In this document: positions 1 through 64,000 of the stretch, piece after piece
Layout of the letters: the number at the start of each line of letters is the position of its first letter
Position numbering within the stretch: position 1 is the first letter of the stretch
Assembly (NCBI GenBank): GCA_000002445.1
Contig: CP000067.1
Coordinates: forward strand, 1,440,001 to 1,504,000
Direction of reading: 5' to 3'
DNA length: 64,000 nt
Source of the DNA: Trypanosoma brucei
Taxonomy: Eukaryota
Notes under the pieces: generated by a model
Databases searched by the model: none
Seen by the model: only the letters and a program-made list of their open reading frames with translations
What the model was told of the DNA's origin: nothing
Program-made: the position numbers and the translations under genes

Positions 1-146
1 TTCCTTTTCTTTTCCTCTTTTTTTTTTTCGGTGTGGTGGGGGGTGGGGAGGTTTATTTGACTTGACGTAACGGAGGAAAAAAAAAACAATGCGGGAACAA
101 CTTCACGTGTACTTTGTCAAAAATATTTGAGGGTACAACGACGACA

Positions 147-199
<53 letters not shown>
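147..199. repeat. (AAT)n microsatellite; further simple repeats nearby: (CAA)n around 268-285 and (TA)n around 800-830
   Basis: Uninterrupted aat triplets are directly visible in the sequence. Confidence 0.9.
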
Positions 200-205
<6 letters not shown>

Positions 206-1140
206 CAAAACGCAGCAGCTAAATGAAGTATGAAACGAGCCGAAACAAACCAAACCGAACCGAAACAACAACAACAACAACACCATCAATAACTGTAACT
301 ATAACTATATAATAATAATAGTAATATCAACAAAAATAATAAACAATAATAGTTGTAACAGAAACATTGATATTGAGGTCGTTTTGGATCAACCGAAACA
401 AAACATAACAACAAAAAAAAAGACAGAAAAGTAGACATATATGAACGCACCTATCGCATGTGAGTTCAGTGCTTTGAATATTTAATGGGTTCAGTTTCTG
501 CAATTTACTTTCCTCATTTTATTCATACAAAAAAAAAAAATGTCTTTCCATTCGAATTTTTTTTCTATTTTCTTCCTTTATGATTACTCCTACATTTACA
601 ATTTACCTTTAACTTTTTCTTTCTGTTGTTGTTTCTAAGCTTCAGTTGATTGACTTCTTCATCTCGATACACCGTTTCTTGTTGTTGTTGTTTTCCCCCC
701 TCTTCCTCTCCTATTCCTTTCCCTTTCCCTTTTCCTTTCCCTTTTCCTCTTACTTTTACAATTATTATTATTAATATTATTATTATTCCTCATTTCCCTA
801 TATATATATATATATATATATTGTTCCTTCCTGCAGTATTAGCCACACGTTCGAATCACTTTCATCTCTAATTTCATTGGTTTTTCATTTCCCCCCCCCG
901 CCCGCCGCCTCTCGCCGTTTCTTTTTTTTTTCCTTTTTTCTTTAAATTTCCTAACTTAAATTTTCGTTGTTTAACGGTGTTTATCTTTTTTTTCTTTTCC
1001 TTTCTTTTTCTTCTTAAAATTTATATTCACCTCCTTCTTTCGCTAAGTTGCTAAAAGTAAGTGAAGTGTCACAGACTCGACAGGCGGGTCTCTCCCTTTT
1101 TTTCTTTTTTTTTTGTTTTTCCATTCGCTTCTCTCTGATA

Positions 1141-1200
1141 ACAAACAAACACGCACAAACACGCACAAACACGCACAAACACGCAAACACGCACAAACGC
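1141..1200. repeat. (ACAAACACGC)n decamer tandem repeat of about 5.5 units inside a long pyrimidine/purine-tract-rich intergenic region (1-1876)
   Basis: Repeated 'acaaacacgc' units are seen directly. The flanking poly-T/poly-A and CT-rich tracts are typical of trypanosomatid intergenic and UTR sequence. Confidence 0.85.
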
Positions 1201-1876
1201 AAAAAAAAAAAAAACAGACAAATACAAAATCTGCCATGTATATTTTCTAATATCATCTTCACTTAATATAAACAAAATCAATTTTCCAAAGACGTTCTTT
1301 TCTTTATTTCAAATTCTTACTCTTTTTTTTCTTTTTCTTTTTTTTTTTGAAAAAAAAAAAATCGATCTGCTTTCGTTCTGTTCTGCATCACGGTTTGTTT
1401 GTTTGTTTGTTTTTTACGTGTCATGTACATTTTCTTTACTTCTGTAAAATTTCGCCACACCTCATGCTTTGACAAGCCAAGTTACCTCTCTTTCTCGCTC
1501 CCTTTCTTTCTGCTTCCATTCGAAACAGTTAAAAAAAACAATTCCGCAAACTGCACTTCAACAAGTTCATGTTGCCTTCCAGTTCATCCTAACACTATAA
1601 TCACCCATTCTTCTTTTTTACCGTTTCATTATCTCTTTTTTTTCTTCTTCTTTTGTTTGCTTTTTTGTGTGTTTGTGCAGAGAAGAAGAAGAAAAAACAA
1701 ACAAAAGAGATCGGTTCTACAGTGGTTTGTTACCCCCACTTCACTTCAACCGTACACCACCCAATTCAATCATTACACAAAACATCAACACTAAGGAAAA
1801 GCAAAAACAAAAACAAAAACAAGAACAAACAAAAAGAAAAAAAGGAAAAGGAAAAGGAAAAAAAAAAAGAAATTTG

Positions 1877-3199
1877 TCAACGAGGCACGGCATTCTGAAG
1901 GACAGAAATCCAACGCTCGTAAGATTCTTCTGAGCGGTCCTTAAACCAATACGCCTTTCCCGTTTGGTTCTTAAGGGCAAAGACGTATTTTTCATGAGCC
2001 ATTGCAGCGTCTATTGGACAAACAGATGTAAGGGCTTCAAGATCCACCCTCTCAACATCACCAGTTTCTACATTTCGCATTAAGACCCCGTTATGGTCTA
2101 GTGAAAGTTCGCAGTCCTTCCAACCACGATCCGCAGTGTGACGTTGCAACATCCCACGGTGAGGTGTCACACGACTTCCCTCATATTCGGGGAGTTCGGA
2201 ACTCAACACCTCATCAATGTTTTGTGCAATCTCATTGAAAACCTGCTGTGGAATCTTTTTGTGGATCTCCACACTCCGTCGGAGCGTTTCTAAGCCACGG
2301 CGAATGAAAGGTAGTTGAAAAAGCTGCCGCAATGACGGCCGTTTAGCCGGATCGAGAGAAAGTAACTGATCACACACCCGGCGAAGATCATCCGAGTACA
2401 TATTTGGAAGCGGGGCGCGGCGGGCATGGACAATATTATCAATGAGCTCATCCATATTACGCCCACCAAAAGGACGCTTGAGTACCATAACTTCATACAA
2501 CACCACACCAAGAGCCCACATTTCACTCTTTTTGCTGTACGGTGCGCGGCGCCAGAGTTCGGGGCTCAAATAATATGGCGTCCCACAGAAAGTAGTGCCA
2601 ACAGGATTTGACAGCGAGTCCTCGTATTGACGACTGAAGCCAAAGTCACCCAACTTCACAAGGCCCGTCGTCGTGAGCAGCACGTTGGCAGTTTTAAGGT
2701 CGCGGTGCATCATGTTATTGCCATGAATGTGATCCAGCGCAAGACATAGTTGCAAAAATATGTATAACACTTCATGTTCCTTGAAGTGCCGTACCGCGTG
2801 CTGGCGTGCTTTGATCTGTCTGTAGAGATCACCACCATCAGCATACTCCATGATGATGAGCAACATCCCACCGCGGTCGTATGAGGCTCGGTGGCGTATA
2901 ATATTTGCATTGTTGCAGCGTGAAAGGCATTTAACCTCATTTGTCACGAAACCGCGATCCTTCGCGCTCATATTGTTTGTGTCCATCACCTTTGCTGCAA
3001 AAATTAGCCCCGTTGCCGTTTCTTCCACCCGCCATGCGCTACCAAAACTCCCCTGACCCAAAAGTTTCTTCTTAACATATTTGCATTCGGCACGTGAGCC
3101 GAGAATTCCTTCAAGAGGATCTTTTTTTTCCGTGCCTTCCTCCGCGGGTGGTACCGGAAGGGCGCTGTTACCGTTCGCGGGACGCTTATGTTCCGTCAT
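1877..3199 (-). CDS. NEK-family (NRK-type) serine/threonine protein kinase with a C-terminal PH domain
   Basis: The 440-aa ORF starts at an ATG. Kinase motifs are present: GQGSFGSAW (Gly loop), AAK (VAIK-like), HRDLKTANVLL, DFGFS and GTPYYLSPE. The C-terminal ~110 aa look PH-like (…YVFALKNQTGKAYWFKDRSEESYERWISVLQ). It is paralogous (~50% identity) to the ORF at 25473-26768. Confidence 0.9.
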   Translation of the reverse strand: MTEHKRPANGNSALPVPPAEEGTEKKDPLEGILGSRAECKYVKKKLLGQGSFGSAWRVEETATGLIFAAKVMDTNNMSAKDRGFVTNEVKCLSRCNNANIIRHRASYDRGGMLLIIMEYADGGDLYRQIKARQHAVRHFKEHEVLYIFLQLCLALDHIHGNNMMHRDLKTANVLLTTTGLVKLGDFGFSRQYEDSLSNPVGTTFCGTPYYLSPELWRRAPYSKKSEMWALGVVLYEVMVLKRPFGGRNMDELIDNIVHARRAPLPNMYSDDLRRVCDQLLSLDPAKRPSLRQLFQLPFIRRGLETLRRSVEIHKKIPQQVFNEIAQNIDEVLSSELPEYEGSRVTPHRGMLQRHTADRGWKDCELSLDHNGVLMRNVETGDVERVDLEALTSVCPIDAAMAHEKYVFALKNQTGKAYWFKDRSEESYERWISVLQNAVPR

Positions 3200-3965
3200 G
3201 CGTTATTGTTTCACGACAGTATGTCCGAGTAGTACTCCACTGTTAGTAATAACACAACGATTTACACACACTGCGTTGCTTGGTGTCCACTGTAAAGCAA
3301 AGTATACGTATATATTTCCTTTTGTTTCCCTTCACTGTATCAACACACACACACACAAAACAAAAAAAAAATCTCCCCGTTTCCGGTTTTATATGCACAG
3401 TTGTTGCCAATTATTTACTGGTTGGGCGCCAGCCTCAGTGCAGGAATGTGTGGCGTGAGCAGAACTTTGTGTTTTGTCCCACTCGTTGCTTGTTGCCTGC
3501 ACAGTGAACTTTCGTTCCCTAACCCTTCTCCTTTATTTACTCACCTTTCGGCTTCTTTTCGACTGATTTGTCCAGTTTTCTCCACGATACCTCAACGGCA
3601 CCAAACCCAAGGAGAAAACAAGGCTGTTGGACACTTTATGGGGTATCGTGCTTCCTAAACCAAGTGTACGTGTACGTACGGGTGTAATGAAATGGAAAGA
3701 GGAAAGTCAGCAACAGCAAGGAGGAAATGGTGGAGACTAAGCAAAAGGCAAAAAAAAAAGGATAAGCAAGCCAAAGTTTCGACACTAACTGTGAAGAACA
3801 ATGCCAGTTGAAGGACCATTGACGCTCTTCGCAGGGAGGAAGAAAAATTTGTAACTGATGCTTAATGGTCAAATAGTTAAAGGGCCTCAAACTGAAAAGC
3901 TTCGGGTCGTGCGAGCAAGGCATCCTTCTCTTCCCGACTTACCAACCCACCAACCGTCCAAAGGT

Positions 3966-6632
3966 TCACTCAACAGCAGTTGCGGATGACGATTCAGAGC
4001 GAGACCGTTTTGCTGGTGGTTCACTCGATGAGTTCTCCTCGCCTTCATTTTCTTCACTATCACAGTTGCAACTATCGTCGTTGGACGCAAAATCACTGTT
4101 GTCTGGGGCCTGCTGGGCAGATGTTGTGTAATGGCTCTCAAGCGGGTCGTCGTAACCAACCACTCCGGAGCCCATCACCTGCAACTTATTGTTGGCCGGT
4201 TGCGCATCGACGCCAAGCTCTGCCAACAATAATTCAAAATCTGAATCTCTCCCATTCCACCCATTACGCTCCACTGTGCTCGCTACACTTGACGTCTCTG
4301 CACCAGCAGAAGCGGCTTCCTCAGGTGTCTCCAGCAGCGAGTGCTCCAAGCGAGTGGCGAGAGCTGGGCAGTGCTGTCGCATGCGCTCTCCGTAAGCTTG
4401 CCACAGTCGATTGCCAACATTATGGCACATATTTCTGTTGCACTCATCCACATCTACGTCCGCGCCGTCGCCGTTCGCGGATGAGATAACAGTGCTTTCA
4501 TCTTCGGACGCAAACAGCGACGGCGCAAAGGGATTATTGGCTGAGCCGCAGAACGATGTTTGCCGCAGCGCACTCCCCTTTTCCATGCGGATTGCTCTGC
4601 ACAGGGAATCAATAAGATGGGCAAGAGAGGAGCGGAACAAACTGTTGCTGTTGGGGCTACAGACTAAATAACGGCGCACGGCTGTATCGAGAAGCTCTCC
4701 ACCTGCATACAGCAGTGGCAATGCCACAAGCTGTCGCTTGTTGCAATTTAATAGGGAAGCAATAAAAGACGCAACGGACGATTGCACGTTCGCGACAGAA
4801 CGTGCACGAGACTGCAGTACGTTGTCCAAACATTGCACCAGGCAAGACTGTTGTAGAAGGTTAGCAAGCGGCCTACTAAGCGGTTCATCTACCGCGTCAA
4901 CAAGCACTGTAAAGACTCTTAGTATGTGAATCACACGTGTCTCGCCGTGGAATCCTCGCATCACTCTCTCTAACGAACCCAAGACGTTCACCAGCCCCTC
5001 TGTAAGCGATAGTAGTGGAGGCCGTCGTTTCCCATCATCTCCATTCAACCAAAATTGTATAATGTCGCGCCTCTCAGCCGCACAGATAGCCACGCCAGCC
5101 GGTGACTGAAGCAGCGCGCACGTTACGCAAGACACTACGGCATCCACTGCCGCCTGCAGTTCAGCGCCACAGTGAGTTACCACAACGCATTGCAGCAGTA
5201 ACTCGAGTAAGCAACCATCCGGCTTAGAATGGCCCTCCTCCGTAAGCAAACACCGTCCCTGAGGGTAAAATGTGAGGCAATTACTGATGATATCACATGC
5301 CATCAGTAGCGCCATCCCTGGTGAAATGTTAGGTGATATTAAGCACTGTTGGTCCGGTTGCCAGCGAGGCGCTGCTTCGTAAAGGGCCAGAGCCCTAGAA
5401 AGAACGAACCGAATAAAGGGTATCAGCGACGTTCTGATCATGGCCCCAAATATGGACGACTTATACTCAATGGACATCGTAGCGCTGCGCACCGTCCTGC
5501 ACATATCGTGTAGGAATGCGGTGACTTCAAAGGCAAGTTTAACGTCGTCGTAAGCCCGAGTAAAGGCTTCGGGTAAAATATGACGCGACTTGCATATGTC
5601 ATCCACCAGTTGGCTTTTATTAGTCATTATGTAATTGCTGAGAAGCGAAGAAGGGTTGGCATCTGCTTCATCAAGGGAGACCGGAAGCATATCTTTCAAG
5701 CAACTACACGCATGCAGTTCGTGAATCTTCAACACAGTGCTCTCCGGAAGCATAAGCGGATTACGAAATGTTGCACGCCGTTGGGCAATGTCAACGAAAC
5801 CCGATTGACTATCACACCTTCCAATAGCAAACTGCACGACCTGGAGAACCCTGTCAATAACTTCCCTGTCTATAAATTGGGAGATAATTTTCCCGTCTGT
5901 ACAGAACGGTTGATGTAAGAGTGTAGTTGTGATTGTCCCTATGAGATTCATGCCCCGCTGGTCGTTGTCTCCTTTGCAATATTCAAATAGGTCTACCAAC
6001 TCCTTAATGTACGTCTCGTGACTCCGAACGAACAGTCCGAAGCGCTGTGGGTTTGTCTGCATCACAGAAATAATAATTGGAAGATTTTCACGGCATACCA
6101 ACCAGTTTCTGCAGAGTGCCAGAGGTCCTCCACACCCATCAATGTAGCCCTCAGCCTCACTCCCAGTGACTACAAGACCTCCTCCGTCGTCACCACCATT
6201 GTTCATCCCCCCGACTTCGGTAGGAGGCCTACGTGAGCGTTGGTAATCTAATATTTCTGAATAGATCTTATCGCATCCCTCTTTTGTGTTGAAGCTGCAT
6301 GAGAGAAGGCGACCAAGCGCCACATCTGACCACAAGAGAATGGTTTCCTGCTGGACAACGTAGATATCCTCGAGGCTGATAGGCGTACTGATTAACAGCT
6401 CTTGTGGGTTGTCAATATCAACCATTTCCAGACACCCAACTGTTTGCTCCAACCTGCCGCAGTCGCCACTTCGCCCTTCGCCTTTGCCTTCACCAAACCC
6501 CTCCTCTCCTTCATTAGCTACGGAGCGCATCACAATAAATACAACACCAACACCCATTTCTGTCCATGACTCCTGGTCGGACAGGGCCGTGTACAACTTC
6601 GCCTTCGTGAAGAGATGAGGGCCATTATCCAT
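3966..6632 (-). CDS. Serine/threonine protein phosphatase 4 regulatory subunit 3 (SMEK/Psy2/Falafel homologue)
   Basis: The N-terminal EVH1/RanBD-like region aligns with SMEK1. KAKLYTALSDQESWTEMGVG matches RVKVYTLNEDRQWDDRGTG, and ETILLWSDVALGRLLSCSFNTKEGCDKIYSEI matches [31 protein letters not shown]. There is a long helical/ARM-like middle and an acidic Ser/Asp/Glu-rich C-terminal tail. The ORF track extends to 6731, but the Met at 6632 (MDNGPHLF…) is the likelier start. Confidence 0.8.
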   Translation of the reverse strand: MDNGPHLFTKAKLYTALSDQESWTEMGVGVVFIVMRSVANEGEEGFGEGKGEGRSGDCGRLEQTVGCLEMVDIDNPQELLISTPISLEDIYVVQQETILLWSDVALGRLLSCSFNTKEGCDKIYSEILDYQRSRRPPTEVGGMNNGGDDGGGLVVTGSEAEGYIDGCGGPLALCRNWLVCRENLPIIISVMQTNPQRFGLFVRSHETYIKELVDLFEYCKGDNDQRGMNLIGTITTTLLHQPFCTDGKIISQFIDREVIDRVLQVVQFAIGRCDSQSGFVDIAQRRATFRNPLMLPESTVLKIHELHACSCLKDMLPVSLDEADANPSSLLSNYIMTNKSQLVDDICKSRHILPEAFTRAYDDVKLAFEVTAFLHDMCRTVRSATMSIEYKSSIFGAMIRTSLIPFIRFVLSRALALYEAAPRWQPDQQCLISPNISPGMALLMACDIISNCLTFYPQGRCLLTEEGHSKPDGCLLELLLQCVVVTHCGAELQAAVDAVVSCVTCALLQSPAGVAICAAERRDIIQFWLNGDDGKRRPPLLSLTEGLVNVLGSLERVMRGFHGETRVIHILRVFTVLVDAVDEPLSRPLANLLQQSCLVQCLDNVLQSRARSVANVQSSVASFIASLLNCNKRQLVALPLLYAGGELLDTAVRRYLVCSPNSNSLFRSSLAHLIDSLCRAIRMEKGSALRQTSFCGSANNPFAPSLFASEDESTVISSANGDGADVDVDECNRNMCHNVGNRLWQAYGERMRQHCPALATRLEHSLLETPEEAASAGAETSSVASTVERNGWNGRDSDFELLLAELGVDAQPANNKLQVMGSGVVGYDDPLESHYTTSAQQAPDNSDFASNDDSCNCDSEENEGEENSSSEPPAKRSRSESSSATAVE

Positions 6633-8489
6633 CTCTCCGCAGTTCCAACTGTTGCGGGCAGGTAATTCAGATATGAAACGAAAAGATCCTTTACTGTATA
6701 TACTTCGGACAGATAAAAGTACGTGCAACACTTCAGCAGATCGAAACGAAACTATAACTAACTTATTTGACCGTTCACTCTATGACACAGGCCCTCCACT
6801 TTGTACTAGGCAACTGGTGTGTTGCCCGGGTGTGTCACAATCCTCACTGTGCAGTCGCAGTTCTATTTTTGTGTTGCCCCACCCTGTACTTGTCAGCGGA
6901 AGGTCCCACAAATAGAAACGAGTAAATGCGTTAAAAACGAAAAATTCAAAAAAAAAAAGTAAAAGCAAAACGGGCGATAGAATGCTGAAAAGGGTCTTTC
7001 CAGGCGCATACATAACTGAACTGGAAGACTTACAGAGTGGTGGAAGTTGGTGGTGTTCAGGAGTGCAGATGTACTCCAAGACTGGACAATATATACGCAA
7101 ATGCATATGAAATAAGAAAAAAATACGAGGAAGTGTACCGCAAAAAAAAAAAAAGCGCACAAACCCCTACAATATGGTGGCAGAAATACATGTACTCCAT
7201 GTGAATGTTACAGTTTTATCAGAACCATATTCATCTCAGCGTATTCGAAAGCTGAAGGCTCTCCATAAACGGTAGCAGAAAGAACAACCTCAAATGTGTT
7301 GCCTCTGCTTCGTAAAAATGCAACACAATGGAGGTGACGCGACTTGATACACACACAGAAACACAGAAACACACACACAGAGAGAGAGACACAGGAACGG
7401 TAAAACAAAAAGTCACTTGCGGCATACGAGACGACTTTTGTTCCCCCAACAACAACAACAACACACCTGAAGGTTACCGTTAGGGTGGAAGAGAAAAAAG
7501 AAATCGTACCATGTAACCTTTTTGGCCTGATCCACAAGTTTGGTGGGATGTCCAAACTGAATGGGCTTTTCATTGAATTGCTGCTGCAACATATTTGGAG
7601 TAACGGGAAACAAATTGAAATTACATCCATTTCACGCCTTTGATGCTGCGGTAGTGAGTCACAGAGATGGCAACAACAACAAAAAAAAACACGGCTCAGG
7701 CGATGTGCCTTTAACTAACTTGACCAATGGAAAACGCAGCGGACACTTTGCAGGTCCCTCACGTTCTTCTATCATTGCTTAGCCTTGACCTTCTGCCATT
7801 ATCACCATCAAATCATCCGCTACAAGAAATTCATCTGCTTTTCGCTATCAAGACTTTCCTCTTAGTATTGGGTATTGCTCCGACCGAGAGCCGTGAGCGG
7901 TAAGTCCATACAAATACGAGTAGTTTTGTAAGTAACAAAAAAAAAAGAGCAGTCAATGTACGAACCTATAGTTTTATACTGTGCTCCTGTGCTCAGTTAG
8001 AAATTATCATTTGAGGAGAAAAAAAGGAGTCGCAAAGTAGCAAGTAGAATAAAAGCAACAGTACGGACCGAAGAAATCAGCTCCAAAGTCCCCGCAAGGT
8101 GGATATACATATATATTTATTTTTAAAAAATAAGTTGAAAGATCGTAGAAAAAATGAAAAGGTTGTGTCTCTAGAGCATCTATCGAAAGCAATTCCGTTT
8201 TTTTTCTTCTCAACAGGCGGAACCGCCCTTTACTTAACACGAGCAAGCAATTTGTAAACCCTCATACTACGTAGCGTTTCACGAACAGCTACTGCGGTGT
8301 GATCGGGTCGAAGAAATAAGCGAAATTCATGGTGAAAAGCCGAAAATGCGGCACATGTGTTTACTACTCTATTATTAGTACTGTGAAGACGCAAAGCTTC
8401 CTAGCATTAATGACCAATATATACGTGTATATATATATATATATACTACGGGTTTATTGTTAGGTTGCATGATATTTTATGTTCGCGTA

Positions 8490-11141
8490 TCACATCATCG
8501 ATACCAGAGCACGCACGCTGTCGGAGGGACATGAGAAACTTGTTTCCGCAGAGCATAAACTCCGGTGGTGGCTTCCCGGCGATCCGTTTCCATCTCGGTC
8601 GAGCGGCCCCATTCTTCGGTGGGATCGTGTATTTTCGAGCGGTTTACTGTAGCGGAAATCGTTCGATTTTTCTGCTGCTTGAAGGCTATTTCTTGCGTGC
8701 AGCCTGAGACGATCCACTGTTAGACCATTTGCTTTAAATGTGGCATTTTGCACAGCGCCTAACTGCTGTTTTTTACAACAAGTAGCGGCTGCCATCATTC
8801 TGTTGATGCAGCGATTATTTAACGGTTTACACGCGATGGGGCTGTTGGCCGCATTCACATACCTGATAGAAGGCGCGATTTGTGTCGTGTGTCGCTTCAC
8901 AAACTCCTTCCATGTGCGGAAGTACCGACGCAAAAACTCCAAATGAACTCTGTTGAGGAGTGCAGCAAAAGCTGTCGGAGTGGGGTGGCCACCACCAGTA
9001 CCCAATCTCTCCTCGTCACACCTCACAGAACGCTTTAGCGGTATTGAAACATTTTTTCCCCAACGCTGTGCTGTCGAGGAAGGCCAAACCTGAGGCGAGT
9101 GAAGTGGCTCTAGAAAAATATCATCATTCTTCTCGACCAGTTGAGATCCGCGTTCGGAGGGTATTTTCCCATCAACGCTTGTTCCGCCTGAAGGTGTGCG
9201 CGGGGAATTTCGTGGGCCCATGGGTAACGTCTGAGTTCGCAGAAAAGGAGCCTGTGAGTCGTCCTCCTCCTGTTCCAAGCAGGTTTTAAAGCTGCGCGCT
9301 GTCAGCATCGAATCTCCGGTTACAGCATCAGATGGTACACTTCCTAACACATCACCAACAATGGTTTCGTGCAAGTTCTCCACAAAATGGCTCATGTTGG
9401 AAGCCAACTCGGCAGCCTTCACGAGAGGGTCCATTTCCACACCTTTGCCCGACATCGGCTTAAGGTAACTGGTGTCATTGTCACCCCCACAATTTGTTTT
9501 CTCCCTGTTAAGTATCGGTTGGGACAACAAAAATAGACCCTGGCACATCCTTCCTTCCGTGTTGTCAGTTTGTGTCGCTGAATCCAGCACTTTGCGGTGG
9601 TCATCATACCGCACATCACCACTTGCTGCAGGCCGCCTCTCACGAGGTGGTGACGGCAGCGGATTCTCACAGATTTCCATCATTTGCTTCTTGTCAATAT
9701 TCGCTTGGTCTTCTCGTGTAACTTCCTCTGTTCCAATGATATCGGAAATTTCGACGACGTCAAATTGAGAGGAACCACTCTCCTCAACTGAGGCATGCCC
9801 AAAATACGTCTGACCCGCTCTGACTTGAGGTTGCGGTGCACTGCACCCCCGACTGGAGGCACCAAATATGTCGCACCCCGCATTCCATCGAAGCGTACAT
9901 TTTTCATAGGCAAATTCTGGATCCTCAGGACACCAATCAGATATTTCTCGTCCAAATGGAACATTTGCTTTCTGTCTTCTTGAGGTCAACGGTGGCCCTG
10001 CGGCGGCGTGGTCCATGTTCTTTTTCATAACAAAGCTTTGCTCTGAACTCCTGTACTGGGAATTGCCACAGAAGCTGCCAAGTCGGTGGGGCTCAGTGGA
10101 AGGTAATTTACCACCAGCACACCAAGCGATGCCGTTGTCGCGCCTTCTTGCTGGGGACTTTACTCCGGCCGAGGGTGATGCCGCCCTTGGGGAGCGCATT
10201 GCAGACAACGACACCTTCTTTTTGTCATCACATTCCCTGTTTCTTTCAATGGCAGAGCGTACGTTGGTCAGTAGTAGAGACCCTCTGCTAATAGAGCTCG
10301 TTGGCGCAAGTGTCATCGACGCAGGGGATTGTCTCATCGGCTGAATTGGGGTTGGCACTGACTCTGGTCGGACCATTACCGCGCCTCGAGACTCTCTTTG
10401 GCATGTTTGAATGCTTTCGCTTTTAGTAATAACGTCGGCCTTAAGGTTGGTATCGATGGACGGGTGTTTGTTACTTTCCAGGAAGCGGTCCACCGGTTGC
10501 GCAAAGGCCTCTAATGCTCTATCTCGAGTTGTTTTCGCGGTATACTCCCGTCGAAGCAGCGCCGCTCGCGTCTGCCGAGGCGAACCCAAAATCAAGGCGT
10601 CACCAGTGAAGCGCGGTGTGATATGATTGTTGCCAGTTGCGGAAGAAACTGCAGCAACGGCGGCTGCAAGAAGGTTTGCATGGCCGGTTGCAGCGCTGCT
10701 TCCAACAAACTCCTGCCTCGGGCTTTGCTTTCCCATTGGTGTATTCAATAATTCCCGTGTGGTTCTTGGCGGAGAAGGTACGTCACGTTTATTCGCAACA
10801 AAAAACGCATGGCGGCGCGGCGTCATTGCTGCATGCACCTCTCCTTCATTGTCCGCTCGCCTTTCCCGCTTAGCTTTGCAATCACCTGCAAACCTGGAAA
10901 GGTGCGGTACCCTCCCGTCACCGAACTCCCGTGCAACCGTGTGATTAAATTTAGCACTTTTCTGTGGGGCGATTCTGATGGGTTTCGTATATCTCACTGC
11001 TTCATGAGCTCGTAATGGTGAGGGGATGCTAAAGAAAACTGAATCCTGATTGTAATCCATATCCTCCTCGTCTTGCGATGGTGCTGACGACTCCTTCTCC
11101 CGAAGGATACGCAAAGCTGCTCTGGAAAGCGGGCCCTTCAT
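8490..11141 (-). CDS. Hypothetical protein, 883 aa, Ser/Pro/Arg-rich and largely low complexity; no recognisable domain
   Basis: It is a long uninterrupted ORF on the same strand as its neighbours in a dense polycistron. The composition is biased but not a simple repeat. Confidence 0.6.
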   Translation of the reverse strand: MKGPLSRAALRILREKESSAPSQDEEDMDYNQDSVFFSIPSPLRAHEAVRYTKPIRIAPQKSAKFNHTVAREFGDGRVPHLSRFAGDCKAKRERRADNEGEVHAAMTPRRHAFFVANKRDVPSPPRTTRELLNTPMGKQSPRQEFVGSSAATGHANLLAAAVAAVSSATGNNHITPRFTGDALILGSPRQTRAALLRREYTAKTTRDRALEAFAQPVDRFLESNKHPSIDTNLKADVITKSESIQTCQRESRGAVMVRPESVPTPIQPMRQSPASMTLAPTSSISRGSLLLTNVRSAIERNRECDDKKKVSLSAMRSPRAASPSAGVKSPARRRDNGIAWCAGGKLPSTEPHRLGSFCGNSQYRSSEQSFVMKKNMDHAAAGPPLTSRRQKANVPFGREISDWCPEDPEFAYEKCTLRWNAGCDIFGASSRGCSAPQPQVRAGQTYFGHASVEESGSSQFDVVEISDIIGTEEVTREDQANIDKKQMMEICENPLPSPPRERRPAASGDVRYDDHRKVLDSATQTDNTEGRMCQGLFLLSQPILNREKTNCGGDNDTSYLKPMSGKGVEMDPLVKAAELASNMSHFVENLHETIVGDVLGSVPSDAVTGDSMLTARSFKTCLEQEEDDSQAPFLRTQTLPMGPRNSPRTPSGGTSVDGKIPSERGSQLVEKNDDIFLEPLHSPQVWPSSTAQRWGKNVSIPLKRSVRCDEERLGTGGGHPTPTAFAALLNRVHLEFLRRYFRTWKEFVKRHTTQIAPSIRYVNAANSPIACKPLNNRCINRMMAAATCCKKQQLGAVQNATFKANGLTVDRLRLHARNSLQAAEKSNDFRYSKPLENTRSHRRMGPLDRDGNGSPGSHHRSLCSAETSFSCPSDSVRALVSMM

Positions 11142-13047
11142 TCTATCAGTGCAGTTTTGTGCAGATATAGGAGTCTACCTTGCATACTGATTAAAGAGGT
11201 TACAACCGAAGTAAGAAACAGAGAAATGGACGGCACAGGACTATGACAGCGAGTCATTCCTATATACAACCTGCCAACGGGGGAGGGGCGAGTGGAAACA
11301 GCTTCGGAAAGAAGAACCAGCCGCAATGACAGCGCCATGCACATAAACATGTATACAATGTGTAACGGATATGCACCATTATCTCTAGGTGTAGATAAGG
11401 GAGAAGTTTTAATATCGGTAACTTCCTGAGGGGGGGGATAACTCCCTTCGAAAAAAGTGCAACATGTAAATTAGATACACGTGTAATAGCAAGCAAGAGT
11501 AAACGACCCTGAACTGTGGCATCAAGCACAATTCCTTGCATTTGTTCGAGCCTACAGGTGTGACAAAGAGGTGAGGAGAGTGAGGAGCTCCCCGCCTTTT
11601 GTTTTGTTTGTTACGACCCACCGGCCCTCAACATACTCCAACGTTACACTGACGTAATATTGTTTGCCTGGTTCACTAGATAACAACGTTCAGAAGGTGT
11701 AAGAGACTTGTGCGCACCCCTTGCCGCTCCCATGCTCTGCTGATTTATCTAATGATTGAAACTGAATGCCTCTTTTTAGGCAACACTTGCCGTTACGAGC
11801 CCTAATTGCAGGGCGACCATTCGGAAACCCTTACACGCGGCCGCTGCACAATTCTGTGGGTGCTAACCATGCCCTTTACTATCGTTGCTTACCTTTATCC
11901 GAATACAAGTTAAACGTCTGCAAGTAGTGAAAGGGTGAGAATCAAATTGCCTGAAGAAATGTCTGTCGACCCCTGCCAACGGGTAACTCCTCACCGATGA
12001 ATTAAAGCATTTCTTCAAATTTCCATAGAAATATAAAGGTGATAAGTGATGGAAGTTAGCGAAGAAACGAACACACACATACACACAAAACAGCCGGCTC
12101 TCATTTGCTGGGCCAACATCACAAATAAGACAAACCCCTTCCTCAGCTGAAATGCTCTACCACCGCACGCGCTTAACGATCTACGAGAGAGAGAAATGGA
12201 TGGAGAAGCAAAGAATAACAACACATGCATATAAACAGGGACATATAAACAAAAACTACTGGTAAGATACCCGCTCAACCTTTGGTCTAAAAAAATAGAC
12301 CGCAGCACGTCACCTCGGGTGTGGGTGACTTTTCCTCAGACTTGTTTGGCCCCCTCGGACAGTTAGCCTCCGGGGGTGTATGAGCAGGTGGTACGTGGAA
12401 GACGTCGTTAAAACGTTCAGTCCACAACTTTGGGTCCGAGACAACTCTGCCCTCCGCAAACGAGCTGTTTTTAGATAAAGGGGGGATGCTTGAGTTACTC
12501 GGCAGCTGCAAACTAGGGAGACTCGAACGCCTTTGTATTATTCGCTCCCCTAACGTAGTTTTCTCCGTTGCAACCTGCATTTAATCTTACCTACGTCGGT
12601 ATATGCGTTTTGCTGCTGCGACCGATATTTGTCGAAGCACACAAACACGTATGACAAGCAGTGGAGAAGTGACGGAGAAGAGGCTACGTATCTCGTTAGC
12701 GAAGTTGATAAACAATTGACAGATTAATGATGGTAGCGGCAGCCAACCTTACGGAAAGAAAGGAAGTTGTGAGGACTCATGTCCTAACGCACGTCGATAA
12801 GAAAACATAATGCGCAACTTGGCGACTTGTATGACAAAAAATATACACGAACGGTAGCTGAAACCTTTCGTGGTGGGGCACCTCGACTCCGAAGAGGTAT
12901 CTACTGATGGATTGGGAAGTTGTAAAAAAGTAAAAAAAAATGTTACTGTCGTCTCCCTTTCGTCTGTCATTGGGAAGACGATAAACTTGTGATGACTCCT
13001 AAGGTTACGCTCTTGCGGAGTCGGGCGAAAACGAAGTCCGTATAACA

Positions 13048-15567
13048 CTATTGGCAACATTTGTTGCTATTGACCTTGGTTGCAGGGGGACGCCTCAAGT
13101 TTTCATTCTCACGCCTGAGTTCGTTAATTTCCTTCTGAGCATTGGCATTGCGTTCCTCAGCTTCCCTCTCCAAATCAATATACCTTCGCCTCAACTCTTC
13201 AAGCTCCTTCTGGAGAGTTGCTATTTTCTCACGTAGCTCCTCATTTTCTGTATTGATAGCTGTGACAGTCGACCGCAACTCAGCATTTTCGTCACTGTGC
13301 TCCTGCTTCAAAGGGGTACATGCCTTTTGTTCCTCTCGCAGCGAGCTCACTTCGTGCTTTAAATTTTCTATTGTCTTGTGGCTGGCCGTAAGTTCCGCCA
13401 GAAGACTCTTCAATTCATTCTCAGTGGCTTGCTGTGACTCTTTCCACCGAGCTTCCGCTTCTCGCCGTTCTTTCACCGTCCTAGTAAGTGTATCAACTTG
13501 CCTCTGGAGTTCCTCCTCCTTCCTTTTGTCACGACTGTAAGGGTCGACTTTTTCCCTTTTTAGTGACTCAGCAAGGGAAATGGCGGCCTGCTCCTTCTTT
13601 GTGCTTTCGCTTAGACGCGAACGCAGTTGCAAAATCTCATCCTGAAGCCGACCGACCTCAGCGGCACATGCCGCCTTTGCTCCATCGACATCTTCAGCAG
13701 TGTCTGGGCTCTTCTCTTTTGTTTCACCCTTGGTTGCATCCACAGCCTTATTTTGCGACATATACTTCTTGATGTCATCCGTCTGCCGTTTGCACTTCAC
13801 CTTCAGCCGTTCACACCATTCCTTCAGAGATGAAATTTCGTTTTCGGAAGACTCTTTTAGTGCCTTTAGCTCCTTGCGGGTTTCAATCGCTTCTTGTTTG
13901 TACTTCCTCGCCTCCCACCTCAGATGCTCCATTTCCTTTCCGTCGCCGGACGCTCCTTCCGACCTCACGGTTGCTTCGGAAACCGGTTGGCGTTTCGATG
14001 CCGCAGGGGGCTGCCCTTGAGATCGGTTCTTAAGTCCTTTGTTCTCAGAGATAATGCGCTGTATTTCCAGTTGCTGCTCGGCAGATTGCCTCTGAAGTTC
14101 TTCGAACTGATCGACCAACATGTTGTATTTAACAACAAAAGAACCCAGAGCCTCTCTGTCTTGTCCCGTGTTCCCCATTTCCGACCCGGAAGCGTTCATA
14201 TCGCCTGATACGCCTTCGAAAATGCCTTCAAATTCAGGGAGCAACTCGCCTTGCGACGCGCCAGATATCCTTCTGACATTGGACGAAAGCCTCGCATTCT
14301 CATTGTACAGTTCCTGCTGTCTGTCTTTCAAATCTTTGTTCTCTTCTTCAAGTGCTCTAATTTGTTCCGTTGCCATCTTTAGTTCATCCTTTACTTTCTG
14401 CATTGTCTGATTCCTTGTCTCCCTCTGCCTTAGCGTTCGAAGTTCCGCCTCCACTTCAGCTGTCTTTCTCTGCAACTCCTCTACACTTGCTTTGTACGTG
14501 TCTGCTCGTTTGGCAAACATCCGCTTCGCCTTAGCCTCATTGTCCGCTCGTTCCGACTCCACCCGAAACCTCATCTCCGCCTCTTGTTGAGCCTGTTTGA
14601 GGCTCTTCATTTCTCCCCTCAGCGCGAGGGCATCCTCTTGCGCCCGCTGCAACTTTGTCACAATATCACTTAAACGCTCCGGCCTGGACCTCGTTGAGGT
14701 TGCGACATCAGTCACTGGAGCTGTTGTAGTGGTAGCGGAGTTATTGGCGCCGGGAGGCTCATCCCCTCGAACGTGGGTTGTGCTCCCTTTGGGAGTAAGC
14801 TTGTCTCCAGAAGTTAAATGCACGTCAGCTGCCGTCGCCAGTGCCTGGGGAAACTTCCCCACCGCTGCGGTTGACGGTTTAGTCAATGCCTTCGACCCTG
14901 CCTCCGTTCCCGCTCTTTGCGGGCCTAATAGCTTTGTCACCGATTTGATATCTGCTGAAGCCCTCATCCGGTCACCAACGGTATCCCCACTGTCCGTACA
15001 AGTTCGATTGGCTATATCTGACGCCAGTGGTCTTTGCCCCCCGCGGTGTGAAAACTCGGTGCTGCTACGGTTGTTCAGGTTTTGGCTTGTTCTCTGTCTC
15101 TGACGGGCGGCAGCCTCTTCTACCCCACGCCGAATAGCTTCCTCCGCCTCCAGTCGTTCCCTCTCAATCTCCCTGGCCTCGCGCTGCAGCAGCTCAACTA
15201 TCTGTTCATCTGTCATGTGCTTGACCACCTCGGAACGCTCTACAGAACGTAAGCGCAACCAATCATCATGTTCAGCTCTTTCCATCTTCGACCGGGCCGC
15301 GCGCTCACGTTCGATTTGCATACAACGGACGACCCGCTGCTTCCGAAATAATTCGTCAGAGGTTTGTGCCTCGTCACGAACGCTCGAGCGACAGCTCACA
15401 CGACCACTGTGGCGAGAGTTAGGGCTGCTTGCGCGATCGGAAATAACCAAGCTGTGTCTATGGGAGTAGTCTACAATCTTCATAGAGCTATCTGGAGAAA
15501 CATTCAGCTCAACTACCGTTGAAGGACTAACAGCCATGAAATCTTCGACCTCCATATTCCCCTGCAA
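13048..15567 (-). CDS. Hypothetical coiled-coil protein, 839 aa
   Basis: It is a long ORF with E/K/R/Q/L-rich heptad-like sequence (e.g. ELEELRRRYIDLEREAEERNANAQKEINELRRENENLRR) and sits in polycistron context. Confidence 0.65.
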   Translation of the reverse strand: MQGNMEVEDFMAVSPSTVVELNVSPDSSMKIVDYSHRHSLVISDRASSPNSRHSGRVSCRSSVRDEAQTSDELFRKQRVVRCMQIERERAARSKMERAEHDDWLRLRSVERSEVVKHMTDEQIVELLQREAREIERERLEAEEAIRRGVEEAAARQRQRTSQNLNNRSSTEFSHRGGQRPLASDIANRTCTDSGDTVGDRMRASADIKSVTKLLGPQRAGTEAGSKALTKPSTAAVGKFPQALATAADVHLTSGDKLTPKGSTTHVRGDEPPGANNSATTTTAPVTDVATSTRSRPERLSDIVTKLQRAQEDALALRGEMKSLKQAQQEAEMRFRVESERADNEAKAKRMFAKRADTYKASVEELQRKTAEVEAELRTLRQRETRNQTMQKVKDELKMATEQIRALEEENKDLKDRQQELYNENARLSSNVRRISGASQGELLPEFEGIFEGVSGDMNASGSEMGNTGQDREALGSFVVKYNMLVDQFEELQRQSAEQQLEIQRIISENKGLKNRSQGQPPAASKRQPVSEATVRSEGASGDGKEMEHLRWEARKYKQEAIETRKELKALKESSENEISSLKEWCERLKVKCKRQTDDIKKYMSQNKAVDATKGETKEKSPDTAEDVDGAKAACAAEVGRLQDEILQLRSRLSESTKKEQAAISLAESLKREKVDPYSRDKRKEEELQRQVDTLTRTVKERREAEARWKESQQATENELKSLLAELTASHKTIENLKHEVSSLREEQKACTPLKQEHSDENAELRSTVTAINTENEELREKIATLQKELEELRRRYIDLEREAEERNANAQKEINELRRENENLRRPPATKVNSNKCCQ

Positions 15568-16392
15568 TGTCCTCAGCCTAACCCCAGCACTCCTTTAATG
15601 TTTCAGAAACCGTTTTTATCTCTCCTCTCACTGTCGCTCACTTGGCGGTGTACAATAACTGATGTGTCGAAAAAAGAAAAGGCCACCTTAACGATACGCT
15701 TCGTGTGCTCCACTTGTGGGGTTGTACCGCTGGCCAATGGAAAAGCTCAAAAGGTGGAGAAGACACAGCTGCCTCGCAATGGCAAAAATCACGTTAGTTT
15801 TCGATACTGGAAACTCGATAGTATATCCTGTGCGCCGCCGTACAACTTCCTCCGCACTGGGAAGATCAATGCACACGCTGCAAGCTAGAATCCTCGCAAG
15901 TTGTTCTGTCTGCTTGTTATACGATAAATACTTACAAAAAGTCGAAAACGGGGAATACTGAAAGGGATCGCAGATGAGAATTGTGAAAAAAAAAAACGTA
16001 TAGGACACACTCCGAGGCAAGCGAAGACTTCTAATCTGTAAGTTCCTCAGGTGAGCGACGACAGTGAAAAAGAAGGAAAATAACGCGGCACATTTTGCAC
16101 GGCAACCCTCGAGCCCCCAAGCATCTTTTTCTTCACTACGCTGGTAAGGCTACTACAACCCGCTAGCATCGTTGAGTTATCCGTCCGCTCGTTAAGTTGC
16201 TCACACTCACAACCACATAAACAAATAAACCTTTAAATACAACACAAACCCCCAACTACAGTAGTTGCAAAACCAAGACTCACACCTTCGTTGGATGCGC
16301 TGTACGAGCCAATGTGGATGGCGCTGCACAGGGCAAGGAAAACAAAATCGGTTGAAGGCCCCTACAACTTGCAGTCGAAGCGCCTCTAAGCT

Positions 16393-18429
16393 TTAAACTG
16401 CAGCAGAGGCAATATGGGCAAGTAAAGTGCTTCCTCCGACTATGCCATCTGCATGAACGCAAAACTTCACCTCTCCGTCACATGATGCCTTCACAACATG
16501 CTCCATTTTCATCGCCTCAAGTATAAGTATTGCCTGACCCTGCCGCACAAGCGTACCATCGGCAACGAGCAGCTTTGTGACCTTCCCAGGCATAGGGCTG
16601 AGCACGGACGCGGAGCCGTTGGCCTGAGCAGAAGTACTCCCAAAGTCTGTGGCCAGAGGTTGCAGGGCCAACGTGTAGAAACCCTGCGGCAGTGCTACAG
16701 TTACCTCGCTGTCGGTGACAAATGACGTGAAACCAAACCGTGTTTCTCCGTCCACCGTAACCCTAATGAAGGTAGAAGAATCCGGCATGTTGGTCGTGCT
16801 CTCAACATAGACTGTCACAGAACTGCTGTCAAAGTCGCAGGTGAAACACATCTTTGTGGAGACAGTGACACGAACGACAACAGGGTTTCCACCCACAGTA
16901 AAGCAGACACCCTGAAATATCTGGCGGTTCGGCCAAAACAACGTAGACGCGCCTCTTTGCGAGCAGAGATACGACACAGCCGCTAGTGCCAAAACATTAT
17001 TTGGGATTTCCCTTGGTTGGAGCAAATTAACGCTGTTATCTTCAATAAACCTAGTTGTCACGCCCCCCTCGACGAAGCCGGGGTTCGAGAGGCAGCGCTG
17101 AAGAAAGTCAATATTTGTCTCCACACCCACAATGTGATAAGAAGCCAGTGCCGTCCGCCGACCCTCGAGGGCGGCGGCGCGGTTGTCACCCCACACAACC
17201 AATTTTGCGATCATAGGATCGTAGTGAACTAACACGTCGTCACCGGCACGGAAACCCGTGTCCAAGTGCACCTTTACAGTACCTCGGTTGCCTTGGGGAG
17301 GCTCTTTAAGGTAACGTAGCCGGCCACCCACGGGAAGGAACCCATTCCTCGGCGATTCGGCGTAAATACGAGCCTCGACGCTGGCTCCGCTCATAGAAAT
17401 GTCCTCCTGACGGAATCCCAGAGGAAGGCCCATTGCCGTTTGCAACTGCAGCCGCACGAGATCCAATGGCCTCCCCCTCACCTGACACACCTGCTCCGTC
17501 ACCGGGTGTTCCACCTGAAGGCGAGTATTCATCTCCATGAAGAAAAATTCGTCTTTCTCAGTGTCAAATATGAACTCCACCGTACCGGCTCCGACGTATC
17601 CGACAGCCCTTGCTGCCGTCAAAGCTACGTCGCCGATTCGACGGCGCATGTCCACGCTGAGACCTGGCGCCGGGGCCTCTTCAATAACCTTCTGGTGGCG
17701 CCTTCGGACGCTGCAATCTCTCTCAAAGAAGAAAACACCATTGTCAAAACTATCGAAAAAAATTTGGCATTCAATGTGGCGGGGGTGCATTACGTATCAT
17801 TCCAAAATAACGCGATCATCCTTAAAGAAGTTAATGGCCTCACGCTTGGCGCTCTCAAGCATGAGGTGGAACTCAGTCTCTTCCATCACAATCTTCATCC
17901 CCTTTCCGCCACCGCCGGAAACAGCCTTGATCAGGACCGGAAAGCCAATAGTTTTGGCCTCATGTAACAGCCGATCGGGGTTTTGATCTTCTCCGTAGTA
18001 GCCAGGCACGATGGGCACACCAGCCGCTTCCACGATGCGCTTGCCCTCACTCTTGGAGCCCATTGACAACATGGCGGCCGGCGGTGGTCCTACAAACTTC
18101 AGCCCCGCTGCCAAAACCGCCGGAGCGAACTCAGCGTTTTCGGAAAGAAATCCGTAACCCGGGTGGGCAACGGCAGCTTGCAGTTTTTTCGCTGCGCATA
18201 TGATGCGGTCGCCTCGCAGATAGGACGTGGACGCTGGGGGTGGGCCCAAGACGAATGCCTCATCGGCCTCCACCACGTGCTTCGCGTTGTGTTCACCCTC
18301 ACAACAAACGGCTACCGTACGGATGTTCATTTCGCGACAGGTACGGAATACTCTGCACGCAATCTCTCCATGGTTGGCGACCAGGACTTTTTTAAAGTCT
18401 CCATGGTGGAACACGTTGTATCGGAGCAT
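16393..18429 (-). CDS. 3-methylcrotonyl-CoA carboxylase alpha subunit (biotin carboxylase plus biotinyl domain), interrupted by an in-frame TGA at 17797-17799. This is either a pseudogene or a sequence error.
   Basis: ORFs 17797-18612 and 16393-17790 are in the same frame (…DDRVILE*YVMHPRHIE…). The N-terminal part has KKVLVANRGEIACRV and the ATP-grasp motifs. The stop falls where other biotin carboxylases have Lys (human LIEKFVDTPRH), and ERDCSVRRRHQKVIEEAPAPG follows. The C-terminus has the biotinyl motif EAMKME. The probable start is the Met at 18429 (MLRYNVFHHGDFKK). Confidence 0.85.
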
Positions 18430-18620
18430 CCCCAGAAGAGTGATAACGACCAGAACAAGTGAATGCAATGTGGGGGATAGAAAAAAGTACAGAACAGCAC
18501 ACGAAGAGAACCCCCCTTGAGCCCAACTATCCCGATGATGCTTCAAGCGGAGTGGTTCACACCACTCGTCTTGTTGCAGAAGTTGGCTGTTTCCTTCCTC
18601 GGCCACATTCATTTCACTCC

Positions 18621-19774
18621 TTACTTAGGCAATTGAGAGAACGCGCTCTCTGTATGCGCATGGTCTTCCCCATCGATAATTGGAAGAACAGCCAAAAAAT
18701 GCTCAGCATCCCTTAGATCTCTCGCGAGTATGGCCGCCCGCTTCGCTAGCGCGTCCTGTTCCACCTCTCTCAAGAGGCGAGGAACGTTACCGCGGTGGTA
18801 CTTCTTCCCGTAAAAGGCCCGGCAGAGCGCCGACGCCTCCTCCACACCACATCGCGCCCGATCACCCCGCCACTCAAATGGATCAACAGGGAGCAGGCCA
18901 TCGCCCAACACGCTCACTTTTACATCGCGGGCAGAGTCTTTTATTGCTGGTGTGGTGGCTGGAACGATCAAGACGCGGGAGGACTTGCTGGTACTGCTCC
19001 CTAGCACCTCTTGGATAGCTGGATGTAGTGCTATAGAGTGGAGATCTTGAATTTCCCTCCGGGCTTTTCTAATGAGCCTCCATGTAATGGCATTATCAGC
19101 ATGCCACATGTGAATTACCAACCCTGATCCCACAACGATTACTACATCAGCTGCTCCAAAGATTCTTTCCGTGGTCTGCCTTCCCCCCGGGGAGACGCCT
19201 GTCTCTTCGTCAAATAACACCGCCAGCCGGTCGGGATCGTCCGCAATCACGAGCGAGGCAAGTGAGGTTCCTTTAGCGGTCGTGATGATGGCCTCAGCCT
19301 CTGTTTCAAGGCCATACATCTTCTGCAAGCTCCAAGCCCCACTTCCATCACCTGTCTCAAATGCATCAAAAGCTTCCGTCTCCCAACTGATGTCACCACC
19401 GAACCGTAAGTACTCGGTGCGCAGTGTGCGCTGCAGTGCACCCTCCGCGCAATGGTACACCGACTCACCATCTGCACAACCAGGAAAATACTGCCTTCCC
19501 TAATCGTCTCCAAGTCTGGCCCAACAAAACGCCAACCTTTAGCCTTTTGAAGAATCCTCTCGACCTTGGCATTAGTGCAGCCGAGGTCCCTTAGGAGTTT
19601 CAGTGTTTGGCTTGTAATCACGCAACGTCTCCTGTTGTTGAGCTCATGGCTGAGATCAAGCCGTTTCTCGACTAACTGGACATTAAACTCCCTCCACCGC
19701 ATGCCTATCCCCATCGCATACGCGCCTACACCGCTGCCAACGAGCAGGACCTTACCCCACGGTTTCACAGCGTA
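18621..19774 (-). CDS. FAD/NAD(P)-binding Rossmann-fold oxidoreductase (putative monooxygenase-like), apparently frameshifted near 19495
   Basis: ORF 19247-19966 contains MYAVKPWGKVLLVGSGVGAYAMGIGMRWREFNVQLVEKR, a GxGxxG beta-alpha-beta fold. It ends 3' of the point where the overlapping ORF 18621-19460 opens in a different frame. The upstream frame of that ORF reads GRQYFPGCADGES-VYHC… with no ATG; its annotated 'M' is GTG. Together the two give a single ~384-aa protein. The product assignment beyond the Rossmann fold is uncertain. Confidence 0.5.
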
Positions 19775-20069
19775 CATCACTACCCGTAACGACAAAAAGA
19801 ACGAAAGGGACAACACATAAGCACGCGCACATATATGCACATACATGAACATTATCAAGCGGAATTGGGCAACAGGAAGTATTTGCGCCACCTCGTTTCG
19901 GAAAAGGATACACGACAACAACACAATTATCCTGCCATCCCCAAGTCTCCCATTTCCACAAGGCAAAACGAATGCTCAGAAAGAAATTTAAAGCAAAAGA
20001 AACATCTCCCAGCCAGCTACCACCGCACAGCCTGCATCATCTGCCATAGCAATTTCCACAGCTCCTCTA

Positions 20070-20429
20070 TCAAGATCTGATCTCTTGCACGACAATCAAA
20101 ACATACTGCTTGTCTACGTCTGGTGCTATCAGTATTTCGGTCAACCCGAGACCCATACGAAGGAAGGTTAGGTCATCCTTCCAGTCAATAGTACGGATGG
20201 TGGAGGCTGCCAACGCTGTGAAGCCATTTATTTTATCTGCATACTTTTTGACTTTCCGTTCATCTGATGAAAAACCTGAATACCTCATAACTCGCCCATC
20301 TGCAGGGTTCAGCACAAGATATCCAACAACACCCTCATGCTTGGCGATGCGGAGCAGTACTTCCTCCACAGATTTGATTCGCCGCTCACGCTCGTTGGTA
20401 GTTGATGCGTTAAATTCCATTCGCTTCAC
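20070..20429 (-). CDS. Dynein light chain roadblock-type (Roadblock/LC7)
   Basis: The 119-aa ORF aligns with DYNLRB1: EEVLLRIAKHEGVVGYLVLNPADG, and DLTFLRMGLGLTEILIAPDVDKQYVLIVVQE matches [29 protein letters not shown]. An alternative start is the Met at 20420. Confidence 0.85.
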   Translation of the reverse strand: MKRMEFNASTTNERERRIKSVEEVLLRIAKHEGVVGYLVLNPADGRVMRYSGFSSDERKVKKYADKINGFTALAASTIRTIDWKDDLTFLRMGLGLTEILIAPDVDKQYVLIVVQEIRS

Positions 20430-20754
20430 AGCACCACTACTTTCCAGCTAAAGCAACAACAACAACAATTACTTTAAAAAAAAAAAGAAAGCGCTTGTGC
20501 AGAAGATAGAAGTTAGTAGCACACGGGTAAGCACACAGGCCACAATTGCAAGGCCCTAGTGGGGCAAATTTTTCTGATGACGTTAGTTCACTGATAGTAT
20601 ATGCTCTAAAATACATGAACCACCGTGTCACGAAATGGAGCGCAACTCTCTAGTTTCCAACTTGCTACATAATACTTCCTTCTGCCACTTGTCCGAATAA
20701 CGCCGACTTCTGCCTCACTTGCCCCCCCTCGCCAGTGTCAGCAGGGCACCGCCA

Positions 20755-23700
20755 TCATCTGGCGGTCCTCCTCGTAACAACAGCAAATGAGGGAAATGTG
20801 GCCTCACGCAAGCGATCTACCTCGTTTTTAAGGCGAACAAGTTCCTCTTGCTGGCAGCGAGCCAACTCCTCAAGTTCACTATTCTCGTATAGTTCCCTCA
20901 TCCTCTCACGGAGACGATCTTTATCATTGTTGTGTTCCCCAAGCATACCCCATACAGCTTTCTTATCCTCAACGCTGTTTGTCAGAGCTTGGACTTGGTT
21001 GTTCAGGTACTGGTTCTCCGCGCGTCTGTCGTTAATTTGCATTTTTAGCTTTGATATGACCCGGTTACGCTCCTCAACCTTCTTTGACATGACACTTCGA
21101 ACAGCCTCGATTCGTGCATCCATCTTGTTTATTTCCCTTTCGAGAGACGTTACAGCGCCGGTATGGATGGTCTCCTGCATCTGCCGAGTCACTCTTAATG
21201 TGTGCAACTGCCGTAATTCCATTTCTAGCGTTCCAATGCAGTATAACAGACGTTCTGTTTCCCAAGAGCATGTTTTCATAGACTGCCGAAGTTGTGATGA
21301 ACGACTCATAAGGGATCGTATTTCGTCAAAGCTAGCGAAGATAAGGTCGTTGTAATCTGTAATGTTCTTCACCCATCGAATGGAGAAGTCGGTGAAATCA
21401 TCGCTCACCATAGCGTTCTCATCCTGCACCTGTCCTTGCTGCAGCGTGTATAAGTTTTGTATGTCGAGTACCTTCTCTATGACTTCTTTTCTACATGCCT
21501 CCTCGGCCTTTTCCTTGTCGTCAAGTGCAAACTGTGCCTTCTTTTTTTCCGTCTCAACCTCCACCACTTCATCATTGAGTGCGTCTGCTTCGCCTCTAAG
21601 GTGAATTATTTTATCCCTTGCCTCCACGACTGCCCTACAGCACTGGCAGTACTGTTCCCATAGTGGAATAGGAACCACACCCGAGCGAGTGGGTTCCGGG
21701 ACCTTAGCTAGGCCATCCTCGTACTTGGAACGCCAAGTCGTGAAGCGCCTGTTCAGTCTCTCTCCCCAATCCGGATCTGTGAATGGGGGCAAACAGCGCA
21801 TGTCCGTAATCATGTTCTTTTCTTCTTCAATGCAGTCCTGCACCCTCGCCTCCGAGGCCAAATACAATTTCAGGCGGTACTCGTAAAGACTATCCAATTG
21901 CCTCAACCGGCACAGAAGGTCCTCCTCCTCTCGCTTGACACCCAGAAACTTATTGCGGATCGTTTTCTTGAGTAGAAACAGACACAGCGCATTCACCTGG
22001 TGTAGCTCCAGCTCGTCCACGAGTTGAGCGACTAGCATACGGTCAGTTCTTAGCACGTCAATCTCATCATCTATTGCTTTCGCAGAAGTCATGTTAGCTT
22101 TCACCAATGCTGCAACTTCCCCTCGCAGTAACTCTTTCTTCTCATTGATCAACACAGTTTGTTCTGCAACCTCTTTTTCATACTCCTCAAATATTCTCTG
22201 TTGCTCATCACTCCGCTCTTCAGGCGGTACATATTGCTCGAGTGAGTTGTCAGCGAATGGGGGAATCGGCACGTTGACGCGAAGAACCTCGGTGACTTTC
22301 TCGAGGCCATCCATCCAGGTCTTTAAAGCAGCTTCATCGGAAGGGGAAACTACAAGCTCCCCATCGTCACTTTTGACGGCTAGTTTGAGGAGTTCAGGGT
22401 CAATCTCAGAGTCAAAAACCTCAAAGACAGTTTGGGGGTCTTCCTCTATATCAAAAACAGGAGTGAATAAAACATTTGGTGGACACGTGTGCTCTCCCAG
22501 CTGCTGCATGATGCGAACGCAACGTCCGTTCCTTTCCGCAATGAGATTCAGCTCTCGGCTCTTGCGCTCCCGCAAGGTGTCAAACCGGATGTTGAATGAC
22601 TTTTTTTCGTGAAGAATTTTACATTCTAGCAAAATCAACTGTATGGTCGCGCGAGGGCCGGTGTAGACGTCCAAAGTGTCATAAAGCAATTCGTCTACAT
22701 CACTGGGGGGCCCGCAAACCTGCTGCTCCGTGCATAAGTTCCCCTCCTTAGCCCTTTTAACTAGTGATGACAACGTAAAGCACTCCTCAGTCTTTATCTG
22801 TATAGCCCTCATCAGTTTGATTTTTTTCTGTATTTTTGCTCGTTGGGCACAAGGTTTTCGCAGATGGAAGTTGTGAACTTCCGTTTCGGGATCTGTCATG
22901 CTCACGATTTTCGAGCGTTGCACCTCCATGACGTCCCAACATTCAGTTTTGATCGTGTGTTGCACGAACTCATTGTGAACCAGGCTGTAGTAGTCATCCT
23001 CCCTTGCCTTGTGGATCTCCATCTCACATTCCTCGTTAAACGCTTGTCGTTGTTCAGGCAAAAGGAAGTCTTCTGCGCGCACAGTTGGGGTCCTTTCCTG
23101 GAGCAGCTTCTCTACTTCCATCCTCAGGTCGGCCAGAGCCGATATTATACGGCAGCGCGACCGTTCTGCTGAAAGTGTTTCAGCATCACTTGGAGAACTT
23201 GCACGACTCGGTGATGTTGAGATAGCTCTTTGGTGCCAGAAGGGTTCACTCCATGAATAGTGGATAGGTGATTTCCCAACGGGAACTAAATGAACAACAC
23301 TATCGTTTCCTCCACAGACAAACCCTCCGGCAGCATTCCACACCGAGAGGCACGTAATACCGCCCCTACCAAATGGTCGTAACAAAAATTCCTTAAGTGG
23401 GTGTTTCTTTTCTTTCGTCGGTGGCACAGGAGGTAATTTCATCAAGTAGTGTGAGATATCCCTTACAACTACTCTGCCATCTCCTCCTGCGGAAATGATG
23501 CTATCCCCTCCAAGACGCTGCAGCACATTGCCACCGCATTCATGATCACGCATAAGGAAGTAAGGCCTCAGGGGCTTACTCTCCTTTACTCGCTGCCGCT
23601 CCAGGGCGTACATCTTGGTGTCTTTGTCCACCGAGTGGACGAAGATGTTGATCACATCGCCGTCACCGTAGAGAGGCAGAAAGTCGTTAACCGGGAAGTC

Positions 23701-25137
23701 CAAGCGCCAAGTCATATCAACAGTCACGCCAGCTGACGCGGAATCACACTTCCCAGTGAAGCGTAAGTTGTGCACCTCGCCATTGTTACATGCTGCCAGC
23801 ACCGATCGCCCACCATTCACTGCCCATCGCAAGTTAGTCACGGCACAAGCGAATATATCCGAGGAGGCTGCGGTTTCAAGAAGTCCATCTGCCACCTCAA
23901 TGAAATGGACTACATTTTTGTCACATACAGCTAAGAGTGAAACTCCGTCAGATGTGCAAGCGGTCAAGGGACAGTCACTTACCTTCATCTGGGAAACAAC
24001 ACTAACGGTATTTTCCACTGTGAAGGAACGGACGAACCCGCTGTCATATACGACTACCGCTACGGAGCCCACGACGCACGCATCTACAACTTTCTCGGGA
24101 AATCTGACAGGGGTGTGCCCTGCTGTATTCGTGTCCTGATCATAAGTAACGAGACTCCCATCTAAACACACTATCACGACGAGACCTCCCAACACCAGAA
24201 GCTTCACAGTGTCGGAGGCGCTCCGGCGTCGAACAAAAACAGACTGCGCGGTGTCCACAGAAATTTTTGTTACATCGGTACTGGTTGCAACTAAAACATC
24301 ATTTACGTCTGGTAACGTCAGTAAACGAACTACCGAACGACCTAATCTCACAAGCAGCCGTTGTGCCTTCTGATCAATATTGTAAGTAAACACATCACCA
24401 CACTCCGTTCCAATGAATAAAAGAGTCCCGTTTTGCAGTAGAGCAGTAACATTGTGAGGTGTTTCGCAGTTTATATAATTCTTCATATCTGTTCTCAGCT
24501 CGTCCAAGAGAACTACCTGCCCCCTACCAGCACCGCAGTACAGACCCTCAGTGCCCCATACGCAAGAGTGAAAATAGTGTCCCTTCGAACTCAATGTGAG
24601 AATACTTGGTACAAATGTGGCCGAATCCATGTTGCACGCAATTCGAACACCGTGTGGTTCCAAAACGGCTATACAGTCATGCCGATGCAACGGAAACGTT
24701 AAGTGCTTGCAGAAGACACCGCCTAGCTCGGTCGAGGCACATTTCACCAATCTGTTGCCGCGAGCGGCTGAATAAAAAGTAACACAAGTTGTTGGTATAC
24801 ATGTTAGAAGGGCTAACATTTCTCCATCACTCGAGAATAACATGTGCTGCACATCCACGGTCGCAACATTATCAATACACTGCAGGTGGTGACGTTCTGG
24901 AAATCGGAAAACGTGCAGCGACACATCCAGCTTCACCTCAGTTACGCACAGCAAACCTGCAGAGGGTGAAAACGCCAGCGCACCGATCGCGTAGCGGCCT
25001 TCACAAGGGATCCACTGGGACGACTCTTCCTTGCGTCGGATAACGATGCCACCCCCCGCTCCTAGGAGAAAGTCGTCACCCGCAGCGACGAGAGCAGAGG
25101 GAGAGTTGAACCCTAGAATGCGCGCGTTGGTTGCCAT
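20755..25137 (-). CDS. Large WD40-repeat plus C-terminal coiled-coil protein, 1460 aa; architecture of cilia/flagella-associated protein 43/44 (CFAP43-like)
   Basis: The N-terminal ~700 aa carry repeated beta-propeller-like blocks. The C-terminal ~750 aa are heptad-rich coiled coil. In T. brucei the CFAP43 orthologue is reported next to an NRK kinase, and this ORF is next to one here. The orthologue assignment is from memory and is not verified. Confidence 0.65.
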   Translation of the reverse strand: MATNARILGFNSPSALVAAGDDFLLGAGGGIVIRRKEESSQWIPCEGRYAIGALAFSPSAGLLCVTEVKLDVSLHVFRFPERHHLQCIDNVATVDVQHMLFSSDGEMLALLTCIPTTCVTFYSAARGNRLVKCASTELGGVFCKHLTFPLHRHDCIAVLEPHGVRIACNMDSATFVPSILTLSSKGHYFHSCVWGTEGLYCGAGRGQVVLLDELRTDMKNYINCETPHNVTALLQNGTLLFIGTECGDVFTYNIDQKAQRLLVRLGRSVVRLLTLPDVNDVLVATSTDVTKISVDTAQSVFVRRRSASDTVKLLVLGGLVVIVCLDGSLVTYDQDTNTAGHTPVRFPEKVVDACVVGSVAVVVYDSGFVRSFTVENTVSVVSQMKVSDCPLTACTSDGVSLLAVCDKNVVHFIEVADGLLETAASSDIFACAVTNLRWAVNGGRSVLAACNNGEVHNLRFTGKCDSASAGVTVDMTWRLDFPVNDFLPLYGDGDVINIFVHSVDKDTKMYALERQRVKESKPLRPYFLMRDHECGGNVLQRLGGDSIISAGGDGRVVVRDISHYLMKLPPVPPTKEKKHPLKEFLLRPFGRGGITCLSVWNAAGGFVCGGNDSVVHLVPVGKSPIHYSWSEPFWHQRAISTSPSRASSPSDAETLSAERSRCRIISALADLRMEVEKLLQERTPTVRAEDFLLPEQRQAFNEECEMEIHKAREDDYYSLVHNEFVQHTIKTECWDVMEVQRSKIVSMTDPETEVHNFHLRKPCAQRAKIQKKIKLMRAIQIKTEECFTLSSLVKRAKEGNLCTEQQVCGPPSDVDELLYDTLDVYTGPRATIQLILLECKILHEKKSFNIRFDTLRERKSRELNLIAERNGRCVRIMQQLGEHTCPPNVLFTPVFDIEEDPQTVFEVFDSEIDPELLKLAVKSDDGELVVSPSDEAALKTWMDGLEKVTEVLRVNVPIPPFADNSLEQYVPPEERSDEQQRIFEEYEKEVAEQTVLINEKKELLRGEVAALVKANMTSAKAIDDEIDVLRTDRMLVAQLVDELELHQVNALCLFLLKKTIRNKFLGVKREEEDLLCRLRQLDSLYEYRLKLYLASEARVQDCIEEEKNMITDMRCLPPFTDPDWGERLNRRFTTWRSKYEDGLAKVPEPTRSGVVPIPLWEQYCQCCRAVVEARDKIIHLRGEADALNDEVVEVETEKKKAQFALDDKEKAEEACRKEVIEKVLDIQNLYTLQQGQVQDENAMVSDDFTDFSIRWVKNITDYNDLIFASFDEIRSLMSRSSQLRQSMKTCSWETERLLYCIGTLEMELRQLHTLRVTRQMQETIHTGAVTSLEREINKMDARIEAVRSVMSKKVEERNRVISKLKMQINDRRAENQYLNNQVQALTNSVEDKKAVWGMLGEHNNDKDRLRERMRELYENSELEELARCQQEELVRLKNEVDRLREATFPSFAVVTRRTAR

Positions 25138-25472
25138 CTAATATAAAAGTACACTGCGTAATAATACCCTATAATGTTTGGCACGGAGCGCGCGGATGGA
25201 GCAACAACGAAAGTTTATGAACCGAACAGGGAGTGACGCCACCAAAAACAGTTTTCTTTTGGGCTCGTATATAGCCCAAGCTGCCACAAAAGCAACACAG
25301 AGTGTTGATACCGGACACACATACGCGCAAACAAACAAGCAAAAAAAGCAAACGAACAACTATAGATTACCCCCGCACTCCCATGTCTCTTCTAATAATT
25401 GAAAGAATAAAAATATGTATTCACAGCAATAAAAAAATAATTAAAACAATCGTTAAGCAAGCGAAAGCACGT

Positions 25473-26768
25473 TTAGGCGACACCTATACCACGTTGAATC
25501 GCGTGAACCCACATTTCCATGTCCCCATGTGATACAGCCTGAAACCACATACCCTTTCCGCCGACCGTATTGAGGGCAAACACAAAATCTCTCTTTGCAG
25601 TACTGTGAGGCACCGGGCAAGCACCCTGCACTTGTTCAAGGTTTAGGCCTTTTGGATTATTTCCTTCTTCATCATCTGTTAGAATGAGCTGTCCGCGAAC
25701 AATCTGCAAAACCCTCGGTTTCCACGACTTCCCGTTTCCACCACCCAGTTTGTTTACATGTCCCCGGTGTGTAACGTCGTAGTTAATTTGTGATTCCAGG
25801 AAACGATGTGCATCAGGGCTCACTTCCGAGGATAAGATTTCGCTGACCTGTGATACGAGGACCTCCTTCACCGAGTCCAAAATTCGTTCGTTTTTCTTCA
25901 GTGCTTGCACAAATAGTTTAAGGCCCTTATTGATGTAAGGTATCTGGAAATTTTCCCTTACACTTGGTCTGTCATTAGGGTCCGCTACAAGGATACCATC
26001 AACAACATGCTTAAATCCGGACAAGAAGCTATCCGGCAAGGGAGCATATGTGCCAGCAAGAACCTTCGACATCAAACCTTTCAAATTACTTGCTGAAAAC
26101 GGTTTCTTCATGCCCATAATTTCGTACAATAAAACACCCAACGACCACACATCAGCCTTCTTATTGTACCTTTTATTATTCCACAGCTCTGGTGCCAGGT
26201 AGTACGGTGTGCCACAGAACGTACTTGCAACGACGCGTGATACGGTGTCTTCATATTGATGACTGAATCCAAAGTCTCCCAGTTTAACTAGTCCTGTAGA
26301 TGTGAGCAGCACATTGGCAGATTTGATATCGCGGTGCAGCATCTTATGGCTGTGGATGTAGTCAAGGGCAAGACACAGTTGTAAGAAGAGAAACAAGGCC
26401 TCGTGTTCTTGAAAGTAGCGCGCATCTCCTGTGCCCCGAAGCTTTATTTGCTCATCAAGGTTGCCTGAGTCAGCGAATTCCATGACAATAAGCAACCGAT
26501 CATTTTCCTCGTGGTCCTCAATGTAACGAATAATGTTTGGATGATTACAGTTGGCCAGACACTTGATTTCGCTCTGCGCGTACCGCTTATCCCGCTGAGA
26601 CATCTTGCTTAAACCCATGACTTTTGCTACACAAAGAGACCCATCCTCCACGCTCTCCGCTACATATGCTTCACCATAGGAACCCAATCCTACAATCCCT
26701 TTGTTCAGGTATTTACACCGACCACCGCTGCCGTCGGTTCCAAGGATCGTCGAGAACGGTTCGGCCAT
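25473..26768 (-). CDS. NEK-family (NRK-type) serine/threonine protein kinase with a C-terminal PH domain; paralogue of 1877-3199
   Basis: The 431-aa ORF has GLGSYGEAYVA, VAK, HRDIKSANVLL, DFGFS and GTPYYLAPE. The C-terminal region is PH-like (…DFVFALNTVGGKGMWFQAVSHGDMEMWVHAIQ). Confidence 0.9.
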   Translation of the reverse strand: MAEPFSTILGTDGSGGRCKYLNKGIVGLGSYGEAYVAESVEDGSLCVAKVMGLSKMSQRDKRYAQSEIKCLANCNHPNIIRYIEDHEENDRLLIVMEFADSGNLDEQIKLRGTGDARYFQEHEALFLFLQLCLALDYIHSHKMLHRDIKSANVLLTSTGLVKLGDFGFSHQYEDTVSRVVASTFCGTPYYLAPELWNNKRYNKKADVWSLGVLLYEIMGMKKPFSASNLKGLMSKVLAGTYAPLPDSFLSGFKHVVDGILVADPNDRPSVRENFQIPYINKGLKLFVQALKKNERILDSVKEVLVSQVSEILSSEVSPDAHRFLESQINYDVTHRGHVNKLGGGNGKSWKPRVLQIVRGQLILTDDEEGNNPKGLNLEQVQGACPVPHSTAKRDFVFALNTVGGKGMWFQAVSHGDMEMWVHAIQRGIGVA

Positions 26769-29700
26769 CGAAACTCTACATAATGATGGCCGCTGACGGT
26801 GGACTGAGCGCCCAAGGGTTGGTTACCACAGGGAAATTGCAAGCAGCAACCACAATCCACTTTGGAAGAACGCGCCGAACAACACACAAACCCCCAAAAC
26901 GACTGCTGTGTCCACAGGAAAATTTCACCCACAACAAGCACTGAGGATGTTTTGTACTACGAAGGTTACGGATCTGGGACGCGCAACACAAACAAATCAA
27001 TACTATACATCTGGCTGAACCTCTAAAGTTTGTCAGGCGTCCGTAACGGATTTAGTTACACACAATTGGGCCTTCAGCCAACCATTTCGGTCACCTGTCA
27101 AAAACTGGAGCGAGAAAGTTAACAAGGGCAACCACATGCTACTCAATTGATAGCTACCACTTGTGAGTGGGGGAAGTCTTCTCAGTGGAACTGATGAAGG
27201 CTTAACACCAAATAACATGCGAGAGACATTGAAAGGATTCACACTACACGGCAAAATAAAGCGTGAGTGGGTTGGTCGGAGTTGCGCCCGCGTTCAGGTA
27301 GTAGTGGGTCGTTTTTCGTTATTTAACCTTGCCATATGTTCTTAGCAAATGACTCGGTACCACCTCATAAATAAATGCGTAAATAGCAACCGCCACCTTT
27401 CAGGAAATTTTGGAGAAGGGCAAACAAGTAGGTGTAGAACTTCGACATATTGAAGCTCGATAACCCCCCTGAGATTCACCTCAGTACCTACCTTACCCTC
27501 TTTTAACAATTTATGTCAAAAGGTCGTAGCAGAGATATTCAATAAACGTAGATAATGGCATTTCTCTGTACAAATACACAACCAACAAGCTGTCATTAAA
27601 GATCCTTTACACCATAAAAGTTAATCATTTTTAGTTGTCTAATTGATAAAAATATATATATTGTAAATCTCAATAAGCATAAAACCACCTACAGGTGCCA
27701 GCGCTCTGTGTGGCGTACGTACTTGGGGGAAATGTCACTCGTAACTGCATATGTACATTTATGCATCAAACAAGCACGTTGCAATTCACCAAACGCCAGG
27801 CCCAGCCAAGCCCTTGAGTCAGAACACATGGTGGCAAAAGCAAAACCTCAATCCCTTATAGATACATAACAGCATACATTACTGCTCAAAGTACTTAAAT
27901 TATTGCCGCGAACGAAATTCAGCCAGTTCGAGAGGGGAAGGAAAAGAAACGTGCGCACCAGCAACGGTACTTTAAGTACTTCCTCATGACGGACCGTGGA
28001 CCGCAACCCGACAATAGATAATCTTACCGATATATGGTGTCGAAGGACCTGCTAACAGACCAACTTAGCCACCGCACAAACACGACAACCGCAAATTAAG
28101 AGGGGGACCAATATGCGTTAGCGACATGCCTATTGAAATGCCATCAACAGGAAGAGCAAAATATCTTTCCACGAGAGTGTTCTCACGCAACTATCAATGG
28201 CACGGCATTGAGAGAAATGTTTAAAAACTGGACACATGCACAGTTCGACTCAGACGTATATCGCAGAACGCAGTATCTTCAAATATGAGTCATCACTTAA
28301 ACTCATAGAGCAACAAAAACAGTTAAGTAAATAAACCTCCTTGTACACGTTGATAAAACCTTTTGTTGGTGAATGGTAACCCACCAAATGCACAGAATGC
28401 ATGCAAAGCGAACTTCAAGCGCAACAAAATATGTACAAGTACAGTTATCAAACACAACTGGCACTCTTTCGACAGTTATTAACGATGGACCACCACGCTG
28501 ACGGACAGCAATGACACGGCTCACGGAAGTGTTTTCTCACACCGCTTCGCACCGTGAAGGGCGGTCTGCCAAACGCTCGCCGCGGCAGAGACGCGAAAAG
28601 GGACCGCTCTAACAACCACCCCAGTCCGGTGCACGCCGCCTCCCTCCTGACACTTGACATAGCTAGCAGGTGACATGCTCAGAAGAAGTGACGTGTAACG
28701 GACCCTTTCACCCCTTTCTGTCGACGAGCTTGAGCTCCCAGCGTTAGCTCACAGTGACGGAAGAAGCTGTTGGGGTGCCTTCACATCAATAGTAGCAATT
28801 CTTTCTCGTAAAAAAAAAACGTCCGTTAAGCCAGAGCGCCTCTCGAATTCGAAGCGACACTGGTTGGCTTCAATCCATCACGTTACCCTCCTCCGTATCA
28901 CCCGCGTTGGTATGTTCTTCCACGAGGCTGCCATTTTTTAAAAGTATGCGTAGAAAGAGGCTTGTAGTAAATTCAGATTTCACCACAGACCTGTTGGAGG
29001 CAAAATACACCAGCAGCAAACGGGCAACCGAGTTCCCCATTGAAGAACGGGACAATTGACACATAGGCGCAAGACAGGAATCACGCGCCTCCTCAAGGGA
29101 GGCCGCCGCACCGCCGAGTAGGTAAGCACTCGCGGCGGCGTTGCAAGAATCTGATGCCGCTTGGACACGGCAGTTGCCTTCATGATTAGCGTGAGGGGAC
29201 GCCCAGTGGCGAAATGACTGCAGTTGCCGCCGCCGCAGTTTTCGTTGCGTTAGTCCCCACGTCACCCAGCCACGGTGTTGCAGGTCGCCCTCGACTCGAT
29301 TTTGCAGTGTAGTCGAAACAACCGCGCTCCGAGGTGTTTGACGCACCCACCAACTTTCCTAACCAGGGAGTCTGCACCTGCGAGCCTGACTTGCAGCTAT
29401 CTCTGCTATCCTCAGCCGCGCGTTGCCTTTATAGTGATTGGACCGCTATCTAGGAAAGAAGCGCTCCGTCATGCGCGGCAAGCTCCGTCCCCGCTCACGA
29501 TTTGGACCAATAAATCCCACAACCGAGTGTGCTCTAACGGTCCGCTGGATCATCATGTCCAGGAGAATCGGGGGAGGACTCTCCGTGTTTGTTACGGTGT
29601 AGCGCCGTTGCCTGTCCGACGGGGCTCGGCATCTGCCTCTCCCCTCCCACTGTAGAAAACGTTGTGCTTATTAGCCGAGCGCGCAACAGCGGCTTGAGGC

Positions 29701-30559
29701 CTAGTTTGGAGCGGCGGTCCGAGTTTCATCGTCTAACCCCGACGACGGAACATCACGCAGCAAAAGACAATCGCGATTTCTTGTGATTGCGTCGTTGCAT
29801 ATTCAACGCTCGCCAATGCCACGGTGTACATAGGTACGGAGCTGCCGCATTCTTTTTGTATACGGTTAACCGTGAGCCCCCATATCCCGCATTCCACGCC
29901 GATGTCGTCCACCTCAGCTTTTCACCCGGGTCCCATTCCCTATCAGGCTGAGAGAAACCAAGAACCAGCGGCGTGCCTCATACGCAAACCCTTCCGCTCC
30001 AACCATTATGGCATACCTGCAGGGTGCGGGAATCCCTGCCATGCCGGACTGCTGTTTGCTCTTCGCCGGTCCCCACCGTCGTACGAATATCCGGCTCAAT
30101 CTATCGTCACCCTCTGGGGCGGTGACCCGCAGGCCTAATGGAAAGAAGTCACTGGTGAGGCAAGGGGAAAGCTCGTAAAAGTATATATATTAATTTTTTT
30201 CCTTCAACGGGAAGTAGTATACGTAAAAGAAAACCTGCATTGCCACAAAGCCAGCACGCAGTTACTGTGCGGAGGTTGTGCCAATGAAAATGGGGTTGGG
30301 TATGCCCCCGGGGAAAATAAGTTGCGTGTGATGCGTAGATGGCAAAAGCGGCAATGTTCACAAGTCCTGCGCCATTTCCCTCTCTGGGGTCAAAGGTGAC
30401 CCATACTTAGGTCCAAGATGGAACCGACCACCGCGTATGGAAGGGTGATTTTCATAGTAAAAAGAATGAGGTGATTTCTATGCAGCTTATTTTCTTCCAC
30501 CACGTTGTTTGGAAAGACAGTGCAATAGCAGATGAGATTGCAGTGGAAGAAACAACTGT

Positions 30560-31200
30560 AGAATGACACACCTAATATGTAAAATTGATGTTTTGGTGGG
30601 AGACATAAAGCAGAAGCGTAACGAGGGATATGCTGCGCTCGAAGCTGGATTAGGGCCAAGCACGCGCAGGAGAAACTTTCTCGGTCACATCGAGTCTCTA
30701 CTAAAGAAGCGATCGCATGCCGGAATAAAAGAAAGCCCGCCCTTTAACAATTTCATATTCGCACCCCCGAACCAACTTGGCGAGACCGGTGGAACAGCCT
30801 CGCTCCCTGATAAGTGTTTCAGCAAATGTCGATTGTGCAACCGCCAAATTGATGGCGTTGAAAAGGGGAAACAATACAACGAAGCGCTTACCAATGAATT
30901 AAGCACTTCGTTGAAAACTCCCAAGGCCAAGGCAGAGAGAGTTCGCGATCCAGTGACATCCCTGAATTGTAACTTTATCGTCCACTGATAAGGATCAACC
31001 ATGAGTGATATAGTTAAGGTACACGAGTGGGCAGAAGTGGCAGACGCATGGGAAGGCTTTAAAAGATGCTGTGAAATCCCTCGTGTGCGCCACGGATGCT
31101 ATCAATGTGTTTTGTGTGAGCGTGGCACTCCCCGGAAATGTGACAAACTTTAAAAAACATATGGACAGACATGAGGGAGGTTCAAACCAGAAGCGATGAA
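30560..31200 (+). mobile_element. Degenerate retroelement (ingi/DIRE-like) remnant carrying broken C2H2 zinc-finger coding sequence
   Basis: Translations give CFSKCRLCNRQIDGVEKGKQYNEAL and CYQCVLCERGTPRKCDKL(stop)KKHMDRHE. These resemble the C-x2-C…H-x3-H fingers of the ingi-like element at 47.5-49.9 kb, for example LQCPYCPMNCTLKKFLTMH. The region is GC-rich, has no long ORF and carries multiple stops. Confidence 0.3.
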
Positions 31201-34200
31201 CAAAACGAGGCGAAGAAGCCTAGGAATAATCTGGGAGAGTGCAAGGAAATGCTCACAAGGCCCAAAGAACAACCAGTTACAAACTGGTATAAGTGACACA
31301 TTTGCCTCTATCACTATAGGAAGAAAGATTTGACCCTGCCATTGGGAAGTGGTGGAAAATGCGACACTCCAGTGGGAAGCAGTGAATATGGCGATGAAGG
31401 GATAAGACTGGGAGAAGGAAATGCACGAAGGTGCCTCTTGCGCACGAATACTGAGTTTCTGAAACACCAGCTAAAACGACGCGTAGAAACCCGCCGTCAA
31501 GGGTGCAAGGACAGGGCCACGAGACTGGAAGAAAGCGATGAAAATAGTTTCCGTGGAGAGGGTGGAAAAAAGGAACGCTAAAACGGCGGAGGAGCAAAGA
31601 AGAGAGACCATAATTTGCCCTTGCCCTACCAAAGCATACCCAACGTCGGTGTCGCCAAAGTCTCATACCTCCAAACTTCATCCATATAATAAAGAGGGGG
31701 CCACAACGGCCGAGGGCGCGGGGGAAAGGACCGCGGACGACAAGGATACCAGGGGCGTGGAACGCGAAAATACGGCAAGCAGCAAAGGTAGCGTTTTTCG
31801 GTTCCACCACTGCCATGAAACTTGTCGTAAGCATCCGCAACCTCGCCAATACGTTGAGTCCAAACGCCGGGAGGCCATGAAGACATCTTAAAAGCGGGGA
31901 AAAATTATGGGAAGTTCAGTGGAGACGATCAAAAGATGTAAGGGCGGGGAACCGTAGAGGTGTGGAAATTGAGGGGACAGCGGGGGAAAATGTCAGGTCA
32001 GAGGAATACGCCGCCGAACACGCTGAAATCCAAATGCGGAAGGGATTTTGTGACGACCCATACGGGAGGCAGAGAGAGGATACGGGAACAAATTACTACA
32101 AAATAACCATCGAAGCAATGAGAAATACGGTGGGGCTTACCAAAGAGGGCGTGGTCAACCTTCAGGTGCAACATACAGGACGTGCTTGCGTGGTCTGACA
32201 AGGCGGTGAAGGAACGTGAAATATATCCCTGACTTCCGACGAAACAAGAGGCAGCGATGGATATCACAAAGTTTCAAATAGGAGACCGAGGAGCATACAA
32301 CGCTGACATGGCGACATGGCGAAGGTCGACGAGCAATGTAAGCGCGGAGCATGACTGAACATTTGCATGGCAGAAAGGCTTCGTCAGACACAGATGCAGA
32401 AAGAAAATGATGCGGCAGAGGTTAAGGACCAAGTAAAACACGACACAGCATATGGGGGGAAATGTCAAGCAAGATCTGTTGTGTAATTTCTTTTTCAATA
32501 AAATTGGAAGTTATGTTGTGTGGACGGTGAGTATGATATGCGAGGAGGGCAGTTGCGGAAAGGCTGAATGAAAATGACTGCTGTTGTGCTCCGTCGGGCA
32601 AAGCCGCTGCTGGCTCAGAAGATATAGCAAAAGAATATCGTAAATTCATGAATAGCACATACAACCTCAAAGTATGCGGCAAGAATTCTGACGGCAAAGC
32701 CGCCACCAGCACGGTAAAAGACTGCAACCCTCAAAACCATACCACAGTTATGATATGATTTCCCGCCCAATATGACAGTATACTTTTTGACATGCAGGAC
32801 CTGAAGAAAAGGGAGATAATAGATGAGTAAAAGACAGTAAATCAAGAAGTTGAAGAAACAAAGGTGATAGTTGCTAGAAACACCTCACGAAAGCCGGAGA
32901 GCCTTCGCGGATTCAGTATGTCCTACTTGATGCAGGGGGCGGTAATCTAACGCACACACGGTAGCACGATCCTGGAATTGTCATCGCCCCAGGAACAACT
33001 ACGGATGGAGGCACAAAGAGGTGAAACATAACAACGGAAAGCAGGCGGCGTTCAGGGTACTATTTGAAACTCCTCAGACAAGCCAGACTTACGTGGTGCA
33101 AAAACAAAAAATAGTGCACAGTCGGGAAGGGAAGTGAAGGGAGGTTCGCAACAACGGAAGAACAGAATACCGAGAGACGATCAGGCACTTCCTCCAATAC
33201 AAGAAACTCGTGCAATTCATCATGATATAGCTTCCAGCATTCAGTTCAGAAGGACAGTTAAGCCACAAAACAACGGCCACATAGACACAGGCGAGAAACA
33301 GTAAAACCCAGAGGGTGACAAAACATCTCGTTGCCAAGCGACCGAAACAAACCGAAATGTTGTGCCACTAAACGGGGATTAAGGTTCACTCGGCACTAAA
33401 GAATATATGCAGGGTAGCAGGAACCTGCATACGAATACACATGAAGGTAGGGGGAACGTTCTACTACTTGCTTGACAATTCTGTGGCCAAGCTGCTGAAG
33501 CTGTTCTCAAGGAACTCGGCACATGGAGAGTAAATGTACAGGAAGAGGGGGGAAAAGTTTCTCTGGAAGTGGTTGTCCGTTTCGGGAGTCAAACGTTGCT
33601 TAGGGTTCTGGATCTTTGAATATTCTTTAGAGATTATGACGGTCGCAAGCGTAGGTATGTTCTTCCGCTGTACCCTGGTCTAGTGGTCAAGTAGCGTCCG
33701 CGTCACAGATAGTACAGGGATCGGTCCCCGCGGCCGGCGAGTATTTAGCTTACACTAAGGATGAATCTGCCTCAACGTGGCGCTAGGGTTCAGGAACAGA
33801 AAAGAAATAAACTGGGAAGTCAAATGTTCCATCCAAACGGCGGCCGCAACACCGGATCTGACGCGCCCGCTCCGTGGGGAGAGAACTATTACTAAGTATT
33901 CCACGGTCCAGCGCCCTGCTCTGGTGTGGGAACCCTAATCCCTTATACAACTTCCGTCCGGGGAGGCAGATGGATATGGTAAACATGGTTCAAACGCAAC
34001 GTGGGAGGATCGAACGGGCGCCAAATGGAGACCGACCCCCTAGACACACGCACATACGGTCACCCAGCCGTGGGTGTCAATTCTCCAAGAAAAAAACAGG
34101 TGGTTTTAGTGGGTAGAAATGACAATCTCCAGAGCTGACCCCCACACTACCACGTTATCGTGGCGTGGTGTGCGTAAATGCATTTTCTCTTTGCCCTCGG

Positions 34201-37029
34201 GTGGACCGACTGCATGGTCCTGACGGTTGCGCGAGAGAAAATCAAATGAAAAAAATTGCTTTGTTCTTTGCGGTGCTTACCGATTTTTGGAGAAGTGCGG
34301 GTGTTAGGCCTGCCTGGCCATGTGTTTGTTCCGTTTAGAATGGTTGCATATTTTGGCGACGTTGAAGAAGCTGAACGTGTGGAGTTCTGTTGAGTTATAT
34401 TCTCGCGAGTATGGTGTACCAGACAAGTTACTTCGTTTGAGGCAGTCCTAGAGGCAGGGTGCGAGTTTGGAAGAAACAATTCTGGAGAGACTGAGGGTAG
34501 GGGACGTTGTTTTTGAAGGTAATTTCTTATCTATATAAGCCTTTTGTTCGCCGAGTATGTACCGGATAAGCTTCGTCAATCTTGAAGGTATTTAACAACC
34601 GCGGTGAGCGAGCTGTGGTTATTTAAGAGACTATTTTCGAAATCTGACGAAAGATGTGCCGTTTCCTTCGTCATTTCCTAAATCGATCTCATGCTGTAGC
34701 ACCCATTTCATACTTCAAATAAATTTTAGACGCCGCAGAGGAATATTATCGATTATTGAAGATCAAAATCAAAATTATGGAAGTCACTGTAGAAATATCA
34801 GATGTAAGACTACCGTGAAGGTGTGGGTGTTGGAGTGCCATCAATTTAATGCAGAAGGGGCAGAACGATGCAAAAAAAAAAATGTTAAGCGGTAGGCTGT
34901 AGTATGACTCAGCTTTAGAAGCGACGGTAAAGCAAAATAATCTGGGGAGTGCGTTAGATTAGAATGTTTTGCAAATACACGACACGTAGTGACATCAAAC
35001 TTTGCACTACCAAAGAAAAAAAAATAATAATAATAACAAATTAACGGCTTATCAAAACTAAGCCAAATAGCCTAGCAACAACAGAAGGATATGCCTTGTA
35101 GACAAAACTTCAAACTTTAGACGTATAACCATATTGATAAGACATATTCTGAAGCTCCGTTACTTCCAAACGTGCAAGGTGCACTGAAGGGTTTAAAAAT
35201 CAAAAGTATGCGCCGCCTGGAGATGGTGGCTGTCCTGCCGATACTACGTTAGTTGGAATCGTTGGCTCACTGTGAGGTGGAAAGCCAACCAGAAGAAGCA
35301 AGCGGCGAATATAACGCAAACACATATGAAGGAGTGATCGCAACTAAACCAGCCTACCCAGATAAAGAAGTCTCTGAATGATACAGCAAAGAATACAAGG
35401 TTTATCTTGATGGACTAACAAGACAAACTTACATGAGACGCAACAACTGCCCGAGGAAACAGGAAGCCTAGAGTTCAAATAACACAACGAATAACAAAGT
35501 GGGCAAAGTGAACTGGCATGCCTCAACCAACTGCAAAGCGTAACTCATAAGGACTTTTCGAACGTACAGCTAGAGCTCAGAAAGCATGCTGTACCTTATG
35601 GCGCACTAATGGAACCAGGCAGCAAGGCGACGAGGTACGGCAAAGGCCGTCACAAGCTGCATGCTCAAACAAGATAAACATAAGAGATGCCAAGGGGATG
35701 GGAAATTCTTGTAAAGTGGATATGTCTTAGGGAGCTGTTGGCATGATCTCAGGCACTAGAAGCCGAGTACAAAGGGACTTGCAATCACTGTGTGGTAATT
35801 ATAGTTTCTCTTGTTTCGCCGGCGGCGACCAACTAACGGACCTGAGCAAAAAGTGTGTCGATGGAGGAACGCAACTCAACCAAATCCCCATCGCCAACAT
35901 CAGGGAGAGAAGCAGAGACGCCTTTCCAACAAAGTTGGGTCACCAATCCACCGTGGCTCATGTACTGAGTGCATTCATTTCACCATTATGCTAAAATGTT
36001 TCCATCATCCATTTTATAAACTATCAGAATTTGGATAGAAAATATGCTAAAGTTTTAATGTTTTTTTTTTGGGGGGAGTTCGTGAAACTGTTGCATTCTA
36101 ATCGAGCTCTTTAAGATTTGCTTTCGTCTATTCTCCTCTATTTTCGCTATGGTCGCATGGTTTGAGCTCAAAAATAAGATTCGGAGAAAATTAAAAACTC
36201 GTCGAAAAACGAAATTTCGGTGATGATGAACATGGGTTTCTACGGTGGAGTCGACCTTTTAACATGTTGAACATATGAAAAACACAACCATTCAGAGTGA
36301 CAATTTACGTGTTTGAATTATTTCTATTGGATTAAAAGTTTAATATTCACTCTCATTTTCGTTTTTGAAGGGAAATGTTTTTAGACTAAATCGTTGAGAA
36401 CTGAGATTTTTTTTCTATTGCCACATACATAATACCTAACAGTTATGGCTTAATTGGATGCTAAGGTTATATTTGTGTAAAATGGAATAACTTAATTCCA
36501 AAAAAGTCACGATGTGACACTATATACTTGCATACAACCATGTCCCGGGGTGAATAATTGACGGCTTTCCACTAACACTGGTGGGGAAACAACATGACAG
36601 CGTGCAAGAAAAAAATTATAAAAGAGACAAACCGCCAGCTCTTATTTTTTTAAATGCGGGGACTAAGGGTGACATGCCATGTAGCGTTCGGAAAAGCAGG
36701 GGTGTTACACGTTGTGTCACGAAACTTTACTGAAAACTACAACGCAAATATCGCTAAGATATGATAACGGCAAGCTGATTTCAATTCTCGTAGCCTTGTA
36801 TGTCACAAACGTTGCTGACGTCCCGTAAACATAACATCTCCTCAGGGACCCGTGTATTAAGACATCTTTGGTTAAGTTGTTGAATTTGTTGTTAGGACAA
36901 CCGCCGTCTATTGCAGAACCCCAAATTACATCTATCACCTACAAATAAAAAGCCAAGTTCCAACCATCACCAACAACGAAGATAAAGTCACAAAAACAGC
37001 TCAACACATCCACGAAAGGAAAGGCACTA

Positions 37030-38559
37030 ATGGAAAGTCGATCCGATACCAAAGGAACGTCGCACATAGCTGTTGCAGCAGCCGTTCCAGTATTATTCAT
37101 GACGCTGATGAGGTGCGGCATGGCGCAAACAATAACGGAACCGTCTTCGGACAAAGTAACAAACCTCTGTACAGAGGCCAAGTATACAGCCCATCTGGCA
37201 GATCACATCGTAGCGGCGGCAGAAGAGCCGGAGCGCGAAATATCCGACATGCAAATTTATGCAGAGGCATGGAATCTCCTTGCCGCCAGCACAAACCAAA
37301 CAGACAAGCGTGCCGCGACATATGCCCTTGCTGCGTACATGTCCGCCGCGGCGGCAAAAGCAAAGCAGCTGCAAAACGGGAAATACAAAGCAGCAGTCTT
37401 GGCCGCTACCTACCTGCAAAGGAGATCAGCGCTGACACGAACATTGCAAGCTATGCGTGTAAAAGGCAAGACGGCTGTGGGACAGTTCACTAAAAAGCAG
37501 GGCGAAGAGGCATCATGTTCACACAAGGAAACGCCGACTTTAAGCGACGAAGGGGATTGCGGGCGACAGGATAATGCCATCAACCATCCTGAGTCAATTG
37601 CCATAGATTTAAGGACAGCGACTCACATCAAACTGGTACATGGCAGTAAGCTAAGACCACTGGAGTTAACGCACGAAGCTGATGTAAGAGAGACGACACC
37701 ATCGGAGCAAGCGCAAGTGAAAGCCACAGGTTGCAAGGCCGTGCTAAGAAGCGACTTCTATGTTACATTCATAGCATCAACTACAAAAAAGGAAGACAAA
37801 ACTGGAGTAACAGCTATTAAGATATTCGCGGGCGACGATGCAAATACAAGTTGTGCTGAGCTCAAAGACGCCACGAAGAAATCAGAAAAGGATAACGACC
37901 TACTGATCAACAAAATCTGCACCTACATAACAAAACCCGATCCGCAGATTATAACCATATCCAGTTTGACGCCAGCCATGTTAGCAAACACAACGGCAGT
38001 CCAAGTGGCGTTCAGAAGCTTCGTTCATGCAGCAACCGGTAAAGCGCCAAGCGACGCCGAGATTGAAATGCAACTTCAAAAACTTTACGGAGGGGACAAG
38101 CAACACTTCAAAAGAGACTTCGTGACAATTCTGACAACAAAGAATATGACATACCACACGGGCTCAGGATTTGTAACTGAAACATTCCTTGATGCAGCTA
38201 AAAACAACCACGCCCACAAGGTGCTGATCTATCTAAAAGGTCAAAGAGCGGCAGCACAGGCAAAACAACCAAGGACAAACGAGAGTGAAATCAACGGCCC
38301 GGTCTGCGGAGGTGAGGGCCAAGAGGAGTGCAAATTGGATGAAAAGAAAGACCCGGAGAAACCGAACGGAACTCAAATGCGGAAATGGCCTAAAGCACTC
38401 CAGTGGATGATCACACGACAAGGAGGAAATTGCAAAACAATACAGCAAGAAGATTGTAAAGAAGACTGTACATGGGATGAGGGAGCTTGTGACGGCGCAG
38501 TTGGCATTTCTGCTTCGATGAATATTTCTCTGTTCATGGCATTTTTGCTTCTAGCATAA
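37030..38559 (+). CDS. Variant surface glycoprotein-like gene with an A-type N-terminal domain and an atypical C-terminal domain (VSG / VSG-related family), copy A
   Basis: The 509-aa ORF has a signal peptide (…AVAAAVPVLFMTLMRCGMAQ) and Ala-rich long-helix segments (AEAWNLLAASTNQTDKRAATYALAAYMSAAAAKAKQ). The Cys-rich C-terminal module is CGGEGQEEC…CKTIQQEDCKEDCTWDEGAC. The hydrophobic GPI-type tail is SASMNISLFMAFLLLA. It ends short and is not the canonical 17- or 23-aa T. brucei VSG GPI signal. Confidence 0.8.
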   Translation: MESRSDTKGTSHIAVAAAVPVLFMTLMRCGMAQTITEPSSDKVTNLCTEAKYTAHLADHIVAAAEEPEREISDMQIYAEAWNLLAASTNQTDKRAATYALAAYMSAAAAKAKQLQNGKYKAAVLAATYLQRRSALTRTLQAMRVKGKTAVGQFTKKQGEEASCSHKETPTLSDEGDCGRQDNAINHPESIAIDLRTATHIKLVHGSKLRPLELTHEADVRETTPSEQAQVKATGCKAVLRSDFYVTFIASTTKKEDKTGVTAIKIFAGDDANTSCAELKDATKKSEKDNDLLINKICTYITKPDPQIITISSLTPAMLANTTAVQVAFRSFVHAATGKAPSDAEIEMQLQKLYGGDKQHFKRDFVTILTTKNMTYHTGSGFVTETFLDAAKNNHAHKVLIYLKGQRAAAQAKQPRTNESEINGPVCGGEGQEECKLDEKKDPEKPNGTQMRKWPKALQWMITRQGGNCKTIQQEDCKEDCTWDEGACDGAVGISASMNISLFMAFLLLA

Positions 38560-39779
38560 AAACTTATTGGAAATACTTTATTGTAGCAAACATTAATTTT
38601 TTTCTGGAAATATCTTAATGTAGTGGAATATGCATTTTTATGGAAAGATCTTATTATACGAAACCGTATCTTTGTTGAATTATCTTGGATAAATTTACAT
38701 TCATCTTGGAAATATTTTATACAATTCTTAAATGTGCGTTTGTATTTCAACGCTTTTTGCAAACATGTGAAGACTTTGAGAGATCTTTTTTGTTGTTGTA
38801 CAAATTTGATGTTTGAATGTAAAGTGATATGTTGATGGAGTGTCAAAAGTGGGTGCCATTAGGATTTTTACTATTATGGTTTATTCAATTAATTTTATGT
38901 TTACCTTTGAAAATGTAAATATATGCAAATCTTCTCTAGTGTTGTGGCCGGGGAGTATAATGTAGTATGGTAACGGTTTACGAATGAGAAATGAGTGCTA
39001 TTCTGAAATTTTCTGTTTCGGTTTATTTGGTGTATCGTATGGATGTTAGTCAAGGTTATAAAAGTAATGGTAAGAGTGGTTGGGGTGAGGATTAGGATGT
39101 TGGTATATTTGAATAACAAGGTCTTCCAAAGGAGGAAGAGAGATAGACAAGGCAGTGAAGGGCTGCAGAGGTGTTGTGGCATGCATGGAAATGATATAGA
39201 TCTCTAAGGGAGTATCAGGTATGATTTTACTCGGGAAGGGGTTGCTGCTCATACTTGTGATTATATATTTCCTGAAGCGGTCAAATGTTTCACAACTTCC
39301 ATTAGAATAAAGTTTAGGAGAAGCAATAGGATGAGGGAAGCCCCCGCTGAATTGTTTGGCGGATATACAGTTTGATGAGTGGAAGGTTCGTTGTAGAAGC
39401 ACGCGTGCACGTCTCGCCCAATTGGTGAGAGAGCAGTAATGGCCGGATGCATTTGCCGTGAGTAACAACCCCAACAATGGATACAAAGGAGTTATTGTTC
39501 ATCATCGAGGTGTGACAACAGTAGTGGTGCATATATTTGTCGGCCCCTCGGATATGGAAAAGGGATCAAACGGTGCCGCTGGCATTGGAGGTTTTGTTGG
39601 TAATTCCTTAGAAATATCTTGCTGAAATTTGTTGAAGTTATTGAGACAACTATCTTTTCTATGTTACCCTACTATTTCATGTATTGCTTACTGGTAACAA
39701 CATAAAGTCCAATTTTTATCAACAGGGAAGTCAAGGACACCAAGGCAACGCAGCAACGTGGAAAAAGCTGGAGGAACTA

Positions 39780-41306
39780 ATGGAAAGTCGACCCGATACC
39801 AAAGGAATGTGCCACGCGACAGTGGCAGCAACTGTTCCAGTATTATTCATGACGCTGATGAGGTGCGGCATGGCGCAAACAGTAACGGAACCGTCTTCGG
39901 ACAAAGTAACAAACCTCTGTACAGAGGCCAAGTATACGGAATATTTGGCGAGTCGAATCGTAGCGGTAGCAGAGAGGCAGGAGCGCGAAATATCCGACAT
40001 GCAAATTTATTCAGAGGCATGGAATCTCCTTGCCGCCAGCACAAACCAAACAGACAAGCGTGCCGCGACATATGCCCTTGCTACGTACATGTCCACCGCG
40101 GCGGAAACAGCAAGGCGGGCACACGCTGGAAAATACAAAGCAGCAGTGGCAACTGCGAAGTTGCTACACAGGAGGTCGGCGCTAACGCGTACGTTGCTAA
40201 CGATGAGAATCCGGGGAAAGACAATAGTTGGAATAAGCAAAGAGGCCAACGGCATAGGAATATGCCCTGGTGAAGCAACACCAACATTAAGCGGCGACAG
40301 TAGTTGCGCGCACCGAACCAATGACAGCAACCAACCAGAAGGTATTGCTGTGAACTTGAAGGCAGCGACGCACATAAAATTGCTAAATAGCAGTGCACTA
40401 AGACCTCGGGGGTTAACCCATCTAGTTGAGATAAAAGAAACGAAGTGGCCAGCAAGCAGAGAAGCATTAGTCGAGAGGTGCGGGGGCTTGTTGGGAGGTG
40501 ACCATTATGTTAAATTCGAAGCATCAACCACAGGAGAAGACAGCAAAATCATAGTAGAGCCGATTAAGATATTTGAGGGTGACGATGCGGAGAAAAACTG
40601 CGCTGTCGTACAGAAAGAATCTATGAAATCAGAAAAGGACAATGATCTACTGATCAACAAAATATGCACCTACATAACAATACTCGACCCGCAGATTATA
40701 ACCATATCCAGTTTGACGCCTGCCATGTTAGCAAACACGAGCACAGTCCAAATGGCGTTCAAAAGCTTCGTTCATGCAGCAACCGGTAAAGCACCTAGCG
40801 ACGGCGAAATCGAGTTGCAACTTAAGAGCCTTTACGGTGGGGACAAGCAAAACTTCACCAGAGACTTCGTAAAAATTCTGTGGACGAAGAACGTGACATA
40901 CCACACGGGCGCAGGATTCAAAACTGAGACGCTCCTTGATGCGGTTAGAAACAAAAACGCACAGAGGGCTCTAATCTATCTGGAAGATCAAAGACCAGCA
41001 GAGGAGTCAAAACAGACACAAACGGACGAGAGTGAAATCAACGGCCCGGTCTGCGGAGGTGAGGGCCAAGAGGAGTGCAAATTGGATGAAAAGAAAGACC
41101 CGGAGAAACCGAACGGAACTCAAATGCGGAAATGGCCTAAAGCACTCCAGTGGATGATCACACGACAAGGAGGAAATTGCAAAACAATACAGCAAGAAGA
41201 TTGTAAAGAAGACTGTACATGGGATGAGGGAGCTTGTGACGGCGCAGTTGGCATTTCTGCTTCGATGAATATTTCTCTGTTCATGGCATTTTTGCTTCTA
41301 GCATAA
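39780..41306 (+). CDS. VSG-like gene, copy B
   Basis: The ATG at 39780 (MESRPDTKGMCHATVAATVPVLFMTLMRCGMAQ…) is homologous to the start of copy A. The track ORF starts 32 codons upstream at 39684, but that stretch has no homology. The last ~95 aa and the 3' flank are identical to copies A and C. Confidence 0.8.
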   Translation: MESRPDTKGMCHATVAATVPVLFMTLMRCGMAQTVTEPSSDKVTNLCTEAKYTEYLASRIVAVAERQEREISDMQIYSEAWNLLAASTNQTDKRAATYALATYMSTAAETARRAHAGKYKAAVATAKLLHRRSALTRTLLTMRIRGKTIVGISKEANGIGICPGEATPTLSGDSSCAHRTNDSNQPEGIAVNLKAATHIKLLNSSALRPRGLTHLVEIKETKWPASREALVERCGGLLGGDHYVKFEASTTGEDSKIIVEPIKIFEGDDAEKNCAVVQKESMKSEKDNDLLINKICTYITILDPQIITISSLTPAMLANTSTVQMAFKSFVHAATGKAPSDGEIELQLKSLYGGDKQNFTRDFVKILWTKNVTYHTGAGFKTETLLDAVRNKNAQRALIYLEDQRPAEESKQTQTDESEINGPVCGGEGQEECKLDEKKDPEKPNGTQMRKWPKALQWMITRQGGNCKTIQQEDCKEDCTWDEGACDGAVGISASMNISLFMAFLLLA

Positions 41307-42526
41307 AAACTTATTGGAAATACTTTATTGTAGCAAACATTAATTTTTTTCTGGAAATATCTTAATGTAGTGGAATATGCATTTTTATGGAAAGATCTTA
41401 TTATACGAAACCGTATCTTTGTTGAATTATCTTGGATAAATTTACATTCATCTTGGAAATATTTTATACAATTCTTAAATGTGCGTTTGTATTTCAACGC
41501 TTTTTGCAAACATGTGGAAATTTTGAGAGATCTTTTTTGTTGTTGTACAAATTTGATGTTTGAATGTAAAGTGATATGTTGATGGAGTGTCAAAAGTGGG
41601 TGCCATTAGGATTTTTACTATTATGGTTTATTCAATTAATTTTATGTTTACCTTTGAAAATGTAAATATATGCAAATCTTCTCTAGTGTTGTGGCCGGGG
41701 AGTATAATGTAGTATGGTAACGGTTTACGAATGAGAAATGAGTGCTATTCTGAAATTTTCTGTTTCGGTTTATTTGGTGTATCGTATGGATGTTAGTCAA
41801 GGTTATAAAAGTAATGGTAAGAGTGGTTGGGGTGAGGATTAGGATGTTGGTATATTTGAATAACAAGGTCTTCCAAAGGAGGAAGAGAGATAGACAAGGC
41901 AGTGAAGGGCTGCAGAGGTGTTGTGGCATGCATGGAAATGATATAGATCTCTAAGGGAGTATCAGGTATGATTTTACTCGGGAAGGGGTTGCTGCTCATA
42001 CTTGTGATTATATATTTCCTGAAGCGGTCAAATGTTTCACAACTTCCATTAGAATAAAGTTTAGGAGAAGCAATAGGATGAGGGAAGCCCCCGCTGAATT
42101 GTTTGGCGGATATACAGTTTGATGAGTGGAAGGTTCGTTGTAGAAGCACGCGTGCACGTCTCGCCCAATTGGTGAGAGAGCAGTAATGGCCGGATGCATT
42201 TGCCGTGAGTAACAACCCCAACAATGGATACAAAGGAGTTATTGTTCATCATCGAGGTGTGACAACAGTAGTGGTGCATATATTTGTCGGCCCCTCGGAT
42301 ATGGAAAAGGGATCAAACGGTGCCGCTGGCATTGGAGGTTTTGTTGGTAATTCCTTAGAAATATCTTGCTGAAATTTGTTGAAGTTATTGAGACAACTAT
42401 CTTTTCTATGTTACCCTACTATTTCATGTATTGCTTACTGGTAACAACATAAAGTCCAATTTTTATCAACAGGGAAGTCAAGGACACCAAGGCAACGCAG
42501 CAACGTGGAAAAAGCTGGAGGAACTA

Positions 42527-44053
42527 ATGGAAAGTCGACCCGATACCAAAGGAATGTGCCACGCGACAGTGGCAGCAACTGTTCCAGTATTATTCATGAC
42601 GCTGATGAGGTGCGGCATGGCGCAAACAGTAACGGAACCGTCTTCGGACAAAGTAACAAACCTCTGTACAGAGGCCAAGTATACGGAATATTTGGCGAGT
42701 CGAATCGTAGCGGTAGCAGAGAGGCAGGAGCGCGAAATATCCGACATGCAAATTTATTCAGAGGCATGGAATCTCCTTGCCGCCAGCACAAACCAAACAG
42801 ACAAGCGTGCCGCGACATATGCCCTTGCTACGTACATGTCCACCGCGGCGGAAACAGCAAGGCGGGCACACGCTGGGAAATACAAAGCAGCAGTGGCAAC
42901 TGCGAAGTTGCTACACAGGAGGTCGGCGCTAACGCGTACGTTGCTAACGATGAGAATCCGGGGAAAGACAATAGTTGGAATAAGCAAAGAGGCCAACGGC
43001 ATAGGAATATGCCCTGGTGAAGCAACACCAACATTAAGCGGCGACAGTAGTTGCGCGCACCGAACCAATGACAGCAACCAACCAGAAGGTATTGCTGTGA
43101 ACTTGAAGGCAGCGACGCACATAAAATTGCTAAATAGCAGTGCACTAAGACCTCGGGGGTTAACCCATCTAGTTGAGATAAAAGAAACGAAGTGGCCAGC
43201 AAGCAGAGAAGCATTAGTCGAGAGGTGCGGGGGCTTGTTGGGAGGTGACCATTATGTTAAATTCGAAGCATCAACCACAGGAGAAGACAGCAAAATCATA
43301 GTAGAGCCGATTAAGATATTTGAGGGTGACGATGCGGAGAAAAACTGCGCTGTCGTACAGAAAGAATCTATGAAATCAGAAAAGGACAATGATCTACTGA
43401 TCAACAAAATATGCACCTACATAACAATACTCGACCCGCAGATTATAACCATATCCAGTTTGACGCCTGCCATGTTAGCAAACACGAGCACAGTCCAAAT
43501 GGCGTTCAAAAGCTTCGTTCATGCAGCAACCGGTAAAGCACCTAGCGACGGCGAAATCGAGTTGCAACTTAAGAGCCTTTACGGTGGGGACAAGCAAAAC
43601 TTCACCAGAGACTTCGTAAAAATTCTGTGGACGAAGAACGTGACATACCACACGGGCGCAGGATTCAAAACTGAGACGCTCCTTGATGCGGTTAGAAACA
43701 AAAACGCACAGAGGGCTCTAATCTATCTGGAAGATCAAAGACCAGCAGAGGAGTCAAAACAGACACAAACGGACGAGAGTGAAATCAACGGCCCGGTCTG
43801 CGGAGGTGAGGGCCAAGAGGAGTGCAAATTGGATGAAAAGAAAGACCCGGAGAAACCGAACGGAACTCAAATGCGGAAATGGCCTAAAGCACTCCAGTGG
43901 ATGATCACACGACAAGGAGGAAATTGCAAAACAATACAGCAAGAAGATTGTAAAGAAGACTGTACATGGGATGAGGGAGCTTGTGACGGCGCAGTTGGCA
44001 TTTCTGCTTCGATGAATATTTCTCTGTTCATGGCATTTTTGCTTCTAGCATAA
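42527..44053 (+). CDS. VSG-like gene, copy B', an exact duplicate of copy B
   Basis: The protein is identical to that of 39780-41306. It is part of a 2,747-bp tandem duplication. Confidence 0.8.
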   Translation: MESRPDTKGMCHATVAATVPVLFMTLMRCGMAQTVTEPSSDKVTNLCTEAKYTEYLASRIVAVAERQEREISDMQIYSEAWNLLAASTNQTDKRAATYALATYMSTAAETARRAHAGKYKAAVATAKLLHRRSALTRTLLTMRIRGKTIVGISKEANGIGICPGEATPTLSGDSSCAHRTNDSNQPEGIAVNLKAATHIKLLNSSALRPRGLTHLVEIKETKWPASREALVERCGGLLGGDHYVKFEASTTGEDSKIIVEPIKIFEGDDAEKNCAVVQKESMKSEKDNDLLINKICTYITILDPQIITISSLTPAMLANTSTVQMAFKSFVHAATGKAPSDGEIELQLKSLYGGDKQNFTRDFVKILWTKNVTYHTGAGFKTETLLDAVRNKNAQRALIYLEDQRPAEESKQTQTDESEINGPVCGGEGQEECKLDEKKDPEKPNGTQMRKWPKALQWMITRQGGNCKTIQQEDCKEDCTWDEGACDGAVGISASMNISLFMAFLLLA

Positions 44054-45238
44054 AAACTTATTGGAAATACTTTATTGTAGCAAACATTAATTTTTTTCTG
44101 GAAATATCTTAATGTAGTGGAATATGCATTTTTATGGAAAGATCTTATTATACGAAACCGTATCTTTGTTGAATTATCTTGGATAAATTTACATTCATCT
44201 TGGAAATATTTTATACAATTCTTAAATGTGCGTTTGTATTTCAACGCTTTTTGCAAACATGTGGAAATTTTGAGAGATCTTTTTTGTTGTTGTACAAATT
44301 TGATGTTTGAATGTAAAGTGATATGTTGATGGAGTGTCAAAAGTGGGTGCCATTAGGATTTTTACTATTATGGTTTATTCAATTAATTTTATGTTTACCT
44401 TTGAAAATGTAAATATATGCAAATCTTCTCCGGTGTTGTGGCCGGGGAGTATAATGTAGTATGGTAACGGTTTACGAATGAGAAATGAGTGCTATTCTGA
44501 AATTTTCTGTTTCGGTTTATTTGGTGTATCGTATGGATGTTAGTCAAGGTTATAAAAGTAATGGTAAGAGTGGTTGGAGTGACGATTAGGATGTTGGTAC
44601 ATTTGAATAACAAGGTCTTCCAAGGGAGGAAGAGATATGTATAAAGTACTGAAGGGCTGCAGAGGTGTTGTGTTAGGCATGATTGTGCACGGGAAGGAGT
44701 TGCTGCCGAAGCTTCTGATATACATGTGTTTCCAGAAACGATCAAATGCTGCGGAGCTTACGTGGGAAGAAAGTTTCGGAAGAGTTATGGGATGAGGGAA
44801 ATTCCCACTGCATTGTTTGAGCAGATTCACAACATGATAAGTGGAAGGTTGGTTGGAGAAGTGCGCAGGTACGCCACACCCAGTTGGCAAGAGATTGCAA
44901 TAGTCGGGTGCATGCCGGGAGTGATGACCCCACTGATAGTCAGGTCGCTAATAACGCTGAGGTTTGGAAAAAGCACACCTGAATTGATTTATCGGTGTAT
45001 CGAAGATCGAAAACATGATTAAGGCTCCCCAGTTACTGCATTCCCTCAAGGGGTTGCCGTTAAAAATATTTTTGTGCAAACTGTTTAAGTTATTATTGGG
45101 ACAACCGCTCTCTATTGCGGAACCACAAATTTCATCTATGACATACCTATAAATAAAAAGCCAAGTTCCAATCATCATCAACAACGAAGATAAAGGCACA
45201 AAGGCAACGAAACACATTACACGGAGGGAAAGGAGCCG

Positions 45239-46768
45239 ATGCAAGTTCAACGCACTACCAAAGAAGTGTTGCACAAAGCTGTTGCAGCAGCCGTGCCCGT
45301 GTTATTCATGACGCTGATGAGGTGCGGCATGGCGCAAACAGTAACGGAACCGTCTTCGGACAAAGTAACAAACCTCTGTACAGAGGCCAAGTATACAGCC
45401 CATCTGGCAGATCACATCGTAGCGGCGGCAGAAGAGCCGGAGCGCGAAATATCCGACATGCAAATTTATGCAGAGGCATGGAATCTCCTTGCAGCCAGCA
45501 CAAACCAAACAGACAAGCGTGCCGCGACATATGCCCTTGCCACGTACATGTCCACTGCGGCGGCAAAAGCAAAGCAGCTGCAAAACGGGAAATACAAAGC
45601 AGCAGTCTTGGCCGCTACCTACCTGCAAAGGAGATCAGCGCTGACACGAACATTGCAAGCTATGCGTGTAAAGGGACAGTCAGGAGCGGGACAAGTCACT
45701 AACCGACAAGGCGTCATCTCATCATGTTCACACAAGGAAACACCGACGTTAAGCGACGAAGGGGATTGCGGGCGACAAGGCAGTGATGCCAACCATCCAG
45801 AATCAATTGCCGTAAATTTAAGGACAGCGACTCACCTCAAACTGTTAGACAGCAGCAGGCTAAGACCGCTAGCGTTAAATCACTTAGCCGAAGTAGAAGG
45901 AACAGCGCCACCAGCAAAAACGGAAGTACAAGCCGAAGGCTGCAAGGCTGTGATAAGCATTGGCTATTATGCTAAATTCACAGCATCGACAAAAGAAAGT
46001 GACGACAACAGTGAAGTCAAAGCCATTAAGATATTCGCGGGTGACAATGCAAGTACAAATTGCGCTCTTCTGCACAACGCCGAAAGGAAATCAGAAAAGG
46101 ATAACGACCTACTGATCAACAAAATATGCAACTACATAAACAAACCTGATCCTCAGATAATAACCATATCCAATTTGACGCCTGCCATGTTAGCAAACAC
46201 GAGCACAGTCCAAATGGCGTTCAAAAGCTTCGTTCATGCAGCAACCGGTAAAGCACCTAGCGACGGCGAAATCGAAAACCAGCTTAAGAGCCTTTACGGA
46301 GGGGATGAGGTGACATTTACCAATGACTTCATAAAAATTCTGTGGACGAAGAACGTGACGTACCACACTGGCTCAGGATTCGTAACTGAGACATTTCTTG
46401 ATGCAGCTAAAAACGAAAACGCGCACAAGGTGCTCATCTATCTAAAAGGTCAAAGAGCGGCAGCACAGGCAAAACAACCAAGGACAAACGAGAGTGAAAT
46501 CAACGGCCCGGTCTGCGGAGGTGAGGGCCAAGAGGAGTGCAAATTGGATGAAAAGAAAGACCCGGAGAAACCGAACGGAACTCAAATGCGGAAATGGCCT
46601 AAAGCACTCCAGTGGATGATCACACGACAAGGAGGAAATTGCAAAACAATACAGCAAGAAGATTGTAAAGAAGACTGTACATGGGATGAGGGAGCTTGTG
46701 ACGGCGCAGTTGGCATTTCTGCTTCGATGAATATTTCTCTGTTCATGGCATTTTTGCTTCTAGCATAA
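45239..46768 (+). CDS. VSG-like gene, copy C, mosaic relative of copies A and B
   Basis: The 509-aa ORF shares N-terminal and C-terminal blocks with copy A and internal blocks with copy B, for example LTPAMLANTSTVQMAFKSFVHAATGKAPSDGEIE. Its 5' flank is homologous to that of copy A. Confidence 0.8.
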   Translation: MQVQRTTKEVLHKAVAAAVPVLFMTLMRCGMAQTVTEPSSDKVTNLCTEAKYTAHLADHIVAAAEEPEREISDMQIYAEAWNLLAASTNQTDKRAATYALATYMSTAAAKAKQLQNGKYKAAVLAATYLQRRSALTRTLQAMRVKGQSGAGQVTNRQGVISSCSHKETPTLSDEGDCGRQGSDANHPESIAVNLRTATHLKLLDSSRLRPLALNHLAEVEGTAPPAKTEVQAEGCKAVISIGYYAKFTASTKESDDNSEVKAIKIFAGDNASTNCALLHNAERKSEKDNDLLINKICNYINKPDPQIITISNLTPAMLANTSTVQMAFKSFVHAATGKAPSDGEIENQLKSLYGGDEVTFTNDFIKILWTKNVTYHTGSGFVTETFLDAAKNENAHKVLIYLKGQRAAAQAKQPRTNESEINGPVCGGEGQEECKLDEKKDPEKPNGTQMRKWPKALQWMITRQGGNCKTIQQEDCKEDCTWDEGACDGAVGISASMNISLFMAFLLLA

Positions 46769-47519
46769 AAACTTATTGGAAATACTTTATTGTAGCAAAC
46801 ATTAATTTTTTTCTGGAAATATCTTAATGTAGTGGAATATGCATTTTTATGGAAAGATCTTATTATACGAAACCGTATCTTTGTTGAATTATCTTGGATA
46901 AATTTACATTCATCTTGGAAATATTTTATACAATTCTTAAATGTGCGTTTGTATTTCAACGCTTTTTGCAAACATGTGGAAATTTTGAGAGATCTTTTTT
47001 GTTGTTGTACAAATTTGATGTTTGAATGTAAAGTGATATGTTGGTGGAATGTCGAAAATGGTTGCTATTTAGAATATTTTTGCTATTATGGTTTATTCGA
47101 AGAAATTTATGTTTACCTTTGAAGATGTGAAAATGTTTAAATGTTTTCAAATGTTTTTGACTTGTGGGTATAACGTGGTAAAGTGATAGGGGTGTGAAAA
47201 ATGAGTGTGATTATGAAAACTTGCCATTTTGGTTTATTTTTTTGTAATAGATATTAAGAGTAGTTTAAGGTTATGATATTAATAGCAGTATAGTAATAGT
47301 GTGTGTGCCATATAAGTGCACATACTAACATTATGGTAAGAGTGGTGGTGCAGAACGACTGGAGACAAAATAGAAGCAGTTAAGCTGATGCCAAGGGCAC
47401 AGTGGGAGTTAGCAAGTGAGTGGGAGAGGAAGAGGACGAGGAGGATATTATTAAAACAAAAGCAGAAACACAGGTAGATGGAGAGAAAAGGTAATGAAAT
47501 ATGCGCAGTTTTTTTCATT

Positions 47520-49880
47520 GTACATTTATCCTGCTCGTGCTGCGGTAGACTAGCTACTGCCCCTGTGGCTCTGCAAATTAGCAGGGGATGTTTAGCGCAA
47601 CCGCAATTTCATCTTCACTTGATCCAATGATACCTTGAAACTGATTGAGTATTCTGTAGATTTAGCTTCACGGGTACGTTTACGCATGGCTCTTGCAGTG
47701 CCAACCCCTAAAGACTTCGCTGCCGCAGAGTGGTGGTCAGTGGAATCCAACTCCGTTGGCGATCGGTGCCTCTTCACGGCTCAAGTGGGCCCAGATTTTT
47801 TCTCTAAGATTGGGGGGGGGGAGATGGTCTCTCTAGCTTGAAGAGCTCCTTCAGGAAGCTGGCTAGTTGTGTGCTGAAGAACACTTCCCCGTTCTTCAGG
47901 GTTTCTAGACCATGCTTTTCCCTTTAGCACTTGCAAGCTTGGGCATTCAAAGAGGTGCGCCGCAGCCTCGTTACACTCAACCTTCAGCAAGTAATGCTCA
48001 TTCTCCTTCCTCAGTTGGCCCTGCTTCGCCTGTATGTGCATCGTCAGGAACTTCTTTAGTGTGCAATTCATTGGGCAGTATGGGCACTGGAGTGATCTTT
48101 TCAGGAGAGGTGTCACCGCTACCGTGCCGTCCTTTAGTTTTCGTTTCACTGTCGTGGCGTGCGCGTATGCCAAACCAGTGAGCACCACTGCTTGTACACA
48201 CTGCTGTTTCCACCGCACACATTGTCCATTCCCTCTTTGCCTTCTGTGTGGCGGACTACCCGAAGACGCTTAGGCGGTCTTTCCCCATTGTCCCTTCCTG
48301 CTGACTCCAATGACTCACTCACCTCACTCTGTGCCTGAGCCTCTGCTCTCACTACCTTTCGCTTCGGCTTCACGCGTGGCTGAGGACGCAATGACTCGTC
48401 GTGACCCAGGTGCTTGGTCGGTATGCGTTGCGGTAACCATCTGTAATGATACTGCTTTCTACAAATGGAACACGCCACTGTAACTGACTGCTTCGCCACG
48501 TCCGAGTCTTCAGAGTTCGTGTTCGAGGTTGGTTCGTACTTGTGCCTGGTGGGCCATGTCTTGCTTTTGAGGACGCGTTGGCACCTGTAGCATACAAATT
48601 CCCTTTTATCCTGCTCCTCCTGCTCTGCCTCGCCATCACTACCGGACACGTCTTGTGGCTTCATAGCGCCGCGCGTTAACTGCTTTTCCGTGTGCTTCTG
48701 CAGCCACGCGTATACAGTGTACTTAATTGCGCACCAGCGGCACTTGAACGCTTTGCCATCATCGGCCCCATAATCCTCCCTAGCCCTTTTCGGACGCTCC
48801 TCCACGGCTGCCACTATATCTGAAAGTTGCTGTGCCATATGCTTCACGAGCAGCCCACGCCGCTCAAAGACATCGCACACATGTGACATCTGTACCCATT
48901 CTTATGCGTCTGCGCCGCACGCTTAGCTTTGTTGGTCAGAGCTAATGCACAATCCCTCTCCAGACCATGAATCTTCAGTAGGTGCACCACGCCAGCCTGT
49001 TGCCGCGCGCAAACCACGTTGCACAATGAGCAAATGATCGGGTCGATCAGCCTGGTTGCTATCCCAGGATCTGGTGCGTTCGCATTGTCCGCTGCTGACT
49101 CCGCCTCCGGGCGCTCTTCTGCTGTGTCGCTGCGTGGTTCCTGTGTGTCGCACCGTATGCATCCAAGCTGGTCCGTCTTGCGTGTGAGCGCCCTGTGGAG
49201 CCGTCCGAAATGCTTCGAGGTGCCTGTTCCGAACTGCGCCAGCACCGACTCGCCCAGACGCTCCAGCCTTGTGTGCTTCGGTGCGGCCCGAACGTAGTCG
49301 AGTAGCGCACTCCGATGCGTACGCTGCATGCGGCCCTTCTTGAAGGCCTTGTACATCGCATTCCAGACCTGTCACCACACACCCGTCGCTATGTCAGTGA
49401 TCCACGCGGGATACAACTACGGCTTTGCGTTTCCCTGCTCAGCTGCCTTGTCAGCTGCTTCATTTCGTGATGTTGGTAGCCAGCAACGCTAAAGCAAGCC
49501 GCCTCTCCAGGCGTCATTCTTGTCTCGCTCAACAGACAAAAGGCGATCCGCTCATCAACAAGGGTTTTGTGGAGTGCTAATCTCTTTCCTTGAGTTAGCC
49601 CGGCGCAGTTCCACTGCATCCCGCACAACGACGGGCCGGGATTCTCTTCCACATCACCGGACAGCAGCATCTTAGTGCGGATGATACTGCTGATGGCACG
49701 CTGGCACGTGCCCAGGGACCGACAAATGAAAAACGGTGTCCCAGCAAGACGCTGCTGATCCCTGTGCTGTATGATGCCGTAGCCGGAGCACAGCAGTGTT
49801 CCCCATGAGAAGAACGCTGCTGGCTCTTGGCTTCCCCCGATGATACGGGGTACTTGACCCTGGCACCACGTTGAGGTGGC
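47520..49880 (-). mobile_element. Internally deleted ingi-type non-LTR retrotransposon remnant (DIRE/ingi-like): 5' end with 2A peptide and start of the AP-endonuclease domain, fused to a region of multiple C2H2 zinc fingers
   Basis: The minus-strand sequence from ~49873 reads GGTGCCAGGGTCAAGTACCCCGTATCATCGGGGGAAGCCAAGAGCCAGCAGCG…, which is ingi/RIME-like 5' sequence. ORF 49389-49886 encodes …LLSGDVEENPGP (2A), then QWNCAGL…FCLLSETR (the L1-type endonuclease N-terminal motifs), then a stop. ORFs 48844-49356, 48146-48889 and 47781-48218 carry repeated C2H2 fingers (CSLCNVVCARQQAGVVHLLKIH, FKCRWCAIKYTVYAWLQKH, LQCPYCPMNCTLKKFLTMH). No reverse-transcriptase domain is present. The 3' boundary is uncertain. 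Confidence 0.65.
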
Positions 49881-50217
49881 CGGCATCTCTAGGGGTACTA
49901 TTACTAGTTAACATATTTATGACAGTTTAATAAGATGATTCATTTTCATACTCTATTTGCCCATTATTTTGAAAAAATGTGCCACTTTCATAACAAAATG
50001 TTATACGTAAAATTCTAAATAATTTCTGTAGTTTATGCATTTTAATTAAATGCTTTTCAAATATATCATATTTTACCAAATATAGATAACTCTCTGTTAA
50101 TGGCAAATTTTGTGAAATAGAGCAAAATTCCTTAAAATAGAAATCCCACAAAATCAGCAGCGATTATAGCAAAATTTTATTTACAAAGAAAATTGAATTT
50201 TTGCAAGCATTATTTTC

Positions 50218-51567
50218 TCATTTACAATTCTGTCCCTTTGAGCACGCATCGTGATTGGCATGACTGGTGCAATTTACAACTTTGGCTTTACTATTTCTGC
50301 CTTTCTTTTCTCCTTTTTTGTCTGTTGCTTTTTTTTCCTTAGTTAAATCTTCTTCTGTTCTCTTTCTTTGTTGCTGTGCATGATAAAAACTGATTGCTGT
50401 TCCTGCTTCTTTTTTTGTTGCTAATTCCTCAAGGGTTCTGGTTGCCATCTTTTTAGAAGCTCTATACTTTAAAGGTTGCTTGTTCATCTTTGTGATAAAC
50501 TCGTCTGTAAATTTTTCATGGGTTTCACTGTAGGCCTTTGTTATGTATTCGACTAACTCGCTGTTTTACGTGCCATCGCTGAAGTCTTTGATGTTACTGA
50601 ACGCCGTATTGGCGTTACGGATTGCTGCTAATACGCTGGCGTCCGCTGCCAGTGCTCCTGGATTGATGTCGGCTAGTTTGGGCAGCGTCCGTGTCGCTTC
50701 CAGGTCCGCCATGCAGATCGTGTTTGGAAAATTTTTTGTTGCGTCTTTTTTGTCGGCGGTGGCTGTAAGCTTTTGGGCGCACCCCTTTTGGCGGTCGTCG
50801 TCTGTGAAGATGCTGGTCTCGGTTGGCTGGGGCTTGTCTTGCTCAGTCAGTTTAAACGTATTGCCGCCTCCTATGTTGCCGGTGCATGACGCCACCGTAG
50901 CTGCTGGCGAATCGTTTGTTGCACAGTTGTTGCCAGCTGCTGTTACTCTGACGGATGCCGTTTTTAGCAGTTTGTGAAGGTCACTTACTTTTTTCATTCT
51001 CAGTTTTTTCAGAGCCGTCGTCGCAAACGTTTTTGGCTTGGGTTTTACAGTGCTGACTTTTCAGGCTTCTTCGTCGCACGTACTTTATCGTTCGTTGGTT
51101 GCGCCATTCGTTATCGTGTAGCCGGTGTTCGCTGGAGCTGTGAAAGGGTTGCTGTTTGCTGCGTAAGTTGGTGTAGCCATTTTATACGCTGTTTGCAAAG
51201 CCTCCGCTCGCTGTGCGAACGCCTGCGCCGCCTGTCTGAGCTTAGCGGCTTTTTCCTTTCCTTTTTTCTCTGTTTCCGCGGCGACTGCCGTCGCTGATGC
51301 AGAAAGTGCTGCTAGTAAGGCGCTTCTTTCGTGTTTTATTTCTGTTTGTGCCTCTAAGTTCCAAATTAGTGCCTGTTTGTCGATTTGCCGATAAGCACTT
51401 TCCGCCTCAACTGCTCTTGCTTCGTAGGTATGTGCCACTGCTGCGGCGAATACCGCCTCCTGGCATGCTGTCTGAAGTTTGTCTTGGGCTGCGTCCCCCG
51501 TTGTTGAGACACTGAAATCTGCTATTGCCATTATGACAAAGACGAGGCAAATTCCGGTCCGCTGCAT
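50218..51567 (-). pseudogene. VSG pseudogene, fragmented into at least three frames and truncated, with no GPI signal
   Basis: ORF 51085-51567 holds a signal peptide and the A-type N-terminal start (MQRTGICLVFVIMAIADFSVS…ACQEAVFAAAVAHTYEARA). ORF 50566-50997 is a mid-domain. ORF 50218-50487 is a Lys/Glu/Cys-rich C-terminal-domain-like piece ending …CSKGQNCK without a hydrophobic tail. Confidence 0.65.
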
Positions 51568-52479
51568 TTTCGTTTAATTACTTGTGCTTTGCTTTGTTTA
51601 GGGATCTTTGTTGGGAAATGGCTAGGTCGATTTTAAGTTGCTACTTATGTTGGTTTTTTAACTATAGCATTTCTCGGCTGACCACTATGGTCTTTGTGCA
51701 TCGGCTGCGCTTCTCCTTTGCCGCAGACAGCCTCTAAACCGTTATGTCGTGTTCGGATTTTTCGGTTTTCTGTTGTCCGTCGGCCCTGACTACGCCTTAT
51801 TTTTCGTTGCGGCCAGTTACAACCTATCATGCATATAGGTCCATGTTTGAAATATATTATTTTTTATATAACTAAAAGGATAATTTCAAAAATCCTCCAT
51901 TTCAACTCCTTTTTGGAATTTAACCACTTCTTATCCCAAATAAATTTTATTTATTCTATTAATCAGTATTGTCACATGACCTTAGTTTCTAACGTAGGGT
52001 CCCTCCATCAAGAAAAAAAAACCACCGTCTCTATTACCATTTTTACAGTATTATATCTTCATTTTTGAGTACTATAGGGTCATAACGAGCTACTACTTCT
52101 CATAATGACGCATCATTTCCTTTTGTGGTCCGCTGCGTTGTCGCATATTCTGTCATTACATACTGTTATTTTCGTTCCATTTTTTACTTTTATTTCTACT
52201 CCTTTCACTTAAGATAAGGTGGAGGGTCCATTTTCCTTGTACACTGCATTCTGGTTTATACATGATACCCCTTCATCGCCTTCTTGTGTATGATAATGAC
52301 TATTATCATATCTGTGTCTTAAGCTGCGTACATTCGATCTCCTTTTTCCTCTCTATGTTTCTGCTTCCCTTTAATAATAGTATTACTCGTGCCCTCACAC
52401 ACTCTCATACTAACTTACTTACTCTCATTTCGTCCTTGTCATTTCTGTAAGTGCTTGTGTTTTGTTCATCAATTTGGTC

Positions 52480-52620
52480 TTCACCACGACTCTTAGAATA
52501 ATATTAGTATACGCACACTCACAACACATTCTTATTATTATTGTTATTATTACCATCATCATAAAACAATATTAATAAAATAAACAAATAAACTAAATGA
52601 GAATATCAATAATTTTTCAT
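52480..52620 (-). repeat. 70-bp-repeat-type element (VSG upstream recombination repeat), minus orientation
   Basis: The minus strand reads …ATGATGATGGTAATAATAACAATAATAATAAGAATGTGTTGTGAGTGTGCGTATACTAATATTATTCTAAGAG…. This matches the TRR-run plus GTGTTGTGAGTGTG core of T. brucei 70-bp repeats. It lies ~0.9 kb upstream of the VSG pseudogene at 51567. Confidence 0.7.
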
Positions 52621-52812
52621 ACCCTATCACTCTACTGCTTTACACCGGTAAGTCGCTTTCATATAAAATTTGCTAAATTTTTACGTTTTCAAAATATTTG
52701 AATGTTTGAACAGTTTACAAATTTTAATCGAAAAGAGTTATAATATATCAAATCTTATCAAATTCTCTCACAATAGAAAGTTTCATAATTTTCATAAAAT
52801 TGAGCATAATCT

Positions 52813-54327
52813 TTAGAAATTTAATAATGCGAGGGAGAATGCAAGCAAAAGAGGGGCCTTGTTAATGACAAACGAATTGCTCCCTGTGGTGTTTGTTTTC
52901 CCATCTTTCCCTGTTGTTGTGGTTACTTTAACTTTGCACTTTTCTTCCTTGAATACGCACCTATCTTCCTCTTTGCACTCCTTTTGTGCCTTGTCCTTGC
53001 ATATTTCTTCTGATTCTTTGGAAGCAACTGGTGCACCGGCTGGTTGTTTCTTTGATGTTTCAATTTCTTTTTTGTTCCGCTGACCACCGCTATGGCTAGT
53101 CGCTGCGTTGCGTTCGCTAGCTGTTGCTAGTGCAGTTAGTGCTTTGTCTTCGCTTTTGTCATTCAGTTTGACGGTTATCTGTCGTGAATCTAGTGGGGTA
53201 TCGAAAATCTCTTTGAATTTGCCGTCGTCTGCACCATATGCTGATTCGATAAAATCGTTTAAATCCTTTGCTTCGACTGAGTCCCACGGCTTACTTACTG
53301 CTTGGTATGCGGGTAGGCAGTTTCTTAGTATATTTGTTACTAGTTTGTCGCCTTTTAGTGCTTTGCCACTTAAGGGTGGCACCTTGCCCCCGTCTGTTTG
53401 TATAGTTTTGACGGCTAGGCATACTGCATAACGGAGTTTGATGTCTGCCGTTGCTCCCTCCTCGCCAGCTGCAGTCGCATCTTCGCAACCTTGGTCAGGG
53501 TCATGATTTTTGTAGAACGCTGCTGTGCTTGTGCTGTAAGAGTAGTCTGCGCTGTTACGCGCATAGGTTACAGCTTCGCTGCCGGAAACGGTGCAGGTGC
53601 TTAGTACACTCGAGAACGTTCTTGTTTTTGCTACTGCGGATGCTGTGCAGCCGTTGAAGCCGGTAATAGTTATTTTGTCTTTGAATATTTTTGTTGCTAG
53701 ATCTGTGTCTGGCGTAATCTTAATTTCTGTTAACTTTGCCGCGTCGATCGCTGTGTGTGCGCTGCTGAATTTTCCCCAGCTGTCAATTGCTGTGCAGCGT
53801 CCGTTGCCGATTGTCTCCCGAGTTAACTCTAGGTAAATGTTGCTACTGTCTCCTGCTCGGCTGTAGCCGGTGGCATCTACGGCTGCTTTTGTTTTCAGTA
53901 GTTTCTGTGCGTACTTGAGCTTTCCTACATGTTCGTCGATTAGCCCCATTGCTGTCGTTGCTGTATCGTCGGCCTTATCGGCCTGCTGTTGTACCGACTC
54001 CGCTTTTTGCTCAAGTTTGGCTGCTAAAGCGGAGTAAAGGCACCTGTCGTTGGGTTGAGTTGCCATGGTTGCAGCCAGCCTATACTTCCTCTCTAGCTTC
54101 AGTAGGTCCTGTCTCTGTCTTCGTCGCCTGGTGATTCCTGCAGCGATTTCTTTTCGCAGCTCAGACAAATAAAACTCCTCCTTGCAGACGTTTGTTATTT
54201 GTGCCGGGCCGGTGTCAGCATCGGTTATGGCCGCTGTTGATGCTGACTTTGTGGCGTACACTAGCGTTAGTAGTGCTGCAACGGCCAACAGCTGCTCCGA
54301 GCTTCTTGAGCCTTTTCTGCCGGTCAT
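52813..54327 (-). CDS. Variant surface glycoprotein (intact, canonical type)
   Basis: The 504-aa ORF has a signal peptide (LLAVAALLTLVYATKSASTAA) and a Cys-rich C-terminal domain (…EEICKDKAQKECKEEDRCVFKEEKCKVK…). The GPI signal is canonical: TNTTGSNSFVINKAPLLLAFSLALLNF. The 3' UTR contains TGATATATTATAACTC, which matches the VSG 16-mer TGATATATTTTAACAC at 13 of 16 positions. Confidence 0.85.
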   Translation of the reverse strand: MTGRKGSRSSEQLLAVAALLTLVYATKSASTAAITDADTGPAQITNVCKEEFYLSELRKEIAAGITRRRRQRQDLLKLERKYRLAATMATQPNDRCLYSALAAKLEQKAESVQQQADKADDTATTAMGLIDEHVGKLKYAQKLLKTKAAVDATGYSRAGDSSNIYLELTRETIGNGRCTAIDSWGKFSSAHTAIDAAKLTEIKITPDTDLATKIFKDKITITGFNGCTASAVAKTRTFSSVLSTCTVSGSEAVTYARNSADYSYSTSTAAFYKNHDPDQGCEDATAAGEEGATADIKLRYAVCLAVKTIQTDGGKVPPLSGKALKGDKLVTNILRNCLPAYQAVSKPWDSVEAKDLNDFIESAYGADDGKFKEIFDTPLDSRQITVKLNDKSEDKALTALATASERNAATSHSGGQRNKKEIETSKKQPAGAPVASKESEEICKDKAQKECKEEDRCVFKEEKCKVKVTTTTGKDGKTNTTGSNSFVINKAPLLLAFSLALLNF

Positions 54328-56049
54328 CAGTTAACCTTCACCTGGATGGTAAATGAATTAATAAATGAACTATGAATTTAGTGCAAGTGTCGATGTTTTC
54401 GCCGCATTTTCCGTAAAAAAAAACAGATTTCCACTGTGAACCAAAATGTAAGGCAGACATCCAACGCTTTTTGGAGGCACCTGATATGTTCGTGGAGCCG
54501 CTTCTTCAGGTCTTGTTTGCTGGCTGAGTGTGTCGCTTCCTGGATACTGTATCTTGAATATCTGACTCAATCTATTGTCGGGAAAACTGACCTCTACCTG
54601 CCTTGTGCACCTTTGACTTTTGATTGTCATCTTTGATTTCAGGTTCGTGTATTGTCGTAGAAATTTGTATGTTTTTTGTCTAACTTTACTAGCTACTGCA
54701 ATTGCCTTGCTTTCAAAGAAGAAATTTTCGATAGAAAATTTTGTTAATCTTTGATCCCCAGTTGTTTCAAATTTTCTCTGATTCTGTTTAACCTTCCTTT
54801 CCTCGGTCACCTATTTCCTTTACTCAAGAATTCAGTCTTTACGATTTGAGAGCTACGTTGAGGGTGTCTCCATAGTTGAGAATTCTGTTAAAAACACGCA
54901 GTTTAATAGCAATTTTTCTACTTTCCATTGCAATGTGTTTCACTCCGCATCTATATCTATTGCTTCTATTGCTAAGTCTAATTCTTTTCTGCTATAAAAC
55001 CTGATTCTTATATATAAACTTGGTTATTAAAATCTTATGGTTTCTACTGTACTTTATTTTCCTGTAAATTTGGCTTGTTACTTTCCAATTCATTTACGAT
55101 GTGACGTCTGCGCATAGTCCCCGTCCGCGGTCTAGGCTAGGATTCCTTCGAACAACGACTGTTTCGAGGCTGATTGTGCAAGTGGCATTATAGTCAATTT
55201 TACAACTACCTTGGCTTCTTCGGAACCTTTATTCTAGTTATTAAATGGGGTTAATTTTTGAACTTAATATTTAGCGCACAATCATTTTATGCAGTTTAAT
55301 TTTTGACCTGTTCCAGCATGGAAATAGTGTAGTTTTTATACCAACTATATCTACTTCACAACCCTTTCCAGAAGATTCATACATGTGCTAATTTAATCAG
55401 TCTCCGCGTCTTTATTCTACTTTTTTGTTTTTAAACGGTAATCGATTATAATTACTGGTTTCAACATTCTTCTTTACGATAGAATTATATTGTTTTCCAC
55501 AAATTTTATTGTGTACTAGTATATCTGATGAAAACATTTCTTCAAATTTACCTGACACTTACCTATTCTCTTTCTCCTTTTCCATTTATTGATTTTTCTT
55601 CACAACCGTACATTAGGATCTGTCATCAGCTTAACTTTCCATTCAACACAATTTTTGCAGCAACATCTATCCACTTCTGTGTGAAATGAGGACCATCATA
55701 GGTTTATTCTCATGTATTATCTTCTTAGTTCTGGACTCTCATGTCTACTGTCTTTTTATTTAGTTTTTTCTTTCCTTGTCTTCCGTTTTCTTTCACACAC
55801 CTTGGGATAACATCACCGCTCCTTATGGCATGTATAAATTCCACTCTGTCGCTCCTTAATCTCGTTGTGTATGATGATGCTCATCATCATTTTTGTGCAT
55901 GTAACTGTACATATTCTATCTCCTTCATCATATCCCTTTTTGTATTTCGGCGTTTCACCTAATAATATTACACTTTCTTCCTCACTGTATCACCACCTTA
56001 CTGCCATTACACCATGGGACGTTGTTTCAAGTGCATCTTATAGAGTGTC

Positions 56050-56260
56050 ATTTAGCCTACACTACCAGCATTATTATAATATTCGTATATACACACTCAC
56101 AACACACTCCTATTATTATTATTATATTAGTAAATATGCACAATAACAGCACAATGCCATCATTAATATCATTACTGTTATCATTGTAACCCTAAATTGC
56201 TCTTAATATACATAAAATAAACAAAATAAACCTAATGAGAATATCACCCACTTTTAACAC
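56050..56260 (-). repeat. 70-bp-repeat-type element, minus orientation, ~1.8 kb upstream of the VSG at 52813-54327
   Basis: The minus strand contains …AATAATAATAATAGGAGTGTGTTGTGAGTGTGTATATACGAATATTATAATAATGCTGG…, a strong match to the 70-bp consensus core. A downstream A-rich block (ataaaataaacaaaataaac…tgagaatatca) is shared with the element at 52480-52620. Confidence 0.75.
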
Positions 56261-56382
56261 CTTATCACCTTATAACTTAGCAGTCATATACAACATTAAT
56301 ACCAAAAGCTGAAATATATATATATTTTTTACAAATTCTCTAGAAAAAACTCCATAAATTTTACAAAATGAAGCAAAAATAG

Positions 56383-58052
56383 TTAGAGGTAAAATTCTAC
56401 CAAACTCATAAAAGCAGCAGCCATACTCAGACCAAATTTCTTATTGACAAGAAAACCGCTATTTCGGCACTTTTCCTTTTCTGTATCCTTATCATCTTCA
56501 CCATCTTTACCCTTCCTCCATGCGCAATTTTGTTTTTCGCCTGTTTTGTCAGCTTCACAATTAGACATATTTGGTGTGTTGCACACACAGGTTTATCAGC
56601 TGCGTGTTCTGCATCTCTTGTTCCTACTGCTGTGTTTTCTTTTCCTGTCTCTTTAGGTTTGCATTCCTTTTGGGTTTTGTCATATTCGCAGTGTGTTTTC
56701 GGACACTCTGCTAGGGTATTGTTCTTTTTGGGGCAGCTCTTGCCGTTGATATTTGTGTCTTTGCCTTTCGGTGCTTGTACAGCAGTTCCTGCCACGGGCG
56801 TTTGTGCAGGCAAGGCGGCTGCCATCGCCAGACTGTAAAAAAAGTCGGTTTGTTTTTCTGTGAGTGCTATTTGCTGCGCAATTCGGTTAGCGGTTTCGAT
56901 TTTCCTTGCTTGGGATTCTAAATCTTATGCTGCTGTGTAAAGTCGCTGGATCCATGGGATGCCTGAAATCCCTTTTCCGGTGGTCTTTGCAAAAAAATTG
57001 TCATAGCTTACACACAGTTTTAAGGACTGGCCGTCGCAGGTTGCGACGTTTAGGCCTCCGAGGTAAACCAGTGTCTAGCTCGCTGACGTTTTTCTGCCTA
57101 GAGTCGACTCGAAGCTATGTATCGCGCCTGTAAAAGCGTTTGCGGTAAGCTTCGGCTTCGCTTGTTGCGGACATGTTGCCTTGAGGGTTGTCCAGTGGGT
57201 GTCCGGATTCGTGATGCTGACTTCCCAGTTCTGTTGCGTGTAGCCGGCCGGGCATTCGCTGGCGCCTGTGTCGGCGCCGTTGCAGAGGCAGAGAAAGTCG
57301 CCGATTATCGATCGGCCTGTTTTGGCCGCTGCACATGTTGTCGTCCAGCCTGCGGCCCCATCCAGTGTGTTTTTTGTGTCGACTTTTGTGCTTGTTCCAT
57401 CGCCCCCGTATAGGGCGGCGTTGAGTTCCTTTTGTATCTTTGCTGGCAGGGTGGTTGTCTCCTCTGTTTTTACCAGATTGTATTGATGCTGCAGTTCCTC
57501 TAATTTGGCGGCGTTTTGTTCTATGATCGAATGAAGAAAGCGTCTTTGTTGCTCATCCGGTATTTTTTTGTATTTGCTGTGCTCTTCTGTCCCAGTCTTT
57601 GCGTCTGCCGCCCTCTTGGCTGCCGACCACCAGTCTTGCCACTTGTCTCCCCAGTCTTTGCCATACGAAGACGATTCGTACACTGCCGGCATTTTTTCGC
57701 CTTGCTCTTTTGCTAGTTTTGTATCGAACAGCGCCAGCCAGTTGTCGTCGCTTGTTTTTAAATTGAGTTCAAGAATCGCTTGCAGCGAATTGCCTTTGTC
57801 TGCTGTGATCGACGCCGGGGCTTGCTGTGCTGACGCCATGGCCTGTAACCGACACATGATTCCATGGGCTTGAGCGTTGTCGTCCGCTGCGCTGCTCGCT
57901 GGCCGGATAGCATAAGTTAAGTAAGCTAGCACTGCTAGTACGCAAGTGTAAGCACGCACGGGGTGGTGTGGACCGTAAGCAACTAAGTATATTAGAAAAA
58001 GACAGAAACCTACTGGAAAAAAACGTTTTTGTACATAATTATGTAATACCAA
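56383..58052 (-). pseudogene. VSG pseudogene with frameshifts between the N-terminal domain and the C-terminal domain
   Basis: ORF 57075-58052 holds a signal peptide and N-terminal domain (…VLAVLAYLTYAIRPASSAADDNAQAHG…GDFLCLCNGADTGASECPAGY…). ORFs 56427-56825 and 56383-56586 give the Cys-rich C-terminal domain and a GPI signal (CRNSGFLVNKKFGLSMAAAFMSLVEFYL), each in a different frame. Confidence 0.7.
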
Positions 58053-59954
58053 AATTTTACTGATAATGACTTGCGGCTGTTATAGATCTGATTTAATCAA
58101 CAATTGAACGGAGTCTCTTCGTCGTCGGTGGTGCGCTAGGATATTCTTTAATTTGTTGGGGTTGTTGTTTTTCTGGTTTGTTTCCGGTACTTTCTGGCAC
58201 TTATTGTGGAGTTGTATTCTGCGCTCGACTTGTGTTTCACAAATTCTCGGCTTTAAAAAGATACCCTTCTTTAAACGCATCACCACAAATCTCAAAAAAT
58301 TAAATTTTTTCATCCATTGTATAAGTTTGAATTTTTCACAAATATATTGTGCCAAATTGTTTACTCTCCAACTTCTTGTACAAACTAAGACATTTAATAA
58401 TCATTTTCCCTTCACTTCCCATGCGGTGGGCTATACAGAAAAAAAATGAATGGGACCTCTCCAATATCACCACTATTTTGAGTAAAGATTCTCTCATCAT
58501 AATCCAACCCAATCATTCCTCTTCTCAAAACAAATCTCTGTCAACCAGCTTCTTCCTGGATCGCACTCCATATTAGTAAAAGTTTGCAAATACTTTGTCC
58601 TGACCGCCACTCCTCACTTCCTTTCAATAACTTGCCAAATGTATATTCAAATTTCTTGAGTGCCCAAACTCTTGCTAACAAACCACAGCAACTAAGATAA
58701 GGTCTTCCACTAGAAGGTATTTTAAGAAAAAGACGTAATTTTTATCTTCTTGTCTCTCTGTGACAAACATTAAAAAAACAAAAACATCTCTGCACATGCT
58801 CCTTGTAAGTAACCTCCTAACGAAAGTTCTGTTTATTTTCTGCAGTATTTTGTATAAAATGTTTCACAGCATTATCATACTTATCACCGACGGATATTAT
58901 AACAGCAGAGCCATCTACAGTTATTACAATATCTTCATTACTTGAATTATACTTTTCAAAAAAACTCTATAACCCAGCTAGACCTTTTGACATGACTATA
59001 CAAACCTCTCATCTCAATTGTAATAATTTCAACATTTCTTGGTTTAGCACTCAATATCAGTCTACACCATACTTGAGTTTCATGAGTTTTGAACTATAGC
59101 CACAAAAACTGTTAGTTTCTTAGGATTCTTTTTCTTTTATATTTACCTCTGTATAATATTAAAGAGATTTTAAGCTTAGAAAAAGGAAATCTAATGACAA
59201 CAATCGAAGCAGTAAAACTTTCAAGAGTCCAAATTTTTGGACGTAATTTAGCTTTGAAAATATAGAGAATTTTGAAAAATGGATAAAAAGCTGTGAAAAT
59301 AAATTAGTTGGACACTAACGTGTTTACATATATTGATACTGCCTTTATATTTTTGTGATTTAGATATTAAATGATGTATGGTTAGGTTATGAAACGTATC
59401 TTTGAGCACACATCGACAATTTCTGTTTTAGAATGTAGCCTCAACCCCATACAGTGTAGTTCGTGCGTACACAGTCCTTCTCTATGCATTTCCAAGAGAA
59501 ATTTCTCATCTAGGTGCGCTACTTGGTTCGCTATACTAAGTATTTTTCTAGTTTCGTTTGCTGAAACTTCACACCATCTGTTTTCGTCATAATGTTTCCA
59601 TCAGAGCGACTTTATGAACTACTTATATCACTGCTGTGGATAACGTAGCGGCTCCATATGCTTTGGACATGAAACTCTGTCTCTCAATGATTGTCTCCTC
59701 CACCACGTCCTTGTGTATAATGATGAAGCCACTCGTAATGTTTTTGTTTAAAATTGATAACATTCTATTTTTGTTATCTATATCTCTCTGTCTTTGACTT
59801 TTGATCTTCCTCTACTAATACTCCTCTAACTTTCCATTATCCGGTTGCTCACTAACTACCATTTCAACCCTTTCCATTTTTTTATATTTTCCACCATGGC
59901 AGTTAATTTGATCTTCCCCACTACTTTCATTATAAAAATAGTTCCACACGCTAA

Positions 59955-60010
59955 CAACGAACTCCTATCATTATTATTATTATCACTGTATTAATGCCCT
60001 AATTAATATC
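59955..60010 (-). repeat. Partial, degenerate 70-bp-repeat-like element
   Basis: It has an (ATT)n run plus flanking similarity but lacks the GTGTTGTGAGTGTG core. Confidence 0.3.
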
Positions 60011-60250
60011 CACAATGCAAAAAATGAACCAAATTAGAAATTTATATATGAGTACGCATTTGTTATACCCCATTACTCTAATATCTTGCACCTGTAATCC
60101 ACTTTTACACACACTTTTTAAAATTTGCAGATTTATATCAAAAAATGTTAAAAGATATCAGATGTCATTATATTTTTAAAAATTTTAACAAATGCTTACA
60201 AAATAGCAAAATTTCATAAAATTAATAAATGTGAACAAAAATCATTAGAA

Positions 60251-60650
60251 TTATATTAAACTGACAAAAGTAGAACCCATACTTAGAGCCAATTGCTTAT
60301 TGACAAGAAAACTGGAAGAGCGGCACTCCGGGTTGGGAAGTTTGCCAGTACCATCAACATAATCTATCCATCCACATTACGTGGTGCGTTGACTGCCAGT
60401 CCTTCATTTTCTTTTTCGCAATTCTTCTTACTGTCATGTTTCTTGCAGTCAGTTTTCCCATTATTTTCTCCTGCTTTTTCTGCTGCTTTTTTTTCCTTCC
60501 TCACTCGACGTGCACTTTTTGCCATCATCGGCTTTGGGGTTAAAACACACCTCTGGTATCTGAGTGGGTTTAGACATTGTCCAGCAACAAATGATTCTGC
60601 CACTGAGGGTTAATTGCTGTTTTGATAATCGGCTACCCCACAAATATTAT
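60251..60650 (-). pseudogene. Orphan VSG 3' fragment (C-terminal domain, GPI signal and 3' UTR only)
   Basis: Minus-strand translation gives a Lys/Cys-rich C-terminal domain (…CFNPKADDGKKCTSSEEGKK…, …KTDCKKHDSKKNCEKENEG…) and a GPI signal …PECRSSSFLVNKQLALSMGSTFVSLI followed by a stop. The 3' UTR has TGATATCTTTTAACAT (16-mer-like). No N-terminal domain lies upstream. Confidence 0.6.
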
Positions 60651-61214
60651 TTGTTATTTATTTCCCATTTAAAAGCAAATCGTATTGAGCAGCGAAACTG
60701 TCACGTTCCAGCGTTAAAAAAAGCCGCGGTCAGCGCAAAATGAAGAGCTGAAATTCACAAAAGTGTAAAAGTAGAATCGTAACAAATAGCCAGCAAGGCT
60801 GAGTCGGAAAATTTAAGCAAAGATATTTTATGGATAAATAATGGTTAGGGTATACACAAAAAACAAGACCCGCTGCATCACATAAAAATAATAAATTAAA
60901 AATACTAACCATAACCCTCCTTTTCTGTCGTTTCCTATTTGAAGAGAGGTTTAAAAAGACAAAAAAAAATTTTTTAAAAAACGGCGAAAGATTTAAGAAA
61001 ATTATCAAAAAACTCAAAAACGTCGAAGAATCCAAAGTTTAAAAAATTAATTAAAAAGTCTAAAAAAATTTAACGGGAACAGGAAATATTTTTTTTGCTG
61101 TCAGAAAATATTTTTGACAGAATCAGAATTTTTACAAACACAGCTCAGTTTGTCAGGTAAATTTAGGTGTTAAAATATATCAAACAGTAAATTTCTTTAG
61201 GTACAGGGGAAAAA

Positions 61215-62767
61215 TTAAAACAACAATGCCGCACAAGCAGAAACAATCATTGCAAATTGTTTGCTTGCTAGAAAACTACCATTTCGGCATTTCTCCGCTT
61301 CCTTGTCATCTTCATTATCTTTTCCCTCTCTCCAGTCACAAGTAGCTGGCTTCCCTGGTTTATTGACTTTTTCGCACTTTGGCTTTGTGTCAAGTTTACT
61401 TCAATCTGCACCGGTACTTGCCCCTCCAGTTTCTTGGTTATCTTTTTCTAGCTTTTCTTTTATTTCCTTTTTCAGTGTGCACTTTTCCCCCTTATCATTG
61501 CTCTCCACAAAATGGCAATTTTCTGTAGTGTTACATACTTTTGCCTCAGTGTCTGTGATTTTATTACAAACGTCTTCTGGTTTATTTGCCGCAGTACTGG
61601 CTTTCTTTTTAGGTCTGATATTTCTTTGTTTTTGGAAGCTATAGTGGCCACCGTTACTGTTAAATAGAAATCCATTGCTTTCTCTAGTTCAGTGGTGTCT
61701 GTCTTGTCTCCAAGGTTTTCTGGTTTAGATGGATCTGCCCAATAGGACTTTGAAAGAATTTGTGTTGTATAGAATGGATTCCAGAATTCTTTTTGAAAGT
61801 TGGCCGGTGAGTCGGTTTTGAACATGGCTTTGAGCTTGACGTCTGGCTGCTCGATGGTTTTTCCGCCATTTGCTTCTGATGAGGCTTGCTGGAATTCCTC
61901 ACTCTCAGCTATTTTGGATCCAGTGCTATCCGTAATCACTGCCTCAGCGCTTACAATTGCTTGATAGTCAGCTTCAACTATCACGGTGTGAAGTGTCGGT
62001 CTGTGCGTTGCACTTATTACCGTGGTCGGCCATATGTTGTGGTCTGTTGCTGCGCCGCCCACCGCCCATAGGCCGTCCCCTAGCTTGACAGTTCCGCTAC
62101 CACTCGTTACTAGGTGATGCGTGGTGCCGTTGCCTTTCGTTATGACACAGTTCTTGTTACGGGTTGGTACTGGGTCCACTCCACCAATTTTGTTGTTCCT
62201 GTCTTTCACGGTTGCCGTTTCTACCTTCTGTATTGCCGTAAGCAACGTTTGAGGTGTTATTGCCGTCGCTAATTTGCCTTCGGCTTCAAAAGTTGCAATG
62301 TCCGCCAGCTTGCTACTGCCAGGAAAGCAGCTAGGTAGATCCGTTGCGGCTGCCGTTTGGTCGCTTGAGCTACTTTGTGACAGAAATCTGTCCGTGGCGC
62401 CTTTGGCATGAAACATCAGCATTATCGCTTCGTCCATGCGCCCAGCCGCTAGGCCGGCGTCCGCTGCTTTTGTTGCTGCGGTTACCAGTCTTGTTCGAGA
62501 TTTCCTGGCTTTTGTTTCCAGTTTTGCTGCTCCTCCTTTCTTGTTGGTTAGAATCTTGTACAGGCGCGCTTTGAGAACCTGCCGTCCGATAGATGCGATT
62601 TTGGCGTCCGCTGTTGACACAATAGCTGTGAATCTGGCCGGGGTTGCTTTGAGGCCAGTTGTCAACTTGCAGACGATGTTAACCGCAGTAGCTAGTAGTG
62701 GGTCACCGTCGTTGCAGTGAACACTGCTTGAGGCAAACACCAGTGAAAGTGCCAGAAGAAAGTTCAT
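61215..62767 (-). pseudogene. VSG pseudogene: the N-terminal domain is intact, the C-terminal domain is out of frame
   Basis: ORF 61472-62767 (431 aa) has a signal peptide and N-terminal domain (MNFLLALSLVFASSSVHC…) and ends abruptly at …MIRGKSAH followed by a stop. Downstream in other frames lie a C-terminal domain (…KPKCEKVNKPGKPATCDWREGKDNEDDKEAEKCRNGSF) and a canonical GPI tail (LASKQFAMIVSACAALLF, then stop). Confidence 0.7.
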
Positions 62768-63310
62768 GCGATGGTCTAACTTTACTTTAAGAGAGACGGG
62801 GGTGTAACATGTGCATGCTGGTCGTTGAGTTCTCGTGCACTGAAAAAGAGAAAGTATTTATTTTGAATCTCTGGTGTGGCCTCTCGACTTAGCATACGTA
62901 AGGGTATAGTACAGGGGCCACCGCCAGGTGCCAGAAAAATAGGCTGGAAAGCATTTAACGGTTAGCCCACTGTTTCGTTGGCGCTCAGTTAAATTTAAAT
63001 AGGCCCGAAAAAGGTTCACCAAATTGACTTCGGTCAGCTTAGCCTTTACCATGCAGAACAGCTGGATTACGAGCGCTTTTGTTGAAGCAGTCGTACTGGT
63101 TGTTGGTTTTGTGTCATATATTATCAGCGTCCAGCACCAAAAATTTCATTAATGGAGAACTGACCTCAATAGATTTTGCGTTTCTATTGCTTCTTTATGT
63201 AATATATAAGGAGATAAGATGATTTTGCCCATATTCTCCGTTGCAGTGTTGATGTAGACGTGCGAGCAGCTTAAGTGACTAAATATCAATCTTAATTACA
63301 CGAAAGTTAT

Positions 63311-63385
63311 TCTATATCTATATCTATATTTATATCTATATCTATATCTATATCTATATTTATATCTATATCTATATCTATATCC
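63311..63385. repeat. (CTATAT)n / (TATATC)n hexamer microsatellite with interspersed TTTATA variants
   Basis: Seen directly in the sequence. Confidence 0.9.
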
Positions 63386-64000
63386 AAAGCATCTATTACT
63401 TGTTTCTATCACTATCGCTTATCCTCTGTTAATTTTAAGGGTTAGGTTTGACTCGAAGTAAACAGGTACCGTTTTTTCCTCTTCTGCTGAAAGTATTCGC
63501 TCATCCACTTACGCCATACAGACTGTGTCGCTGTATTTCTCCGTCGTTTAGGCTGCATAAATTGGGTCCAGAAACTTGTTTTCAGATACTTTTGCTTTAT
63601 AAACTTTGCCTTTACCCCTTCGTCAGTAAAAGCAATTATATTGATCATTCGCTCTTGAAAGAGGTTAGCGTCTTCTCAGTGCGTCACTAGGGGTTCCAGG
63701 AGTATCACCGCTGATTGAGCCCGCTTCATAGATATCCTCCTTTGGCTCATATGCGCGCATTCTCATTCCTTTGTCGCCGGTCTTTACTGGGGGTTTAGGC
63801 AGAAGCGTCTCCTTCTGCTTCTGTTACGTAAAAGATAGTAACTACATTTGGTCCATTTACTACGCTGTGCCACTTGATGATTTCTGCCACCATATTCTTT
63901 CTTATGATGATCTATTATTACGTATTTTCTTCGCAATGCGTATAATCCATTCCCTCTCTGCATTTTATCTAATAATATACCTGGTCGCTTCTCCATACTC

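What the first reader, a model, noticed from the sequence alone, without database searches (positions are those of the whole stretch)
17788..17802. In-frame TGA inside 3-methylcrotonyl-CoA carboxylase alpha
The biotin carboxylase reading frame is continuous across 17797-17799. There the plus strand reads 'tca', which is TGA on the coding strand (…DDRVILE*YVMHPRHIECQIF…). The stop replaces the residue that is Lys in human MCCC1 (LIEKFVDTPRH) and E. coli AccC. A single-base change from AGA, CGA or TGG would create it. Either this isolate carries an MCC-alpha pseudogene, which would matter for leucine catabolism, or this is a base-call error. MCC alpha is not a known trypanosome selenoprotein.
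Basis: seen in the sequence. Interest (0 to 1): 0.5.

Follow-up and report, generated by a model that had tools for sequence, protein, structure and literature searches.

The report
Known MCC-alpha pseudogene, duplicated copy
The in-frame stop codon is real, but it sits in a redundant, decaying duplicate of the 3-methylcrotonyl-CoA carboxylase alpha gene on Trypanosoma brucei chromosome 4 (Tb927.4.5350), which was described as a pseudogene in 2007, while the intact working copy lies on chromosome 8.

Summary
The TGA is real. It lies on the minus strand at window 17799-17797, as codon 211 of an otherwise open 678-codon MCC-alpha frame (16393-18429). The window is T. brucei brucei TREU927 chromosome 4, inside the known chr4/chr8 segmental duplication. 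The gene is the chr4 paralog Tb927.4.5350. The intact paralog Tb927.8.6970 (XP_847527, 678 aa) is on chr8, and it is the sequence deposited for the endogenous MCC holoenzyme structure (PDB 8RTH).

It is not a base-call error. The same CGA(Arg)>TGA change, with linked chr4-specific substitutions, is present in the independently assembled chr4 copies of T. b. gambiense DAL972 and T. b. equiperdum. Both chr8 copies keep CGA.

The chr4 copies evolve neutrally (23 nonsynonymous : 8 synonymous changes). The chr8 copies are constrained (3:8). The TREU927 copy has also lost invariant catalytic-domain residues (R20H, S129G, Q242R). No SECIS element was found, and no homolog has Cys at this column.

Jackson 2007 (BMC Genomics 8:432) already reported "apparent pseudogenisation" and rate asymmetry for this gene pair. 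So the pseudogene reading is right. The suggested consequence for leucine catabolism and the base-call-error alternative are not supported. This is ordinary and already known.

The parts
16393..18429 (-). MCC-alpha pseudogene (Tb927.4.5350 equivalent). It has 678 codons plus the terminal stop and no indels relative to the functional chr8 paralog.
   Evidence: It is 98.5-98.7% nt identical to the chr8 copies. Neither half exists as an annotated protein in the collection. Jackson 2007 names the pair Tb927.4.5350 / Tb927.8.6970.
17797..17799 (-). Premature stop codon TGA (codon 211), derived from CGA (Arg).
   Evidence: TGA is in TREU927, gambiense and equiperdum chr4 copies. CGA is in the gambiense and equiperdum chr8 copies. 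R211 is in the TREU927 chr8 protein P0122 and in PDB 8RTH_A.
17800..18429 (-). Codons 1-210, upstream of the stop: the BC N-terminal domain and the first part of the ATP-grasp domain. It carries the TREU927-private changes R20H, D86A/A87V/V88A, S103P and S129G, the changes P47H and L53V shared with the equiperdum chr4 copy, and the chr4-fixed change M133V.
   Evidence: Chr4-lineage changes here are 12 nonsynonymous: 5 synonymous.
16393..17796 (-). Codons 212-678, downstream of the stop: the rest of the ATP-grasp domain, the BC C-terminal domain, the BT region and the BCCP domain. The AMKM biotinylation motif is still intact (K641, about 16507-16509). It includes the mechanical 465-aa ORF that starts at M214 (16393-17790).
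   Evidence: Chr4-lineage changes here are 11 nonsynonymous: 3 synonymous, which shows no residual constraint. Q242R hits the invariant CSVQRR motif and is fixed in all chr4 copies.
18621..19966 (-). Upstream neighbour (Tb927.4.5360 equivalent, paralog of Tb927.8.6960). In this window it is split into two overlapping ORFs by a TREU927-private 1-bp deletion near 19489.
   Evidence: The other four copies read through to 410-412 aa, while the window copy stops at codon 202.
11419..26788 (.). The part of the chr4 duplicon in this window that is alignable to chr8. Identity is 98.7% over 16006-26788 and 87-96% in blocks down to 11419. It ends at the NrkA gene, next to the strand-switch and VSG region.
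   Evidence: Jackson 2007 places the duplicon boundary at NrkA, Tb927.4.5390 / Tb927.8.6930.

Best explanation
The TGA is a genuine, inherited nonsense mutation (CGA Arg211 > TGA) in the chromosome 4 copy of MCC-alpha (Tb927.4.5350). That copy arose in the T. brucei-specific ~0.5 Mb chr4/chr8 segmental duplication. MCC function is supplied by the intact chr8 paralog (Tb927.8.6970), so the chr4 copy is redundant. It lost function before the T. brucei subspecies diverged and has drifted neutrally since. It is an unprocessed, non-functionalised duplicate pseudogene. Shown here: the location, the paralogy, the sharing of the stop across three genomes, the neutral substitution pattern, and the intact chr8 paralog. 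Inferred: that no functional protein is made from the chr4 copy, and that loss was tolerated or favoured because of redundancy or dosage.
For: (1) Window ORFs match TREU927 chr4 proteins exactly (Tb927.4.5310.5330.5440, CFAP43, NrkA, VSGs). The intact 678-aa MCC-alpha XP_847527 is on the 2.48-Mb chr8 record. (2) The window is syntenic with chr8 loci of gambiense and equiperdum at ~98.7% over 10.8 kb, with sharp ends. (3) TGA at codon 211 is in all three chr4 copies (TREU927, DAL972, equiperdum) and CGA is in both chr8 copies. Linked chr4-fixed changes are a synonymous change in codon 210, M133V, Q242R and a synonymous change in codon 248. (4) No gene is called at this position in gambiense chr4 or in the equiperdum chr4-type locus, and the window's two half-ORFs are not in the protein collection. 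(5) Chr4-lineage substitutions are 23 N: 8 S, no different from the neutral expectation (p=0.83). Chr8-lineage substitutions are 3 N: 8 S (p=0.0008 against neutral). Fisher's test between the two gives p=0.01. pN/pS is 0.13 for chr8 vs chr8 and 0.6-1.1 for chr4 vs chr4. (6) The window copy has replaced invariant residues: R20H in ANRGEIA, S129G in KSESK and Q242R in CSVQRR. (7) PDB 8RTH chain A, the endogenous T. brucei MCC alpha, has the chr8-type sequence. (8) Jackson 2007 reports significant rate asymmetry (P=0.005) and 'apparent psuedogenisation of one paralog' for Tb927.4.5350 / Tb927.8.6970.
Against: After what must be a long period, the copy has no indels and only one stop, and its 3' UTR is ~98% conserved (Jackson 2007 Table 5). 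For a dead gene this is tidy. It may reflect a young pseudogene, or sequence exchange with chr8: only 15 sites are fixed between chr4 and chr8 and 61 sites show mixed patterns over 10.8 kb. Transcription and translation status were not tested. TREU927 chr8 DNA could not be retrieved, so the within-genome comparison rests on the chr8 protein and on chr8 DNA from two other subspecies.
Confidence: 0.95

Rival explanations
1. The stop is a base-call or assembly error in the TREU927 sequence, and the real codon is a sense codon.
For: The TREU927 copy has about 14 private nucleotide changes in this gene, including a 5-nt cluster in codons 86-88. The neighbouring gene has a private 1-bp deletion. So local sequence quality could be questioned.
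Against: The TGA itself is not private. It is in gambiense DAL972 chr4 and in the equiperdum chr4-type copy. Those copies differ from the window at 27-28 other positions in this gene, so they are independent sequences. The stop is also flanked by chr4-specific linked substitutions.
Confidence: 0.01
2. This isolate has lost its only MCC-alpha gene, which impairs leucine catabolism.
For: None beyond the stop codon itself.
Against: The same genome encodes an intact 678-aa paralog on chr8 (P0122/XP_847527). That paralog is under purifying selection, and it is the sequence deposited for the endogenous holoenzyme structure.
Confidence: 0.01
3. The UGA is recoded, either as selenocysteine or by programmed read-through, so a full-length protein is made from the chr4 copy.
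For: The frame stays open and free of indels for 467 codons after the stop in three genomes.
Against: A permissive Rfam scan (E<=10) of 15000-19000, which covers the 3' UTR, found no SECIS match. No homolog has Cys at this column: it is R, K, H or Q. Substitutions downstream of the stop are 11 N: 3 S, a neutral pattern. Invariant catalytic-domain residues are replaced.
Confidence: 0.015
4. A truncated product is still functional. This could be the 465-aa downstream ORF from M214, which keeps the BCCP domain and the AMKM biotinylation motif, acting as a biotin-carrier or regulatory subunit.
For: The BCCP domain and K641 motif are intact. An ATG lies 3 codons after the stop.
Against: The downstream part shows a neutral N:S pattern (11:3). 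It has strain-private radical changes (R237G, R394C, N416I, L424R, S505F, V645F). Trypanosome mRNAs are normally translated from the first AUGs after the spliced leader, so internal initiation 640 nt downstream is unlikely (established knowledge, not tested here).
Confidence: 0.025

Closest known systems
Tb927.4.5350, the chr4 paralog of MCC-alpha in the T. brucei chr4/chr8 duplicons (Jackson 2007, BMC Genomics 8:432, PMC2212663)
   Same: It is the same locus. The neighbours match exactly (Tb927.4.5330, CFAP43/Tb927.4.5380, NrkA/Tb927.4.5390). CDS identity to the chr8 paralog is about the same (0.983 reported; 0.985-0.987 measured here against the gambiense and equiperdum chr8 copies). The rate asymmetry and the pseudogenisation match too.
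   Different: Nothing substantive differs. This analysis adds that the stop is CGA>TGA at codon 211, that it is shared by gambiense and equiperdum chr4 copies, and that the substitution pattern is neutral on both sides of the stop.
Tb927.8.6970, the functional T. brucei MCC-alpha (XP_847527; PDB 8RTH chain A)
   Same: It is 678 aa with identical domain architecture, about 97% aa identity and no indels.
   Different: The chr8 copy has R211 (no stop) and keeps R20, S129, M133 and Q242. It evolves under purifying selection (pN/pS 0.13).
The dihydrolipoamide dehydrogenase pair Tb927.4.5050 / Tb927.8.7380 in the same duplicon
   Same: Jackson 2007 reports it as the second case where rate asymmetry coincides with pseudogenisation of one duplicate. 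This is interpreted as restoring the original gene dosage.
   Different: It is a different gene, and it was not examined here.

Membership tests
Unprocessed (duplicated) pseudogene | Clear homology and conserved synteny with a functional parent or paralog | tested here: met
   98.5-98.7% nt identity to the chr8 MCC-alpha copies within a 10.8-kb syntenic block.
Unprocessed (duplicated) pseudogene | A disabling lesion in the reading frame that is real, not an artefact | tested here: met
   TGA at codon 211 in three independent assemblies of the chr4 copy.
Unprocessed (duplicated) pseudogene | Relaxed selective constraint compared with the functional copy | tested here: met
   Chr4 lineage 23 N: 8 S (neutral, p=0.83) against chr8 lineage 3 N: 8 S (p=0.0008). 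Fisher p=0.01. Invariant residues are replaced.
Unprocessed (duplicated) pseudogene | An intact functional paralog is present in the same genome | tested here: met
   P0122/XP_847527 on TREU927 chr8. PDB 8RTH_A has the chr8-type sequence.
Unprocessed (duplicated) pseudogene | No functional protein product | not testable with these tools
   This needs paralog-specific proteomics or ribosome profiling.
Functional biotin-dependent carboxylase alpha subunit (MCC-alpha) | BC-N, ATP-grasp, BC-C and BCCP domain architecture | tested here: met
   Pfam PF00289, PF02786, PF02785 and PF00364 on the joined translation.
Functional biotin-dependent carboxylase alpha subunit (MCC-alpha) | An uninterrupted ORF with the invariant BC-domain motifs intact (ANRGEIA, KSESK, CSVQRRHQK) | tested here: not met
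   Stop at codon 211, plus R20H, S129G and Q242R in columns that are otherwise invariant.
Eukaryotic selenoprotein (UGA = Sec) | A SECIS element in the 3' UTR | tested here: not met
   No SECIS-family hit at E<=10 in window 15000-19000.
Eukaryotic selenoprotein (UGA = Sec) | Cys or Sec at the homologous column in relatives | tested here: not met
   The column is R (66), K (54), H (1) or Q (1) and never C.
T. brucei chr4/chr8 partial duplicons | Colinear paralogous gene order that ends at NrkA next to a strand switch | tested here: met
   Window order: 835-aa gene, MCC, 410-aa gene, Robl/LC7, CFAP43, NrkA. This equals the chr8 order in L001 and L002. Homology ends at 26788. Jackson 2007 describes the same boundary.

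The most novel reading that the evidence does not exclude
The chr4 pseudogene may not be simply dead. It has stayed full length and indel-free, with a single stop, across three subspecies. The 10.8-kb block also shows few fixed chr4/chr8 differences (15) and many mixed site patterns (61), and TREU927 chr4 is closer to chr8 copies (98.65%) than to gambiense chr4 (98.18%). This could mean ongoing inter-chromosomal gene conversion between the pseudogene and the functional MCC-alpha gene, which Jackson 2007 saw no evidence for. For example, D229 is shared by all chr4 copies and by gambiense chr8, but not by equiperdum or TREU927 chr8. The pseudogene would then act as a donor of variation, possibly deleterious, to the working gene. 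Alternatively, a BCCP-bearing fragment could still be expressed.
Probability: 0.1. Interest if true: 0.3.

Novelty: already known. Interest (0 to 1): 0.07.

Why it matters
It matters little. The finding is a correct spot of a premature stop, but it falls in a redundant duplicate that the literature already calls a pseudogene. T. brucei keeps an intact, constrained MCC-alpha on chromosome 8, so leucine catabolism is not affected. The practical value is for annotation and read mapping. Tb927.4.5350 should stay flagged as a pseudogene. RNA-seq, RNAi or proteomic work on MCC-alpha should take account of a 98.5%-identical non-coding paralog.

Tried and rejected
(1) I tried to fetch TREU927 chr8 DNA by exact-protein look-up of P0122 and of the chr8 CFAP43 (P0126). 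Neither is on record, so I used gambiense and equiperdum chr8 DNA plus the TREU927 chr8 protein. (2) Selenocysteine: a permissive Rfam scan of the gene and its 3' UTR found no SECIS, only two sub-threshold snoRNA-like chance hits, so I rejected it. (3) Base-call error: rejected because the stop is shared by three assemblies. (4) My first idea was that the 97% identity to T. b. equiperdum meant a divergent strain or a noisy sequence. I rejected this once exact matches showed the window is the TREU927 chr4 paralogous block. (5) Residual constraint on the 465-aa downstream ORF: the N:S ratio of 11:3 is neutral, so I rejected it. (6) The 431-aa ORF at 61472-62767 is the same length as NrkA, so I suspected a further NrkA copy. 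It is unrelated: only 33 of 432 positions are identical in an ungapped comparison.

Full report
Observation. On the minus strand the sequence reads ...GTT ATT TTG GAA TGA TAC GTA ATG CAC CCC CGC CAC..., which translates as VILE*YVMHPRH. The TGA is at window 17799-17797. Translating 16390-18720(-) gives one continuous frame whose only internal stop is this codon. The mechanical ORF list splits the frame into 17797-18612 and 16393-17790. Joined across the stop, and starting at MLRYNV (18429), the 678-residue product has the full MCC-alpha architecture: Biotin_carb_N, CPSase_L_D2/ATP-grasp, Biotin_carb_C and Biotin_lipoyl.

Where the window comes from. A homology search found full-length trypanosomatid MCC-alpha proteins. 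The best hit, T. b. equiperdum, was only 97% identical. Its 90% cluster also holds the T. b. brucei TREU927 protein XP_847527 (678 aa, on a 2,481,190-bp record) and the gambiense protein. Exact-sequence look-ups of ten window ORFs showed that the window is TREU927 chromosome 4 (a 1,590,432-bp record). The matches include Tb927.4.5310, Tb927.4.5330, CFAP43 (XP_844684), NrkA (XP_844685), VSGs and Tb927.4.5440. Neither half of the MCC frame exists as an annotated protein. So the window holds a second copy of MCC-alpha, distinct from the intact chr8 gene.

Paralogy. The chr8 loci of equiperdum (L001) and gambiense (L002) align to window 16006-26788 at ~98.65% identity. Further blocks down to 11419 align at 87-96%, and nothing aligns beyond those ends. 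Gene order is the same on both chromosomes: NrkA, CFAP43, Robl/LC7, a ~410-aa gene, MCC-alpha, an ~835-aa gene. This is the chr4/chr8 partial duplication described by Jackson 2007 (PMC2212663). That paper puts the duplicon boundary at NrkA (Tb927.4.5390 / Tb927.8.6930) and lists MCC as pair 5, Tb927.4.5350 / Tb927.8.6970. It gives a CDS identity of 0.983, a significant relative-rate asymmetry (P=0.005) and 'apparent psuedogenisation of one paralog'.

Is the stop real? I retrieved the chr4 loci of gambiense DAL972 (L003) and the chr4-type locus of equiperdum (L005). In both, no gene is called where MCC should be. All five MCC copies align without indels. Codon 211 is TGA in all three chr4 copies and CGA (Arg) in both chr8 copies. 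The TREU927 chr8 protein and PDB 8RTH_A also have R211. The stop is linked to four other chr4-fixed changes: GAG>GAA in codon 210, M133V, Q242R and a synonymous change in codon 248. The other chr4 copies differ from the window at 27-28 positions in this gene, so they are independent sequences. A base-call error is excluded. The mutation is a single C>T change that predates the divergence of these T. brucei lineages.

Selection regime. Nei-Gojobori pN/pS is 0.13 between the two chr8 copies and 0.61-1.09 among the chr4 copies. I also counted changes restricted to one paralog. The chr4 lineage, including the fixed differences, has 23 nonsynonymous and 8 synonymous changes. That is no different from the neutral expectation of 76% nonsynonymous (p=0.83). 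The chr8 lineage has 3 nonsynonymous and 8 synonymous changes, a significant departure from neutral (p=0.0008). Fisher's test between the two lineages gives p=0.01. The pattern is neutral both upstream (12:5) and downstream (11:3) of the stop, so the 465-codon downstream ORF shows no residual constraint. The window copy has replaced residues that are invariant across kinetoplastids and diplonemids. These are R20H in ANRGEIA, S129G in KSESK and Q242R in CSVQRRHQK. It also carries a 5-nt cluster that rewrites codons 86-88.

The functional copy. An endogenous MCC holoenzyme was purified from T. brucei lysate and solved at 2.5 A (bioRxiv 10.1101/2023.11.27.568864). The deposited alpha chain (8RTH_A, 678 aa) has the chr8-type sequence at every diagnostic site. 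Leucine catabolism therefore does not depend on the chr4 copy.

Recoding. A permissive Rfam scan (E<=10) of 15000-19000, which covers the 3' UTR, found no SECIS-family match. Homologs have R, K, H or Q at this column and never Cys. The downstream sequence drifts neutrally. Selenocysteine insertion or programmed read-through is not supported.

Comparison with what is known, and novelty. This is the same locus already described as a pseudogenised duplicate (Jackson 2007). This analysis adds four small details. The exact lesion is CGA>TGA at codon 211. It is shared by three subspecies. The substitution pattern is neutral on both sides of the stop. The adjacent Tb927.4.5360 equivalent has a TREU927-private frameshift. 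The finding is already known and of low interest.

Residual oddity. Over the 10.8-kb block only 15 sites are fixed between chr4 and chr8, while 61 sites show mixed patterns. TREU927 chr4 is slightly closer to the chr8 copies (98.65%) than to gambiense chr4 (98.18%). This hints at sequence exchange between the duplicons, which Jackson 2007 saw no evidence for. I did not test it formally.

Limits. TREU927 chr8 DNA could not be fetched. Expression and translation of the chr4 copy cannot be tested with these tools. I inferred the TriTrypDB annotation status only from the absence of a protein record and from the 2007 paper.

Noticed in passing
window 18621-19966 (-), deletion near 19489: The gene just upstream of the MCC pseudogene (Tb927.4.5360 equivalent, paralog of Tb927.8.6960) carries a 1-bp deletion private to TREU927 chr4. 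This truncates it at codon 202. The gambiense and equiperdum chr4 copies and both chr8 copies read through to 410-412 aa. It is either a second, strain-specific pseudogenisation or a sequencing error.
   Followed up: partly
window 18000-20000: TREU927-chr4-private substitutions are concentrated here: 23 of the 43 in the 10.8-kb block. The region covers the 5' half of the MCC pseudogene and the frameshifted neighbour. It includes a 5-nt cluster that rewrites MCC codons 86-88 (18166-18173), GAC GCC GTG > GCC GTT GCC.
   Followed up: partly
window 16006-26788 vs L001, L002, L003, L005: Only 15 sites are fixed between the chr4 and chr8 copies, and 61 sites have mixed patterns. TREU927 chr4 is closer to the chr8 copies (98.65%) than to gambiense chr4 (98.18%). 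MCC D229 is shared by all chr4 copies and by gambiense chr8, but not by equiperdum or TREU927 chr8. This suggests inter-chromosomal gene conversion or old shared polymorphism.
   Followed up: partly
window 36878-47132 (+): This is a tandemly repeated VSG-type array. A ~4.05-kb segment is repeated at an offset of 2747 bp with 97.9% identity (37878-41925 vs 40625-44672). More diverged copies (88-93%) flank it. This produces paired ORFs of 509, 540, 540 and 509 aa. One matches the TREU927 'VSG, atypical' XP_844686.
   Followed up: partly
window 61472-62767 (-): A 431-aa ORF with no exact match in the protein collection. It has the same length as NrkA but is unrelated to it: 33 of 432 positions are identical in an ungapped comparison. 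It lies in the VSG-rich subtelomeric part of the window and is probably an unannotated or pseudogenic VSG-type gene.
   Followed up: partly
window 18430-18612 (-): The MCC frame stays open for 61 codons upstream of the MLRYNV start (MNVAEEGNSQ...). The gambiense chr8 gene is annotated with this extension (739 aa), while TREU927 and equiperdum are annotated at 678 aa. The PDB chain also starts at MLRYNV. The gambiense start is probably an annotation inconsistency.
   Followed up: no
window 1-2000 and 58000-62000: G+C content is low here (0.33-0.36), against about 0.45-0.53 in the duplicon part of the window. I did not examine this.
   Followed up: no

What the first reader, a model, noticed from the sequence alone, without database searches (positions are those of the whole stretch)
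37030..47100. Tandem cluster of four VSG-like genes with an identical non-canonical C-terminal domain and 3' flank, and no 70-bp repeats
Four plus-strand genes (A, B, B', C) share the last ~95 codons and ~480 bp of 3' flank. The shared coding tail is …ESEINGPVCGGEGQEECKLDEKKDPEKPNGTQMRKWPKALQWMITRQGGNCKTIQQEDCKEDCTWDEGACDGAVGISASMNISLFMAFLLLA. The C-terminal domain has six Cys and a short hydrophobic tail. That tail does not look like the canonical T. brucei VSG GPI signals. The minus-strand VSGs in this same window do have canonical signals (…SFVINKAPLLLAFSLALLNF). The 3' UTRs lack a recognisable 16-mer TGATATATTTTAACAC. The ~1.1-kb spacers contain no 70-bp repeat. This looks like a distinct VSG-related subfamily organised as a head-to-tail tandem array rather than classical array VSGs. 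Whether these proteins are GPI-anchored, expressed, or a separate surface family is open.
Basis: partly seen in the sequence, partly recalled or inferred. Interest (0 to 1): 0.75.

Follow-up and report, generated by a model that had tools for sequence, protein, structure and literature searches.

The report
Known atypical VSG gene cluster
The four tandem genes are real, but they are the already annotated and published "atypical VSG" cluster Tb927.4.5400-5430 on chromosome 4 of Trypanosoma brucei TREU927: ordinary VSGsur-like coat-protein genes with a damaged C-terminal domain, lacking the usual VSG control elements and weakly transcribed in all life stages.

Summary
There are four plus-strand ORFs of 508-509 aa with a 2.75-kb period. 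A 491-nt block (281 nt of coding tail plus 209-210 nt of 3' flank) is identical in all four. The tail has six Cys and a non-canonical hydrophobic end. There is no 16-mer and no 70-bp repeat in the spacers.

The feature is not new. The window is T. b. brucei TREU927 chr4:1,440,001-1,504,000, and the genes are Tb927.4.5400/5410/5420/5430, annotated "VSG, atypical". Jensen et al. 2009 described this tandem cluster, its position beside the right subtelomeric array, a Pol II start site upstream, and low mRNA in all life stages. Dakovic et al. 2023 placed two of the proteins in VSG class A1a (VSGsur-like).

New detail from this work:
- The C-terminal domain passes Pfam PF10659. It is a two-lobe domain that lost 15 residues, taking it from 8 to 6 Cys.
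- The domain and tail occur only with this N-terminal family, which is present in five strains or subspecies.
- Family members are mosaics of each other, with dN/dS of 0.2-0.5.
- T. equiperdum has one copy at the same locus.
- A 70-bp-repeat relic lies just past the last gene.

Most likely these are Pol II-transcribed, low-abundance VSG-like genes rather than expression-site donors.

The parts
26769..37029 (.). Divergent strand-switch region of about 10 kb without ORFs. It lies between the last core polycistron (minus strand) and the cluster, and is the reported site of Pol II initiation.
   Evidence: Core genes lie on the minus strand up to 26768. No ORF with a Pfam hit lies in 26.8-37 kb. 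The region is 93% identical to the same locus in T. b. gambiense and T. equiperdum. The Pol II start site comes from Jensen 2009, citing Siegel 2009.
37030..38559 (+). Gene A = Tb927.4.5400 (XP_844686, Q580P7), atypical VSG, 509 aa.
   Evidence: The chromosome coordinate 1,477,030 in Jensen 2009 supplementary file 8 gives a window offset of 1,440,000.
38560..39779 (+). Spacer 1: the shared 3' flank, a vestige of the 70-bp-repeat flanks, and the B-type 5' flank.
   Evidence: It is identical to spacer 2. It has only weak similarity (E about 0.01) to the canonical inter-VSG region.
39780..41306 (+). Gene B = Tb927.4.5410 (XP_844687), atypical VSG, 508 aa.
   Evidence: The Pfam PF10659 score is 27.8 bits.
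41307..42526 (+). Spacer 2, identical to spacer 1.
42527..44053 (+). Gene B' = Tb927.4.5420 (XP_844688). Its protein is identical to B, with 1 nt difference.
   Evidence: The start coordinate 1,482,527 is given.
44054..45238 (+). Spacer 3. The first ~380 nt match spacers 1 and 2 at the same 2747-nt offset; identity then declines. The last ~150 nt carry the A-type 5' flank.
45239..46768 (+). Gene C = Tb927.4.5430 (XP_844689, Q580P4), atypical VSG, 509 aa.
   Evidence: The start coordinate 1,485,239 is given. It was modelled as class A1a in Dakovic 2023.
46488..46978 (+). The 491-nt block (C-terminal domain coding plus 3' UTR) that is identical in all four copies. The other copies are at 38279-38769, 41026-41516 and 43773-44263. 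This is a gene-conversion tract that starts at the boundary between the N- and C-terminal domains.
   Evidence: dS is 0-0.018 here, against up to 1.4 in the centre of the genes.
47255..47359 (+). Degenerate single 70-bp-repeat relic downstream of gene C.
   Evidence: nhmmer gives E 2.5e-5 across the window. It lies within a 356-nt stretch homologous to a canonical inter-VSG region (E 1e-20). The sequence is shown. The same relic follows the T. equiperdum paralogue (L003 2654-2721).

Best explanation
Identity (essentially certain). This is the annotated cluster Tb927.4.5400-5430. It comprises four tandem 'atypical VSG' genes at the junction between the chromosome 4 core and the right-hand subtelomeric VSG array of T. 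b. brucei TREU927.

Protein (shown). Each gene encodes four parts:
- a hydrophobic N-terminal signal-like segment;
- a VSGsur-like (class A1a) A-type N-terminal domain;
- a two-lobe VSG C-terminal domain, in which the first lobe has lost 15 residues and two Cys while the second four-Cys lobe is intact;
- a family-specific 21-residue hydrophobic end.

That end is most plausibly a GPI signal with the attachment site at the Asp of C-D-G-A. This is the position of the Asp in the canonical C-K-D-S-S (inferred).

Origin (shown). The array grew by tandem duplication of a 2.75-kb unit from a single gene, as is still seen in T. equiperdum. The B/B' duplication is very recent. The 3' end of all four copies has been homogenised by gene conversion.

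How it works (inferred, with published expression data). The genes lack an upstream 70-bp repeat and the 3'-UTR 16-mer, and they sit first in a short plus-strand unit leaving a divergent strand-switch region. They are therefore transcribed by RNA polymerase II at a low, stage-independent level. They make, at most, a minor VSG-like surface protein that is not part of the switching repertoire. They are poor donors for duplication into expression sites.
For: Identity:
- 100% match to XP_844686-844689 on the 1,590,432-bp TREU927 chromosome.
- Gene start coordinates match Jensen 2009 supplementary file 8 exactly, with an offset of 1,440,000.

Published description:
- Jensen 2009 describes the tandem cluster, its position on the opposite strand beside the subtelomeric array, a Pol II start site upstream, and similar mRNA in all stages.
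- Signals are about 1,500-7,500 with a BF/PF ratio of about 1.

N-terminal domain:
- A family profile matches VSGsur (PDB 6z79/6z7c) at E 3e-11 over positions 7-436.
- phmmer against 1.84 billion representatives finds ordinary VSGs at 23-34% identity, down to E 3.6e-40, and these have canonical tails.
- Dakovic 2023 models Q580P4, Q580P5, Q38G13 and VSG485 as class A1a.

C-terminal domain:
- PF10659 scores 32.9 bits against a cut-off of 21.4.
- Both lobes match the canonical lobe motif.
- Paralogues P0010, P0012 and P0015 carry the extra CSGECTWEGNEEKGRC segment, giving 8 Cys.

Missing cis elements.

Evidence against decay:
- All copies are intact.
- The tail is conserved in TREU927, Lister 427, EATRO1125, T. 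equiperdum and T. b. gambiense.
- dN/dS is 0.2-0.6 in nearly all segments, including the C-terminal domain plus tail. The exceptions are the 35-codon signal-peptide segment of A vs C (1.49) and the C-terminal domain of Teq4 vs Tbg (0.84, from nine substitutions).

Closed family:
- In two searches of 5.8 billion proteins and one of 1.84 billion representatives, every full-length relative has this C-terminal domain.
- No protein with another N-terminal domain carries it.

Origin:
- There is one copy at the syntenic site in T. equiperdum.
- B and B' units differ at 1 of about 2.7 kb compared.
- Two peptides assigned to Tb927.4.5410 were reported in patient plasma.
Against: - RNA polymerase II transcription and the start site were not tested here; they come from the literature. 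Jensen 2009 words the region as 'convergent', whereas the gene orientation in the window makes it divergent.
- The microarray signals lie near or below the bottom quartile of all genes (about 4,500). RNA-seq of tsetse stages of another strain gives almost no reads for Tb927.4.5430 (base mean 2.4). The transcripts could therefore be noise.
- No protein-level or surface evidence was found. The bloodstream surface-proteome supplements of Gadelha 2015 contain none of the four 927 gene identifiers; that study used strain 427.
- GPI anchoring is only inferred, because no predictor was available.
- Family members exchange segments like archive VSGs, and a 70-bp relic survives. Use as mosaic donors is therefore not excluded.
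Confidence: 0.6

Rival explanations
1. The genes are silent archive VSGs. They belong to the antigenic-variation reservoir and are used late in infection as donors of N-terminal segments for mosaic VSGs. The odd C-terminal domain and 3' UTR would be replaced by those of the expression-site resident, and the observed mRNA would be incidental.
For: - The N-terminal class is canonical A1a.
- The genes lie directly beside the subtelomeric array.
- The centre of the N-terminal domain is hypervariable (36-77% identity) between conserved ends.
- Segments are clearly exchanged among members. For example, the T. equiperdum chr4 copy is 100% identical to EATRO1125 1125.195 in alignment columns 205-300 but only 54-76% identical elsewhere in the N-terminal half.
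- A 70-bp relic and an inter-VSG-like downstream region show descent from an array cassette.
- Recent work shows that the Cys-rich lobes of the C-terminal domain are dispensable for a working VSG (PMC12226131).
Against: - No 70-bp repeat lies upstream of any copy, and there is no 16-mer.
- No database protein joins a family N-terminal domain to a canonical C-terminal domain, or the reverse.
- The locus is positionally conserved in three subspecies.
- The tail that would be discarded under this model is conserved, with dN/dS of about 0.45-0.57.
Confidence: 0.22
2. The genes are non-functional relics. An old VSG cassette became stranded next to a Pol II start site, was duplicated by unequal crossing-over, and is transcribed as noise. 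The proteins would not mature.
For: - The first lobe of the C-terminal domain is truncated, leaving 6 Cys.
- mRNA levels are very low.
- Copy number varies between strains.
- The genes were not seen in the bloodstream surface proteome.
Against: - All four ORFs are intact, as are those of at least ten relatives in five strains or subspecies.
- dN/dS is below 1 in nearly every segment tested.
- The signal-like N-terminus and C-terminal tail are conserved.
- The apparent truncation in T. b. gambiense is an assembly-gap artefact.
Confidence: 0.13
3. One reading: a previously unrecognised VSG-related surface family, separate from VSGs.
For: The tail, flanks and N-terminal/C-terminal linkage are all family-specific.
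Against: - The genes are already annotated and published.
- Both domains fall within known VSG families.
- The N-terminal domain is A-type, whereas the named VR genes resemble T. congolense VSGs, and that species has no a-type VSG.
Confidence: 0.05

Closest known systems
[quoted passage not shown] 2009, BMC Genomics 10:482)
   Same: Identical sequence and coordinates. The tandem arrangement, the position beside the chr4 right subtelomeric array and the stage-independent mRNA are all already reported.
   Different: Nothing differs. This work adds the origin of the C-terminal domain by deletion, the 491-nt conversion tract, the 70-bp relic, synteny and copy number in other subspecies, and the closed mosaic nature of the family.
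Class A1a VSGs (VSGsur, PDB 6z79/6z7c; Zeelen 2021; classification of Dakovic 2023)
   Same: The N-terminal domain is homologous over its full length (E 3e-11). Q580P4 and Q580P5 from this cluster are listed in that class.
   Different: Compared with class A1a VSGs that carry canonical C-terminal domains and GPI signals, here the first C-terminal lobe is truncated, the tail is family-specific, and the 16-mer and 70-bp repeats are missing.
VR (VSG-related) genes of T. brucei (Marcello & Barry 2007)
   Same: Both lie at strand-switch regions, lack 70-bp repeats and are expressed in bloodstream and procyclic forms.
   Different: VR genes resemble T. congolense VSGs, and that species has no a-type VSG. 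This family is A-type with a T. brucei-type C-terminal domain. Jensen 2009 lists it as atypical VSG rather than VR.
Fam1 (Tb927.6.1310 array; Jackson 2013)
   Same: [quoted passage not shown]
   Different: Fam1 is derived from b-type VSG, is 347 aa long and lacks the VSG C-terminal domain.
VSG-derived proteins with other functions (ESAG6/7 transferrin receptor, SRA, TgsGP)
   Same: They show that an A-type VSG fold can be reused for a non-variant function.
   Different: No ligand or function is known for this family. Those proteins are truncated or restructured VSGs expressed from expression sites or specific loci.

Membership tests
Canonical T. brucei VSG (switching repertoire) | A-type or B-type VSG N-terminal domain | tested here: met
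   The family profile matches VSGsur at E 3e-11 over 430 positions. phmmer hits to ordinary VSGs reach E 3.6e-40. Pfam PF00913 scores only 10.9-18.3 bits, below the 22.1 cut-off. My own AlphaFold model was too poor to use (pLDDT 39).
Canonical T. brucei VSG (switching repertoire) | C-terminal domain with one or two structured lobes of four Cys each (4 or 8 Cys) | tested here: not met
   The domain has 6 Cys. The first lobe retains 2 Cys after a 15-residue deletion relative to P0010/P0015, and the second lobe is intact. The domain still passes PF10659 at 32.9 bits against a 21.4 cut-off.
Canonical T. brucei VSG (switching repertoire) | Conserved GPI signal class (for example ...SNSFVI...LLF or ...DSSF/ILVNKKF...) | tested here: not met
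   The tail is GAVGISASMNISLFMAFLLLA. Canonical tails are seen in the window VSG at 52813-54327 and in distant relatives. The tail is hydrophobic and C-terminal, so GPI addition is plausible, but it was not predicted with a dedicated tool.
Canonical T. brucei VSG (switching repertoire) | 16-mer TGATATATTTTAACAC in the 3' UTR | tested here: not met
   No match with up to 3 mismatches in 37-47 kb. Positive controls were found in the minus-strand VSGs.
Canonical T. brucei VSG (switching repertoire) | One or more 70-bp repeats upstream of the gene | tested here: not met
   None lies upstream of any of the four genes. There is one degenerate relic downstream of gene C at 47255-47359. Three positive controls were found on the minus strand.
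Canonical T. brucei VSG (switching repertoire) | Expressed as the single coat protein from a telomeric expression site | not testable with these tools
   The published microarray shows low mRNA in both bloodstream and procyclic forms, which is unlike an expressed VSG.
'Atypical VSG' annotation class (VSGdb / GeneDB) | Intact ORF whose C-terminal domain lacks the full set of 4 or 8 Cys and/or whose GPI signal is unconvincing | tested here: met
   The definition is given in the VSGdb paper. The ORFs are intact, with 6 Cys and a non-canonical tail. The source annotation says 'VSG, atypical'.
VR (VSG-related) genes | Chromosome-internal position at a strand-switch region, without 70-bp repeats | tested here: met
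   The cluster lies first after the divergent strand-switch region at 26.8-37 kb, at the core/subtelomere border. It has no upstream 70-bp repeat. The definition is quoted.
VR (VSG-related) genes | [quoted passage not shown] | tested here: not met
   The N-terminal domain is A-type, class A1a. Jackson 2013 states that VR genes resemble T. congolense VSGs and that T. congolense has no a-type VSG.

The most novel reading that the evidence does not exclude
The family is a closed, recombining set of about 3-6 genes per genome. It has its own C-terminal domain, tail and flanks, is positionally conserved in T. b. brucei, T. b. gambiense and T. equiperdum, and is under purifying selection. On the most novel reading, it is a VSG-derived, non-variant surface protein with a function of its own, for example a receptor or host-factor binder in the manner of the transferrin receptor, SRA or TgsGP. 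It would be made from a Pol II unit in every life stage. The hypervariable centre of the N-terminal domain would then be a diversified binding or exposed surface.
Probability: 0.2. Interest if true: 0.55.

Novelty: already known. Interest (0 to 1): 0.2.

Why it matters
As found, this is a correct re-discovery of an annotated and published gene cluster, so it changes little.

It has some residual value as a clean natural example of a VSG that has lost each canonical cis element while keeping an intact ORF that is under selection. The lost elements are the 70-bp repeat, the 16-mer and part of the C-terminal domain.

If such genes make a mature surface protein from a Pol II unit, this would bear on two questions. 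The first is how VSG-derived proteins acquire non-variant functions. The second is how strict the GPI-signal and C-terminal-domain requirements really are. On the second point, recent work already shows that the Cys lobes are dispensable.

Tried and rejected
- AlphaFold2 on the 13-sequence family alignment gave mean pLDDT 39 and pTM 0.34. I judged it unusable and ran no fold search. I could not deepen the alignment, because only window proteins and homologous-protein hits may be submitted.
- A word-indexed search with the 92-aa C-terminal domain alone returned 'no candidate', although exact matches exist in the database. This is a tool limitation, not evidence. Exclusivity of the domain was instead inferred from the exhaustive representative search and the profile search.
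- blastn of the 556-nt shared 3' block against the rest of the window found nothing significant. The canonical-VSG control also matched only itself, so the test does not discriminate.
- Pfam found nothing on stop-to-stop ORFs in the strand-switch region (26.8-37 kb) or in 47.8-51.6 kb. I could not confirm my impression that 47.8-49.9 kb is an ingi/DIRE remnant.
- The Gadelha 2015 surface-proteome supplements contain none of the four gene identifiers. The Siegel 2010 and Tinti 2019 supplements are not held.
- Marcello & Barry 2007, Cross 2014 and Weirather 2012 are not held. I therefore could not assign the C-terminal domain formally to type 1-6.
- TREU927 itself is not indexed in the look-up of encoding contigs, so the context of the TREU927 paralogue Q38G13 was examined only through its T. 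equiperdum counterpart, L003.
- I considered that positive selection drives the variable centre of the genes. Nei-Gojobori dN/dS there is 0.32-0.45, and dS itself varies from 0 to 1.4 along the gene. Segmental exchange explains this pattern better.
Full report
**What is there**

The region holds four plus-strand ORFs:
- A, 37030-38559, 509 aa
- B, 39780-41306, 508 aa
- B', 42527-44053, same protein as B, 1 nt different
- C, 45239-46768, 509 aa

At the DNA level the four copies are identical for 491 nt. This runs from 281 nt before the end of the stop codon to about 209 nt after it. Only three differences occur up to +275. Beyond that, C diverges but stays alignable. A, B and B' remain identical for more than 620 nt. 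The B and B' units differ at a single base across the 2.7 kb I compared.

**Cis elements**

The VSG 16-mer is absent from 37-47 kb even with three mismatches allowed. It is found downstream of the minus-strand VSGs at 61167, 52735, 60145 and 50053.

Using the window's own 70-bp repeats as nhmmer queries, I recovered three minus-strand repeats at 52.5, 56.1 and 59.9 kb. None lies in the spacers or upstream of A.

One plus-strand relic lies at 47255-47359, about 490 nt after C's stop (E 2.5e-5). It sits inside a 356-nt stretch homologous to a canonical inter-VSG region (E 1e-20). The internal spacers keep only the flanks of this element.

**Identity**

Gene A is 100% identical to XP_844686. [quoted passage not shown]

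Supplementary file 8 of Jensen et al. 2009 lists these starts:
- Tb927.4.5400 at 1,477,030
- Tb927.4.5420 at 1,482,527
- Tb927.4.5430 at 1,485,239
- Tb927.4.5460 at 1,492,813

These equal window positions 37030, 42527, 45239 and 52813 plus 1,440,000. The window is therefore chr4:1,440,001-1,504,000.

**Surroundings**

- 1-26.8 kb: core genes on the minus strand. These are two PH-domain kinases, PP4R3, CFAP43 and a biotin carboxylase.
- 26.8-37 kb: no convincing ORFs.
- 37-47 kb: the cluster.
- About 50 kb onwards: the minus-strand subtelomeric VSG array.

By orientation, the cluster is the first and only content of a short plus-strand unit. That unit leaves a divergent strand-switch region and converges on the array.

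**What is already published**

- Jensen et al. 2009 describe 'Tb927.4.5400, Tb927.4.5420 and Tb927.4.5430, along with a 4th gene identical to Tb927.4.5420'. [quoted passage not shown] They place it downstream of a strand-switch region with an RNA polymerase initiation site, with similar expression in all stages.
- The signals are about 1,500-7,500, with a BF/PF ratio of about 1. That is around or below the bottom quartile of genes (about 4,500).
- The T. b. gambiense genome paper discusses such VSG islands. It mentions a T. b. brucei segmental duplication of an atypical VSG.
- Dakovic et al. 2023 list Q580P4 (gene C), Q580P5, Q38G13 (a paralogue) and VSG485 (a Lister 427 relative) among AlphaFold models of class A1a, the VSGsur-like class.
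- Eyford et al. 2013 list two peptides assigned to Tb927.4.5410 in plasma from T. b. rhodesiense patients.
- RNA-seq of tsetse stages of another strain shows almost no reads for Tb927.4.5430.

**The protein**

A profile of the family matches VSGsur over nearly the whole N-terminal domain (E 3e-11). An exhaustive phmmer search of 1.84 billion representatives finds 26 proteins. Those outside the family whose sequences I read (11 of them, including P0017, P0024, P0032 and P0036) are ordinary VSGs at 23-34% identity, several with canonical tails such as ...SNSFVIHKATHLFAFFLI or ...DSSFILNKKLALMVSAFVAFPF.

The C-terminal 92 residues alone score 32.9 bits on PF10659, where the cut-off is 21.4. The last four Cys (CKTIQQEDCKEDCTWDEGAC) align with the canonical lobe CTGKEQKDCKDGCKWEDNKC.

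Relatives P0010, P0012 and P0015 carry an extra CSGECTWEGNEEKGRC segment, which gives two complete four-Cys lobes. The chr4 genes have lost 15 residues and two Cys from the first lobe. That loss, together with the unusual tail, is what the 'atypical' label means.

The tail GAVGISASMNISLFMAFLLLA is hydrophobic and lies at the extreme C-terminus. It follows C-D at the position where canonical VSGs have C-K-D followed by the signal. Asp is therefore the likely attachment site. This is inference, because no GPI predictor was available.

**The family**

Two word-indexed searches of 5.8 billion proteins found 14 clusters, from these sources:
- TREU927: the four chr4 genes plus Q38G13
- Lister 427: VSG 438, 485, 353 and fragment 1767
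- EATRO1125: six entries
- T. equiperdum
- T. b. gambiense

Every full-length member has the same C-terminal domain and tail. No protein with a different N-terminal domain carries them. The N-terminal and C-terminal parts are therefore strictly linked. This contrasts with the reported free combination of N- and C-terminal types in VSGs generally.

Members are mosaics of each other. The T. equiperdum chr4 copy is 100% identical to EATRO1125 1125.195 in alignment columns 205-300 but only 54-76% identical in columns 0-205. EATRO1125 1125.195 and 1125.4121 are 100% identical in columns 0-140 but 53% in columns 205-300.

Between the chr4 copies, dS runs from 0 at the 3' end to 1.4 in the centre, with dN/dS of 0.2-0.6 in nearly all segments. 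Across strains the C-terminal domain plus tail gives mostly 0.43-0.57. The pattern points to segmental exchange under purifying selection rather than decay.

**Synteny**

T. b. gambiense DAL972 (near the end of its chr4 assembly) and T. equiperdum share the upstream 10 kb at 93% identity. T. equiperdum has one copy where TREU927 has four. The 'truncated' DAL972 gene is an artefact of a 100-N assembly gap, and the 3' part with the full tail lies beyond the gap. A T. equiperdum contig with the 8-Cys paralogue has homologous 5' and 3' flanks, the same downstream 70-bp relic and no 16-mer. The unit that moved between loci therefore included these flanks.

**Interpretation**

Identity is settled.

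For mechanism, I favour (0.6) a Pol II-transcribed, low-level, stage-independent VSG-like gene set outside the switching repertoire. Four observations support this:
- the missing 70-bp repeats and 16-mer;
- the position at a start-site region;
- the published expression pattern;
- the closed linkage of the N-terminal and C-terminal parts.

Rivals are use as mosaic donors in the archive (0.22), non-functional relics (0.13), and a truly new family (0.05, refuted as to novelty).

**Verdict**

Its interpretation is partly right. The feature is already known, so interest is low.

Noticed in passing
window 16393-18612 (-), stop codon at 17797-17799: A biotin carboxylase (acyl-CoA carboxylase alpha-like) gene is split by an in-frame TGA inside the ATP-grasp domain (...VILE*YVMHPRHIE...). 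The upstream ORF carries Biotin_carb_N plus CPSase_L_D2 positions 2-86. The downstream ORF carries positions 91-208 plus Biotin_carb_C and the biotinyl domain. It could be a pseudogene, a strain polymorphism or a sequencing error.
   Followed up: partly
L001 (T. b. gambiense DAL972 chr4, FN554967.1) 11148-11250: The DAL972 orthologue annotated as a 364-aa truncated atypical VSG plus a 237-aa fragment is broken by a run of 100 N. Part of the gene is repeated on both sides of the gap, and there is a frameshift before it. The intact 3' part, with the full family tail, follows the gap. Copy number in DAL972 is therefore uncertain (one or more).
   Followed up: yes
window 26769-37029: About 10 kb without convincing ORFs lies between the last core gene and the cluster. 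It is purine-rich on the plus strand from about 30 kb and 93% identical to T. b. gambiense and T. equiperdum. By gene orientation it is a divergent strand-switch region, whereas Jensen 2009 calls it 'convergent' while also reporting a transcription start there.
   Followed up: partly
window 38373-38846, 41120-41593, 43867-44340 (-): A 157-aa antisense ORF recurs in three of the units, overlapping the gene's 3' end and its 3' flank. The sequence is AT-rich and of low complexity, so the ORF is probably spurious. It was not tested.
   Followed up: no
window 47784-49907 (-): A run of broken minus-strand ORFs carries CxxC...H...H spacing at the convergent end of the cluster's unit. There are no Pfam hits. 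It is conserved in T. equiperdum and T. b. gambiense, and a weak RVT_1 gene lies further downstream in T. equiperdum. It is possibly a degenerate retroelement, but this is unconfirmed.
   Followed up: partly
window 50221-51573 (-): A VSG-like reading frame is broken into three frames. Its start resembles a VSG N-terminus and its later part resembles the conserved end of an N-terminal domain. A 16-mer-like site with 3 mismatches lies at 50053. It is probably the first pseudogene of the subtelomeric array.
   Followed up: no
window 1877-3199 (-) and 25473-26768 (-): Two similar protein kinases with C-terminal PH domains (440 and 431 aa) bracket the core gene block. They may be paralogues.
   Followed up: no
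window 147-199 and 63311-63384: Two microsatellites: (AAT) x 17.7 and (TCTATA) x 12.3.
   Followed up: no

What the first reader, a model, noticed from the sequence alone, without database searches (positions are those of the whole stretch)
37030..46768. Mosaic block structure among the clustered VSG-like genes (segmental gene conversion)
Copy A and copy C are near-identical over the first ~150 aa (…TEPSSDKVTNLCTEAKYTAHLADHIVAAAEEPEREISDMQIYAEAWNLLAAS…). They also share homologous 5' flanks. Copy B shares that N-terminal block only in part but shares a different internal block with C: LTPAMLANTSTVQMAFKSFVHAATGKAPSDGEIE…LYGGD and …ILWTKNVTYHTG. A has divergent versions of those blocks (TTAVQVAFRSF…, …ILTTKNMTYHTG). 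All copies converge again over the C-terminal domain. This patchwork is the signature of segmental conversion between neighbouring array genes. It is a direct view of mosaic-gene formation within a single locus.
Basis: seen in the sequence. Interest (0 to 1): 0.6.

Follow-up and report, generated by a model that had tools for sequence, protein, structure and literature searches.

The report
Patchwork exchange among tandem VSG-like genes
Four neighbouring VSG-like surface-protein genes on Trypanosoma brucei chromosome 4 are real recombination patchworks, but this is a clear example of a well-known process in a locus that is already annotated, not a new mechanism.

Summary
The window is T. brucei TREU927 chromosome 4. 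The four genes are the annotated "VSG, atypical" cluster, described in the literature as Tb927.4.5400, Tb927.4.5420 plus an identical fourth copy, and Tb927.4.5430.

There are three gene types: A, B (two copies differing at 4 of 2747 bases) and C. Divergence between them falls into discrete blocks:
- A=C at 98-100% over CDS nt ~64-432.
- A hypervariable core at 59-74% identity.
- A 102-nt block where B and C are identical.
- A second A=C block.
- A 415-bp tract identical in all four copies, covering the last 281 nt of the CDS and 134 nt of 3' flank.

Synonymous divergence ranges from 0 to above 1 within one gene pair. With the T. equiperdum orthologue as fourth taxon, the three possible groupings get 32, 31 and 29 informative sites, and these are spatially clustered. 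Home-made versions of the 3SEQ, PHI and GENECONV recombination tests, and a BIC segmentation, all reject uniform divergence (p ≤ 5e-4).

The best explanation is patchwise gene conversion, homogenisation of the 3' end, and one recent unequal crossover that duplicated B. The hypervariable cores are older lineages shared with other strains. The genes lack 70-bp repeats and the VSG 16-mer and are reported to be expressed in all life stages. So this is paralogue evolution, not mosaic formation during antigenic variation.

The parts
37030..38559 (+). Gene A, atypical VSG, 509 aa (100% identical to P0002, annotated 'VSG, atypical' in TREU927)
   Evidence: ORF; identification; profile match to VSGsur, E=4e-12,
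39780..41306 (+). Gene B1, atypical VSG, 508 aa (P0005)
   Evidence: Pfam PF10659 VSG C-terminal domain, E=3.4e-6
42527..44053 (+). Gene B2, encoding the same protein as B1 (one synonymous difference, 40130 A against 42877 G)
45239..46768 (+). Gene C, atypical VSG, 509 aa (P0001, 100%)
   Evidence: PF10659, E=8.6e-6
37093..37461 (+). Block where A=C (98-100% identity; counterpart C 45302-45670). In the sub-segment 37354-37461 there are 38 B-unique sites and no A- or C-unique sites. dS(A-C) is 0.08 here, against 0.52 in the next block.
37462..37878 (+). Hypervariable core (counterparts B1 40212-40625, C 45671-46087). Identity is A-C 74%, B-C 61%, A-B 59%. The nearest relatives are in other strains.
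40712..40813 (+). 102-nt run identical between B and C (also B2 43459-43560 and C 46174-46275). It lies inside a finely interleaved segment (A 37879-38211) with alternating runs of B=C and A=B sites. The inferred direction is B to C.
   Evidence: (runs test p=5e-5; longest B=C run of 12 sites, p=5.5e-4)
38212..38280 (+). Second A=C block (C 46421-46489): 20 B-unique sites and no A- or C-unique sites. A and C are identical from 38227 to 38693.
38279..38693 (+). 415-bp tract identical in all four copies (B1 41026-41440, B2 43773-44187, C 46488-46902). It covers the last 281 nt of the CDS and 134 nt of 3' flank. The homogenised segment extends to 38832 with only 3 differences in 552 bp. The T. 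equiperdum and T. b. gambiense orthologues differ from it in every 60-nt window (82-98% identity, mostly 2-10% divergence).
38560..41306 (+). First 2747-bp tandem unit (A-B1 intergenic region plus B1)
   Evidence: 4 differences from the second unit
41307..44053 (+). Second 2747-bp tandem unit (B1-B2 intergenic region plus B2)
41522..41684 (+). Interval holding the inferred unequal-crossover point. The B1 3' flank matches the B2 and C flanks at +211 to +215 and matches the A flank from +378 onward.
36878..37024 (+). 5' flank of A, homologous to the 5' flank of C (45082-45233, 81.6%). B1 and B2 have a different 5' flank.
39048..39772 (+). Array-specific intergenic segment (repeated at 41795-42519; a diverged version follows B2). 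No counterpart in the single-copy loci of T. equiperdum or T. b. gambiense, or elsewhere in the window.

Best explanation
The four genes are a small tandem family of VSG-like ('atypical VSG') genes. It has evolved by three overlaid homologous-recombination processes.
1. Old, deeply diverged N-terminal-domain lineages (an A/C type and a B type) pre-date the split of T. brucei strains.
2. Short non-allelic gene-conversion patches, roughly 70-400 bp, have been copied between neighbouring copies. Examples are B into C around aa 311-350, and A with C at aa ~21-146 and ~400-417.
3. The 3' end (the C-terminal domain plus about 270 bp of 3' flank) has been fully homogenised within TREU927. One recent unequal crossover inside that identical 3' region then duplicated the B unit, turning A-B-C into A-B-B-C.

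Shown: discrete blocks, conflicting groupings between blocks, block-wise synonymous divergence, identity that extends into non-coding DNA, and the chimeric B1 flank. Inferred: the direction of the individual conversions, conserved motifs acting as resolution points, and the order of events.
For: Block structure:
- Sliding identity shows sharp switches.
- BIC segmentation gives 8 segments, against 1 in all 20 permutations. Some segments carry only one class of variable site: 38/0/0 in 37354-37461, 20/0/0 in 38212-38280 and 57/0/0 in 38833-39040.

Conflicting groupings:
- With the T. equiperdum orthologue as fourth taxon, the three incompatible splits get 32, 31 and 29 informative sites, and these are spatially clustered. 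PHI gives p=2e-4.
- 3SEQ-like tests give p=5e-5. GENECONV-like fragments give p ≤ 5e-4 for A-C, B-C and A-B.

Not explained by constraint alone:
- dS within a single gene pair runs from 0 to 1.05 between blocks.
- The all-identical tract continues 134 nt past the stop codon.

Concerted evolution:
- The TREU927 copies share C-terminal-domain states found in no family member from any other strain (PNGTQ, ITRQ, NISLF).
- In that tract they differ from the T. equiperdum and T. b. gambiense orthologues in every 60-nt window (82-98% identity, mostly 2-10% divergence) while being 0% diverged from each other.

Old lineages:
- In the hypervariable core the nearest relative is a protein from another strain.

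Unequal crossover:
- The two units differ at 4 of 2747 positions, and the B1 flank is chimeric.

The same kind of patch replacement is seen outside TREU927:
- The T. equiperdum and T. b. gambiense orthologues are 100% identical over nt 41-340 and 98-100% over nt 941-1240, but only 55-75% identical over nt 641-880.
- EATRO1125 VSG-195 looks like a chimera of EATRO1125 VSG-4121 and the T. equiperdum gene.

The framework matches published work on T. brucei tandem arrays, which describes unequal crossing-over and gene conversion acting together (PMC1855330).
Against: - With only three distinct paralogues and one or two outgroups, donor and recipient cannot be assigned rigorously.
- The recombination tests are my own permutation versions, not the published programs. 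They assume sites are exchangeable along the gene.
- Alignment in the 50-60% identity core is less certain, although the codon alignment needs only a one-codon indel.
- No family DNA from Lister 427 or EATRO1125 could be retrieved. Exchange with donors outside the array, or allelic recombination between diverged haplotypes followed by unequal crossover, could therefore account for some blocks.
- The origin of the ~725-bp array-specific spacer is unexplained.
Confidence: 0.85

Rival explanations
1. There was no recombination. The blocks reflect only uneven selective constraint along a VSG-like protein, with conserved helices and C-terminal domain and fast-evolving exposed loops.
For: dN/dS is below 1 in almost every multi-codon block (0.13-0.55), apart from the 15-17-codon blocks nt 1-45 and nt 1198-1248. 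The most variable block is the central part of the N-terminal domain. Some motifs are invariant across the family.
Against: Synonymous divergence itself varies from 0 to above 1 between blocks of one gene pair. Identity continues into the non-coding 3' flank. Which pair is closest changes from block to block, and the incompatible 2:2 splits are spatially clustered. Constraint cannot change which pair is closest.
Confidence: 0.02
2. Tandem duplication and unequal crossing-over alone made the pattern. Each gene would be a simple chimera with a single breakpoint, and no internal conversion patches would be needed.
For: The B1/B2 duplication and the chimeric B1 flank are classic products of unequal crossover. 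The homogenised 3' end could have spread through repeated unequal crossovers. T. equiperdum has a single copy with an A-type far upstream flank and a C-type downstream flank.
Against: The closest partner switches at least 5-7 times within one 1.5-kb gene, and there are two-sided internal patches, for example the 102-nt B=C run flanked by segments that are not B=C. Each unequal crossover gives one breakpoint and changes copy number, so many successive events would be required.
Confidence: 0.08
3. Most of the patches came from outside the array. They would be from family members elsewhere in the genome, or from meiotic recombination between diverged allelic arrays in the sexual T. brucei population, not from the immediate neighbours.
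For: In 21-29 of 49 protein windows the nearest relative of A, B or C is a protein from another strain. The T. equiperdum and T. b. gambiense orthologues differ by replaced patches although each locus has one copy. The flanking region is itself 1-15% diverged between subspecies, which suggests old haplotypes.
Against: The protein search found only these three protein types of the family in TREU927, all on the same chromosome. The A=C, B=C and all-copy blocks carry TREU927-specific states, and in them a neighbour is the closest sequence known.
Confidence: 0.25
4. The mosaic is an artefact of mis-assembling a 2.75-kb tandem repeat from Sanger reads.
For: Near-identical tandem units are hard to assemble. 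The DAL972 assembly of the same locus contains a spurious gap.
Against: The patches (70-400 bp) are shorter than a typical Sanger read (own knowledge) and are flanked by sequence only 60-75% identical, which places reads uniquely. Independent sequences from T. equiperdum, T. b. gambiense, Lister 427 and EATRO1125 show the same kind of mosaicism. B1 and B2 retain 4 distinguishing sites.
Confidence: 0.03

Closest known systems
Concerted evolution of T. brucei tandem gene arrays by unequal crossing-over plus gene conversion (Jackson 2007, PMC1855330)
   Same: Paralogues within one genome are more alike than orthologues over part of their length. Non-coding flanks are homogenised. Variation and homogenisation coexist. 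Copies with diverged flanks escape homogenisation. This locus shows all of these features.
   Different: Here homogenisation is confined to the 3' third of the unit, while the N-terminal core keeps lineages shared across strains.
Mosaic VSG formation during antigenic variation (Hall 2013, PMC3708902; Smith 2026, PMC13233330)
   Same: Templated, homology-dependent, patchwise replacement between members of one VSG family. Junctions lie in stretches of shared sequence. In the experimental system the donor is left intact and the process depends on RAD51 and BRCA2.
   Different: Those events happen somatically in the expressed VSG at the active expression site, and most of the insertions detected are about 46 bp. 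Here the patches are fixed in silent-type genomic copies and are 70-550 bp. The genes lack the 70-bp-repeat motif and the 16-mer and are reported to be expressed in all life stages.
VSG/ESAG 'islands' and atypical VSGs of core chromosomes (Jackson 2010, PMC2854126; Jensen 2009, PMC2771046)
   Same: This is one of those loci. [quoted passage not shown] The gambiense genome paper mentions a brucei-specific segmental duplication of an atypical VSG. The single-copy T. b. gambiense locus fits that statement.
   Different: [quoted passage not shown] At this locus the orthologues of T. equiperdum, T. b. gambiense and TREU927 differ by replaced patches. I could not confirm that the duplication in their Supplementary Fig. 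S1 is this locus.
VSGsur (PDB 6z7c), closest relative with a solved structure
   Same: A profile of the family aligns over residues 6-436 with E=4e-12, so the N-terminal domain is a true VSG-type domain.
   Different: The sequence relationship is distant. The Pfam A-type N-terminal model scores below its cut-off (15.7 against 22.1 bits). No usable 3D model was obtained (pLDDT 30.7).

Membership tests
Trypanosome variant surface glycoprotein (VSG) genes | VSG-type N-terminal domain | tested here: met
   A family profile matches VSGsur (6z7c) at E=4e-12 over residues 6-436. Pfam PF00913 gives only 15.7 bits, below its 22.1 cut-off, so the domain is divergent.
Trypanosome variant surface glycoprotein (VSG) genes | VSG C-terminal domain, and a hydrophobic C-terminal tail of the GPI-signal type | tested here: met
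   PF10659 scores above its cut-off for B (27.8 bits) and C (26.5 bits). A is identical to them from aa 417. The hydrophobic tail ...SLFMAFLLLA is visible in the sequence. GPI addition itself was not tested.
Trypanosome variant surface glycoprotein (VSG) genes | Conserved 16-mer TGATATATTTTAACAC in the 3' UTR | tested here: not met
   With up to 2 mismatches the only matches are at 52735, 60145 and 61167 (minus strand), beside the conventional VSGs. There are none in the 3' flanks of the four genes.
Trypanosome variant surface glycoprotein (VSG) genes | 70-bp repeats upstream (the substrate for transposition into expression sites) | tested here: not met
   The core motif TGTTGTGAGTGTG, recalled from memory, matches exactly only at 52514 and 56092 on the minus strand. 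In the array there is one weak 2-mismatch hit, on the wrong strand, at 44822. Tandem Repeats Finder shows no repeat array upstream of the genes.
Tandem array under concerted evolution | Paralogues within a genome are more alike than orthologues from related genomes | tested here: met
   This holds for the 3' third only. A, B and C are 100% identical there. The T. equiperdum and T. b. gambiense orthologues differ from them in every 60-nt window (82-98% identity, mostly 2-10% divergence). TREU927-specific residues are shared by all copies. It does not hold in the N-terminal core.
Tandem array under concerted evolution | Homogeneity extends to non-coding and synonymous sites, so purifying selection on the protein cannot explain it | tested here: met
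   dS = 0 over nt 1249-1527, and identity continues 134 nt past the stop codon.
Segmental (non-allelic) gene conversion | Adjacent segments support incompatible relationships, with significant spatial clustering | tested here: met
   Informative splits of 32, 31 and 29 sites, clustered. PHI p=2e-4. Eight BIC segments. Significant fragments.
Segmental (non-allelic) gene conversion | Two-sided internal patches without a change in copy number, and non-reciprocal transfer | tested here: inconclusive
   Two-sided patches are present, for example B=C at 40712-40813. Non-reciprocity and the absence of an accompanying crossover cannot be established from one haplotype.
Mosaic VSG formation in antigenic variation | The new mosaic is assembled in the transcribed VSG of the active expression site during infection | not testable with these tools
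   The window is a chromosome-internal or subtelomere-boundary locus, not an expression site. The literature reports Pol II-type constitutive expression. No infection-time data are available.

The most novel reading that the evidence does not exclude
The cluster is not part of the antigenic-variation archive. It would instead be a constitutively expressed, VSG-derived surface protein family, comparable in kind to other VSG-derived proteins such as the ESAG6/7 transferrin receptor, SRA and TgsGP (my own knowledge). Its exposed central region would be diversified at the population level by patch exchange between strains and copies, while the C-terminal domain and 3' UTR are kept uniform by conversion, perhaps to preserve shared anchoring and mRNA regulation. 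Copy number (1 in T. equiperdum and T. b. gambiense; 4 in TREU927; the protein search returned 3-5 family proteins each for Lister 427 and EATRO1125) and patch content would then be strain-specific functional variation, for example in host interaction.
Probability: 0.15. Interest if true: 0.55.

Novelty: new member of a known kind. Interest (0 to 1): 0.3.

Why it matters
This is a compact, cleanly resolved example of how VSG-type genes diversify and homogenise at the same time in one 10-kb locus:
- old variable cores are retained;
- short patches are swapped between neighbours;
- the 3' end is fully homogenised;
- a datable unequal crossover is mapped to about 160 bp.

It qualifies the published statement that core-chromosome VSG islands are not exposed to frequent conversion. 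It could also serve as a small natural test bed for non-allelic recombination in T. brucei outside expression sites. It does not reveal a new mechanism.

Tried and rejected
- AlphaFold2 on the 11-sequence family alignment gave an unusable model (mean pLDDT 30.7). No fold search was run, and the blocks could not be mapped onto VSG lobes.
- DNA for the Lister 427 and EATRO1125 family members could not be retrieved. Comparison with other strains is therefore at protein level only.
- The supplementary text of the gambiense genome paper holds nothing on this locus.
- At first I read the DAL972 locus as a possibly collapsed multi-copy array because of its 101-N gap. I rejected this because the contig ends overlap by 331 nt at 99.7%.
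- I considered that the whole array is a recent TREU927 duplication of a single ancestral gene. I rejected this for the N-terminal cores: A-B identity falls to about 50-58% in the core windows (59% over the core segment as a whole), and B-type cores exist in other strains.
- I looked for a simple duplication junction (C-downstream joined to A-upstream) in the intergenic regions. None was found. The 39048-39772 spacer has no counterpart.
- Tandem Repeats Finder found only a trivial 12-nt repeat in each C-terminal domain.


Full report
**Identity of the locus**

The window comes from Trypanosoma brucei brucei TREU927. Gene C is 100% identical to an NCBI protein named "variant surface glycoprotein (VSG, atypical), putative", carried on a contig of 1,590,432 bp. 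Genes A and B match two further proteins from the same contig.

The surrounding layout is as follows:
- Housekeeping genes lie on the minus strand from 1.9 to 26.8 kb. They include kinases, CFAP43, a PP4R3-like protein and a biotin carboxylase.
- A gene-poor region runs from 27 to 37 kb.
- The four + strand genes follow.
- Retroelement remnants sit at 48-50 kb. The T. equiperdum locus has an RVT_1 hit at the matching place.
- Conventional A-type and B-type VSG genes lie on the minus strand from 51 kb onward.

Jensen et al. 2009 (PMC2771046) describe this cluster: Tb927.4.5400, Tb927.4.5420, a fourth gene identical to Tb927.4.5420, and Tb927.4.5430. They place it just 5' of the right-hand subtelomeric VSG cluster of chromosome 4, on the opposite strand, next to a strand-switch region with a transcription start. 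They report similar expression in all life stages. A search for these gene identifiers found only two papers, and neither deals with recombination.

**The observation**

The ORFs are A 37030-38559, B1 39780-41306, B2 42527-44053 and C 45239-46768. B1 and B2 are effectively one gene. The 2747-bp units 38560-41306 and 41307-44053 differ at four positions, and only one of these is in the CDS, where it is synonymous.

Pairwise nucleotide identity over gene plus flanks is 84.8% for A-C, 80.1% for A-B and 78.5% for B-C. It is very unevenly distributed. I ran a multinomial change-point analysis of the A/B/C site patterns over the gene plus 480 nt of 3' flank. It chose eight segments by BIC, while all 20 column permutations gave one segment. 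In A coordinates the segments are:

| Segment (A coordinates) | Pattern |
|---|---|
| 37030-37092 | A resembles B; C differs |
| 37093-37353 | A=C at 98% |
| 37354-37461 | A=C at 100%; B at 65%; 38 B-unique sites, none A- or C-unique |
| 37462-37878 | Hypervariable; 59-74% identity in all pairs |
| 37879-38211 | Interleaved runs of B=C and A=B sites |
| 38212-38280 | A=C; 20 B-unique sites only |
| 38281-38832 | All copies alike; 3 differences in 552 bp |
| 38833-39040 | A=B; 57 C-unique sites only |

The longest exact runs are 415 bp shared by all four copies (A 38279-38693, covering 281 nt of CDS and 134 nt of 3' flank), 467 bp shared by A and C, and 102 bp shared by B and C (40712-40813 against 46174-46275).

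The first ~15 codons of A are B-like, not C-like. The shared A/C 5' flank is only about 150 bp at 81.6% identity.

**Is it recombination or uneven constraint?**

Three lines of evidence point to recombination.

First, synonymous divergence differs by more than ten-fold between blocks of the same gene pair:
- A-C: dS is 0.08 (nt 46-435), 0.52 (nt 436-900), 0.76 (nt 1048-1197) and 0 (nt 1198-1527).
- B-C: dS is 0.43, 0.95, 0.23 (nt 901-1047), 0.53 (nt 1048-1197), 1.05 (nt 1198-1248) and 0.

Second, identity does not stop at the stop codon.

Third, which pair is closest changes from block to block. With the T. equiperdum orthologue (E) as a fourth sequence, the three incompatible splits AB|CE, AC|BE and BC|AE get 29, 31 and 32 informative sites. 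They are clustered along the gene; for example, the first 11 are all AB|CE.

My own permutation versions of standard tests agree:
- 3SEQ-like maximum descent, p = 5e-5, for C as a recombinant of A and B and for A as a recombinant of B and C.
- PHI, p = 2e-4.
- A runs test inside nt 850-1182, p = 5e-5, with a run of 12 consecutive B=C sites, p = 5.5e-4.
- GENECONV-like fragments, p ≤ 5e-4, for A-C, B-C and A-B.

These are home-made approximations that assume sites are exchangeable along the gene. The clustered incompatible splits are the most robust part of the evidence.

**Which blocks reflect exchange between neighbours?**

I aligned the three TREU927 proteins with ten relatives: the T. equiperdum and T. 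b. gambiense orthologues, three Lister 427 VSGs and five EATRO1125 VSGs.

In 20-residue windows, an array neighbour is the closest sequence at aa ~21-80 (A/C), ~311-350 (B/C), ~401-430 (A/C) and from ~450 to the end (all copies). In the C-terminal domain, A, B and C share residues seen in no other family member (PNGTQ, ITRQ, NISLF). These are the blocks best explained by exchange inside the TREU927 array.

The hypervariable core (aa ~131-290), and aa ~351-420 of B, behave differently. Their closest relatives are in other strains: B with Lister 427 VSG-438 and EATRO1125 VSG-137, and A and C with EATRO1125 VSG-1646, Lister 427 VSG-1767 and T. equiperdum. The A/C-type and B-type cores are therefore older than the strains.

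The B=C version of aa 311-350 (…STVQMAFKSF…) resembles relatives of the B lineage. The A version resembles the orthologues. I infer from this that B was the donor and C the recipient.

**The B duplication**

The A→B1 and B1→B2 intergenic regions are identical apart from three clustered sites. The B2→C intergenic region is the same for about 530 bp and then diverges. The B1 3' flank is a chimera. At +211 to +215 after the stop codon it carries the B2/C variant, and from +378 onward it carries the A-flank variant.

This is the expected product of an unequal crossover between the homogenised 3' regions of A and B on misaligned chromatids. It would convert A-B-C into A-B-B-C, with the crossover inside 41522-41684. 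This assumes that the three-base variant in the A flank is older than the duplication.

**Orthologous loci**

The T. equiperdum locus (L001) and the T. b. gambiense DAL972 chromosome 4 end (L002) each have one gene between the same flanks. The 101-N gap in DAL972 is spurious: the two contig ends overlap by 331 nt at 99.7%. The DAL972 gene also appears frameshifted near nt 1045.

This fits the remark of Jackson et al. 2010 about a brucei-specific segmental duplication of an atypical VSG, although I could not confirm that it refers to this locus.

The two orthologues are 100% identical over nt 41-340 and over nt 1301 to the end, and 98-100% identical over nt 941-1240. They are only 55-75% identical over nt 641-880. 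EATRO1125 VSG-195 looks like a chimera of EATRO1125 VSG-4121 (aa 1-~195) and the T. equiperdum gene (aa ~196-330). So patch replacement occurs across the species complex. That sits uneasily with the statement that conserved VSG islands are not exposed to frequent conversion.

The flanking 27-37 kb region is itself 1-15% diverged between TREU927 and these subspecies. Old haplotypes and allelic recombination may therefore contribute.

**Relation to known systems**

The proteins are true but divergent VSG homologues:
- A family profile matches VSGsur at E=4e-12.
- Pfam's VSG C-terminal domain scores above its cut-off for B and C.
- Pfam's A-type N-terminal model scores below its cut-off.

The genes lack the VSG 3'UTR 16-mer and the 70-bp-repeat motif. 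Both occur beside the conventional VSGs in the same window.

Mechanistically, the pattern is what Jackson 2007 described for T. brucei tandem arrays: unequal crossing-over and gene conversion acting together, with variation persisting. It also resembles templated mosaic VSG formation, which is homology-dependent, uses family-member donors, leaves the donor intact and requires RAD51 and BRCA2 (Smith 2026). That process, however, acts on the expressed VSG in the active expression site, and most of the insertions detected are about 46 bp. Here the patches are fixed in genomic copies and are 70-550 bp long.

**Verdict**

It overreaches in two ways: by attributing the whole patchwork to exchange between neighbours, and by equating it with mosaic formation in antigenic variation. 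The phenomenon is well known and the locus is already annotated, so novelty is modest. Interest is 0.3.

Noticed in passing
window 16393-18612 (minus strand): A biotin-carboxylase-type gene is split by a single in-frame stop codon. ORF 17797-18612 carries Biotin_carb_N and CPSase_L_D2 positions 2-86. ORF 16393-17790 continues with CPSase_L_D2 positions 91-208, Biotin_carb_C and Biotin_lipoyl. It could be a pseudogene, a sequencing error or a strain polymorphism.
   Followed up: partly
L002 11149-11249 (T. b. gambiense DAL972 chromosome 4 end): The 101-N assembly gap inside the orthologous gene is spurious. The sequences on either side overlap by 331 nt at 99.7%. The annotated 364-aa protein (P0011) ends early because of a frameshift near nt 1045.
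   Followed up: yes
window 27000-37000: The gene-poor region between the minus-strand core genes and the array is 1-15% diverged from T. equiperdum and T. b. gambiense in 500-bp windows. From my own knowledge, that is far more than usual between these subspecies. It may reflect old haplotypes or fast-evolving degenerate repeats.
   Followed up: no
window 39048-39772 and 41795-42519: An intergenic segment of about 725 bp is present only inside the array. It has no counterpart in the single-copy orthologous loci or elsewhere in the window, so the array junctions are not a simple join of downstream to upstream sequence. Its origin is unknown.
   Followed up: partly
window 38770-38774 against 41517-41521, 44264-44268 and the C flank: Three substitutions within 5 bp (A.G.C against G.A.T) are the only differences between the A flank and the B1 flank. 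This could be a micro-conversion or a complex mutation.
   Followed up: partly
window 48146-49886 (minus strand); L001 14919-15548: Retroelement-like ORF fragments lie immediately downstream of gene C. They are collinear with the T. equiperdum locus, where one carries a weak reverse-transcriptase hit. The homology between C's 3' flank and the 3' flanks of the other copies ends at 47239, upstream of these ORF fragments.
   Followed up: no
window 38373-38846, 41120-41593, 43867-44340 (minus strand): Repeated 157-aa antisense ORFs overlap the 3' end of genes A, B1 and B2. They are most likely by-products of the repeated unit and not genes.
   Followed up: no
window 51085-62767 (minus strand): Conventional VSG genes or fragments (PF13206 B-type at 57075-58052; PF00913 A-type at 61472-62767) lie here, with the canonical 16-mer at 61167 and near-matches at 52735 and 60145. 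This marks the start of the subtelomeric VSG array.
   Followed up: partly

What the first reader, a model, noticed from the sequence alone, without database searches (positions are those of the whole stretch)
39541..44450. Exact 2,747-bp tandem duplication of a VSG-like gene plus its spacer
Sequence 39541-41700 is repeated at 42288-44447 with essentially no mismatches, so the encoded proteins are identical. It then degrades into a diverged spacer variant. Such a clean duplication is either a very recent unequal-crossover event or an assembly artefact (collapsed or expanded repeat).
Basis: seen in the sequence. Interest (0 to 1): 0.55.

Follow-up and report, generated by a model that had tools for sequence, protein, structure and literature searches.

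The report
Known four-gene atypical VSG array
The repeat is real, but it is the middle of an already annotated and published four-gene tandem array of VSG-like surface-protein genes (Tb927.4.5400-5430) on Trypanosoma brucei chromosome 4, whose two central copies became identical through recent homologous recombination; this is ordinary for trypanosome gene arrays.

Summary
The window is T. brucei TREU927 chromosome 4, 1,440,001-1,504,000. The 2,747-bp repeat is real. It is larger than reported: 38279-41830 matches 41026-44577 with 6 mismatches in 3,552 bp.

It lies inside a head-to-tail array of four intact VSG-like genes: 37030-38559, 39780-41306, 42527-44053 and 45239-46768, which are Tb927.4.5400, 5410, 5420 and 5430. 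Genes 2 and 3 encode identical proteins and differ at one synonymous base. All four share a 556-bp C-terminal-domain plus 3'UTR block. That block is 100% identical within the array apart from three bases private to gene 1, yet about 6-9% diverged from the T. equiperdum and T. b. gambiense gene, so it evolves in concert.

One unequal crossover inside this block, placed at 41522-41683 by informative sites, explains the whole layout. Long-tract gene conversion or a misassembly cannot be excluded without reads.

The genes lack the 70-bp repeat, the 3'UTR 16-mer and the canonical GPI signal. Canonical VSGs in the same window have them.

Jensen et al. 2009 already described this cluster, including the identical pair, its strand-switch location and its expression in all life stages. 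Verdict: already known, low interest.

The parts
26769..37029 (.). ORF-poor divergent strand-switch region between NrkA (Tb927.4.5390, minus strand, 25473-26768) and the array. It is the presumed Pol II start region for the plus-strand unit.
   Evidence: It contains no ORF of 250 aa or more. GC skew flips sign near 30 kb. It is syntenic with T. b. gambiense and T. equiperdum, with patchy substitution-only identity of about 77-99.6% per 500-bp window and about 93% in the BLAST alignment that includes it. Jensen 2009 reports a Pol II initiation site here, and Jackson 2007 describes the strand switch after NrkA.
37030..38559 (+). Gene 1, Tb927.4.5400 (AAZ11127), a 509-aa atypical VSG
   Evidence: Intact ORF. 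The chromosome coordinate 1,477,030 in the Jensen 2009 supplement matches window position 37030.
38560..39779 (+). Spacer S1 (3'UTR of gene 1, intergenic sequence and 5'UTR of gene 2)
   Evidence: It is 99.75% identical to 41307-42526. Its first 914 bp (38560-39473) are 86% identical to spacer S3.
39780..41306 (+). Gene 2, Tb927.4.5410 (AAZ11128), 508 aa
   Evidence: It is 100% identical to P0001. P0001 carries two accessions, AAZ11128 and AAZ11129.
41307..42526 (+). Spacer S2, a copy of S1
42527..44053 (+). Gene 3, Tb927.4.5420 (AAZ11129). Its protein is identical to that of gene 2.
   Evidence: The translations are identical, with one synonymous difference at 42877. The coordinate 1,482,527 comes.
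44054..45238 (+). Spacer S3. It is S1-like up to 44932 and near-identical to S1 up to 44577. Positions 45082-45233 are homologous to the sequence upstream of gene 1 (36878-37024).
45239..46768 (+). Gene 4, Tb927.4.5430 (AAZ11130), 509 aa
38279..41830 (+). Near-identical tract, equal to 41026-44577 at an offset of 2,747 bp (6 mismatches in 3,552 bp)
38279..38834 (+). Homogenised 556-bp block: the last 93 codons plus the stop codon (C-terminal domain and GPI signal) and 275 bp of 3'UTR. It is also present at 41026-41581, 43773-44328 and 46488-47043. The copies are identical apart from 3 bases private to gene 1.
   Evidence: Column-by-column comparison. Within the array the block is 100% identical, but it is 6-9% diverged from the T. 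equiperdum and T. b. gambiense gene. dS is 0-0.018 here against 0.3-1.4 in the N-terminal domain.
41522..41683 (+). Inferred unequal-crossover interval (equivalent to 38775-38936 in unit 1)
   Evidence: Positions 41517/19/21 carry the unit-3 type (GAT, against AGC in unit 1). Positions 41684/85 carry the unit-1 type (TA, against CG in unit 3). This placement is an inference.
47781..49886 (-). Degenerate ingi-like retroelement at the convergent junction with the minus-strand subtelomeric VSG array
   Evidence: Its ORFs carry a 2A-like DVEENPGP motif, an endonuclease-like N-terminus and C2H2-like motifs. It is conserved at the same place in L001 and L002, and L002 has a weak RVT_1 hit.

Best explanation
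The repeat is a real and very recent copy-number gain inside an old tandem array of VSG-derived genes, Tb927.4.5400-5430, on T. brucei TREU927 chromosome 4. The array is the first transcription unit after the last core strand-switch region. It faces the right-hand subtelomeric VSG array. The ancestral layout was gene 1 - S1 - gene B - S3 - gene 4. Every gene ends in the same homogenised C-terminal-domain/3'UTR block. I infer that misaligned sister chromatids or homologues exchanged within that block: the block of gene B paired with the block of gene 1, with the crossover between 41522 and 41683. That exchange produced gene 1 - S1 - gene B - S1 - gene B - S3 - gene 4, which is exactly the order observed. 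Only one substitution (40130/42877, synonymous) needs to have occurred since. Shown here: the repeat anatomy, the four intact paralogues, the concerted evolution of the 3' block, and the absence of canonical VSG cassette signals. Taken from the literature: Pol II transcription and mRNA in all life-cycle stages. Inferred: the crossover itself and its position.
For: The identity profile and the exact runs come. The 556-bp block is identical in all four units, and about 805 bp are identical in units 1-3, which gives ample homology for unequal exchange. The informative sites show AGC..TA in unit 1, GAT..TA in unit 2 and GAT..CG in unit 3, so unit 2 is a hybrid, as expected from one exchange. The right edge of the identity decays gradually through homologous S1/S3 sequence (86% identity), which is typical of homologous recombination. 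The N-terminal domains are old, with dS of 0.3-1.4 and dN/dS of about 0.3-0.45 and all ORFs intact. The 3' block has dS of 0-0.018. The 3' block differs by 6-9% from the single gene of T. equiperdum and T. b. gambiense, which are 100% alike over most of that block. T. equiperdum has one contiguous copy at the syntenic site. GenBank lists four consecutive proteins, two of them identical. Jensen 2009 describes the four-gene cluster with one identical pair, and the supplement coordinates match the window exactly. Unequal crossover and gene conversion are documented as pervasive in T. brucei tandem arrays (Jackson 2007).
Against: No sequencing reads were available, so copy number in the real TREU927 genome was not verified independently. 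The hybrid haplotype of unit 2 could instead reflect private mutations, or allelic heterozygosity in this diploid. Unequal crossover and long-tract gene conversion predict the same sequence in a single genome. The T. b. gambiense assembly has a 101-N gap inside its single gene, so 'single copy' there is not secure. The TREU927 proteins were not on record in the contig look-up, so no second assembly could be compared.
Confidence: 0.68

Rival explanations
1. Long-tract gene conversion. The array already had four genes, and a tract of about 2.7-3.5 kb (spacer plus N-terminal domain), bounded by the shared 3' blocks, was copied from one central unit over its diverged neighbour. This made the two units identical without changing copy number.
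For: Patchwork identity among units shows that segmental conversion operates here. Units 1 and 4 are 100% identical at 37184-37284, and units 2 and 4 are 95% identical at about 40731-40831, where units 1 and 4 are only 82% alike. The 3' block is homogenised in all four units. Family members in other strains are visibly mosaic. Gene conversion is documented in T. brucei arrays.
Against: It needs an unusually long and clean tract that covers an entire spacer and gene with no residual patches. The outer spacers S3 and S4 and the region upstream of gene 1 remained diverged. It is no more parsimonious than a single crossover. T. equiperdum has only one copy, so copy number does change at this locus.
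Confidence: 0.17
2. Assembly artefact. TREU927 really has three genes. The assembler looped through the block of at least 556 bp that all the genes share (about 805 bp among units 1-3), or placed two alleles in tandem, and so created a false extra unit.
For: The shared block is close to a Sanger read length. A duplication made inside identical sequence creates no unique short junction, as the layout shows. Jackson 2010 warns that the number of assembled repeat units can be arbitrary and can be confused with allelic variation. The T. b. gambiense assembly breaks at exactly this gene.
Against: The finished consensus holds three different haplotypes of the block within about 170 bp, plus a unit-specific SNP at 40130/42877. 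A simple loop would not produce these. The microarray signal for the probe set shared by 5410 and 5420 (mean about 5,650) is higher than for 5400 (about 3,970) or 5430 (about 2,440). That is compatible with two templates but is only weak evidence. Multi-copy families of the same genes exist in Lister 427 (3 members) and EATRO1125 (5 members).
Confidence: 0.12

Closest known systems
Tb927.4.5400/5410/5420/5430 cluster as described by Jensen et al. 2009 (BMC Genomics 10:482, PMC2771046) and annotated in GenBank (AAZ11127-AAZ11130)
   Same: It is the same locus. The description is of four tandem atypical VSG genes, one identical to Tb927.4.5420, lying just 5' of the right subtelomeric VSG cluster of chromosome 4 and on the opposite strand, next to a strand-switch region with a Pol II start site, with mRNA in all life stages.
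   Different: Nothing differs in substance. Added here are the exact extent of the identity, the shared 556-bp block and its concerted evolution, the inferred crossover interval, the absence of the 70-bp repeat and 16-mer, and the single-copy state in T. equiperdum.
Fam1 VSG-like tandem array at a strand-switch region (Tb927.6.1310 and others; Jackson et al. 2013, PMC3605285)
   Same: Both are VSG-derived, GPI-anchored genes in a polymorphic tandem array beside a strand-switch region. Both have several copies in TREU927 but one in T. b. gambiense DAL972.
   Different: Fam1 derives from b-type VSG, lacks the VSG C-terminal domain, is 347 aa long and diverges by 0.1-3.2% between copies. The present genes have an a-type (VSGsur-like) N-terminal domain and keep a VSG C-terminal domain. 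Their N-terminal domains are far more diverged.
Canonical silent VSG cassettes of subtelomeric arrays (for example Tb927.4.5460 in this window)
   Same: Both have a signal peptide, a VSG N-terminal domain, a Cys-rich C-terminal domain and a hydrophobic GPI-type tail. In both, a variable N-terminal domain is joined to a shared C-terminal/3' region, which is where VSG gene-conversion tracts usually end (established knowledge).
   Different: The array genes have no upstream 70-bp repeat, no 3'UTR 16-mer and a non-canonical C-terminal signal (...DGAVGISASMNISLFMAFLLLA, against ...SNSFVINKAPLLLAFSLALLNF). They lie on the opposite strand in a Pol II unit and are expressed constitutively.
VSGsur (PDB 6Z7C/6Z79)
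   Same: It is the closest solved structure by sequence. The profile alignment covers residues 6-436 against 4-444 at E=1e-11.
   Different: The relationship is distant. The AlphaFold model of the array protein was too poor to compare folds (mean pLDDT 34).
T. brucei tandem gene arrays that evolve by unequal crossover and gene conversion (Jackson 2007, PMC1855330)
   Same: The genes are head-to-tail duplicates in a polycistronic unit. Copies resemble each other more than they resemble the orthologue in part of their length, and copy number differs between strains.
   Different: Homogenisation here is confined to the 3' quarter of the gene and the 3'UTR. The N-terminal domains remain highly diverged.

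Membership tests
VSG superfamily (a-type N-terminal domain plus VSG C-terminal domain) | N-terminal domain homologous to a-type VSG | tested here: met
   A family profile matches VSGsur over residues 6-436 at E=1e-11. Pfam PF00913 gives only sub-threshold hits of 12-16 bits against a cut-off of 22.1.
VSG superfamily (a-type N-terminal domain plus VSG C-terminal domain) | VSG C-terminal domain (PF10659) | tested here: met
   The scores are 27.8 and 26.5 bits against a cut-off of 21.4 for genes 2 and 4. The same residues are present in all four genes. The hit was not listed for gene 1 even though the domain is identical.
VSG superfamily (a-type N-terminal domain plus VSG C-terminal domain) | VSG three-dimensional fold | tested here: inconclusive
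   The AlphaFold2 model from a 10-sequence alignment had a mean pLDDT of 33.8. No fold search was attempted.
Canonical archival VSG cassette (donor for antigenic variation) | One or more 70-bp repeats upstream | tested here: not met
   There is no match in 36-48 kb; the best score is 25 of 40 positions. Control copies at 56069-56129 and 52498-52547 on the minus strand are found easily.
Canonical archival VSG cassette (donor for antigenic variation) | Conserved 16-mer TGATATATTTTAACAC in the 3'UTR | tested here: not met
   The best match in the four 3'UTRs is 10-11 of 16 positions. Exact or near-exact copies lie behind the minus-strand VSGs at 61167, 60145 and 52735.
Canonical archival VSG cassette (donor for antigenic variation) | Canonical GPI-addition signal | tested here: not met
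   The tail AVGISASMNISLFMAFLLLA differs from SNSFVINKAPLLLAFSLALLNF of the neighbouring Tb927.4.5460. The comparison was by eye; no GPI predictor was run.
Canonical archival VSG cassette (donor for antigenic variation) | Silent unless copied into an expression site | not testable with these tools
   The literature reports mRNA in bloodstream and procyclic forms and two peptides in patient plasma.
VSG-related (VR) genes, as characterised in Jensen 2009 citing Marcello & Barry 2007 | Chromosome-internal strand-switch location and no 70-bp repeats | tested here: met
   The array directly follows the strand-switch region after NrkA, and it has no 70-bp repeat.
VSG-related (VR) genes, as characterised in Jensen 2009 citing Marcello & Barry 2007 | Phylogenetic placement among the named VR genes | not tested
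   The reference annotates the genes as 'VSG, atypical', not VR. Marcello & Barry 2007 could not be read.
Tandem array evolving by unequal crossover or gene conversion | Head-to-tail units on one strand with a regular period | tested here: met
   There are four units with periods of 2750, 2747 and 2712 bp.
Tandem array evolving by unequal crossover or gene conversion | Concerted evolution (paralogues more alike than orthologues) | tested here: met
   The 3' block is 100% identical within the array and 91-94% identical to the T. equiperdum and T. b. gambiense gene.
Tandem array evolving by unequal crossover or gene conversion | Copy-number difference between strains | tested here: inconclusive
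   T. equiperdum has one contiguous copy. The T. b. gambiense copy is interrupted by an assembly gap. The TREU927 copy number was not verified with reads.

The most novel reading that the evidence does not exclude
The four genes are not part of the antigenic-variation archive at all. They would be a constitutively Pol II-transcribed, invariant VSG-derived surface protein family, functionally like VR, Fam1, TfR or SRA-type derivatives. On this reading the N-terminal domains are kept diverse under purifying selection, while the C-terminal domain and 3'UTR are kept identical by conversion. The TREU927-specific doubling of the central gene would then be a dosage change in a functional, possibly ligand-binding, surface protein.
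Probability: 0.3. Interest if true: 0.4.

Novelty: already known. Interest (0 to 1): 0.12.

Why it matters
It matters little beyond bookkeeping. The duplicate pair is in the reference annotation, and the cluster was described in 2009. The locus is a tidy textbook example of how trypanosome tandem arrays change copy number. A homogenised 3' block acts as the substrate for unequal exchange while the N-terminal domains stay diverged. The analysis also shows that these 'atypical VSGs' lack every cassette signal of the silent archive. That strengthens the published hint that they are expressed, non-variant VSG derivatives of unknown function. For annotation pipelines, it warns that identical tandem paralogues here may mis-map and that copy number should be confirmed with long reads.

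Tried and rejected
(1) An AlphaFold2 model built from a 10-sequence family alignment had a mean pLDDT of 33.8, so no fold search was run.

(2) Exact-protein look-ups for genes 1 and 2 and for Lister 427 VSG-438 were not on record. No independent assembly of TREU927 or Lister 427 could therefore be inspected.

(3) Marcello & Barry 2007, which defines atypical VSG and VR genes, is not held by DOI or PMC id.

(4) The supplement of the T. b. gambiense genome paper holds no entry for these genes. Schulz 2016 has nothing on this locus.

(5) tRNA and Rfam scans of the whole window found nothing. TRF found no short tandem repeats in the array.

(6) The short overlapping ORFs in the spacers and in other frames (for example 38373-38846 on the minus strand and 39758-40273 on the plus strand) were treated as by-products of the ORF lister. 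They simply repeat with the unit.

(7) Positive selection on the variable region was considered. Crude Nei-Gojobori dN/dS is 0.3-0.48 there, so there is no gene-wide signal.

(8) The bacterial, phage and plasmid collections were not searched, because the sequence is trypanosomal.
Full report
**Observation**

The mismatches in 38279-41830 are only 38770/72/74, 40130 and 41684/85. Exact runs are 491, 1,355, 1,553 and 145 bp long.

The tract, however, begins 1.26 kb earlier than reported and is longer than one period: 3,552 bp, 38279-41830 equal to 41026-44577.

The repeat finder and the ORF list show four units, not two. The ATG positions are 37030, 39780, 42527 and 45239, giving spacings of 2750, 2747 and 2712 bp.

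**Identity of the locus**

[quoted passage not shown] That sequence carries two accessions, AAZ11128 and AAZ11129. The outer genes are AAZ11127 and AAZ11130.

Jensen et al. 2009 describe exactly this cluster. They name Tb927.4.5400, 5420 and 5430 'along with a 4th gene identical to Tb927.4.5420'. They place the genes as tandemly linked, just 5' of the right subtelomeric VSG cluster of chromosome 4 and on the opposite strand. They put the cluster next to a strand-switch region with a Pol II initiation site, and they report expression in all life-cycle stages.

Their supplementary coordinates are 1,477,030, 1,482,527, 1,485,239 and 1,492,813. These equal window positions 37030, 42527, 45239 and 52813, so the window is chr4:1,440,001-1,504,000.

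The upstream minus-strand genes fit the published map Tb927.4.5310-5390, ending with the kinase NrkA. They include two PH-domain kinases (NrkA among them), a CFAP43-like protein and the 3-methylcrotonyl-CoA carboxylase paralogue.

**Anatomy**

An alignment of the four units shows the following.

- Units 2 and 3 are identical except for 40130/42877. That change is GGA/GGG at Gly117, so it is synonymous and the proteins are identical.
- Units 1 and 4 resemble each other (about 70-100% per 100-bp window). They differ strongly from units 2 and 3 in the central N-terminal domain (about 50-70%).
- From 38279, which is codon 417 at the hinge before the C-terminal domain, to 38834 all four units are identical over 556 bp. 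This block covers 93 codons plus the stop codon and 275 bp of 3'UTR. The only exceptions are three bases private to unit 1.
- Units 1-3 remain identical up to 39083.
- Spacers S1 and S2 are 99.75% identical.
- S3 is near-identical to S1 up to 44577. It then fades to 86% identity, and its end (45082-45233) is homologous to the sequence upstream of gene 1.

**Age and selection**

All ORFs are intact. Between paralogues, dS is 0.3-1.4 in most of the N-terminal domain, with dN/dS of about 0.3-0.45. In the C-terminal block dS is 0-0.018.

The same block is 6-9% diverged from the single gene of T. equiperdum and T. b. gambiense, and over most of that block those two are 100% alike. So the paralogues are old and under purifying selection. 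The 3' block evolves in concert within TREU927. The identity of genes 2 and 3 is very recent.

**Other genomes**

At the syntenic site T. equiperdum has one contiguous copy. Its left flank matches window 27050-39048 and its right flank matches 45082-49468.

T. b. gambiense DAL972 also shows one copy, but a 101-N gap sits exactly between the gene-1-like 5' part and the gene-4-like 3' part. Its copy number is therefore unresolved.

Lister 427 has three family members and EATRO1125 has five, and they are visibly mosaic relative to one another.

**Mechanism**

One unequal exchange between the shared block of gene 1 and that of an ancestral central gene reproduces the observed order: gene 1 - S1 - gene B - S1 - gene B - S3 - gene 4.

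The three informative clusters fit this. The block of unit 2 carries the unit-3 state at 41517-21 (GAT) and the unit-1 state at 41684-85 (TA). That places the exchange at 41522-41683 and leaves only one later substitution to explain. This placement is an inference.

A long conversion tract that overwrote a pre-existing fourth paralogue predicts the same sequence. So does a misassembly through the block of at least 556 bp, although a misassembly fits the three distinct haplotypes less well.

A duplication made inside identical sequence leaves no unique short junction. Only reads spanning the shared block, read depth or the 170-bp haplotypes can settle the question.

**What the genes are**

The C-terminal domain passes the Pfam threshold. 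A family profile aligns to VSGsur over the whole N-terminal domain at E=1e-11. The AlphaFold model was unusable.

The genes lack the hallmarks of silent VSG cassettes. There is no 70-bp repeat and no 3'UTR 16-mer anywhere in 36-48 kb, while both are found beside the minus-strand VSGs of the same window. The C-terminal signal differs from the canonical one of Tb927.4.5460.

By the criteria quoted in Jensen 2009 (strand-switch location, no 70-bp repeats) they behave like VSG-related genes. Two further literature points fit that reading: mRNA is present in both bloodstream and procyclic forms, and two peptides were found in patient plasma.

The closest analogue in pattern is the Fam1 VSG-like array. 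[quoted passage not shown]

**Verdict**

This is a real sequence feature that is already annotated and published. It is mechanistically ordinary for T. brucei tandem arrays, where unequal crossover and gene conversion are pervasive (Jackson 2007). Novelty: already known. Interest: low.

Noticed in passing
window 16393-18612 (-), stop codon at 17797-17799: The 3-methylcrotonyl-CoA carboxylase alpha paralogue (Tb927.4.5350) is split by an in-frame TGA inside the conserved '...RVILE*YVMHPRHIE...' motif. Jackson 2007 already noted apparent pseudogenisation of one of the chr4/chr8 paralogues.
   Followed up: partly
window 26769-37029: The strand-switch region is about 10 kb long and has no ORF of 250 aa or more. 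GC skew changes sign near 30 kb. Divergence from T. b. gambiense and T. equiperdum is patchy, from under 1% to over 20% per 500-bp window. Hotspots lie at about 30.5-31.0 kb and 33.5-34.5 kb, and divergence rises towards the array. This seems higher than I would expect for core sequence between these subspecies.
   Followed up: partly
window 47781-49886 (-): A degenerate ingi-like retroelement with a 2A-like 'DVEENPGP' motif sits at the convergent junction between the plus-strand array and the minus-strand subtelomeric VSG array. It is conserved at the same position in T. b. gambiense and T. equiperdum.
   Followed up: partly
L001 11149-11249 (T. b. gambiense DAL972 chr4, about 1,425,263-1,425,363): A 101-N assembly gap lies exactly inside the single array gene, between a gene-1-like 5' half and a gene-4-like 3' half. 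This suggests a collapsed array in that assembly. The annotated 364-aa protein CBH10861 is therefore probably truncated by the gap.
   Followed up: partly
window 50218-51567 (-): A VSG pseudogene is broken into three frames (ORFs 51085-51567, 50566-50997 and 50218-50487). A 70-bp repeat lies upstream at 52498-52547.
   Followed up: no
window 37030-38559 versus 39780-41306: Pfam listed Trypan_glycop_C for genes 2 and 4 but not for gene 1, although the matched residues are identical in all four genes. This is probably a filter or whole-sequence scoring effect of hmmscan, not biology.
   Followed up: no
window 52813-54327 (-), Tb927.4.5460: This 504-aa ORF has a canonical VSG C-terminus and GPI signal, yet it gave no Pfam hit at E<=0.01. 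It is an example of how weakly Pfam covers VSG N-terminal domains.
   Followed up: no

What the first reader, a model, noticed from the sequence alone, without database searches (positions are those of the whole stretch)
49389..49886. Viral-type 2A 'ribosome-skipping' peptide (DVEENPGP) at the N-terminus of a retroelement ORF
The minus-strand ORF starting at the element's 5' end encodes …TKMLLSGDVEENPGP at 49632-49655. It is followed directly by the start of an L1-type AP-endonuclease domain (SLCGMQWNCAGL…FCLLSETR). D(V/I)ExNPGP is the canonical 2A motif. Functional 2A sequences have been reported at the N-terminus of trypanosomatid ingi/L1Tc ORFs. Here it sits in a remnant whose endonuclease is truncated by a stop ~60 codons later.
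Basis: partly seen in the sequence, partly recalled or inferred. Interest (0 to 1): 0.55.

Follow-up and report, generated by a model that had tools for sequence, protein, structure and literature searches.

The report
Known ingi retrotransposon 2A peptide, dead copy
The 2A "ribosome-skipping" motif is real, but it is the already described and already tested 2A of the Trypanosoma brucei ingi retrotransposon, and here it sits in a 433-base 5' stump of ingi joined to the tail of an older, decayed retroelement, so it is ordinary.

Summary
ORF 49389-49886 (-) encodes 165 aa, with ...CQRAISSIIRTKMLLSGDVEENPGP. DVEENPGP lies at 49655-49632 and is the only such motif in the window (5e-5 expected by chance).

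Window 49894-49462 (-) is nt 1-433 of Tbingi. It is 94.5-96.5% identical to four T. brucei copies. The 25-aa 2A tract is identical to several annotated Tbingi ORFs. In longer copies it is in frame with a Pfam Exo_endo_phos domain that starts 5 residues after the 2A proline.

Published work states that the ingi and L1Tc 2A sequences lie at this position and are active (Heras 2006 and Donnelly 2001, as cited in PMC3708506 and PMC5814959). Nothing here is new.

One correction. The endonuclease is not cut short by a point mutation. Tbingi homology stops at 49462, 56 codons after the 2A. There it joins the last 1.96 kb of a degenerate Tvingi-like (ingi6) TbDIRE, 49469-47509. That part is 74% nt identical to T. 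vivax Tvingi and ends at the same poly(A) terminus.

The ORF then runs 24 out-of-frame codons to its stop. In the syntenic loci of T. b. gambiense and T. b. equiperdum the DIRE continues through this point, so the join is a secondary rearrangement. The copy is dead.

The parts
49462..49894 (-). 5' fragment (nt 1-433) of a Tbingi (ingi4 subclade) non-LTR retrotransposon
   Evidence: blastn and MAFFT against four T. brucei ingi copies (L001-L004) give 94.5-96.5% identity. All four alignments start at 49894 and stop at 49462.
49818..49894 (-). Pr77 hallmark, the first 77 nt shared by ingi/L1Tc-clade elements. In the literature it is an internal promoter as DNA and an HDV-like ribozyme as RNA.
   Evidence: The 27-nt core GCCGGCCACCTCAACGTGGTGCCAGGG is matched exactly and only once in the window. 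The alignment shows window-specific changes: CCCTAGAG against CCCTGGCG, and GTCAAG against GTCCAG. The assigned function comes from PMC4035085 and PMC5814959. Rfam gave no hit.
49389..49886 (-). The 165-aa ORF of the finding. Codons 1-141 are Tbingi. Codons 142-165 are an out-of-frame reading of DIRE sequence.
49632..49706 (-). 2A tract CQRAISSIIRTKMLLSGDVEENPGP (residues 61-85). The predicted skip is between G84 (49637-49635) and P85 (49634-49632).
   Evidence: The tract is identical to P0001, P0002, P0005 and P0006 of T. brucei. The motif definition GD(V/I)ExNPGP is from PMC3708506.
49462..49619 (-). N-terminal ~52 residues of the AP-endonuclease domain (MQWNCAGL...LLSETR...YQHH). The remaining ~170 residues are absent.
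   Evidence: Pfam PF03372 position 1 aligns to the equivalent M in P0019, P0021 and P0003. The window ORF alone gives no Pfam hit.
49462..49469 (-). Rearrangement junction. CACGAAAT can be read as either parent: Tbingi CACGGAAT, Tvingi CACGTAAC, or gambiense DIRE CGCGCGAT.
   Evidence: Three-way comparisons.
47509..49469 (-). 3' third of a degenerate ingi6-subclade element (TbDIRE, Tvingi-like). It runs from the RNase H C-terminus (RNEAADKAAEQGNAKP) through the C2H2 zinc-finger region to the 3' end.
   Evidence: 63% aa identity over 492 aa to T. vivax P0035. 73.9% nt identity over 1999 nt to L005 6527-8516. In-frame stops at 49419-49417 and 49374-49372, plus at least two frameshifts. Subclade assignment follows PMC3820030.
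47509..47515 (-). A7 tail at the DIRE 3' terminus
   Evidence: It aligns with the Tvingi terminus ...GCACGAGCAG.TTAAA.G.ACAATGGAAAAAAAAA.

Best explanation
The motif is the native 2A-like StopGo (ribosome-skipping) peptide of the Trypanosoma brucei ingi (Tbingi) non-LTR retrotransposon. In an intact ingi, translation starts 9 nt into the element. The nascent chain ...IIRTKMLLSGDVEENPG sits in the ribosome exit tunnel. The Gly-Pro bond is then skipped, which releases an ~84-aa leader and lets the ribosome continue from Pro into the AP-endonuclease/RT/RNase H/zinc-finger polyprotein. That mechanism is established for ingi and L1Tc in the literature. It is inferred for this copy, because the 25-aa tract is identical to other Tbingi copies. 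This copy is a non-functional stump. Only nt 1-433 of Tbingi survive: the Pr77 hallmark, the leader, the 2A and ~52 aa of the endonuclease. They are joined at a short microhomology to the 3' 1.96 kb of an older degenerate ingi6-type DIRE. If translated, the ORF could yield only the 84-aa leader plus an 81-aa product, made of 57 ingi residues and 24 out-of-frame residues. The junction is a DNA-level rearrangement in the TREU927 lineage, not a retrotransposition product.
For: The motif is present, unique and far above chance. The 5' part is 94.5-96.5% identical to four Tbingi copies from nt 1 to nt 433. The 2A tract is identical to annotated T. brucei ingi ORFs and conserved in T. grayi, T. theileri and T. 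conorhini ingi. The 2A is in frame with Exo_endo_phos in longer copies. [quoted passage not shown] PMC5814959 says the same for L1Tc2A. The downstream part matches Tvingi at 63% aa and 74% nt through to the poly(A) end, and carries stops and frameshifts. In the syntenic loci of T. b. gambiense (L006) and T. b. equiperdum (L007) the DIRE continues in frame through the point equivalent to 49467. There is no target-site duplication around the composite. VSG 45239-46768 is 100% identical to a T. b. brucei TREU927 VSG.
Against: Skipping activity of this exact copy was not tested and cannot be tested here. My recollection that the variant SSIIRTKMLLSGDVEENPGP itself was listed or assayed (Donnelly 2001; Luke 2008) could not be checked, because the string is absent from the searchable library and Heras 2006 is not held. 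The history of the junction is not fully resolved. The flank 5' of the Tbingi stump is not DIRE sequence, which a simple deletion from the gambiense arrangement would predict. Instead it resembles the flank of another ingi copy. Microhomology at the join is between 2 and 8 nt, depending on the unknown parental DIRE sequence.
Confidence: 0.93

Rival explanations
1. The composite (Tbingi 5' end plus ingi6 DIRE 3' end) is a chimeric retrocopy. It would have been made by reverse-transcriptase template switching from a DIRE RNA to an ingi RNA, and could be a member of a non-autonomous family comparable to RIME or NARTc.
For: It has an authentic 5' terminus (Pr77), an authentic 3' terminus with an A-run, and a join at a short microhomology. 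PMC3820030 argues that the 5' signature alone may suffice for mobilisation.
Against: In gambiense and equiperdum the DIRE sits at the same syntenic position and continues through the junction. The 3' part was therefore already resident, not newly inserted. There is no TSD (TAGTAATAGTAC against CTGCGCATATTT). No annotated protein shares the post-junction tail.
Confidence: 0.04
2. The 5' piece is a RIME, the 500-bp non-autonomous deletion derivative of ingi, rather than a piece of ingi.
For: RIME shares the 5' end of ingi and is abundant in T. brucei (PMC3820030).
Against: Annotated RIME-type ORFs (P0009, P0011) break inside the 2A motif (SGDVE|LQKKKK) and continue into ingi 3'-end sequence. The window copy continues ~190 nt further into the endonuclease.
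Confidence: 0.01
3. The motif is a chance occurrence, or an endogenous viral fragment unrelated to the retroelement.
For: GDVEENPGP matches viral 2A C-termini. A limnipivirus sequence in PMC11512398 carries SGDVEENPGP.
Against: Chance expects 5e-5 matches per window. The motif is embedded in 433 nt of contiguous ~95% identity to Tbingi and is conserved at the same position across trypanosome ingi elements.
Confidence: 0.005
4. The 165-aa ORF is an expressed, domesticated small gene. Its 2A would release an 84-aa leader peptide with a function of its own.
For: The ORF is intact for 165 codons and lies behind a Pr77 promoter hallmark. The leader is conserved among ingi of several Trypanosoma species.
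Against: Conservation of the leader is explained by its overlap with Pr77 and by recent common descent of ingi copies. The C-terminal 24 codons are an accidental frame of DIRE sequence. The junction is absent from two sister subspecies. No gene with this product is on record. The Pr77 of this copy carries changes at nt 5 and 7.
Confidence: 0.02

Closest known systems
2A-like sequence of T. brucei ingi (Tbingi), described in Donnelly et al. 2001, Heras et al. 2006 and Odon et al. 2013 (PMC3708506)
   Same: It is the same element family, at the same position (residues 61-85 of the ORF, immediately before the AP endonuclease). The 25-aa sequence is identical to annotated T. brucei copies.
   Different: The peptide itself does not differ. 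This copy lacks everything downstream of endonuclease residue ~52, so the 2A has no functional polyprotein to release.
L1Tc2A of Trypanosoma cruzi L1Tc (Heras 2006; reviewed in PMC5814959)
   Same: It has the same location and the same presumed role: it separates an N-terminal leader from the APE-RT-RH-NAC polyprotein and tunes the amount of downstream product. It also has an LLLSGD(V/I)E.NPGP core.
   Different: L1Tc carries DIEQNPGP with a different upstream tract. It belongs to a different ingi subclade and a different species.
Viral 2A peptides (FMDV F2A, Thosea asigna virus T2A, porcine teschovirus P2A)
   Same: They share the C-terminal GD(V/I)ExNPGP motif. From my own knowledge, GDVEENPGP is identical to the last nine residues of T2A and P2A. 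They also share the mechanism of co-translational Gly-Pro bond skipping.
   Different: The upstream 10-15 residues are unrelated in sequence. The host here is a cellular retrotransposon, not an RNA virus polyprotein.
TbDIRE of the ingi6 subclade ('TbDIRE2', Bringaud et al.; PMC3820030)
   Same: The 3' 1.96 kb is Tvingi/Tcoingi-like and degenerate, and T. brucei is reported to hold only extinct copies of this subclade.
   Different: Only the last third is present in the window. Near-full-length and partial versions are present at the syntenic sites in equiperdum and gambiense respectively. The DIRE's own 2A is not in the window, and in equiperdum it has decayed to SVNVKEIPSL.
TbRIME
   Same: It is an internally deleted derivative that keeps the ingi 5' end.
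   Different: The RIME breakpoint lies inside the 2A, and its 3' half is ingi's own 3' end. Here the breakpoint is at nt 433 and the 3' partner belongs to a different subclade.

Membership tests
2A / 2A-like (StopGo) recoding peptides | C-terminal motif -GD(V/I)ExNPG|P- | tested here: met
   GDVEENPGP lies at 49658-49632. The motif is as given in PMC3708506.
2A / 2A-like (StopGo) recoding peptides | A suitable ~10-20-aa upstream tract. The motif alone is not sufficient. | tested here: met
   The upstream tract CQRAISSIIRTKMLLS is identical to that of other Tbingi copies, the family reported as active. This is an identity argument, not an activity test.
2A / 2A-like (StopGo) recoding peptides | Demonstrated co-translational separation of the upstream and downstream products | not testable with these tools
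   This needs an in vitro translation or cell reporter assay. The literature reports activity for Ingi and L1Tc 2A (PMC3708506).
2A / 2A-like (StopGo) recoding peptides | Lies in frame between two coding segments | tested here: met
   It is in frame with Exo_endo_phos in P0003, P0019 and P0021. In the window it is in frame with the first ~52 endonuclease residues.
Tbingi (ingi4 subclade) autonomous retrotransposon | The 76-79-nt 5' signature (Pr77 hallmark) at the element start | tested here: met
   49894-49818 aligns with four ingi copies, and the 27-nt core is exact.
Tbingi (ingi4 subclade) autonomous retrotransposon | A single long ORF encoding APE, RT, RNase H and C2H2 domains (~5.2 kb) | tested here: not met
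   Only nt 1-433 are present. There is no other Tbingi sequence in the window. It is a fragment, not a complete member.
Tbingi (ingi4 subclade) autonomous retrotransposon | Own 3' end with poly(A), and a 12-bp target-site duplication | tested here: not met
   The 3' end is that of a Tvingi-like element. The flanking 12-mers do not match.
Tbingi (ingi4 subclade) autonomous retrotransposon | Upstream insertion-site signature AxxxxxxxTxxxGTxGGxTxxx|xTxTxxTxxxxx (PMC3820030) | tested here: inconclusive
   6 of 10 specified positions match at the expected offset. The bona fide copy in L001 matches 8 of 10.
TbDIRE, ingi6 subclade (for the 3' part, 47509-49469) | Closest relatives are Tvingi/Tcoingi rather than Tbingi | tested here: met
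   Identity is 55-70% aa to T. vivax and T. congolense proteins, and no T. brucei protein is among the 65 hits. Against Tbingi it is only 24-35% aa.
TbDIRE, ingi6 subclade (for the 3' part, 47509-49469) | Degenerate coding capacity (stops and frameshifts) | tested here: met
   Two in-frame stops and at least two frameshifts in 1.96 kb.
TbRIME | 5' ~250 nt of ingi joined to the 3' ~250 nt of ingi | tested here: not met
   RIME-type ORFs break at SGDVE|. The window continues to nt 433 and joins non-ingi4 sequence.

The most novel reading that the evidence does not exclude
The most novel reading that the evidence does not exclude: the stump is still transcribed from its Pr77 and translated, and its intact 2A releases a discrete 84-aa ingi leader peptide. 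On this reading, the many 5' ingi remnants in T. brucei would form a dispersed source of a small protein, or of a translation-dependent regulatory signal at VSG-array boundaries. A weaker variant is that the Tbingi::DIRE join marks a recurrent microhomology-mediated breakpoint that shapes subtelomeric VSG arrays.
Probability: 0.05. Interest if true: 0.35.

Novelty: already known. Interest (0 to 1): 0.1.

Why it matters
It matters little beyond correct annotation. The ingi/L1Tc 2A was the first cellular 2A to be described and has been assayed. Finding it in a T. brucei ingi fragment is expected. What is useful locally is the exact anatomy. The locus is a 433-nt Tbingi 5' stump fused to the tail of an ingi6-type DIRE, at the convergent boundary between two VSG arrays in TREU927. 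Sister subspecies show the un-rearranged DIRE, and in gambiense a separate Tbingi insertion. This is a small, clean example of how retroelement remnants mark structural rearrangements in trypanosome VSG arrays.

Tried and rejected
- Rfam scan of 47000-50300 at E<=1, looking for an HDV-like ribozyme in Pr77: no hit.
- MFE folding of the first 80 nt in the window and in two ingi copies: z-scores of 0.14 to -0.78, which is uninformative. MFE folding cannot represent the HDV double pseudoknot. One copy (L002) pairs nt 1-7 with GCCAGGG. The window's G5A and C7A changes would break two of those pairs, but this is inference only.
- Exact-protein look-ups of the 165-aa ORF, the neighbouring VSG, CFAP43 and P0100: none on record. 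The window's own record could therefore not be fetched.
- TSD search around the composite: negative.
- Literature: Heras 2006 (PMC11136212) is not held. The peptide strings ...RTKML[LV]SGDVEENPGP are not in the searchable text. The claim that this exact variant was assayed therefore rests on my memory.
- A simple single-deletion model derived from the gambiense arrangement: weakened, because the flank 5' of the stump is not DIRE sequence.
- Pfam on the window ORF alone: no hit, because too little endonuclease remains.

Full report
**Observation**

The minus-strand ORF 49389..49886 exists as described. It starts with ATG and encodes 165 aa. It reads ...CQRAISSIIRTKMLLSGDVEENPGPSLCGMQWNCAGL...FCLLSETR..., with D78-P85 at 49655-49632.

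A six-frame scan of the 64-kb window finds exactly one D[VI]E.NPGP, and exactly one NPGP. About 5e-5 are expected from the window's composition.

**What the 5' part is**

A search of the large protein collection with the ORF returns T. brucei proteins (equiperdum, gambiense, and 927 'BES15S03c') at 90-95% identity. It also returns proteins named 'Tbingi protein' from T. grayi and T. theileri and 'Tcoingi protein' from T. conorhini.

I fetched four genomic ingi copies, L001-L004. All four align with window 49894-49462 at 94.5-96.5% nucleotide identity. The alignments start at the canonical element start (CCCTGGCG; CCCTAGAG in the window) and all end at window 49462. The window therefore holds nt 1-433 of a Tbingi element.

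This stretch includes the 77-nt Pr77 hallmark. Its 27-nt core is matched exactly and occurs only once in the window.

The 25-residue 2A tract is identical to that of P0001, P0002, P0005 and P0006. Of the 23 homologues that cover the site, 12 have exactly GDVEENPGP. The others carry close variants (GNVEENPGP, GDVEQNPGP) or clearly decayed ones (GDVEKNTGP, GNAEENPSP).

In longer copies the motif is in frame with the endonuclease. Pfam Exo_endo_phos position 1 aligns to the M of MQWN, five residues after the 2A proline.

**What is known**

Odon et al. [quoted passage not shown] They also state that these lie 40-80 aa from the N-terminus and that they were active in the GFP-2A-GUS assay. They cite Donnelly 2001 and Heras 2006.

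The review PMC5814959 says the same for L1Tc2A. It adds that the downstream product is made in lower amount.

The finding is therefore a re-discovery of a described and assayed element. From memory, the variant SSIIRTKMLLSGDVEENPGP is among the T. brucei sequences listed by the Ryan laboratory. I could not verify this in the held library.

**What truncates the ORF**

The truncation is not a point mutation. After 49462 there is no DNA similarity to Tbingi.

Reading frame 0 from 49467 gives RNEAADKAAEQGNAKP*LYPAWITDI.... This matches the C-terminus of the RNase H domain of T. vivax Tvingi, with 16 of 16 identical residues before the stop.

A conceptual translation of 49356-47781 is 63% identical over 492 aa to the T. 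vivax protein P0035. The 65 database hits are all T. vivax or T. congolense, and none is from T. brucei.

At the DNA level, window 49469-47509 aligns with the Tvingi locus L005 6527-8516 at 73.9% over 1999 nt. The alignment runs to the same 3' terminus and A-run. This part carries two in-frame stops (49419-49417 and 49374-49372) and at least two frameshifts.

Bringaud et al. (PMC3820030) place Tbingi in subclade ingi4 in their text, and Tvingi/Tcoingi in ingi6 in their abstract, discussion and figure legend. One sentence of their text lists Tvingi/Tcoingi under ingi1 instead. They report that T. brucei has only extinct ingi6 elements, the TbDIREs. The 3' 1.96 kb is therefore the tail of a TbDIRE.

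The 165-aa ORF is thus made of 141 Tbingi codons followed by 24 codons of DIRE sequence read in the wrong frame.

**Nature of the junction**

The eight bases CACGAAAT (49469-49462) resemble both parents: Tbingi CACGGAAT and Tvingi CACGTAAC.

A neighbouring VSG (45239-46768) is 100% identical to a T. b. brucei TREU927 VSG on a 1,590,432-bp record. Related VSGs led to syntenic loci in two sister subspecies.

- **T. b. gambiense (L006).** L006 1-11148 aligns with window 27035-38178 at 93%, and L006 11250-14649 aligns with window 46057-49463 at 88.6%.
- **T. b. equiperdum (L007).** L007 1-12023 aligns with window 27050-39048, and L007 9844-14220 aligns with window 45082-49468.

In both loci the DIRE continues in frame through the point equivalent to 49467, reading ...FVFSHCGVPRDEAAEKAVEQ.... 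In equiperdum it is nearly full length, with APE, RT and RNase H, and holds no Tbingi. In gambiense a Tbingi 3' end with A10 abuts it inside the RT region.

The Tbingi::DIRE join in the window is therefore a secondary DNA rearrangement in the TREU927 lineage. It is not a chimeric retrocopy. There is also no target-site duplication around the composite.

A single deletion from a gambiense-like arrangement does not fully explain it. The sequence 5' of the stump is not DIRE. It is instead 77% identical to the flank of another ingi copy in L001. The partner may therefore have come from another VSG-array segment.

T. brucei is known to repair breaks by microhomology-mediated joining. This is my own knowledge and was not tested here. 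It fits the short overlap, which is between 2 and 8 nt depending on the unknown parental DIRE sequence.

**RIME excluded**

Annotated RIME-type ORFs (P0009, P0011) break inside the motif (SGDVE|LQKKKK) and continue into ingi 3'-end sequence. The window copy runs 190 nt further into the endonuclease.

**Context**

The window spans a core-to-VSG-array transition. Minus-strand housekeeping genes lie at about 1877-26768 (kinases, PP4R3, a biotin carboxylase, CFAP43). Plus-strand VSG genes lie at 37030-46768. Minus-strand VSG genes or fragments lie at 50566-62767. The composite element sits in the convergent gap between the two VSG arrays. It is the only ingi-clade sequence in the window.

**Mechanism and verdict**

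Shown here:
- the identity, position and frame of the motif;
- the family it belongs to;
- the structure and boundaries of the remnant;
- the secondary nature of the junction.

Taken from the literature: ingi and L1Tc 2A peptides mediate Gly-Pro bond skipping.

Inferred: this copy's peptide would still skip if translated, giving an 84-aa leader and an 81-aa dead-end product, with no function for the element or the cell.

Novelty is nil (already known). Interest is low.

Noticed in passing
window 17797-17799 (-), between ORFs 17797..18612 and 16393..17790: A single in-frame stop interrupts a biotin carboxylase / ATP-grasp gene (Biotin_carb_N, CPSase_L_D2, Biotin_carb_C, Biotin_lipoyl). The sequence reads '...DDRVILE*YVMHPRHIECQ', with the stop at the position of the conserved Lys. 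It could be a pseudogene, a sequencing error or a read-through case.
   Followed up: partly
window 37030-46768 (+): There is a four-gene VSG array in the order A-B-B'-A'. B (39684-41306) and B' (42431-44053) are 99.9% identical and lie 2747 bp apart. A and A' are 87.5% identical at the nucleotide level. In the syntenic gambiense and equiperdum loci fetched here, a single VSG gene of this family aligns to all four window copies, and the gambiense locus has an assembly gap at that position.
   Followed up: partly
L006 16041-17942 compared with L007 15610: There is a Tbingi insertion polymorphism. T. b. gambiense has a Tbingi 3' end (A10) inserted in the RT region of the syntenic DIRE. T. b. equiperdum has the uninterrupted DIRE, that is, the empty site.
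   Followed up: partly
L007 ~17330-17390 (-): The 2A of the equiperdum ingi6-type DIRE has decayed to LLLLLSVNVKEIPSLMTRG (from ...LLLSGDVEENPGP..RG). One T. vivax Tvingi copy (L005 ~3367) has AGDIHCNPGP, with the key Glu replaced.
   Followed up: no
window 49895-49906 and 50171-50337; L001 2004-2172 and 2476-2484: The 5' flank of the window's Tbingi stump resembles the 5' flank of an unrelated ingi copy in T. b. equiperdum. The 9-mer TAGTAATAG lies directly next to the element start in both, and 170 nt at 77% identity lie ~300-450 nt upstream. This suggests a duplicated VSG-array segment that carried an ingi, or possibly 5' transduction.
   Followed up: partly
window 49894-49818 (-): The Pr77 hallmark of this copy has window-specific substitutions at nt 5 and 39 (G5A, C39A) and a C7A change that is also present in the gambiense copy L003. 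G5A and C7A fall in CCCTGGC, which can pair with GCCAGGG (nt 31-37), the presumed P1 helix of the HDV-like ribozyme. They may weaken the ribozyme or the promoter. Rfam found no ribozyme family here.
   Followed up: partly
proteins P0009 and P0011 (T. b. gambiense): The deletion breakpoint of RIME elements falls inside the 2A motif (SGDVE|LQKKKK). RIME ORFs therefore lose the NPGP and cannot skip.
   Followed up: no
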